Assembly: GCA_002269645.1 (NCBI GenBank)
Contig: NIVC01000486.1
Location: 186,001 to 250,000, forward strand
Origin: Macrostomum lignano
Taxonomy: Eukaryota
Reading direction: 5' to 3'
Length of the DNA stretch: 64,000 nucleotides
Positions 1 to 64,000 of the stretch are shown here, piece by piece; position 1 is the first letter of the stretch, and each line of letters opens with the position of its first letter. The notes beneath the pieces are model-generated. The model was not told the DNA's origin, searched no databases, and was given only the letters and a program-made list of their open reading frames with translations. Position numbers and translations under genes: made by a program.

Positions 1-212
1 AGGCCGATAGCTGTAGTTTAAATAAGACCCGAAAATACTGGTAGCTTGTATTGGCTGGCATTGTAAAAACCAGCTGCGGCAGCACGGCAGGCCTCTACAA
101 AGCTCAATAACAGAGCCTGACTTTTACTACTTGCATGAGCTTGCTCTAGAAGAAGTTTAATTCAGTAGTTTAATTTGCTCAATAGAGACGAAGAGACCCC
201 ATTATTGTAAGA

Positions 213-3200
213 ATGTCAAGGCCAACTTTGATAACACAACGAAAGTCGTGGGGTAAGCTTATACGTGCGCTCTTACTTTTAGTAACACTTATTAAGTGTC
301 ATATAGTGAGTTTCAATTGAGTACATAGTATAACCGAAAACATGGGGTGGTGGGCTTAATGCCTTATCGGGGTTGATAGCATGGGGTGGTGGGCTACAAT
401 CCTTGATTGCTTATCGGGGCTGATAGCATGGGGTGGTGGCCTACAATCCTTAATAGCTTATCGGGGCTGATAGCATGGGGTGGTGGCCTACAATCCTTAA
501 TTGCTTATCGGGGCTGATAGCGTGAGTTGGTGGGCTACAATCCTTAATAGCTTATCGGGGCTGATAGCATGGGGTGGTGGCCTACAATCCTTGATTGCTT
601 ATCGGGGCTGATAGCATGGGGGTGGGCTACGATCCTTAATGCCTTATCGGGGTTGATAGCATGGGGTGGTGGGCTACAATCCTTAATAGCTTATCGGGGC
701 TGATAGCATGGGGTGGTGGCCTACAATCCTTAATAGCTTATCGGGGCTGATAGCATGGGGTGGTGGCCTACAATCCTTAATTGCTTATCGGGGCTGATAG
801 CATGGGGTGGTGGCCTACAATCCTTGATTGCTTATCGGGGCTGATAGCATGGGGGTGGGCTACGATCCTTAATGCCTTATCGGGGTTGATAGCATGGGGT
901 GGTGGGCTACAATCCTTAATAGCTTATCGGGGCTGATAGCATGGGGTGGTGGCCTACAATCCTTAATAGCTTATCGGGGCTGATAGCATGGGGTGGTGGC
1001 CTACAATCCTTAATTGCTTATCGGGGCTGATAGCATGGGGTGGTGGCCTACAATCCTTAATTGCTTATCGGGGCTGATAGCATGGGGTGGTGGCCTACAA
1101 TCCTTAATTGCTTATCGGGGCTGATAGCGTGAGTTGGTGGGCTACAATCCTTAATAGCTTATCGGGGCTGATAGCATGGGGTGGTGGCCTACAATCCTTG
1201 ATTGCTTATCGGGGCTGATAGCATGGGGGTGGGCTACGATCCTTAATGCCTTATCGGGGTTGATAGCATGGGGTGGTGGGCTACAATCCTTAATAGCTTA
1301 TCGGGGCTGATAGCATGGGGTGGTGGGCTACAATCCTTAATAGCTTATCGGGGCTGATAGCATGGGGTGGTGGCCTACAATCCTTAATTGCTTATCGGGG
1401 CTGATAGCATGGGGTGGTGGCCTACAATCCTTAATTGCTTATCGGGGCTGATAGCGTGAGTTGGTGGGCTACAATCCTTAATAGCTTATCGGGGCTGATA
1501 GCATGGGGTGGTGGCCTACAATCCTTGATTGCTTATCGGGGCTGATAGCATGGGGGTGGGCTACGATCCTTAATGCCTTATCGGGGTTGATAGCATGGGG
1601 TGGTGGGCTACAATCCTTAATAGCTTATCGGGGCTGATAGCATGGGGTGGTGGCCTACAATCCTTAATAGCTTATCGGGGCTGATAGCATGGGGTGGTGG
1701 CCTACAATTCTTAATTGCTTATCGGGGTTGATAGCATGGGGTGGTGGGCTACAATCCTTAATAGCTTATCGGGGCTGATAGCATGGGGTGGTGGCCTACA
1801 ATCCTTAATAGCTTATCGGGGCTGATAGCATGGGGTGGTGGCCTACAATTCTTAATTGCTTATCGGGGCTGATAGCATGGGGTGGTGGCCTACAATCCTT
1901 GATTGCTTATCGGGGCTGATAGCGTGAGTTGGTGGGCTACAATCTTTAGTGGTTTATCCAGGAGAATGTGCAATCGTTGACCTATCATCAATTGATGTCT
2001 AAATCTTCCATAATTCGACTTTAGATGGAGCAGTTAACAGCTTCTTCGTGCAGTTTTGGAAAGTGTTTTTGACACAAGATTTATCAATTATCAAAGCCTG
2101 CCACTGTCCATCCCAGATCTCAAGAGCGCCAGAAGCTGCAGCAACCTGCCTTCGCCAGTAAAGCCATCAGCCGGCAGCGTCAGCAATGGCCGCTGCAGCG
2201 TCGCCGACAGTAACAGTGACAAAGAAGTTGCCGGAAGCTACGTGGAGTCGCTGGAGCGCAAGCTTCGAAGCCAGGAGGCCGAGTGCCGCGCCCTAGCCAG
2301 AGAGCGCTGCCAGCTATCGGCCCAGCTGCAGGACAGCGTCGAGTACATCGGCGATCTGGAGCGCGAACTACTCCGACTGCAGGAAAGTGAGCAGGGTGCT
2401 GCTACCGGTGCTGACCACAATTACGTCGTGGAAGAAGAGGAGAAGCATCCGATGGAGCTGCGGGAGGAGGTTCAGTATAATGACATTCTTTGCTCGGAGC
2501 TGGCTGAAGAGAATGACCAATTGCGGGAGCAGATTAACCAACTGATGCGGGAGTTGCAGAGCCTGGCGACTCAGAGGGACTCGCCAGAGATGGCTGCGGT
2601 TGCAACTGCAGACGTGGCTGCTCAGGTAAAAACTAATCATATTGCAATAGTTAATCAGATGACAGGTGAGACCTACTATGCTAAAATATTGTCCTATATA
2701 TGTCCCGTCCCTGACTGCTCATGCAGACTCTTTGCAGCCTGAAAGATGAAGAGACTCAAGCGAATGACAATTCTGCTGAGGCTGCAGCGGCAGTCGCAGC
2801 GGCAACGGCAGCGGCAAAAGTGACGTCCTTGAAGCTCAGATTGAGCGAGCTGGAACGAGAGCGACAGATCACACAAAAGCGGGTCGAGAGTTTGACTCTT
2901 CAGATTGCTGGTGAGTTGCTGGTGCACTTTAATGTAGTTGGGAATCCTAGTAGTGACTTCTACCGTTTGATGTTGTTGTGTCCACCGTTTGATGTTTTGT
3001 GTCTACCGTTTGATGTTTTGTGTCTACCGTTTGATGTTTTGTGTCTACCGTTTGATGTTTTGTGTCTACCGTTTGGTGTGTTGTCTTTACCGGTCGACGT
3101 TTTGTGTCTACCGGGTTGATGTGTTGTGTCAACCGTTCGATGTACCGTGATTTGTGTCTTCCGTTTGATGTTTTGTGTCTACCGGTTGATATTTTGTGTC

Positions 3201-6200
3201 TACTGGTTGATGTGTTTTGTCTACCGTTTGATGTGTTGTGTCTCCGGTCGATGTTTTGCGTCTACCGGTTGATATTTTGTGTCTACCGTTTGATGTGTTG
3301 TGTCTCCGGTCGATGTATTGTGTCTACCGTTTGATGTGTTGTGTCTCCGGTCGATATGTTGTGTCTACCGCTTGATGTGTTGGGTCTTACCGTTTGATTT
3401 GTTGGGTCTTACCGTTTGGTGTGTTGTGTCTACCGTTTGATTTGTTGGGTCTTACCGTTTAGTGTGTTGTGTCTACCGTTTGATGTGTTGGGTCTTACCG
3501 TTTGATTTGTTGGGTCTTACCGTTTGGTGTGTTGTGTCTACCGTTTGATTTGTTGGGTCTTACCGTTTAGTGTGTTGTGTCTACCGTTTGATTTGTTGGG
3601 TCTTACCGTTTGGTGTGTTGTGTCTACCGTTTGATTTGTTGGGTCTTACCGTTTGGTGTGTGGTGTCTACCGTTTGATGTGTTGTGTCTCCGGTCGATAT
3701 GTTGTGTCTACCGCTTGATGTTTTGGGTCTTACCGTTTGATTTGTTGGGTCTTACCGTTTGGTGTGTTGTGTCTACCGTTTGATGTGTTGGGTCTTACCG
3801 TTTGATTTGTTGGGTCTTACCGTTTGGTGTGTTGTGTCTACCGTTTGATTTGTTGGGTCTTACCGTTTGGTTAGTACTTTGTGTTTGCGTTTGCTATGAA
3901 TTGCTTTCTCTTAGGTTTCTATGTGGTTTGAAATATTATATTTAACTAAGTGGGTCATCCATTTTAAAATGCTTTGTTTGATGCTGAGAAACTGGAGTGC
4001 TAACCGCGCTTGAAAGCTTTTTCCTGAAGATGCAATACGCTCGTAGAAGCGAATGCACTTGCATGAATACTGATTGGTGACGACTTTGCTTGCAGAATCA
4101 ACCGATCGATACAAGCAACTACAAGTCGCACATCAGAGCAGCCTGGCAGCAGAAAATCTGGCCAGAGATGAGGCAGACAGCCTCCGGCAACATTTGGCCG
4201 CTTTGCAGGCTGCGGAGGCGGCCGAAACACAGCAAGCTGTTGATAAGGTTTGCCACTAACCCACTGACACTCTGGCTTTGTTGAGGACACTTCATCAACG
4301 ATAGTTCGATTGTATTGTGGCCCTCTTGATTCCGGAGTCATCAGATCTATCTTATGTATATAAAGTGCTCCTCATGATCACTCCCGATTATCCCAGTGTC
4401 ACCTGATCACTCCTGATTATCCCAGTGTCACCTGATCACTCCTGATTACCCCAGGGTCACCTGATCACTCCTGATTATCCCAGTGTCACCTGATCACACC
4501 AGATGATTATCCTAGTGTCACCTGATAGTCACCAAAATCAATATGCTAAAGAATTCCAATGGGTCAAAATGCAGTCTCATATTCACGTGAATTGCAGGCG
4601 CTGTCAGAAGTGCAGCATCGCTGCAACCAGGAGCTGCAATCTCAAACTGCTCAACTTTTGAGTCGCCTAGCCGGGCTGGAGTCGCAGCTGACTGCGTGCC
4701 GAGAGCTGCTGCGCTGGTCAGGTTCCAATTCCGACCGGGACTGGCAGCGGGTCAAGGCTGAGGTGAGCCAAGTGAGATTTGACTTAGTGTCCGGTTTCGT
4801 TAATTTAATTTAATACAATTCAAATTCGCGCCAAAATGAGCATTGTTCAACAATCTTTTAAACACGCAGAAAACTCTATTTGAGCTCCAAAATGATCTTG
4901 AGAATCTTGAAAGTACTCAAGTACTCTTAAGACTTGGCTTTTGGGGTGGTTATCGATTGTTTAAAGGTGCCATTTTAGCGCGAATTCAAGTTGGATTTAA
5001 TTTAACGAACGGTCTAAGCAGATATGGAAATACGAGTTGTTCAGCTGACACAAGCTGGGCGTTTTGATCAAAAAAATGCTTTTTGATATTTCCATATATG
5101 GTATTAATTGAGAACCTTGGATCACTTTAAGCGACATTGTCACACAACCAGCGAGAGTCATTGCTGCCCATTCCGCCGACTCCCCTGAGCAGGCACACAA
5201 GCGCGTGGATACGTATGCAATCATATGCACAGGCACTCACTCACACAGGAGTGCACAGCGGTCCTAACCCATCGGCCCTCAATGGCGTTAATTGCACGAG
5301 CAGAGCCAAGCCGAGATTCCAATTTAGCCCCAAATTAATGCGACTGCACTTGGAATCGAGCCTGGGCCGCTGGTAGATCTATTTAAGCTTGGAAGTGAAG
5401 AGCAGCGAAGTATGGGACAGATCCCTCTACGAACACAAAGCATAGTCCTAGAGGGAGTAGGCGTCAACATCACAGTACACTAGCTCAATAATACTTCTTT
5501 TAGGTGGAAGAAACAATAGCAACTGCAGGTTTGCTAATAATAATAATAATTGATGTGCAACCGACAGCTCAGCCGCAGCTATTGAGCGGCGCATCTGAAG
5601 GCTGCGTACGGCGGTTCAGTCCAGGGACTGGGGGGTCGCCACACACACCTTCAATTACCCCAGCTAATGCTGGCACCCATTTTACAGCTGGGTGAACTGA
5701 AGCAATGCAGAGTTAAGTGTCTTGCTCAAGGACACAAATTGTTCCAGTGGGATCGGGAATCGAACCCTTGACTTTTCAGTCGTGACTCCGACGCTCGAAT
5801 CACTAGGCTACAAGCTGGTTTGATAATAATCATAGATAATCATAGATAACTGTTTGAGAGTTTCCCTACGAGCCTATAACACAGCAAATAACCATACGAG
5901 TGAAGAGATCTTCAAAAAACTATACGATTGCTTCCAAGCTCCAAACCCACCCCTCTCCAGCTGTGTCTGCTGCGCCAGGCATCTGAGGCCGCTGCCAGCC
6001 CAGACGAGCTGCTACGCCAGCTGGCTGATCGAGAGGAGCGCCTGCTCGAAATGGAAGCTCGACTTCAGTCGCTTTCTCCGCCCCAGCAGCTGCCTACGAA
6101 GCCAACGGAGTCACCGCAGCAGCAACGACGGCGGCAGCAGCGAAGGCACTTCCTGTTGCTTGGCGGTCGGCGACGGAAGCAGACGAAAGAAGACACTGGC

Positions 6201-7160
6201 GGCAAGAGTGACAAAGAGGACTGTGACGTCACTCGCGCAGACGATTGCGGGGTCAGCAGTTCGAGCAGCGATCAGACAGCCGCCATACTGGCTGAGCGAG
6301 TGAAATCTACACTAGCAATGATGGAGGCTAGAATCTGCGAAGCTCAAGCAACGGCGAGATTGGTGCGCTCGAGGGTTCCTGATCGGGATTGTGCTCCATG
6401 CTCAGGACTGATTGTTGCTGGGGTGTTGTTGCGTGATCGGGATTGTGCTCAATGCTCAGGACTGATTGCCTCTGGGGTTTGTTGTGGCGGTGTGATCGGG
6501 ATTGTGCTCCATGCTCTGCTTTTGAGATGAATATTTTTGCGGTCGCGTGAATGCAACTACAAAGTTTTTAGTTCGTCAGTATTGCAGCGCTAAGCTAATT
6601 CACCCACTGCAGACCGGAGCCCTCAAGGTTGACTGCGACAGTTGGAAGCGACGCTGCCGGACTCTCGAGGCTGCGATTGCGTCGTCAGCTGGTTGGTCCT
6701 CTCCGAGAGAATTTGTGGTGAGGATGACTTCATTTCAAGTTCAACAGTACACGAACTTTTAAAGCTCAGCTTGAGTGTGACAATCAAATTGTACTCATTC
6801 AACCGTTTTTTTCTCAAGTTTTCAAACGCCGCACTTTTCCAGTTGGCACCGCCTTCACTCTCAGCCGGCCTGACCGCATCCGAGAGCCCGATGGAGGCTT
6901 CCACTGTCTTAAAATTGGTTCAGTAAGTTTTCATCTGTCACGTTTTTGTGACGAGTTTCTGTGCCTTTTTCTCGTTTCTCTCACAGTCTTAGCCTGCAGT
7001 GCAAAAGTCTCTGCTCGCTCCCACGCTCCATCTGATACCCCCTTCTGCGCGCGGATTCTGCTCCGACCGTCTCTGTTGCGATGAAGAAATGAAGACAATC
7101 GGGCGGCAAAATTCTGAACCTGTCGTGTCCGATGTCCGATCCACAGCGCACCGCAATTGA
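213..7160 (+). CDS. Coiled-coil protein of unknown function, multi-exon. Well-supported internal exons: about 2054/2117-2625, 2727-2910, 4096-4247, 4598-4762, 5961-6362, 6613-6691, 6843-6922. Tentative first exon 213-252 and tentative last exon 6993-7160; an alternative 3' exon 7199-7502 is unresolved.
   Basis: The internal exons chain by AG/GT sites with matching phases (0,1,0,0,0,1). Heptad-like E/L/Q/R-rich segments such as LERKLRSQEAECRALARERCQLSAQLQD and LKLRLSELERERQITQKRVESL. No family recognised. Start and end are inferred. Confidence 0.6.
343..1945. repeat. 47-bp minisatellite (GCTTATCGGGGCTGATAGCATGGGGTGGTGGCCTACAATCCTTAATA) with recurring variant units
   Basis: About 34 direct tandem copies. 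Confidence 0.95.
2960..3870. repeat. About 21-bp minisatellite (TGTCTACCGTTTGATGTGTTG)
   Basis: Direct tandem copies in an intron of the coiled-coil gene. Confidence 0.9.
4375..4526. repeat. 29-bp minisatellite (TGATCACTCCTGATTATCCCAGTGTCACC), about 5 copies
   Basis: Direct tandem copies. Confidence 0.9.
5110..5373 (-). mobile_element. tRNA-derived SINE family B, 5'-truncated copy
   Basis: Aligns with 36950-37281; retains the B-box-like GGCTCGATTCC but lacks the A-box part. Confidence 0.65.
5535..5815 (-). mobile_element. tRNA-derived SINE family A (CORE/MIR-like central domain), copy 1
   Basis: On the - strand: A box TAGCCTAGTGA, B box GGTTCGATTCC, core TGTGTCCTTGAGCAAGACACTTAAC...CAGCTGTAAAATGGG and an (ATT)n tail. 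Near-identical copies occur elsewhere in the window. Confidence 0.85.
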
Positions 7161-7573
7161 ACGCTTAAGGTTAAGAAAAATCTGTAACACTTTCTCAGGT
7201 CACGTGATGCTCCAGACGAACCTACCATGACCTCGCCTCGCGCGTCCTTGACTTCCCTGACGGCGACGATGAGCCGTAGTCTCGCGGCTGTCGACCGCTG
7301 TCGATCGGTCAGTTCCGGCGACACCCGCGGAGACCTCCGGCTTGGCCACCAGCACCAGCAGCAGCAAAAACAGCAACCACAAAAGCAACAAGCACTCCAT
7401 CAAAAGTTAGCAACTGCAGGCACCGCCAGGAGATGCTTGAGCAGCCTGGGACTGAACCGGCGTCGCGGTCGGGCCGGCTCGGGTTCAAATGAGGACAGCT
7501 GAGCAAAACGGTCAGGTGTACCGTAAAAGAAAATTTTAATTAATAGACCGTGTATTTAGTACTTGCTTTAACA

Positions 7574-7870
7574 GGGGTTGTAGCCTAGTGGTCAGAGCGT
7601 CGGAGTCACGACTGAAAGGCCGGGGGTTCGATTCTCGATCCACTCGCAATTTTGTGTCCTTGAGCAAGACACTCAACTCTGCATTGCTTCAGTTCACCCA
7701 GCTGTAAAATGGGTGCCAGCATTAGCTGGGGTAATTGAGGCTGTGTGTGGCGACCCCCCCAGTCCTTGGACTGAACCGCCGTACGCAGCCTTCAGATGCG
7801 CCGCGCAATAGCTGCGGCTGAGCTGTCGGTTGCACATCTTGGGGCAGGTGTAATCAATTTATTATTATTG
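7574..7870 (+). mobile_element. SINE family A, copy 2
   Basis: GGGGTTGTAGCCTAGTGG...GGTTCGATTCTC head, the same core and 3' body, ATT tail. Confidence 0.85.
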
Positions 7871-9256
7871 ATATTATTTAATATAGAAAAATAGCTTTCA
7901 CTTTAGACTTCGAATACTTCTGTCTGGCTGTTAAGTACGAGCGTATATGTCCTCATATCACTACTCTCCCTTTGCTATCCCTCATGTTTTTGTTGTCTGA
8001 ATTTATACTGTCGTGTAGATTTTAAAAAAATTGCACCAATTTTCCTGGAATTCTGTTTTAGCTTAACAAAAAATCAATAAACGAATAAGGTATATTTCAG
8101 CTTCTGCATTGATGCAGACATTTGCTAAATATATTTTTTCAGCAGGAATAAAAAAGAAATTAGCAAGGAACCCTTGCTAGAACTTCTTTTATTGTATCGA
8201 TTTGTTTCAGGTGACTGTGGTCCACTTTATTGATAAAATCTAACGGAGAGGAAGCTGGTTAAAGTGAAATTAAAAGGACAATTGAACAGGCCGGGCCAAA
8301 TATCGAATTCGGGCAAATGAGCGGTGATTACCGATCGTTATATTGTAGGATTTCGCGGGGGAGGAATGGCCGCCTGCGGTTGCTAAATTGAAAAAACAAA
8401 AGCAAACTATTTTTTAAATGTCGCGGCTACACGCTTAAATACGGGATACGTTTTAGTACATGTATAACAAAGTTGATCGTTTGGAAAACTGCTTCACTAT
8501 GTACATTATAATTTTGAGTAAATTTCTGTAGTACTCGTAGAAGTGTTTGAATATTAGGAATTTCACCACAACGCGTGGACAGCAACGAAATTAATTTAAA
8601 AAATTACGTATTGTAGTAGTGTCACGGACACTTCACAGCCGCTTTAAGGACTAAATTGCTTCTTAAAGGACTAATGCCTACGGGAAATAGTTCTAAAGAA
8701 GGTTAATTAAAGTTGTCGGTTTTGTAAAAGTTCCTACAATGAATTTTAACAAAAATTATAGAAACATGTTAGAAACAGAGAAGAGGTTGAGATGTCAAGA
8801 GGAAATCTGTTTTCTTTTCTAATTTGTTCACATCATTTTATTACTTCTTCTGAACCCCCAAGAAAGTCCGTGATAATCGAAAATGTGAACAACGAAACAA
8901 GGACTAATAATTAAAACCAGTGATTTAATCTACGAGAAAAGAAAAAGGAAACAGTGCCAATAAAGCTAGCAACTTGGTAAACAAGGCAGTTTAGTGACAG
9001 AAAAAAACTCAATTTCTGTGTTCTGCTTTTGAGCTTTGAACAAATCCTTTCGTGCACGCACCGAAATCCGCTATCGGAGCTGGGCGCCAAGTTGCAATCC
9101 AGGTTGGCAGAATTATCCTACAGCTGCACTGTGTGTCTGTCTGACTACAAAATCTTGGATTATTGGCTTGAAACTACTGTAAGTAACACCGATCGATTTC
9201 CCAGATTACCCCAGTATTGCCCAAAATATTCGCAGATCTCCGGCGCCTTTGAAATT

Positions 9257-31309
<22,053 letters not shown>

Positions 31310-31324
31310 GCCCCTGCGATTCCG

Positions 31325-33146
31325 CTGGGATAAGCTATAGCCAAGACAGGGAAATTCTGTAGGGATAATACGGCAACAGCCGATCCGGTTAGGGCAGATG
31401 TCGCCGCTGCTATACGGATTTCGGGTGATTTTCTACCGTCGACTATGCGAGAGAATGTCGCTCTCTGGGTGTGCGCTCTCTAGCGGCGAGACTGGGTCAG
31501 AGAGAGAAAGAGAGGGGCAGAGAGAGAACTGGTGAGTAGATCTGCTTGGATTGAAGCGGGTGTACTCAACTCTCTTCACCTCTCTCTCTCCCTCCCTGTC
31601 CCACCTTTCCGTGTTCAAAGTACTCAAAGTAGCAGAGAAGAATGGGTAGTAAGGCGCAGTTTTATCGCTCTACTAGCTAAACCTCCAACCCGCAGTAGGG
31701 GTCTGCATGGCTTTTTGAGTTTGAGGCTGGGACATGCCTAGAAGGTTTATGAAATGCATGAGAACACACGCGATAGTCACTTAAAGACGGCAATTGTAGG
31801 GACCAGTGGCACCTTGCTTTTTATAATGCATCTCTGGGTTTAGTTAAGGTTGAAACAACTATAAATATGTTCAGAGAGAGCGAGATTACTCAAGTCCACT
31901 AGGTGAGAGGTGGACGCCCTGTGGCTGAGTACACGCCCGAGTCAGGAAAATGCAATGCACAGCTCTACTCCGCTTGCTATTGCAAACCTTCTCCACAAGC
32001 TGGAGACGGCAGTGCAAAGCGCTTGGTGAGTCAGCCCTCATTCCCTCCCATGGGGCGTTGCTCCACCCATGCTTTTCTGCTGAGCTCAACTTCCTCGCCG
32101 GGTGACAATGGAGTGTAAAGAACGTTGCTGCTGCACTACTTGTACTTGCCTTGGAAAGTAGTGTCTTATTTGAAGCTTTTTTCAGTGTTTAAAATGAGAA
32201 ATGCCTCTTTGTGACACAGAGAGAGGTGACCTGTTAGACAGAGAGGTTGACCTGTTAGACAGAGAGGTGACCTGTTAGACAGAGAGGTTGACCTGTTAGA
32301 CAGAGAGGTGACCTGTTAGACAGAGAGGTTGACCTGTTAGACAGAGAGGTTGACCTGTTAGACAGAGAGGTGACCTGTTAGACAGAGAGGTTGACCTGTT
32401 AGACAGAGAGGTGGACCTGTTATACAGATAGAGGACCTGTTAGACAGAGAGGTGGACCCGTTAGACAGAGGACCTGTTAGACAGATAGATGACCTGTTAG
32501 ACAGATAGATGACCTGCTAGACAGATAGATGACCTGTTAGACAGATAGATGACCTGTTAGACAGATAGATGACCTGTTAGACAGATAGATGACCTGTTAG
32601 ACAGATAGATGACCTGTTAGACAGATAGATGACCTGTTATACAGATAGATGACCTTTTAGACAGATAGATGACCTGTTAGACAGATAGATGACCTGTTAG
32701 ACAGATAGATGACCTTTTAGACAGATAGATGACCTGTTAGACAGATAGATGACCTGTTAGACAGATAGATGACTTGTTAGACAGATAGATGACCTGTTAG
32801 ACAGATAGATGACCTGTTAGACAGATAGATGACCTGTTAGACAGATAGATGACCTGTTAGACAGATAGATGACCTGTTAGACAGATAGATGACCTGTCAG
32901 ACAGATAGATGACCTGTTAGACAGATAGATGACCTGTTAGACAGATAGATGACCTGTTAGACAGATAGATGACCTGGTAGACGGAGATGTGACCTGCTAG
33001 TCATCGAAAATATACTTTTCAAAATTTTTCCTAGCCAACATGTGAAGTGCACTTCGAACGAAGCGAACTTTGCACGATATGAATCAGTCAGGAAAATTTA
33101 AACTACAGAACCGCAAAATAATTCCCCCCCCCGGGAATGACTCACC
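31325..33146 (-). other. Predicted 5' UTR intron of the spectrin/Ig gene (non-coding exon ending at 33146)
   Basis: Consensus donor CAG|GTGAGT at 33146/33145 on the - strand and acceptor TTATCCCAG 15 nt upstream of the ATG at 31309. Confidence 0.45.
32213..33000. repeat. 20-21-bp minisatellite (GACCTGTTAGACAGATAGAT)
   Basis: Direct tandem copies within the predicted 5' UTR intron. Confidence 0.95.
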
Positions 33147-33747
33147 TGCTTGTTACTGTTTGACTGGCCATCCCCGCGTGTTATAAGAATTCTTAATCGC
33201 CCCGGCAACAACTAGGCGTAGCCAAAAATATGGCTTATCGATCTCTCTTTTGCTTATGAGATCCTGTCAAAAACAGAATACCTTTACGGACAGACTGCAA
33301 CAGTAGTATCGGCTTTGTCAAGCGCTGTTAATGCTAACTGCATGCCTCTCCTGTAGTCCCGCTCTATATATTCCGTAGCACGCACTGCATGGTGGGCACA
33401 GTCAGGCAACTAGAATAGCCAGGAGAGGGTGAGAGCTGCATTTGTGTTCGCTTCGAGTAATATACAGTGCATCGGAACCGTGTTGACAGGGAAAGCCAAC
33501 GGCATGCCATTTTTCATAGGTTTTTTCTGTCTGGCTGGGGGCGCAGCGTACATACGCCAATGCATGCCTGGAGCTGAGAAAACACAGAATGCCTGGGGGC
33601 TGCCTGCGACTTTGTTTCCTTTTGGTAATTGGAGCAATCTATATAACTAAATCTGAAAAGTTTCTTTAGTTAACTATAATTGAATAGAAGTGAAGCCTGA
33701 GGTGGGCCTGAGGTAAAACAGCACCTATTTCTAACTTGTGCTCAATA

Positions 33748-34131
33748 CCCGTACAGCAATCGACGTCCATGACAAATATGTAGTTTTAAATTGATCCACG
33801 AAATGTCATGCACTTCACGGTAAAGACCTGTCTCTGTCATTATGATACTTGTAATATATATATACTCGTAGCTGCATTTGTATCATATATATCAGTATCA
33901 TATATATATGATACTGACGACCGCCTGTTTTGGCCATAGACAATTCAACAAATGCAGCTACGAGTAATATGGAGCGAGAATTTAAGTTTTTGGGCCAAGG
34001 TCACGATCGAGTGCGCGCTACGCACTTCCACATTCCATTACACCGACGCTCATTACACCAGTCGTTATCCGCGTCGTTCGATGAAATGTAAAAGTACATA
34101 TATATCATAGACGTCGATAGTGCTGTATGGG
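33748..34131. mobile_element. MITE-like or foldback element with nested inverted repeats
   Basis: Imperfect outer IR 33748-33772/34105-34131, perfect 19-bp IR 33863-33881/33948-33966, perfect 26-bp palindrome 33892-33917. ATA occurs on both flanks. Confidence 0.5.
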
Positions 34132-36949
34132 ATAGAAAAGTAAGTTCGATGAAGTTGCTTTTCAAAAAGCGCTACCGGTATAACAATTGAACAATGAAAG
34201 TTCCAGAAAAACTACAATCTTTTGAATAAAGATTTTTCTCGCGTCGTCCGTCGTCTGAAGATTGTCAATGATAAAACATCGTGCATGTACATTTATTATG
34301 AAAAAAATATGTCAACTAGACATTCCCAGGTATTTGGCTTGTGTCCGCGACTGGAAACAGCTGGTGCAGTTGGTGCAGTTTAACTGTTTTTGTTTTTCTT
34401 GCTGTTGCATTATATTAGGTCGTTGCTATCATTCGGGTTGTTCACACTGCATTTTCTCGTTGTAATTAATACATCTACATGTTCAGCCAGGGGCGTCACA
34501 ATTTGGATTTTATGATGGATGGGGGGACTAAGCCGAAGGCACTCATTTTGGCGCCGAAGGCGCTATATTTTGGCGCCCTGAATAAAATTATTGAAAGCAT
34601 TGGACTATAATTAAAATGCATTTCTTAAACTTTTTAATGTTATATGCCTACATGTAGTTGATTCACAAGGTTCTATCTTGCTGAATGCATAAAAAGCTTA
34701 TCGTCTAGAGTAAAAAATATGCATTTTGGTTTAGTGTTCTGACATTCTTTGCCGTAAATTTAAACTGCATGTACTGTAATTATCAATTATCTTGGACCGC
34801 GCCCGCGGGCGTCTTTTCTATGAAAATTGTCTACGTGACGTGGTGGTGTCCTGTGCTGTGTGGTTTTTAATTGTAATAAACTGTTAGTACTGTTGTAATG
34901 GTGTTGTGTAGGAAGACATTTAACTCATTTCTGTAAGTTAGCAATTGCTCACATGTTAATGATTGAACCAATGCCCGTTGGACTATCATGTTGTATTCTT
35001 TAGAATAGTAGTTTATTTTTATTAATATTTATTCTATTTTCTATAGTATCGATCTTCTAGTTTCGCACATTTAATTATTTTTCAATAATAAAAAGATTCA
35101 GAGATATTTTCATAGTTATAGCACATTAATATATATCATGTATTTTTGTAGGTTTATTTAACTTAGTAGGCCTAAAAATCTTGATGCTTGACCTTGGCTT
35201 TGTTGGATGTTGATCTAGCCATAAAAGGATGTCATACAGTGATACACCCTTGGGCTTGGCCATAGCATCTGCTTTGCCATCCAATTCTAGACCATGTTGG
35301 CATGTCTGACATGTCATATGTTTTATAAGCCTAGCCATTGGCACAATGTCATTTAGGCCCTATTATTTTATTAGAGCAGATCAATATAAATTATGCACTT
35401 CCACTATATCCAATGATCATATTCATAGTAAGGTGGAGTGGGGACGGAGAAAAGAAAATGGGATTTAAAAAAATATTTGGTTGTTGCATTTGTACAAATA
35501 AATCTAGAAAATCATGCAGATGCAGACTAATTGCAACATTATTTTCTCCTATTTTACTCTGGCTACCAGGGTCCTCAAATTCCAGGGGGAGGGTAGTTGT
35601 AGTGTAGCTGAGTGGTCATTTAGTGGCACAGTCGTTCAAATGATAGATACTAAAGTCAAAGATTTTGACACTGTTAATTAATATATCAATTTGTTGAGCT
35701 GATTACTATCAGTAGGATAGAGCTGCAACCATTGTAATTCTCATATTATTGAACAAATAAGTCTTAGAGCTTTCTTTAAGATGAGAACTTTGGATTGTTT
35801 TATGTCCCACTGACAAATAACTTAAAATAGGCTATGGCTTAAAGATTAATGTAAATATTGGAGACAAGATATATTAATGGTTTATTAACTGTTTGGTGGT
35901 TAAAGCTAGATAAAGTATAGCAGATCAGGTTAACTAGGAAATAATTTTGTGCTACTAAATATACGACTGACATTGACTTTGTGGGTGCCAAGGTGCTAAA
36001 CTACAATAACAGAATTAAGGCTTACAATTAAAGCTTCATAATTGGGATAAATAAGCTTAGTCAATCAAGATAAGGAGAGTAAGCTAGCAAAGTAAACAAA
36101 ATGGAATGCAAAAACATAAACAATTGAGGAAAAAGAGATGAGGGTTTTAAACATGCAAAAGTAGGAGATTAAATAGTAAGCAGCCAGCAATCCAACAGGT
36201 GGGGGCGGATGCTAGACATAGGGGTGGGCATGAATGAACACAGTGTGGGCAAAAGGGCAAAATTCTGGGGAAACAATGAAAATTAACAAAAGATCCATAG
36301 AGAGGACATTAATGGGTCATAACATGGAAAATGGAGAAAATCACACTTGGACAGGCAAAGATGGACCATGCTAGGATAAACTAACATTAGGCAATCAGAG
36401 CACAGATGACTTGTTATGCAAAAATTAATTCAGCTAAAGTTAATTAAGTCACAAATTCAAGTGGCAACCTGCCTGCCATAATAGGGTCTCCAATGAGATT
36501 TTGAAAGTTTTAAATTTATTATTTTTAAGATAGGCCTATGTAGTGTAACAAATACCAAATAACAAATCCAAGTCACAGGTGAAGATGCAAATGGGTTGGG
36601 AGTTAATGTTAGGCCTATTAGCTTAATGTGATTATGGGAACTTCTAGCAATCATGTGGCAGTAGCACCTGAATGCTAAGCAAACTCAGATTGATGCAAAT
36701 GAAGTTGAGATCTAACTTTTATGAGCTAATTAATCAATGTATATATAGTCTCACTCAGATTTATAAATATTTATCTATCAAGTCTAATGTATGAAGTGCA
36801 ATAGGCAACAAATCACTCACTTTGAGCTCCACATAATGCATGCTTAGAAAGAAACCCAATTCAAATTGTATTTTATATAAATGCAACCCTTAATTAATAA
36901 AACATATATTAGACAATTTTATTTTTTTATTAGAGGCAGGGGGCTGTGT

Positions 36950-37281
36950 GCACCCTGGTATACTTTAAGCAACATAGGCACACAACCAGCGAGAGGCATT
37001 ACTGCCTGTTCTGCTGACTCTCCTGAGCAGGCATACAAGCGCATGGATATATACGCAGGCACACACTCACACAGGAGTGTACAGCGGCCCTAACTTTATA
37101 TTATTGTTAGGCATGTACACTTCACTGCACCTTGGGAGATTGGCTTTCAAGGCCGTTAATTGCACAAGCAAAGCCAAGCTGAGATTCCAATTCAGCCCCA
37201 AATTAATGTGACTGCACTTGGAATTGAGCCTGGGTTGCTGGCACACCAGAACAGCTGCGCTACCGCTAGGCTATGGTCTCC
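36950..37281 (-). mobile_element. tRNA-derived SINE family B, copy with complete head
   Basis: The - strand head reads GGAGACCATAGCCTAGCGGTAGCGC...CCCAGGCTCAATTCC (A and B boxes). The body is homologous to 5110-5373 with an insertion of about 45 bp. Confidence 0.65.
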
Positions 37282-39434
37282 TGTATATCAGACAATACAT
37301 GTCTAATATATGATACAATACTATGCTACTTACAATTAAACACTTTCTTTTAGCAATGCAAGATGTTAAATTACATATTTTAATAATAATAGATGGTCCA
37401 ACTAATTGCAAAAAGCAAATAAGTGATTAACCCCAAAATAGGATAATGACTGAAATGACACATTCACAGTAGGCCTATCTATTAGAAGACAATAACAGCA
37501 TCACAAAATGGCTTCACTTATTAATTTTGGTTAAGTAATAAAAAAGTTATAGCATTTTTTGTCTAAAAATTGTTTTTTAGATAGGAAAAATGCATTATAG
37601 GTTGGTGCCATTTTAAGTATAAATATAATTTTTTTCACTTTTTTGTTATATCTGTTTTGCTATTCAACATATAATATTGAGCCTGGTATCATTTTAAAGA
37701 CTAATCAGTTCTACACAATATTAGCAAATTGTATTTATTTTTTAGTGTATCTTTTTGGGTTTGCATTTTAATTTTTTTAAGTGAAAAAAGCATATCAAAA
37801 GTACATCAAAATTAAAATTTCAAAGAGCCACTATTTAAAAAAAATTGCTTTTTCTAAAAAAAAATTATTCCACAACGTAGTTGTATATGTTTTTATATAT
37901 ATTTGCCTTTATATTGACCAAGGTTAAAAAATATACCAATTTTGTGACTTTTTTGCTATTAGAACTTGATAGTATATATCTTTAAATTGCACAGTTTCAA
38001 CTTTAAATAATTATAGCTTTTAGACTAATGAATATGAATATATATTAAGTCTACTTTTTTATTGTAAAATATATAGAAAAAAAGTTTTTTGTCTTTGGTT
38101 TTTGACTTTGGTTAATTCAAAAGTATTTTTTCATTTTGTCTCTATATTATTACTTGTTAATTAGCTGCAACTAAAGACTAAAGTTAGCCTATTTTATATT
38201 TAATGCTATTTGCCTTTGCATATAATATATATTGTTTGCTTTGCTTCTTAAATGCAAAGCATATACCCTAAAGCCTTGACTTCTTAGCAATTCTTCCCCT
38301 ATAAACCTTGATAATTATTCTTTCATATCTAGATTCCATTTCTTTAGATTGTGTCTAGAGAAATAGATAAGAAATATGAAATGGAGTCTAGATATGAAAG
38401 ACAAGAAGTGCCGTACTTTTGAAATGTAATCATTTAATGCAATTTTTATATGGGAATGGTTTTCATCTAAAACTGATATAATACATGAAGTGCTAATTTA
38501 TAAAAGAGGAGCTAGAATCATTGCTTCCCTGAATGCTTGAAATCTTCAATCTCTAGAAACCAACCATTTGTAAATTTATTTTTAGAACTTCTATCTTATT
38601 TTTTAAAATTTGTTGAGGTGATCATAACTTTATTTGGTGATCATTATTTGAAAGATTGCCTAAAATTCATGACAATCTTGACAAAAGATTGACGAAACAA
38701 ATATTATAGCTACTTAATAAGAATGTCTATAACTATCAAGGTATTTTTTCTATATCTAATAAGTCCCTTAAATTCCAAGATATATATTAATTGCCAAATA
38801 AGCAAGTTTGTTGATATCACTTTTTGGTATTTTTTAGCTCTTCTTTAGTAGATTTTTATGGCTCTTGCCAACTAAAAGGGGTGTTGCATAAGTTTCTAAG
38901 CTAATATTTTAACCAAAAACAATTTTTATTGCTGTATTCATTCTAGTAGAAATTGGCAATGAAATGAGGGTGGTGCTAAAGTTCCTTGACTAGTGCTACT
39001 ATGCTCAAGTGGTATATCCAAATTTATTTTAAAAAATTACCCAGAGCTACATTTGTTCTAAAGTTATAGACTAATTACAATTGACTCAATTTGACTATGC
39101 AAAATCTATGCACATTTTTAAACTTTTGGTTGAAATTGTGTTTTTGCTTTAAAAATTAGTTAATTATTTTGCTGCTTGCACATTCTAGGGCTGCCCTATC
39201 CTTACAAGATTTTATCTCTAAATGTTACTGTGGTTAAGCCAAATATAAATTTAGTTTCAGCCAAAATGTTGCTTAAATTGTGTATTTGGTAATTAGTCCA
39301 GAAACTTTTGTAATAACCCCTCGTAATAAAATTATCCATTAACAATTTTTCTTCTTCTATATTAGCACAGTGTTCACTTTTCATTTCCAGTCACCAAGGA
39401 CAGGCAGTAAAGAGTCCAGCAAGCACTGACCAAC

Positions 39435-42400
39435 ATGCCATTGTCTACTATCACTTGTTCTACGCTACTCATAGTAGTGTTATTACTGCTAGCATCTTTG
39501 GCTTTGTCGTTGCCAGCTGCACTAACAAAGAAAGATTTAGCAGTGGCAACAGTAATAAAGCCATCACTAAACTCCACTTTATTGTCATTAGTTGCCAATT
39601 GTACAACAGATGCTAACTGTTTACCAATGGGACTCTGTTTTGAAGGCCAGTGCCACCATGGACCTAGAAAATGCAGCCTAATTAACAATACAAGTCCTGG
39701 TTGTGGAAATTATGAAGTCTGTCTTCTTCACACAGCCAATAGCACTGTTGAGACTGCTAATGCTGCCAATGGATCTTTTGGAGTCTGCATTTGTCAACAG
39801 AATGCTAACAGATTGTCACTGACTGAATGTGGTAAGTCCACTTAGTAGTGTCATTAGCGTATTTTCTTTTTTCTGCCATTGATCTAACATTGATAAAACC
39901 TCTGTTTTTGGCGCCCTTAACACCTCTTTTTGGCGTCCCCAACACCTCCCTGTTTTTGGCGCTCACAACACCCTGTTTTTGGCGCCCCCCAACTCCCTGT
40001 TTTTGGCGCCCCCAACACCCTGTTTTTGGCGCCCCCAAACACCCCTGTTTTTGGCGCCCCCCAACTCCCTGTTTTTGGCGCCCCCCAACTCCCTGTTTTT
40101 GGCGCCCCCAAGACCCTGTTTTTGGCGCCCCCAAACACCCCTGTTTTTGGCGCCCCCCAACTCCCTGTTTTTGGCGCCCCTAATACCTCCCTGTTTTTGG
40201 CGCCCCTAACACCTCCCTGTTTTTGGCGTCCCCATATTTACGCATCCCTAAAAGTCATTAGTTGTACATAGTTTGTATACTATGTACAGCAGCTACCAAA
40301 AACCGGTTTCAATAAATCATGAGGCCCCTCAGCCATGAAAGCGTTTCGCCTTTTTTGCTCAGTGACACCCCAGTCTGAGCTTCGGCCATTTCAGATTTGA
40401 TCATCTCCCAGCACGCTGCCTAATGCACCTCTCTCCCTCTGACACCCCCACCCGGCCCTGCGCTTGGCTGCTCCCGGAAATCCCCACTCACCCCATTTGT
40501 TCACGTTCTCCCCCCTTAACTGGCTGAGCCAAATCCCAAGCTGTCGCTTGCAGGATTTATAAATCCTTCCATTGGACAGTAAAAAATCCCAAAAATTAAA
40601 GACATTGCCTGTTGTTTTTGTCATTCTATATTTGGACAGCAATGGGCAAAAACTTGTTTTCCTGCATGGTCTATTCCAATCTGATAATGTCTGTTATTGT
40701 TTTAGCCGTTGCCAACTCAACTAACGCTGTGTCGACTATGGTGTCGGTTTCAACAAATACTACTAATAGTATTGCTGCAACTAATGCAACAGCTGATTTG
40801 TTGTTTAATAATGCATCGGCTGGTTTGAATACTACTAGTAAGTAGATTATGCGCATTTATTGATAATTTCAAGCTGACCTTCCTTTAGGTCTGTAACAAT
40901 AGTAACTTGACTGGGGGTTGCAGCCTAGTGGTTAGAGCGTCGGACTCACGACTGAAAGGTCGGGGGTTCGATTCTCGACCCACCCGGAACAATTTTTATC
41001 CTTGAGCAAGACACTTAACTCTGCATTGCTTCAGTTCACCCAGCTGTAAAATGGTTGCCAGCATTAGCTGGGGTAATTGAGGCTGTGTGGCGACCCCCCC
41101 CCCAGTTCTTGGACTAAACAGCCGTACGCTGCTGCCAGTAGTGCACTGGGAAAGTGCAATCGTCTTTTACATTACAAAGACTAGACAGCCGAAGGGAAAG
41201 AAATGCAATCAATTAGTTGGATACCCCCCTGCAAACTACCTGAAAATTGTCCTGTTGAAAACGATACCGTGAGAAGAATCGCTAAAAAGTCGTTACAAAC
41301 AGCTTAGTAGCAACTCTGTGGCGACTCTTGTGACTTTTTAACCACTCAAACGCGTCTCATGCAACGGAGAAGCGACTATTCTGCAACGGAGAGTTGAAGA
41401 ATGGTAAAAGTCGCAAAAGACTCAGAGTTGTCCAAGAATCGTTGTGTTGGCGATCAACTTTTGCTAGAGATGTAACTCTGATTCATGAAGCGACGCAGAT
41501 GCGCTTCAAACACAGCTCAGTAGTGTCTCTTCAGCGACTCTAGAGTCATCTCTAGAGTCAGTTCTTTCCTATTTTGCCTGTGTCATCTGCAACGACTCTG
41601 GAGCGACGCCCAATAAAAACGGTAACTAGGCCAAAAAGCATCCGAGATGTCACAACGAGATGTCATGTTACAACTCGCCAAAAAGTCGTCAGAGTCACTT
41701 TGATCAGGCGAGTTCAGCAACTTTGAAGCGACTCTGAGGCAACGCACTTGACTTTGGCTCCGGGGACGTAAAGTCGTATTTGTGGCGTGCTGGAGTCGCT
41801 GAAGAGACACTGAGTTGTGTTTGAAGCGCATTTGCGTCGCTTGATGAATTAGTCACAGACACTTCTAGCTAGCTAGCGACTGTGACGCAACCGTTTTCAT
41901 CGGGTATTTGCAATTTTCTGTTATTCTCCAATCGCTTTAATCAGCAGCCGCCCCAACCGGCCCAACGGCTGTCATTCGACCTTCGACGCTCACGGTTGAA
42001 CTGCCCAATGTTGTCCTGCTGGACGGTAGCGCCAGTCGCGAAGGCTCTTCGCCTATCGAAGCCTACTCCTGGGAGGCTGTCGACGGTCCGCTGCCGCAGT
42101 TGTCTGGCGCTGCGGCTGCCGCTGCATCGGGGTCTTCTTCTTCTTCGTCTTCGTCGTCGGCCGTGTCGGGCCCCGATCCAGGTGGCGGCGGTGGTGGCGG
42201 CGGACCCGCCTGGCGCCAGTCGGTGCTGCGCGTTCGTCTCTCTGCTGGCGCCTACCGGCTCCGCCTGACTGTGCGCGACGCCAACGGCCTGACCGACTCG
42301 GCTGGGGCCAACGTGACTGTCCTGCCGGCCAGGGACAGCCCGCCGAGGGCCAGCGCCGGCAGCGGGATTGTCATCTACCTGCCGAATAACAGGGTCAACC

Positions 42401-45400
42401 TCACTGGGGAGGGCAGCACCGATGATCGGGGCATTGTTAGTTACGCTTGGACTCAGGTCGGAGATCCGATCCTGAGCGCGGATATGCAGGTGAGTTGCAG
42501 GTGATCTCCAGTTTGAGTCATTCGATCTCTAGTTTGAGTCATTCGATCTCTAGTTTGAGTCATTCGATCTCTAGTTTGAGTCATTCGATCTCCAGTTTGA
42601 GTCATTCGATCTCTAGTTTGAGTCATTCGATCTCTAGTTTGAGTCATTCGATCTCTAGTTTGAGTCATTCGATCTCCAGTTTGAGTCATTCGATCTCTAG
42701 TTTGAGTCATTCGATCTCAATTTTGAGTCATTCGATGTGCCGTATGCAGAAAGCCTAGTCCAGACTAGCTCAGTAGTTGTGTAGTTCAGTCTATAGTCTA
42801 TGGTCTAGCTAACCTAGTTCTGTCTATAGTAGACCGGTCCAACTTTGTGTTTCTGCATACCAAATCCAAGTCCAGACTGGCTTTTCAAGACCGGACTACC
42901 CTAGACAGAGCTTTCTGCATACGGCCCGATCTCTAGTTTGAGTCATTCGATCTCTAGTTTGAGTCATTCGATCTCTAGTTTGAGTCATTCGATCTCTAGT
43001 TTGAGTAATTCGATCTCAGGTTTGAGTCATTCGATCTCAAGTTGGAGTCATTCGATCTCTAGTTTGAGTCATTCGATCTCCATTTTGAGTCATTCGATCT
43101 CAGGTTTGGGTCATTCGATCTCAATTTTGAGTCATTCGATCTCAATTTTGAGTCATTCGATCTCAGGTTTGAGTCATTCGATCTCAGGTTTTGAGTCATT
43201 CGATCTCAGGTTTGAGTCATTCGATCTCAGGTTTGAGTCATTCGATCTCAGGTTTGAGTCATTCGATCTCAATTTTGATTCATTTGATATCAATTTTGAG
43301 TAATTCGATCTCAAGTTTCAATCATTCGATCTCAGGTTTGAGTCATTCGATCAAGTCATCAGTTAATTGCATTATCTTTATCAATCATCAGTTACAGTCA
43401 ATCCATCAATCATCTGCTGATCCCGCCCGCTCAATACGGCAGGGCGCCCACTCGAAGCTGCTAAGGCTGTCCGGCCTGGTGGAGGGCGAGTACAAGTTCC
43501 AGCTGACAGTGACTGACGCGGCCGGCCAGTCGGACAGCGCCAACGTCACCGTGCTGGTTAAACGGCGCGGACTCAACCGGCCGCCGGTGATTCGCGCCGT
43601 GCCGGACAAGCTGAAAGTCCGACTGCCGCAATCGTCTGTCAGCATCAGCGCCGAAGCGTCTGACGATACCGGAGTCATTGCTGGCTGGCTGTGGGAGCAG
43701 CTGGACGACGGCAACAAGCGCCTGCGGCTGTTGAATGCCACGTCTCAGACTGTTAATGTCACTGGTAGGCGACGCTTATTAAGTCTGACACAGTTCACAA
43801 TAAGTCTGACACAGTTCTCAATAAGTCTGACACAGTTCACAATAAGTCTGACACAGTTCTCAATAAGTCTGACACAGTTCACAATAAGTCTGACACAGTT
43901 TTCAATAAGTCTGACACAGTTCTCAATAAGTCTGACACAGTTCTCAATAAGTCTGACACAGTTCTCAATAAGTCTGACACAGTTCACAATAAGTCTGACA
44001 CAGTTCTCAATAAGTCTGAGTCGTCTGACACAGTTCACAATAAGTCTGACACAGTTCACAATAAGTCTGACACAGTTCTCAATAAGTCTGACACAGTTCA
44101 CAATAAGTCTGACACAGTTCTCAATAAGTCTGACACAGTTCACAATAAGTCTGACACAGTTCTCTGAACAGTTCTCAATAAGTCTGACACAGTTCACAAT
44201 AAGTCTGACACAGTTCACAATAAGTCTGACACAGTTCTCAATAAGTCTGAGTCGTCTGACACAGTTCACAATAAGTCTGACACAGTTCACAATAAGTCTG
44301 ACACAGTTTTCAATAAGTCTGACACAGTTCTCAATAAGTCTGACACAGTTCTCAATAAGTCTGACACAGTTCTCAATAAGTCTGACACAGTTCACAATAA
44401 GTCTGACACAGTTCACAATAAGTCTGACACAGTTCTCAATAAGTCTGAGTCGTCTGACACAGTTCACAATAAGTCTGACACAGTTCATAATAAGTCTGAG
44501 ACAGTTCTCAATAAGTCTGACACAGTTCACAATAAGTCTGACACAGTTCTCAATAAGTCTGACACAGTTCTCAATAAGTCTGACACAGTTCTCAATAAGT
44601 CTGACACAGTTCTCAATAAGTCTGACACAGTTCTCTGACGCAGTTCTCAATAAGTCTGACACAGTTCTCAATAAGTCTGACACAGTTCTCAATAAGTCTG
44701 ACACAGTTCTCAATAAGTCTGACACAGTTCTCAATAAGTCTGACACAGTTCACAACAAGTCTGACGCAGTTCTCAATAAGTCTGATAAAGTTCTCTTTAA
44801 GTCCGACATAGATCTTTATAAGACTGGCACAGATCTCTATAAGTCTCAAAAGCCTGAGTAGGCAATTATCAACTCGGACACAGTTTTCCTCACGGCTGAT
44901 TCTCCTCATCAAGCCTGACTCTCCTCATCAAGCCTGACTCTCCTCACCAAGCTGGACTCTCCTCATCAAGCCTGACTCTCCTCATCAAGCCTGACTCCTC
45001 ATCGAGCCTGACTCTCCTCATCAAGCCTGACTCTCCTCATCAAGCCTGACTCTCCTCATCAAGCCTGACTCTCCTCATCAAGCCTGACTCTCCTCATCAA
45101 GCCTGACTCTCCTCATCAAGCCTGACTCTCCTCATCAAGCCTGACTCTCCTCATCAAGCCTGACTCTCCTCATCAAGCCTGACTCCTCATCGAGCCTGAC
45201 TCTCCTCATCAAGCCTGACTCTCATCTGACTCTCCTCATCAAGGCTGACTCTCCTCATCAAGCCTGACACTCCTCATCAAGCCTGACACTCCTCATCGAG
45301 CCTGACTCTCCTCATCAAGCCTGACTCTCCTCATCAAGCCTGACTCTCCTCATCAAGCCTGAATCCAATAATTTTACGATCGTCGCCGTCTGCTCACTTC

Positions 45401-48400
45401 CCAGGCCTCGCCGTTGGCAAAAACTTTCGCCTACGCGTCACGGCCGTCGATCAGGACGGGGCCAACTCCAGCGCGATCGCCTCGTTGACGGTGCTGCCCG
45501 GGCCGAACCAGCCGCCAAAAGCCGTCATTGCCGCGGTGCCCGCTCGGCTGCAACTCGACGGCACTGGCGGAGAGCTTCTGGCTATTGACGGTTCGGCCAG
45601 CTGGGACGATAAGGTATGGCTGCTGTGGCCACTAGGTATTCCCTACACAGCTTCGAAACTATCTGCCCCGAGAACCTGCCCTGAAGGGTCGCTGAGAACC
45701 TGCCCTGAATAGTCACTGACAACCTGTCCTGAAGGGTCACTGACAACCTGTTCTGAAGGGTTGCTGACAACCTGCCCTGAATGGTCACTGAGAACCTGTC
45801 CTGAAGGGTCACTGACAACCTGCCCTGAAGGGTCACTGACAACCTGCCCTGAAGGGTTGCTGACAACCTGCCCTGAATGGTCACTGAGAACCTGCCCTGA
45901 AGAGTCACTGACAACCTGCCCTGAAGGGTCACTGACAACCTGCCCTGAAGGGTCACTGACAACCTGCCCTGAAGGGTCGCTGACAACCTGTCCTGAAGAT
46001 TCACTGACAACCTGCTCTGAAGGGTTGCTGACAACCTGCCCTGAAGGGTCACTGACAACCTGTCACTGACATCCGAAAATTCTCAGAGAATCCCAAATTT
46101 CTACCTGAACCCTCACTAAAATATTTATTGAACCTTAATTCAGAATCATTCTGAGTAGCTGCAGAGAATTATTTTTGAGCAGCCACTGAGAACCTCCCCC
46201 CTCCTACCTTTGAGCAGCTGGTGACTGGCTACCGCTGGACCCGACTATCAAACTCATCAGCTGCCGGCTTCGCTTTGAACGGCTCGGCCAGCCAGCCCGT
46301 GCTGCTGCTCGCCAACCTCCTGCCCGGCCGTTACGCCTTCCGTTTGACCGTTCGCGATGCCGAAAACGCCAGCGGCTTCGCCGACGTCGCTTTCAAAGCC
46401 GTCGCCTGGCCATCGGCCGACGCTGTCGTTGTGCTGGAGCTGCGCGCCGAGCCCGCCAGCTTTCAACAGCAGGCAGCTGTGGCGGTGCTCAATCAGCTCA
46501 GGCTGGTGGCGCCGAGGCTGAAGCCGCTTGGCGATTGGACTGCGCCAGGCTCTGGCGGAGACGGCCTCGTCCGATTGCGTCTGGTGGCCGACAATGGCAG
46601 CGAAGGAGCTTTCCTGCCTGCTAGACAGGTGAGAACCTCTTAATCCTGCCTGATTGGGTGCTGCATCGTCTCCGTTCCTGTTCTAGGTTCCAATTCTCGA
46701 CAAGCCATAATCCCATTTCACAAGGCAGATATTCAGATTTTCCGGAATCAAGAATCGCTCCTTAAAAGCCTGTAGAATCGCCCATTAGTAGACTGTAGAA
46801 TTGCCCCTTAATAGCCTGTAGAATCGCCCCTTAATAGACTGTAGAATCGCCCCTTAATAGACTGTAGAATCGCCCCTTAATAGCCTGTAGAATCGCTCCT
46901 TAAAAGCCTGTAGAATCGCCCCTTAAAAGCCTGTAGAATTGCCCCTTAATAGACTGTAGAATCGCCCCTTAATAGCCTGTAGAATCGCCCCTTAATAGCC
47001 TGTAGAATTGCTCCTTAAAAGCCTGTAGAATCGCCCCTAATAGCCTGTAGAATTGCCCCTTAATAGACTGTAGAATCGCCCCTTAATAGCCTGTAGAATC
47101 GCCCCTTAATAGCCTGTAGAATCGCTCCTTAAAAGCCTGTAGAATCGCCCCTTAATAGCCTGTAGAATTGCCCCTTAATAGACTGTAGAATCGCCCCTTA
47201 ATAGCCTGTAGAATCGCCCCTTAATAGCCTGTAGAATCGCTCCTTAAAAGCCTGTAGAATCGCCCCTAATAGCCTGTAGAATCGCCCCTTAATAGCCTGT
47301 AGAATTGCCCCTTAATAGCCTGTAGAATCGCCCCTTAATAGCCTGTAGAATCGCCCCTTAATAGCCTGTAGAATTGCTCCTTAAAAGCCTGTAGAATCGC
47401 CCCTAATAGCCTGTAGAATTGCCCCTTAATAGACTGTAGAATCGCCCCTTAATAGCCTGTAGAATTGCCCCTTAATAGCCTGTAGAATTGCCCCTTGATA
47501 GCCTGTAGAATCGCTCCTTGATAGCCTGTAGAATTGCCCTTAATAGACTGTAGAATCGCCCCTTAATAGCCTGTAGAATCGCCCCTTAATAGCCTGTAGA
47601 ATCGCCCCTTTATAGCCTGTAGAATCGCCCCTTAGTAGCCTGTAGAATTGCTCCTTAAAAGCCTGTAGAATCGCCCCTTAGTAGCCTGTAGAATTGCTCC
47701 TTAAAAGCCTGTAGAATCGCCCCTTAATAGCCTCGAGAATGGCCCCTCAGGACTTCTCAAAGCTGGATTAACCCATTCAAATCCGCAATCTCACCAACCC
47801 GAAATCCGGCCAGCTGGTCGCCAATCTCCGCCGCCGCCTGCTGCCGGACACCCTGGACTATCCCGTGGCCGACCTGCGCACCGAGACCTGCCAGCTGACC
47901 TGCTCCGGCCGAGGCGTCTGCGACCCGGCTAGCCGAACCTGCCGCTGCCACTGGCTGTGGATGGCCAACCCGACGGCTGGCGGGCCCAACTGCGACTGGT
48001 CGCTGGTGTACGTCTGCCTGGCCTTGGCGGTGGCCCTGCTGTTGTGCCTGCCGCCGTCTCGCTGTCTCCTGGCCTCCTGCCGGCGTCGTTGGCGTCGCCG
48101 CGGCAGTCGTCAACAGCAGCGTCGGCGGCGTCGCCAACTTCTACGTCGACAGCGTCGTCGTCAACGAAGACGCGGCGACGGCAACGGCGGCGACAACGAC
48201 GACAGTAGCGACTACTACGAGTCGGAGTCGGTCGACGACTGCGACTACGAGGACGGCGCAGTTCCGCTGGCGTCGATGCCGAACGACGAATTGCGCGCCA
48301 TCGTCACCAGGCGAAGCGCCGCCGCATCGGCTCCGCCGTCGCCGCCTCCACCGTCGAAGCCTTCAGCGCAGTCGGTCGCGACCAACGCTCAGTCGCCGCC

Positions 48401-48434
48401 GCCACCGCCGACTCCTGCGGCTAAGGAAAAGTGA
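39435..48434 (+). CDS. KIAA0319L: KIAA0319/KIAA0319L (AAVR)-like type-I membrane protein, about 878 aa: signal peptide, Cys-rich module, S/T/N-rich stalk, four PKD domains, C6/EGF-like region, TM helix, Arg-rich tail. Exons 39435-39831, 40706-40837, 41945-42489, 43443-43764, 45405-45613, 46218-46628, 47814-48434.
   Basis: Phase-consistent GT-AG chain, 2637 nt in total. PKD motifs: PPRASAGSGIVIYLPNNRVNLTGEGSTDDRGIVSYAWTQ and LSGLVEGEYKFQLTVTDAAGQSDSANVTVLV. Juxtamembrane CQLTCSGRGVCDPASRTCRCHWLWMAN...NCDWSLVYV matches the KIAA0319-family pattern (from memory). Orthology to KIAA0319 versus KIAA0319L cannot be resolved. Confidence 0.85.
39897..40230. repeat. About 21-22-bp minisatellite (CCTGTTTTTGGCGCCCCCAAC)
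   Basis: Direct tandem copies in intron 1 of the KIAA0319-like gene. Confidence 0.9.
40913..41129 (+). mobile_element. SINE family A, copy 5 (3' truncated), intronic
   Basis: Same A/B boxes and core; the match ends at ...CAGCCGTACGC. Confidence 0.8.
41481..41849. mobile_element. Foldback/MITE-like element with inverted arms of about 60 bp
   Basis: 41481-41543 and 41790-41849 are reverse complements at about 90 percent by eye. A weaker outer IR lies at 41256-41284/41874-41899. Confidence 0.6.
42500..43352. repeat. 21-bp minisatellite (TCTAGTTTGAGTCATTCGATC), interrupted by a MITE
   Basis: Arrays at 42500-42736 and 42928-43352. Confidence 0.93.
42737..42927. mobile_element. 191-bp MITE (PIF/Harbinger-like termini) inserted in a minisatellite
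   Basis: 18-bp TIRs GTGCCGTATGCAGAAAGC / GCTTTCTGCATACGGCCC (1 mismatch) with a 3-bp duplication GAT on both sides; it splits the 21-bp array. Confidence 0.8.
43778..44790. repeat. 21-bp minisatellite (AATAAGTCTGACACAGTTCTC)
   Basis: Starts 14 nt after the exon 4 donor. Confidence 0.95.
44893..45362. repeat. 19-bp minisatellite (ATCAAGCCTGACTCTCCTC)
   Basis: Direct tandem copies in the same intron as the previous array. Confidence 0.95.
45668..46068. repeat. 24-bp minisatellite (GACAACCTGCCCTGAAGGGTCACT)
   Basis: Direct tandem copies. Confidence 0.93.
46764..47733. repeat. 23-bp minisatellite (GCCTGTAGAATCGCCCCTTAATA)
   Basis: Direct tandem copies. Confidence 0.95.
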
Positions 48435-48524
48435 GGCTGTCAAGTGGACCAGTAGATAGACAAGAATACCATTACATATTACTTATTACCTACTTTTTAT
48501 CTACTTATACGTAGATAATCAGAC

Positions 48525-49497
48525 AGACACGTAGATAATTAGGCAAACAGGTAATCAGACAAGCAGGTAGATAATTAGACTGCCGGACAGGTAGATAACT
48601 AGACTGTCGGACAGGTAAATAACTAGATGGACAGGTAGATAATTAGATGGACAGGTAGATAACTAGACGGACAGGTAGATAACGAGATTGACAGGTAGAT
48701 AACTAAACGGACAGGTAAATAACTAGACTGCCGGACAGGTAGATAACTAGACTGCCGGACAGGTACATAACTAGACTGTCGGACAGGTAAATAACTAGAC
48801 TTTCGGACAGGTAGATAATTAGACTGTCGGACAGGTAAATAACTAGATGGACAGGTAGATAATTAGACGGACAGGTAGATAACTAGACGGACAGGTAGAT
48901 AACTAGACGGACAGGTAGATAACTAGACGGACAGTTAAATAACTAGACGGACAGGTAGATAACTAGACGGACAGGTAGATAACTAGACTGCCGGACAGGT
49001 AGATAACTAGACTGCCGGACAGGTAGATAACTAGACTGCCGGACAGGTAGATAACTAGACTGCCGGACAGGTAGATAACTAGACTGCCGGACAGGTAGAT
49101 AACTAGACTGCCGGACAGGTAGATAACTAGACTGCCGGACAGGTAGATAACTAGACGGACAGGTAGATAACTAGACGGACAGGTAGATAACGAGACGGAC
49201 AGGTAGATAACTAGACGGACAGGTAGATAACTAGACGGACAGGTAGATAACTAGACGGACAGTTAAATAACTAGACTGCCGGACAGGTAGATAACTAGAC
49301 TGCCGGACAGGTAGATAACTAGACGGACAGGTAGATAACTAGACGGACAGGTAGATAACTAGACGGACAGGTAGATAACTAGACTGCCAGACAGGTAGAT
49401 AACTAGACTGCCGGACAGGTAGATAACTAGACTTCCGGACAGGTAGATAACTAGACTGTCGGACAGGTAGATAACTAGACTGTCGGACAGGTAGATA
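48525..49497. repeat. Mixed 20/24-bp minisatellite (GAC[TGCC]GGACAGGTAGATAACTA)
   Basis: Begins about 90 nt after the KIAA0319-like stop codon. Confidence 0.93.
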
Positions 49498-50097
49498 AGC
49501 ATACAGGCACAAATCTTAAGTGTTGTTTTGCTGATGTGCCATTTGTTGCGATACAAAATACTCATAGGTAAATTTATTTTATCAGCGACCCGTTTATTTT
49601 TTGTGTGCATTCACTTATTCTAAGGGTCCATGACTGTTTTATTTTGTTTATATACTCCTATTATAATATATAACAAACTTGCAAGATTTAACGTGTGCAG
49701 TATGCATCAGACTTCTCATATCAATAGCGCTCAAAAGTGAATTCTAAATAATTATTATTTAGTAGGTGCAGCATTTTTCTAATTTGTAGTCTTCCCATTG
49801 ATATACGTGTAAAAGCAGGCAGATATGTTTAAAATTCCATAGCTTCGTTGGGGCGCTGGAAATCTATGCTTATTAGTACGGCGTTTGGGATTAATCGGTT
49901 TTGTTCTTCCTATCTTAAATCAAAAATATCCATCCCGTTGATTTATCTTTGTTGCGCAGGCCCACCCGATTTGCCTAGCTTCTTGTTATAAATGCGTTTT
50001 TCGGGTCAATGTAGCATTTTTAATTTTATTTAAGAATTTTAAGTATTCATTTTCAAGACACTGTCTATCAAATTAAAAAATGTCTCTACATATTTTC

Positions 50098-50315
50098 GTC
50101 TATGGTCAAAACATTGTCTATGGTCAAAACATTGTCTATGGTCAAAACACTGTCTATGCTCAAGACTTCTATGGTCAAAACACTGTCTATTGTCAAAACA
50201 CTGTCTATGGTCAAAACACTGTCTATGGTCAAAACACTGTCTATTGTCAAAACACTGTCTATGGTCAAAACATTGTCTATGGTCAAAAGACTATCTATGG
50301 TCAAAACACTGTCTA
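50098..50315. repeat. 18-bp minisatellite (TTGTCTATGGTCAAAACA)
   Basis: About 12 tandem copies. Confidence 0.9.
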
Positions 50316-52835
50316 TGTTCTATGTTCTACACGCTGAGTCACAAATTTTCTCTGATGGTTCTGAGTTAAAAGTCTAAACTCAACTGCTCGGTGTATTAAA
50401 TAAAATACTCTCCCCATGTACGATTTTGGCCATAGACAATCGTCAAAGCATGCGTTGAATATGGTTGGCCGTGTCATTAATTGAATGCTCCACTACTTAA
50501 ATTAAATGAAAACTGCTATAATAGTTATAGAAAACTCGTGAGCTCGATGTCTAAGTACATTGCACTTTGCTGAACCGATCTAGTCATTGTATTTGTTATA
50601 ATTGCTCCCACTATCGCGTCCTTTTCTATAAATTTCTTCTTTGTCAGACAATTCTCTCTGTACCATTGCTGTGATCTTCCTAGCCTAATGCTGCTAACCT
50701 TGCTATTCCTATCACAGATATTTGATAACGATATTAGATAAACTACTATCCTATATTTTTCTGAGGTCTGCTTGCCTTCTAACTTCTGACGTTTTTAATC
50801 AGTAATCTGAATGTTCAATGCATTATTTATAAATGCTGTTGATTTGCTCTGACTATACTTACTTCAAAAAACTTTAGCTTCCAGTAATAAAGTTTCAGTG
50901 CTAGCGTGAACTGGCTTTCCTTAACTTAAGTGTCCCCATGCATTTTCTTAATTGTTAGCTTCGCGTGTCGGGGCTTATTTCTGGGGCCAAAAAATATATG
51001 ATTTCAAAGCTGTGACGCATTCCACTTTCAAGTTTATCAGCTTCATAAGTGCATCAACTCAGATGACACAACAATTCTATTTACTGCTTTTTAAGCTGGT
51101 CTTTGGTCTAATTGCATTTTTTGCTTTTACATATGTACAAATCCTCGTGCTTGTGCCACTACCATTTATACAGAATTTGATTTGGTACAAACATCATTTT
51201 TTGATAATTGGCAAAGTAGCGGTTTTTAACAAAGGTGGGATGCAATTTTCCGCTCTATACATTTATTGAAAGGTGTAAGATGTTATCTATTTCACATAGA
51301 TCACGAATGAACAGAATTATTGAGTACCGTTAATGGTACATTACGCATGTATTACACTATAGCCATGGCTGCGATTTTGTGCTTGATCTGTATATTAAAC
51401 TTTTATGAATTGGGTCGGGTTTTGCGTATGCTGATACGCTGATTTTTCGTCTTGGCGTCGAAGACATACATAGGAAGATTTCTTTATTTAAATTCTTAGA
51501 CGATTGCTTCGATCGTCATCCCGTGGTGGCAACGATCTTATCTACAGAAAATGTACCAATTCGGTAAGATCTTATCGGGATGAAAGCGTGTCATCTATCG
51601 GTTAGAGATGTCAACAATTACATAAGAAGCTCAGATTTCGTATGTTTGAAGCGAACTTTATGCCAGCTTACAGATTGATCATGATATCGAACGGCATTAG
51701 CAAACTTAGATTTTATAAGTATGTAGCTACAAAAAAATAAATAACCCATCTAAATTTTTATTTTCCACGCTATAAAAAATGAGTAATAAAATGATGCTCT
51801 AATCTTTATTCAGGTTATTTTGTTAAGTTTGTAACTTAGCTTTCCTTGCGACGGCGCGGTACTTTAAATATCAACTTACTAGATATTTTTTTTTAGATTT
51901 GGAGTTTGGTATCAAGTTCTAACATTTTACATTGAATCATTGGAATACTATACTACTTAAATATTTTAGCTTTAAGACGCCAATTCAATTCTAAATAAGC
52001 AATTTTGGCTGCATTTTCACAAATATGTTGTCTTGTCAAATCAAATCAGTCTTACATTACATTACTTATGCCAGTTATGGTTATATTATATCCAAGTACA
52101 ACTGTACCACCAACACTAAATATCCTCACTTTAAAAAAACAGGCAGAGATGACGATGATTATTTTTAAAATATAATAAACCAGATCATGATCGCCATATC
52201 ATTACTTGTTAGCATAGGCTATCAGCTTAAAAGCAATCCTAATTGAAATATTTCAAAACTAAATTCCATTGGCATCAGTTATGTTTTCGCCATTTAGGTG
52301 CTTACTAGATAGATACCGACAAACCATTTTAGTATGGTGGATTTATTAACAATATTTTTTAATGAAAAGTCTTTAGTTAGATAATTATAATTTGCATTTT
52401 TATGAATTTAGCATTTAGCTTGTTTTTTTAATTAATACACTTAACATAGTTAATAATAAAAAAAATGATATGGGCAAAATTATTTATATTTGCTTATTAG
52501 TAAACACTGCAATGTCTAGGCCTACTCATATGTTCATATAGCTGAATGAGCTACTTGTCATTGATATATGATTAGTATATGATAATTTTCTTGATTGACT
52601 GCTATAGCATTTCTTGCTAGCTTCTCTAGCTTACCTAGCTTAAATATAAATAAATGAAAATAAACAACAAATATATAAAACAAAAATATAAAAACAATAA
52701 TCTTCATTTATGAAATATTTATTTACTGGATAAATATTTATGTGTAGCCTATCTTAATCATCAATTGTAATATGACGAATTTTATAAAATTACTTTTAAT
52801 GCTAATAAATTCACTTTCAACATTACAATTTTCAG

Positions 52836-54562
52836 GCAATTCGACTTACCATTGTCATCTTGCTCATTATTTTCCAATGTGGCATTCATGCATTTATTTA
52901 TTCATCATACTGTGAGTAAACTGACTGAGTTATATTGCAAAATTTTCTTTAAAAATAGTAAATAACCTCATATAGGAATTTATATCTAATGACAACCATT
53001 TTCTAATTCAGCCATTACCTTGCTGCCTGGCAAGTATCTGCGTGTGGGTGCCAATCTGACAGTTCAATGTGTTACTATCAGTGCACCTGCAGTGACCGAA
53101 GCTGCACTGAGAGATCAGCTGAGAGTGCGATGGTCCTCTAAAAATAGATTGATTTATTATAACTGCAGGTAAGCACATTGCTGTCAGGAGCATCCTGCAA
53201 TCTATTTAAAGTTATGTAATTGAGCTTGATGGAGTGTTGAACTCATGCAACTTTGGTGCTCGACTTTGATGGCCTGACATTCTCACCTATTTAGAGACCC
53301 CAGCACCTAGTCAGTGACCCTGACACCTATTTAGTGACCCTGACACCTATTTAGTGACCCTGACACCTAGTTAGTGACCCTGACACCTATTTAGTGACCC
53401 TGACACCTAGTTAGTGACCCTGACACCTATTTAGTGACCCTGACACCTATTTAGTGACCCTGACACCTATTTAGTGACCCTGACACCTATTTAGTGACCC
53501 TGACACCTATTTAGTGACCCTGACACCTATTTAGTGACCCTGACACCTATTTAGTGACCCTGACACCTATTTAGTGACCCTGACACCTATTTAGTGACCC
53601 TGACACCTATTTAGTGACCCTGACACCTATTTAGTGACCCTGACACCTAGTTAGTGACCCTGACACCTATTTAGTGACCCTGACACCTATCTAGTGACCC
53701 TGACACCTATTTAGTGACCCTGACACCTATTTAGTGACCCTGACACCTATTTAGTGACCCTGACACCTATTTAGTGACCCTGACACCTATCTAGTGACAC
53801 TGACACCTATTTAGTGACCCTGACACCTATTTAGTGACCCTGACACAGTGAATAAAGTGCCCAAACATCTATTTAAGCCCCATAAACTTGCCTGTGAAAT
53901 GACACCTATTTAGACACCTTTGCAATCTATTTCACATTCATTATGACACATTAATTGCTCCATACGTTGTTGCTAAGTGATGCAAATACATTGTAAGAGA
54001 AAATTAGTATGAGCAATCCTCAGTTTTAAAACAATGCCTATTACTTCTTAACCACACATATCTATAATTACCTGCTCTGTGAAGAGCTATCTCCGTGCTC
54101 TTTTATCATTGCGTAACCTTCTTGCACCTTGCAGGGCCGTCAACGAGACGGCTTTCGAATGGACTTTGACCAGCGTGGCCATAAACGATTCGGGCATTTT
54201 CCAGTGCGTGAACATCAGCCATGACAGTCACACGGAGTCCGCACACGCTGAGCTCTTCGTGGGCGGTGAGGATCTGTGCTGCAGCTTGGGATAATTTCTA
54301 ACAAATGCATTCGATAAATTGATGGGGAACCTGGAGGCTGACCGCGAGGCCACACTAACTTGAGGCTCGTGCACGAAAATTGACCTGGGCCTGCGCAATT
54401 CGCACTCACAATGTTTACAGTGCAGTGTCACGTGTCTGATGGGACCCTGCGTGTGCGCATCTGTGTGGGTGCTCGGGGATCAGCGGATATAGACAGACAG
54501 GCAGACAGACAGACAGACAGACAGACAGGCAGACACACAGACAGACAGGCAGACAGGCAGGC

Positions 54563-54619
<57 letters not shown>

Positions 54620-54638
54620 GGCAGACAGACAGACAGGC

Positions 54639-54675
<37 letters not shown>

Positions 54676-54810
54676 GGCAGACAGACAGGCAGACAGACAG
54701 TCAGGCAGACAGACAGACAGACAGGCGGACAGACAGACAGACAGACAGACAGACACACAGGCAGACAGACAGACAGACAGACAGCCAGGCAGACAGACAG
54801 ACAGACAGGC

Positions 54811-54866
<56 letters not shown>

Positions 54867-55018
54867 GGACAGACAGACAGACAGGCAGACAGACAGGCAG
54901 ACAGACAGTCAGGCAGACAGACAGACAGACAGGCGGACAGACAGACAGACAGACAGACAGACACACAGGCAGACAGACAGACAGACAGACAGCCAGGCAG
55001 ACAGACAGACAGACAGAC

Positions 55019-55059
<41 letters not shown>

Positions 55060-55114
55060 GGCAGACAGACAGACAGACAGGCAGACAGACAGACAGACAG
55101 ACAGACAGACAGGC

Positions 55115-55159
<45 letters not shown>

Positions 55160-55230
55160 GGCAGACAGACACTAAGACAGACAGACAGGCAGACATGCAG
55201 ACACGCAGACAGACAGACAGACAGACAGGC

Positions 55231-55263
<33 letters not shown>

Positions 55264-55278
55264 TGCAGACAAACAGAC

Positions 55279-55315
<37 letters not shown>

Positions 55316-55390
55316 GGCAGACAGACACTAAGACAGACAGACAGGCAGACATGCAGACACGCAGACAGACAGACAGACAGACAGCCAGGC

Positions 55391-55425
<35 letters not shown>

Positions 55426-55438
55426 TAGACAGACAGAC

Positions 55439-55531
<93 letters not shown>

Positions 55532-55534
55532 GGC

Positions 55535-55583
<49 letters not shown>

Positions 55584-58500
55584 GGCAGACAGACACTAAG
55601 ACAGACAGACAGGCAGACAGGCAGACACGCAGACAGACAGACAGACAGGCAGACACGCAGACAGACAGGCAGACACGCAGACAGACAGACAGACAGGCAG
55701 ACACGCAGACAGACAGGCAGACACGCAGACAGACAGACAGACAGGCAGACACGCAGAGAGACAGACGCGCAGCCACTCCCGCCACTCCAGAGCCACCGAA
55801 GCTGACAGGCCTGGACTGCGAGTGGCCAAACCGGGAATCTGAGAATTTCCGCTGCCTTTCAAGGCCGAATCTGAGGTCCGTTTGGGAGGCTACGAATATC
55901 GTGAAGACAGCGGGCAAGGTCCACCTGGTGCTGGAGTTCGCTGACAAGAGAGACCCTTTCATGCAGTCAGAGTTGAACCAATGCAGAAAGAGGACGGATC
56001 ATTATAATAATTTAATTTGTTTTCCTTCTGACTCGGACAGCTCGACCGGTTTCGAGTACCGCCGGTGCCTGAGGAATGGCGCACCTGCAGCGCTTTCGGT
56101 GCCCTCGGCGCCGGGTTGCCAATGCAACTCCGAGGGCCGCTGCCGCTGGCTCCGGGTGGCCGAGGCCAGCGGCCCGCTGCGGCTGCGAGCCCGCGGCTGC
56201 AACCGGCTGGGCTGGTGCGGCGGCTGGGTCTCAGTGGAGGGCGACCGGCGGCAGTTTGGTGAGGAGTTGGTGGAAGAGGTTGGGAGAAGAGGGCGGAACT
56301 GACTTGAGGGAGGGGGCGGAACTGATTTGAGGGAGAGGGCGGAACTGATTGAGGGAGAGGGCGGAACTGATTGAGGGAGAGGGCGGAACTGATTGAGGGA
56401 GAGGGCGGAACTGATTTAGGGAGAGAGCGGAACTGATTGAGGGAGAGGGCGGAACTGATTTAGGGAGAGAGCGGAACTGATTGAGGGAGAGGGCGGAACT
56501 GATTTAGGGAGAGGGCGGAACTGATTGAGGGAGAGGGCGGAACTGATTTGAGAGAGAGGGTCCGCACTGATTGAGGGAGGGGGCGGAACTGATTTGAGGG
56601 AGAGTTCGGAACTGATTTGAGGGAGAGAGCGGAACTGATTTAGGGAGAGGGCGGAACTGATTTAGGGAGAGAGCCGAACTGATTGAGGGAGAGGGCGGAA
56701 CTGAATAAGGGAGAGGGCGGAACTGAATAAGGGAGAGGGCGGAACTGATTTGATTGAGAGGGCGGAACTTATTTGATTGAGAGGGCGGAACTGATTTGAG
56801 GGAGAGGGCGGAACTGATTTAAGGAGAGGGCGGAACTGATTGAGGGAGGGGGCGGAACTGATTTAGGGAAAGGGCGGAACTGATTGAGGGAGAGGGCGGA
56901 ACTGATTGAGGGAGAGGGCGGAACTGAATTGAGGGAGAGGGCGGAACTGAGAGGGCCAAGGGCGGAACTGAATTGAGGGAGAGGGCGGAACTGAGAGGGC
57001 CGAGGGCGGAACTGAATTGAGGGAGAGGGCGGAACTGAGAGGGCCGAGGGCGGAACTGAATTGAGGGAGAGGGCGGAACTGAGAGGGCCGAGGGCGGAAC
57101 CGACAGAGGGAGAGAACGGAAACCGTTCGAGGAGGTTGGGAGAGTTTAACAACCCCTTCTCACGCAGCTTCTCCTCATCTCCCCCTCCCTCCTCTCCAGA
57201 GCGGCCCGGCCTAGTCCGCAGTCTTCGCCTATTCGCCTTAAACGGCTCAGTGGTCGCCAAATTCTCGCCGCCAACCCAGCCGGACCCGGCCAGCAAGCGA
57301 GACTACGAGTGCCGCCTGCGACTCCGGCCGTGGCTGGACGGCGCCCGCATCGGCCCAGTCGCGTCCGAGACAGTGGAAAACTCCACAGTTCGCCTGTCGG
57401 CTCGGGCGCGTGGCCGCGAGACTTACACGGCCGAGGTGAGCTGCCGGCCCAAGTACTTCAGACTGCCCGGCAACAGCGGCTGGTCGGAGCCAGCTGAGGC
57501 GAAGATTTCCACGCCAGTGTGGCCGCCCTGCCCGCCCCGGCTGGCCCTGCTGTTGGAGCGGCGCAATTTTGTCTGGCTGTCGGCGCCGCCTGCGGAATGC
57601 AGGCATGGCCCCATTGTGAGCTATCGGCTGCGGCTGGGCGGGGGCGGAGCCGGCAGAAACTCAAGCGCGGCCGCTTTGGTGGCTGAACTGCCGCTGCATC
57701 CTGCGGAGCCCGGTGGCGGCTGGATTCGATTGGACCAGGCCGACATCCGGGGTCTGTGGGGCCGAGGTGCCTTTTTAGTAGGGTGGCTCAGACTCCCTGG
57801 TCCTTTGCACCCTGTCGCCCTTTTCTTACTGTCGCCCTTTTCTTACTGTCGCCCTTTTCTTACTGTCGCCCTTTTTTTACTGTCGCCCTTTTCCCACTGT
57901 CGCCCTTTTCCCACTGTCGCCCTTTTCCCACTGTCGCCCTTTTCCCACTGTCGCCCTTTTCCCACTGTCGCCCTCTTCCCACTGTCCCCCTTTTTGCCAC
58001 TGTCGCCCTTTTCTTACTGTCGCCCTTTTCTTACTGTCGCCCTTTTCTTACTGTCGCCCTTTTCCCACTGTCGCCCTTTTCCCACTGTCGCCCTTTTCTT
58101 ACTGTCGCCCTTTTCCCACTATCGCCCTTTTCCCACTGTCGCCCTTTTCACTGTGTCGCCCTTCTCACTCTGTCGCCCTTCTCACTGTGTCACCCTTTTC
58201 TTACTGTCGCCCTTTTCACTCTGTCGCCCTTCTCACTGTGTCGCTCTTATCACTGTGTCGCCCTTATCACTCTGTCGCCCTTCTCACTGTGTCGCCCTTC
58301 TCACTGTGTCGCCCTTTTCACTCTGTCGCCCTTTTCACTCTGTCGCCCTTTTCACTCTGTCGCCATTTTCCCACTGTCGCCTTTTCACTCTGTCGCCCTT
58401 TTCACTCTGTCGCCCTTTCCCACTGTCGCCCTTTTCCCACTGTCGCCCTTTTCCCACTGTAGCCCTTTTCCCACTGTCCCCCTTTTTGCCACTGTCGCCC

Positions 58501-61500
58501 TTTTCTTACTGTCGCCCTTTTCCCACTGTCGCCCTTTTCCCACTGTCGCCCTTTTCACTCTGTCGCCCTTTTCACTCTGTCGCCCTTTTCCCACTGTCGC
58601 CTTTTCACTCTGTCGCCCTTTTCACTCTGTCGCCCTTTCCCACTGTCGCCCTTTTCCCACTGTCGCCCTTTTCCCACTGTCGCCCTTTTCCCACTGTCCC
58701 CCTTTTTGCCACTGTCGCCCTTTTCTTACTGTCGCCCTTTTCCCACTGTCGCCCTTTTCCCACTATCGCCCTTTTCCCACTGCCGCCCTTTTCCCACTGT
58801 CGCCCTTTTCACTGTGTCGCCCTTCTCACTCTGTCGCCCTTCTCACTGTGTCGCCCTTTTCTTACTGTCGCCCTTTTCACTCTGTCGCCTTTTTCACTCT
58901 GTCGCCCTTTTCACTGTGTCGCCCTTATCACTGTGTCGCCCTTATCACTGTGTCGCCCTTTTCTTACTGTCGCCCTTCTCACTGTGTCGCCCTTTTCTTA
59001 CTGTCGCCCTTTTCACTCTGTCGCCTTTGTCGCCCTTTTCCCACTGCCTTTGCACTCTGTCGCCCTTCTCACTCTGTCGCCCTTCTTACTGTGTCGCCCT
59101 TTTCTTACTGTCGCCCTTTTCACTCTGTCGCCCTTCTCACTGTGTCGCCCTTATCACTGTGTCGCCCTTATCACTGTGTCGCCCTTATCACTGTGTCGCC
59201 CTTTTCACTCTGTCGCCCTTTTCCCACTGTCGCCCTTTTCACTCTGTCGCCCTTTTTACTCTGTCGCCCTTTTCAATCTGTCGCCCTTTTCACTCTGTCG
59301 CCCTCTTCACTCTGTCGCCCTTTTCACTCTGTCGCCCTTTTCACTCTGTCGCCCTTCTCACTCTGTCGCCCTTCTTACTGTGTCGCCCTTTTCTTACTGT
59401 CGCCCTTTTCACTCTGTCGCTCTTATCACTGTGTCGCTCTTATCACTGTGTCGCCCTTATCACTGTGTCGCTCTTCTCACTGTGTCGCCCTTCTCACTGT
59501 GTCGCCCTTTTCACTCCGTCGCCCTTTTCACTCTGTCGCCCTTTTTACTCTGTCGCCCTTTTCACTCTGTCGCCCTTTTCACTCTGTCGCCCTTTTCCCA
59601 CTGCCGCCCTTTTCCCACTGTCGCCCTTTTCCCACTGTCGCCTTTTTCCCACTGTCCCCCTTTTTGCCACTGTCGCCCTTTTCTTACTGTCGCCCTTTTC
59701 TTACTGTCGCCCTTTTCTTACTGTCGCCCTTTTCCCACTGTCGCCCTTTTCCCACTATCGCCCTTTTCCCACTGCCGCCCTTTTCCCACTGGCGCCCTTT
59801 TCACTGTGTCGCCCTTTTCTTACTGTCGCCCTTTTCACTCTGTCGCCTTTTTCACTCTGTCGCCCTTTTCACTCTGTCGCCCTTTTGCACTGTCGCCCTT
59901 AAACCTTAAACCCAACAGTAAAAATAAAACTTGTAACCCTCGACTGTTTCTCGGCAATCGGCGTATATTGTGTTGTTGCTTGCAAGTTTTCCTCACGTGC
60001 TCATACATGTACTTTATACGCAATATTTATTATTATTTAATTTAACGATTTGCACTCTGTCCGTCAACTCAGGCCAGTCCACAAACTTGATGGCTTCGGC
60101 GACAACTTCAGCTGGCGAAGGTCGGACAATGCCGGTTCTGCTGGCCGAGTGGCTGTCCGAGTGTCCGGACGGCTGGGCGGCCGGTCAGTTGGAGCTGCAG
60201 ATGCTGTGGCTGCGGAACACGGAGAACGACAGTGTCCGGGACGCCACCGCGGCTCTGGCTCGGTGGCGACTACCTGCAGCCGTCACGGTGGAACCGCCAT
60301 TGGCGATCGCCACCTGCGAGCCTGCGGCTAAGTGAGCTCCAGCTATGATCCTCAGTCTGAGTCTGTATCCTCTCAGATCCTCAGTCTGAGTCTGTATCCT
60401 CTTAGATCCTCAGTCTGAGTCTGTATCCTCTTAGATCCTCAGTCTGAGTCTGTATCCTCTCAGATCCTCAGTCTAAGTCTGTATCATCTTAGATCCTCAG
60501 TTTGAGTCTGTATCCTCCCAGATCCTCAGTCTGAGTCTGTATCCTCTCAGATCCTCATTTTTAGTCTGTATCCTCCCAGATCCCCAGTCTAAGTCTGTAT
60601 CCTCCCAGATCCTCAGTTTGAGTCTGTATCCTCCCAGATCCTCAGTCTGAGTCTGTATCCTCTCAGATCCTCATTTTTAGTCTGTATCCTCCCAGATCCC
60701 CAGTCTAAGTCTGTATCCTCCCAGATCCTCAGTCTGAGTCTGTATCCTCCCAGATCCCCAGTCTGAGTCTGTATCCTCTCAGATCCTCAGTCTGAGTCTG
60801 TATCCTCCCAGATCCCCAGTTTAAGTCTGTATCCTCCCAGATCCTCAGTCTGAGTCTGTATCCTCCCAGATCCTCAGTCTGAGTCTGTATCCTCCCAGAT
60901 CCTCAGTCTGAGTCTGTATCCTCTCAGATCCTCAGTCTGAGTCTGTATCCTCCCAGATCCTCAGTCTGAGTCTGTATCCTCTCAGATCCTCAGTTTGAGT
61001 CTGTATCCTCCCAGATCCCCAGTCTAAGTCTGTATCCTCCCAGATCCTCAGTCTGAGTCTGTATCCTCCCAGATCCCCAGTCTAAGTCTGTATCCTCCCA
61101 GATCCTCAGTCTAAGTCTGTATCCTCCCAGATCCCCAGTCTAAGTCTGTATCCTCCCAGATCCTCAGTCTAAGTCTGTATCCTCTCAGATCCTCAGTCTG
61201 AGTCTGTATCCTCCCAGATCCTCAGTCTGAGTCTGTATCCTCCCATATCCTCAGTCTGAGTCTGTATCCTCCCAGATCCTCAGTCTGAGTGCCACTCCAA
61301 TCCGCAGCGCCACTTCAGCAGCCGAGCCAGCGCCACCCCTGTCCACCTGCCGTCTCCTGTCGCTTTCGCCCCCGTCGACAAACGAGTCTTGGACGCAACT
61401 GAGCTGGCGCCAAACAACAGGCGCTATTCTGGCGCCAGCCGGTTCCGATGGCGCCGGCAGCCGGTGCGTGTGCCGCCAGCGGGCCGAGCCACTTCCTGAC

Positions 61501-62541
61501 GACGCGCTGTCCGGCCGGCTGGTGCTGCCGAAGGTCCAGCTGCTCCGGCTGAACGACAATGGCGGCGACGGCGGTAGCGGCCTGGTTGTTGAATTCGACG
61601 CAGCGCCGAGGCAGTGCGGGCTGCGCGGCCTGTTCGCTGTCGGCTTCGAGGTCGCCGACGCCGCTGGGCCGCTGGCCAACTGCAGCCGGCAGCGGCAGCC
61701 GCCGACCTCCGCCAGGTTCCGCTGTCCGCTGCCGGCGTCCCTGTCGCATCGGCCGCCACTTCAGCTGCTTGCCCGCCTGTAGTAAGTGATAAAGCGTAAT
61801 TTAGCGTTGAAATGCTACTATTTCTACTATAAGTAGTGAACTGAAGGGGTGAAAAATTTATCCAACAAATTATTTGAAAGCCAGTGACAAAGTTGGCCAA
61901 TAAATGGTTATATTTAGTGTTATAAAGGGCTGAGGGGGGTCGCCCGCCACACACACCCTCAATTCTTCATAACTTCAGTTCAAAGAGAATTAGTTAAGAG
62001 TCTTGAAACATTATACTGTTACATTTCTACCTGTTCCTCACTGTTTGCCAGCGGCAACGAGTACCGCGTGCTGCAGCTGAACACTACCATAGTGCAGCCG
62101 ACATCCAATCGGATTGCTGCAGCTGTCATCGTTGCCGCGGTTGTCGCCGTGCTGGCCGCTGTCGCAGCTGTGGCGCTGCGGTGCTACCATCGCCAGCGCA
62201 GGCAGCGCTGGGTGCCCCGCGCGGCTTCAGATAGATATCCCAGCCTGATGGGGCTGGACCAGCAGCTGCAGCACCTACGGCCGAACGGCGAGGAAGAAGC
62301 GGCTACGGCTACGACGCCTCTTAGCGCCGGCACCGACAGTCGGCATGTCGACGGGACCGGCAACGGCGACGCTTGTCAGTTTGGTGAGTGGCGTCTGAAC
62401 TATTTGGATTCTATTTGCGCTTGTGCTACTGTTAGTAGCTTAACTGAGCATGCAATGCGATGGGCGCCGATTTCAGAGATCAACGAGGACTACAACTATG
62501 CACAGGGCAGCAACGGCTACTCGCCACGGTCTGAGTGCTAA
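52836..62541 (+). CDS. gp130/Domeless-like class I cytokine-receptor-type protein (signal peptide, Ig, CHR D2/D3, FN3-like domains, TM, about 89-aa tail); start codon exon not resolved. Exons 52836-52911, 53012-53168, 54135-54265, 55791-56258, 57200-57766, 60073-60331, 61308-61781, 62052-62383, 62477-62541.
   Basis: Phase-consistent chain (1,2,1,1,1,2,2,1), 2529 nt. Signal-like AIRLTIVILLIIFQCGIHA. Ig: VGANLTVQC...LRVRW...DSGIFQC. D2: GEPPKLTGLDCEWPNRESENFRC...LRARGCNRLG. D3: YTAEVSCRPKYFRLPGNSGWSEP (degenerate WSxWS). FN3: VWLSAPPAECRHGPIVSYRLRL...ASATTSAGEG. TM: IAAAVIVAAVVAVLAAVAAVAL. No kinase or phosphatase domain before the stop. Confidence 0.75.
53300..53846. repeat. 20-bp minisatellite (GTGACCCTGACACCTATTTA)
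   Basis: Homogeneous array in an intron of the receptor gene. Confidence 0.95.
54490..55765. repeat. Degenerate (ACAG)n microsatellite
   Basis: Tetranucleotide repeat with GCAG/ACAC variants, ending about 25 nt before the acceptor at 55790. Confidence 0.97.
56290..57105. repeat. About 22-bp purine-rich minisatellite (GAGGGAGAGGGCGGAACTGATT)
   Basis: Direct tandem copies. Confidence 0.93.
57808..59897. repeat. 17-18-bp pyrimidine-rich minisatellite (ACTGTCGCCCTTTTCCC)
   Basis: About 2.1 kb of variant tandem units. Confidence 0.95.
60347..61289. repeat. 29-bp minisatellite (GATCCTCAGTCTGAGTCTGTATCCTCCCA)
   Basis: Fills almost the entire intron 60332-61307. Confidence 0.95.
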
Positions 62542-62593
62542 TTGTCACTAAATATGATTCTGATATGATCAATTTGTGTTCTATTTAAACTGG

Positions 62594-64000
62594 CGAGCTA
62601 GTAGAGAGCTAGTGGAAAGCTAGTGGAGAGCTGGTGGAGAGCTAATGGAAAGCTAGTGGAGAGCTAGTGGAGAGCTAGTGGAAAGCTAGTGGAGAGCTAG
62701 TGGAGAGCTAGTGGAGAGCTAGTGGAGAGCTGGTGGAGAGCTAGTGGAGAGCTAGTGGAGAGCTAATGGAGAGCTAATGGAGAGCTAGTGGAGAGCTAGT
62801 GGAGAGCTGGTGGAGAGCTAATGGAGAGCTAGTGGAGAGCTAATGGAGAGCTAGTGGAGAGCTGGTGGAGAGCTAATGGAGAGCTAGTAGAGAGCTAATG
62901 GAGAGCTAGTGGAGAGCTAGTGGAGAGCTAGTGGAGAGCTAGTAGAGAGCTAATGGAGAGCTGGTGGAGAGCTAGTGGAGAGCTGGTGGAGAGCTAGTGC
63001 AGAGCTAGTAGAGAGCTAGTGGAGAGCTAGTGGAGAGCTAGTGGAGAGCTAGTGGAGAGCTAGTGGAGAGCTAGTAGAGAGCTAATGGAGAGCTGGTGGA
63101 GAGCTAGTGGAGAGCTAATGGAGAGCTAATGGAGAGCTAGTAGAGAGCTAGTGGAGAGCTAGTGGAGAGCTAGTGGAGAGCTAGTGGAGAGCTAATGGAG
63201 AGCTAGTAGAGAGCTAATGGAGAGCTAGTGGAGAGCTAGTAGAGAGCTAGTGGAGAGCTAGTGGAGAGCTAGTGGAGAGCTAGTGGAGAGCTAGTGCAGA
63301 GCTAGTAGAGAGCTAGTGGAGAGCTAGTAGAGAGCTAGTGGAGAGCTAGTAGAGAGCTAGTGGAGAGCTAGTGGAGAGCTAGTGGAGAGCTAATGGAGAG
63401 CTAGTAGAGAGCTAATGGAGAGCTAGTGGAGAGCTAGTAGAGAGCTAGTGGAGAGCTAATGGAGAGCTAGTAGAGAGCTAGTAGAGAGCTAGTGGAGAGC
63501 TAGTGGAGAGCTAGTGGAGAGCTAGTGGAGAGCTAGTGGAGAGCTAATGGAGAGCTAGTAGAGAGCTAGTAGAGAGCTAGTGGAGAGCTAGTGGAGAGCT
63601 AGTAGAGAGCTAGTGGAGAGCTAATGGAGAGCTAGTAGAGAGCTAGTAGAGAGCTAGTGGAGAGCTAGTAGAGAGCTAGTGGAGAGCTAGTAGAGAGCTA
63701 GTGGAGAGCTAGTGGAGAGCTAGTGGAGAGCTAGTGGAGAGCTAGTGGAGAGCTAGTGGAGAGCTAGTGGAGAGCTAGTGGAGAGCTAGTGGAGAGCTAG
63801 TGGAGAGCTAGTAGAGAGCTAGTGGAGAGCTAGTGGAGAGCTAGTAGAGAGCTAGTGGAGAGCTAGTGGAGAGCTAGTGGAGAGCTAGTGGAGAGCTAGT
63901 GGAGAGCTAGTGGAGAGCTAGTGGAGAGCTAGTGGAGAGCTAGTGGAGAGCTAGTGGAGAGCTAGTGGAGAGCTAGTGGAGAGCTAGTGGAGAGCTAGTG
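62594..64000. repeat. 11-bp minisatellite (GCTAGTGGAGA), running off the window
   Basis: Direct tandem copies to the window end. Confidence 0.97.

Follow-up and report, generated by a model that had tools for sequence, protein, structure and literature searches.

A two-copy Macrostomum lignano gene for a probable Ig-bearing surface receptor or adhesion protein with a gp130/Dome-like layout

The window analyzed here is a 64-kb stretch of the genome of Macrostomum lignano, which is indeed the basal flatworm that a sequence-only reading had supposed the host to be. That reading had described nine exons that join in phase into an ORF of about 842 aa. At positions 52836-62541 of the forward strand we found one in-phase chain of GT-AG exons. 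A first rebuild of the chain gave nine exons, all bounded by AG...GT, in phase and with 851 codons plus a stop, and comparison with a homeologous copy of the gene led to a final model of ten exons with a predicted product of 807 aa. The chain itself is real, whereas the exon count and length had to be changed: two acceptors were moved from the first in-phase AGs to the true sites at 55791 and 61308, and exon 4 was split. The features of the model are as follows.

52830..52835, + strand: TTTCAG acceptor adjoining exon 1 upstream, proposed spliced-leader trans-splice site
52836..52911, + strand: exon 1, signal peptide (M)AIRLTIVILLIIFQCGIHA..., phase-1 donor GTGAGT
53012..53168, + strand: exon 2, N-terminal half of the Ig domain (LTVQC, VRW)
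54135..54265, + strand: exon 3, C-terminal half of the Ig domain (DSGIFQC)
55791..55947, + strand: exon 4, first part of module D2 (EPPKLTGLDCEW...VLEFAD)
55948..56040, + strand: 93-nt segment, intron 4 in the homeolog; read-through in frame gives 31 aa (KRDPFMQSELNQCRKRTDHYNNLICFPSDSD)
56041..56258, + strand: exon 5, Cys-rich second part of D2 (...GCQCNSEGRC...LRLRARGCNRLGWC...)
57200..57751, + strand: exon 6, FN3-like D3 (NSGWSEP end, 57472-57492) and first half of D4
60073..60331, + strand: exon 7, remaining half of D4 and beginning of D5
61308..61781, + strand: exon 8, D5/D6 modules, beta-rich and Cys-containing
62052..62383, + strand: exon 9, stalk, TM helix at 62113-62178, then WVP and YPSL in the proximal tail
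62477..62541, + strand: exon 10, tail end (EINEDYNYAQGSNGYSPRSEC) and TAA stop, the same stop as in the homeolog

The GT-AG rule holds throughout the ten-exon chain save for one mutated donor in the window copy. Of the eight canonical GT donors, seven fit the M. lignano consensus GT[G/A]AG, and each of the nine cis acceptors has CAG at its end. The exon 4 acceptor (ctccag/AG) is also used by the homeolog and by UniProt models, and that of exon 8 (ccgcag/CGC) is as in the homeolog. The ORF of the window copy is intact, with no stop and no frameshift over 806 codons, and the window holds no paralogs of the gene elsewhere. All peptide strings quoted in the sequence-only reading were found (EPPKLTGLDCEW; LRARGCNRLG; YTAEVSCRPKYFRLPGNSGWSEP; VWLSAPPAECRHGPIVSYRLRL).

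The sister copy is GenBank PAA94799.1 (BOX15_Mlig017067g1, Mlig017067.g1), a 'hypothetical protein, partial' with 94.7% amino acid identity, which is reproduced exactly by ten GT-AG exons at the homeolog locus; each window junction has an identical counterpart there. The two loci are collinear and share their neighboring genes, including the flanking K319L-like gene, and corresponding introns contain the same families of minisatellites. Differences of the homeolog are the GT donor of its intron 4, shorter arrays of repeats and three small indels that keep the frame. The exons of the two copies are 95.7% identical, compared with 74% for the 300 nt upstream, indels are in frame only, and dN/dS between the copies is 0.375, i.e., they are under purifying selection. 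The repeat arrays at the locus do yield very long spurious ORFs on both strands, but that the chain is a mere chance run of open frames in GC-rich, repeat-rich DNA is vanishingly improbable, since exon conservation lies far above that of the upstream flank, dN/dS is below 1, indels keep the frame, donors and acceptors fit the species pattern and identical junctions occur in an independent GenBank model; chance concatenation is refuted, and the gene is real. No kinase or phosphatase exon lies further downstream: the model of the homeolog closes at the identical stop, and the gene that comes next there, about 6 kb downstream, encodes an SLC7 transporter, is separate and has an ATG of its own.

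On inspection of its sequence, exon 1 contains no ATG, and upstream of it two in-frame stops occur at 10-11 codons with no ATG between. The TTTCAG at 52830..52835 fits the M. lignano trans-acceptor motif [T/C]TNCAG (PMC8629364). The spliced leader (SL) of this species ends in ATG, which would be in frame with exon 1, and the homeolog GenBank model, flagged 'partial', begins at the same base, at a TTTCAG acceptor. We infer that the mRNA would be SL trans-spliced at 52835/52836 and that translation would start at the AUG ending the spliced leader.

Minisatellite arrays occupy five introns and make up 5716 of the 9706 bp of the locus (59%), as had been noticed from the sequence, and a further array follows the gene:

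53284..53846, unstranded: intron 2 minisatellite, 20-mer x28
54491..55766, unstranded: intron 3 array, (AGAC)n-based, 1276 bp (733 bp in the homeolog)
56288..57121, unstranded: intron 5 minisatellite, 22-mer x37
57802..59900, unstranded: intron 6 minisatellite, 17-mer x123
60347..61290, unstranded: intron 7 minisatellite, 29-mer x33
62591..64000, unstranded: 11-mer minisatellite downstream, outside the gene and reaching the window end; the same array follows the homeolog stop

Exons 4 to 6 of the final model do sit inside repeat-derived ORFs of the ORF list. The description of the gene as hidden applies to the prokaryote-style ORF track, which missed it, but not to the published annotation, in which the homeolog was already present as PAA94799.1.

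The two copies differ most tellingly at intron 4, whose donor reads GAGAGA in the window copy and GTGAGA in the homeolog. Over the 93-nt segment the copies differ at four positions, and outside the donor they are 96% identical. A single T-to-A change abolishes both the donor and its inner TGA, the only in-frame stop of the segment. What had been taken for a single exon 4 therefore contains a segment that is an intron in the homeolog, and D2 as previously delimited is partly an intron-derived insert. The C-x11-C pair (NQC...LIC) that had been considered as the second CHD disulfide falls in this segment and was discarded. Because the donor is GA, the window copy may make an altered or defective D2, and one could regard it as a decaying or neo-functionalizing duplicate that retains the 31 residues or uses a cryptic donor, with normal protein produced from Mlig017067.g1 alone. 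The loss of the donor while the rest of the intron, its acceptor and a CTGAC branch-like site stay intact points in this direction, as do the helix that AF2 places on the inserted segment within an otherwise beta-rich module and a UniProt model of the same copy from another assembly, which likewise reads through the segment. However, the remaining ORF is intact under the dN/dS given above, the mutation deletes the sole in-frame stop along with the donor, two in-frame cryptic GT sites are available at 55966 and 55972 (18 and 24 nt downstream), and the substitution may be a base-calling error, so that we regard decay of the window copy as unlikely.

The predicted protein begins with a hydrophobic leader (signal peptide), followed by an Ig domain, four or five beta-rich modules, a TM helix and an 89-aa non-catalytic tail. 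This agrees with the previously proposed order of signal peptide, Ig, D2, D3, FN3, TM and short tail for the leader, the Ig domain, the beta-rich modules, the TM and the tail, with D2-D3 as a candidate CHD. The Ig signature is present, with LTVQC (B-strand Cys), VRW (C-strand Trp) and DSGIFQC (strand F). The closest match of the domain was PECAM-1 Ig D1 (E=0.001), and Pfam Ig_3, Ig_2, V-set and I-set matched at E 0.02-0.1, all under their gathering scores; the N-terminal domain is classed as one divergent Ig domain. The I-set domain of a neighboring gene scores E=2e-30 in Pfam.

The ectodomain modules that follow comprise ~570 aa and are beta-rich, Cys-rich and sequon-rich, D3 being FN3-like. 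An AF2 model of D3 (single exon, single-sequence mode) showed seven strands at pLDDT 52-68, and all of its top Foldseek matches were FN3/Ig-like sandwiches, among them integrin beta4 and LAR FN3 (LAR FN5) domains. The model of the D2 exon, obtained in single-sequence mode from an input that included the 31-aa intron-derived insert, reached only pLDDT 42.5 and gave meaningless Foldseek matches. Pfam fn3 did not match even at E<=10, and the scores on a generic FN3 mini-HMM were reached by 23-81 of 1000 shuffles for D3 and by 48 of 1000 for D4. The TM spans residues 697-718 and is followed by the basic stretch RCYHRQRRQR; 13 sequons and 24 Cys all lie N-terminal of it. The tail holds no catalytic domain and differs between the copies by three substitutions and one 2-aa indel in 89 aa; its distal tyrosines stand in YPSL, YNYA, YAQG and YSPR.

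Relatives of the protein were confined to M. lignano in sets of 5.8 billion and 1.84 billion proteins, the latter a profile search of representatives. In UniProt they are represented by fragments of the same family (A0A1I8FMC2, A0A1I8FG44, A0A1I8FND8 and A0A1I8IUV9), of which A0A1I8FMC2 looks like a frame-shifted model of the window copy itself. The UniProt labels are 'Ig-like domain-containing' and, for 3-4 fragment models, 'Fibronectin type-III domain-containing', with no functional annotation past these terms, and a literature search gave nothing usable on Mlig017067. The names 'GPS domain' and 'P-type domain' attached to two frame-shifted fragments found no backing by Pfam on the correct sequence. 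Proteins of the generic IgSF/FN3 families carry more than one Ig domain, a tail that is long or catalytic, or both, and Pfam recognizes them readily, unlike the window protein.

The reading that we favor, and consider rather probable, is that the window gene and its homeolog are the two copies of a gene restricted to Macrostomum, and that it encodes an 807-aa type I membrane glycoprotein acting as a non-catalytic cell-surface receptor or adhesion molecule. Its Ig-D2-D3 end would bind an extracellular partner, and any intracellular action would go through the tail only, either because its conserved tyrosines recruit kinases or adaptors from the cytosol or through endocytic sorting driven by YPSL.

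A more specific possibility is that the protein is a genuine, extremely divergent gp130/Dome ('tall') class I cytokine receptor retained in an early-branching flatworm; the sequence-only reading had proposed a gp130/Domeless-type receptor and quoted gp130 strings that proved correct. In that case Ig and D2-D3 would be the cytokine-binding module and D4-D6 FN3 legs, and ligand-driven dimerization would switch on a kinase bound to the W-x-P region next to the membrane. The part order resembles the archetypal Dome/gp130 topology of Ig-CHD-FN3-TM-short tail (PMC1963337): like these receptors, the window protein has a leader, one Ig domain, two modules in the CHR position, more sandwich modules, a TM and a non-catalytic tail. 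D3 ends in NSGWS (residues 339-343), where WSXWS would be expected, comparable to the degenerate WSXWS of invertebrate receptors, in which the motif is typically incomplete (PMC10276838). Ends resembling S-x-WS occur in ordinary FN3 domains, too. The best single match to D3 was the membrane-proximal, WSXWS-bearing D2 of EPOR, with 33% identity over 97 aa to the human domain, end-to-end collinear, at a BLASTP E=2e-4 for this single comparison; the aligned features are GLV...L (strand A), VV..(W/F)-PP (strand B), YE (strand C), RGR-x-YT-x-V-x-x-R (strands E-F) and (W/N)S-x-WSEP (strand G). In Smith-Waterman comparisons D3 reached z 8.3-8.7 against human EPOR and 3.4-7.4 against eight EPOR orthologs. 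Furthermore, D3 outscored 999-1000 of 1000 shuffles on a five-member WSXWS-domain HMM, and 30 of the 50 top Foldseek PDB matches of its model were FN3 domains of cytokine receptors (beta-c D4, EBI3, EPOR, G-CSFR, IL-7Ra, PRLR, gamma-c and IFNGR1). D4 weakly resembled gp130 D4 (z 4.1-4.4), which occupies the same place in the domain order, and D2 scored best against a CHR N-domain HMM, with a score reached by 35 of 1000 shuffles. The D2 intron phases, 1-2-1, match what we take to be the conserved CHD pattern; a literature search gave nothing usable on CHD intron phases. Several of these signals, though weak, point to cytokine receptors specifically, over a generic Ig/FN3 protein.

None of the family-level tests backed this reading. 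Pfam had no match to fn3, IL6Ra-bind, EpoR_lig-bind or similar at E<=10. The PDB contains all of the major receptors, yet phmmer found nothing there at E<=10. With a CHR profile hhalign aligned 30 columns only, at P=0.05, and a search of 1.84 billion representatives gave no cytokine-receptor or FN3 match. Against gp130 D3, GHR D2, PRLR D2 and IL-6Ra D3, D3 reached z<=1.4 (gp130 D3, at z 0.5, shows no similarity), whereas true members cross-match at z 5-20, and with EPOR left out of the HMM D3 scored no better than on generic FN3. Because the EPOR match was picked from a PDB-wide list, its E-value is ~40 at database scale. For EPORs from outside the mammals the likeness drops to z 3.4-5, and D2 has no part in it, giving no signal at all. 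EPOR also differs in being short, with a CHR only and a tail that carries Box 1/2; the EPOR search comprised 37 sequences, most of them from mammals, too narrow a set on which to base a broad class I profile. Foldseek returned no match at E<=0.001 (best 1.4e-3), at low model confidence. The first CHD domain carries the motif CX(9-10)CXWX(26-32)CX(10-15)C (PMC1963337, PMC10276838), whereas D2 has eight Cys, arranged as C-x11-C-L-S-x37-C-x16-C plus four further Cys, with spacings outside the motif and no CxW; the strict regex is a soft criterion, as human gp130 itself misses it by one residue, and 22% of shuffles contain a relaxed four-Cys pattern. The tail, 89 aa in contrast to ~277 aa in gp130, lacks a Box 1 PxP or PxxPxP, with W-V-P standing 11 residues past the TM, and a distal YxxQ is absent, the sole YxxQ being YHRQ, 3 residues from the membrane.

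Published work on the signaling context leans the same way. The tyrosine-kinase table of S. mansoni contains no JAK family (PMC3135232), and a 2026 survey, self-contradictory on JAK, left STAT undetected in Platyhelminthes (PMC13203501). The published work cited here does not establish JAK/STAT in flatworms, and our literature search found no paper tying Domeless-type receptors to planarians. In favor of a gp130/Dome-type receptor are the layout, NSGWS, the D3-EPOR similarity and the Foldseek lean, whereas the negative family-level tests and the lack of the CHD Cys motif, Box 1 and the distal YxxQ speak against it. The gp130/Dome layout is present and the likeness to class I cytokine receptors is suggestive; we consider such a receptor rather unlikely and retain the broader reading of a lineage-restricted, non-catalytic surface receptor or adhesion protein.

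The work provides a corrected gene model for an uncharacterized, lineage-restricted, probable surface receptor under purifying selection, together with the specific, testable hypothesis of an EPOR-like D3 carrying NSGWS. The locus also illustrates how genes with a putative SL-donated start codon and introns stuffed with minisatellites escape simple ORF scans, and the GT-to-GA change, by which an intron became an in-frame insert in one of the homeologs, illustrates post-duplication divergence on a small scale. M. lignano is a model for regeneration and stem-cell research. If the protein were a true gp130/Dome homolog, Platyhelminthes would keep a cytokine-receptor system, either with JAK/STAT parts missed by the surveys cited or rewired to other kinases via a tail that lost Box 1 and YxxQ. 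Such a homolog would reopen the question of flatworm JAK/STAT and offer a handle on cytokine-like signaling in regeneration.

In the window, AT-rich segments (about 33% GC) alternate with GC-rich ones, and tandem arrays are abundant. On the plus strand between 52836 and 62541, stop-free, coding-looking blocks (64% GC) are separated by minisatellites, and nine AG...GT-bounded exons, with junctions chosen by eye and joined by script, gave 851 codons in phase followed by a TAA stop. This is essentially the nine-exon chain of the sequence-only reading, and the observation of a spliced gene was confirmed, with corrections. Five introns carry arrays (a 20-mer, an (AGAC)n-based unit, a 22-mer, a 17-mer and a 29-mer), which occupy 5716 of the 9706 bp of the locus. 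An ORF list made in the bacterial style misses the gene, as had been claimed: a 994-aa repeat ORF covers exon 6 of the final model, and a repeat frame engulfs exon 4 in its upstream part.

The gene was also called hidden, but its homeolog is in the published annotation, as a hypothetical protein. A cluster look-up led to GenBank entry PAA94799.1, an 814-aa protein titled 'hypothetical protein BOX15_Mlig017067g1, partial'. Its locus in the same assembly (GCA_002269645.1), here L001, aligns collinearly with the window, with a nucleotide identity of about 90% that extends through the introns. Brute-force spliced reconstruction yielded ten GT-AG exons in L001 that give PAA94799.1 exactly. The PAA94799.1 gene and the window gene are homeologs or recent duplicates of each other; the gene was thus already annotated, without any function given, and our literature search found no mention of the identifier Mlig017067. 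The two copies share 94.7% amino-acid identity and 95.7% nucleotide identity in exons, with three indels, all in frame, and just 74% identity in the 300 nt upstream of the gene. With dS of 0.067, dN of 0.025 and dN/dS of 0.375, the comparison indicates a protein-coding gene under purifying selection, though fairly fast-evolving.

Matching introns of both homeologs contain the same minisatellite families at unequal lengths (window 53284-61290 versus L001 11201-15783): 1276 versus 733 bp for AGAC, 834 versus 553 for the 22-mer, 2099 versus 1278 for the 17-mer and 944 versus 272 for the 29/27-mer. For the intron 2 array of 20-mers, L001 showed no counterpart at a score of at least 200. Read from the two copies, the intronic arrays are older than the duplication and change quickly in copy number.

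All window junctions recur identically in L001, and the corrected model comprises ten exons.

Exons of the corrected gene model (window positions)
52836-52911, plus strand: exon 1
53012-53168, plus strand: exon 2
54135-54265, plus strand: exon 3
55791-55947, plus strand: exon 4
56041-56258, plus strand: exon 5
57200-57751, plus strand: exon 6
60073-60331, plus strand: exon 7
61308-61781, plus strand: exon 8
62052-62383, plus strand: exon 9
62477-62541, plus strand: exon 10

The species consensus GT[G/A]AG is matched at seven of the eight canonical GT donors, and each of the nine cis acceptors has CAG as its last three bases. The earlier exon list is corrected in its exon 4, where 93 nt (55948-56040) correspond to intron 4 of the homeolog (L001 12116-12208). 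The donor of this intron reads GTGAGA in L001 versus GAGAGA in the window copy, and the same T-to-A change destroys an in-frame TGA within the donor, so that the segment is stop-free and, read through in frame, encodes 31 residues (KRDPFMQSELNQCRKRTDHYNNLICFPSDSD). The window copy keeps an intact acceptor, pyrimidine tract and CTGAC branch-like site, and has two cryptic GT sites, also in frame, at 18 and 24 nt past the mutated donor. The GAGAGA variant is probably real, because the UniProt model of the window copy, from an assembly with different indels, also reads through this segment.

Exon 1 lacks an ATG, and its frame is closed by two stops a short way upstream. It is immediately preceded by TTTCAG (52830-52835; corresponding start region in the homeolog, L001 9995-10001), in agreement with the [T/C]TNCAG motif of Macrostomum lignano trans-splice acceptors; the spliced leader (SL) of this species is 35 nt long and ends in ATG (PMC8629364). 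An SL joined at exon 1 would place its ATG in frame and yield MAIRLTIVILLIIFQCGIHA..., a typical signal peptide. The first base of the GenBank homeolog model exactly matches the start of window exon 1, and that model is 'partial' because it lacks an ATG of its own and starts right after TTTCAG. We infer that the transcript is SL trans-spliced at exon 1, with the leader ATG as the start codon.

Other genes and ORFs also lie in the window. Upstream, in both the window and L001, lies a K319L-like PKD gene; the window copy (about 39435-48434, plus strand) is KIAA0319-like, with K319L-like PKD domains (E 6e-12 and 2e-5), a transmembrane helix (TM) and cytoplasmic tail at 47865-48434, and minisatellite-filled introns. 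A large minus-strand gene (about 11739-31309) has canonical I-set Ig domains at 17829-18599 (E 2e-30) and 11739-13056 and long helical, spectrin-like-looking exons (28391-29617) that Pfam did not recognize, and is interrupted by arrays including (AGAC)n (28415-28991) and (TCTA)n (20295-21817). A coiled-coil-like plus-strand ORF (2056-3119), adjoining a 47/327-bp array (355-1948), has a sub-threshold match to the Cep57/PPC89 centrosome-localisation domain (E 7e-6, 26.5 bits versus a cut-off of 27.1).

Including the SL methionine, the predicted protein has 807 aa.

Layout of the predicted protein (residues)
1-20: leader
about 27-122: Ig domain (LTVQC, VRW, DSGIFQC)
about 123-247: D2, with 8 Cys
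248-353: D3, with NSGWSEP at its end
about 354-461: D4
about 235 aa: D5 and D6, further beta-rich, Cys-containing sequence
697-718: TM
directly C-terminal to the TM: basic stretch
89 aa in total, basic stretch included: cytoplasmic tail

All 13 N-glycosylation sequons and all 24 Cys are N-terminal to the TM. The tail is near-identical between the two copies and contains no catalytic domain. In the homeolog locus, about 6 kb with two further minisatellites separates the receptor-like gene from the next one downstream, an SLC7-type amino-acid transporter that has an ATG of its own, and thus the downstream kinase or phosphatase exons considered in the sequence-only reading were not found. This SLC7-type cationic amino-acid transporter occupies L001 23014-26200 (plus strand); the window stops short of the equivalent position, and the UniProt model A0A1I8FD22 wrongly joins the transporter to the receptor-like gene. 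Within tail residues 729-741 (window 62209-62247), YPSL, kept in both copies, matches the pattern of a YxxPhi signal for endocytosis as well as that of an ALIX-type YPxL motif.

Against 5.8 billion proteins, the spliced protein had four matches only, all of them fragmentary M. lignano UniProt models with repeated frame changes, named 'Ig-like', 'Fibronectin type-III' or 'P-type' domain-containing. Among 1.84 billion representatives, searched exhaustively with an HMMER profile, nothing beyond M. lignano fragments came up, and therefore the family is Macrostomum-restricted at the sequence level. Two frame-shifted fragment models, A0A1I8JLI6 and A0A1I8FD22, bear the automatically assigned names 'GPS domain-containing' and 'P-type domain-containing', neither of which had Pfam support on the correctly spliced sequence.

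The gene had been read as a gp130/Domeless-type cytokine receptor, and this layout is real at cartoon level; however, the defining features of the cytokine-binding module (CHD, or CHR) were either lacking or equivocal, and the family-level searches did not bear the reading out. Neither fn3, IL6Ra-bind, EpoR_lig-bind nor related Pfam families matched the whole protein, single domains, corrected D2 or the homeolog even at E<=10, and PDB sequence searches with D2-D3 or D3-D4 gave nothing at E<=10. The Ig domain alone showed weak Pfam Ig-family matches (E 0.02-0.1) and a match to PECAM-1 D1 (E=0.001). These negatives do not reflect a general unrecognisability of M. lignano proteins, since the I-set domain of the neighbouring gene reaches E=2e-30.

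Pairwise comparisons, with EPOR, gp130, GHR, PRLR and IL-6Ra references checked against PDB, were more suggestive for D3. By BLASTP, it aligned end-to-end with EPOR D2 (33% identity over 97 aa), with a single-comparison E=2e-4; since EPOR had been chosen from a ranking across the whole PDB, the equivalent E-value for a database search is about 40. Relative to composition-preserving shuffles, Smith-Waterman z was 8.3-8.7 against human EPOR D2 and 3.4-7.4 for D3 of both copies against eight EPOR orthologs. D3 reached z<=1.4 at most against gp130 D3, GHR D2, PRLR D2 and IL-6Ra D3, whereas these true family members cross-match at z 5-20. The proposed likeness of D4 to gp130 was recovered at z 4.1-4.4 against gp130 D4, and D2 gave no signal against any CHR N-domain. 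With HMMs, the real D3 scores of the two copies were reached by 1 and 0 of 1000 shuffles for five WSXWS domains, by 45 and 12 when EPOR was left out, and by 81 and 23 for generic FN3; for D2 against a CHR N-domain HMM it was 35 of 1000. Aligning the two-copy D2-D3 alignment to a five-receptor CHR alignment, hhalign matched 30 columns only, around strands F-G of D3 (P=0.05). The resemblance of D3 to WSXWS domains is statistically suggestive and EPOR-centred.

Structures were predicted from single exons without an alignment, giving a failed model for D2 (pLDDT 42.5) and seven strands at pLDDT 52-68 for the D3 exon. Foldseek found no match to the D3 model at E<=0.001 (best 1.4e-3). Among its best 50 chains, 30 were cytokine-receptor FN3 domains, including beta-common D4, EBI3 and EPOR (23-28% identity) as well as G-CSFR, IL-7Ra, PRLR, gamma-c and IFNGR1, and the rest were integrin beta4 FN3 domains, monobodies, LAR FN5 and bacterial sandwiches; when each protein is counted once, cytokine receptors and others are about equally many.

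Under published motif definitions (PMC1963337, PMC10276838), D2 (C-x11-C-L-S-x37-C-x16-C) lacks the CHD cysteine signature. The strict regex is a soft criterion, as human gp130 misses it by one residue, and a relaxed four-Cys pattern carries no weight because 22% of shuffles of D2, itself Cys-rich, contain it. NSGWS stands in place of WSXWS; since incomplete motifs are reported in invertebrate receptors (PMC10276838), it is compatible with a receptor, yet not diagnostic. In the tail, W-V-P lies 11 residues past the membrane, a PxP Box 1 is absent, and the sole YxxQ (YHRQ) is 3 residues from the membrane; the other tail tyrosines are in YPSL, YNYA, YAQG and YSPR. Regarding pathway partners, a S. 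mansoni tyrosine-kinase table does not list the JAK family (PMC3135232), and STAT went undetected in Platyhelminthes in a 2026 survey whose statements on JAK are self-contradictory (PMC13203501). Our literature search found no link of Domeless-type receptors to planarians.

Family-level searches gave no support for class I cytokine-receptor membership, and we regard true class I ancestry of the window gene as rather unlikely. The best-supported reading is a Macrostomum-restricted gene, probably SL trans-spliced, for a type I membrane protein that is predicted to be glycosylated and that combines one Ig domain and several FN3-like modules with a non-catalytic tail, which is short and conserved and bears tyrosines. 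Such a protein may act as a ligand-binding receptor or an adhesion molecule, and signalling or trafficking would need partners.
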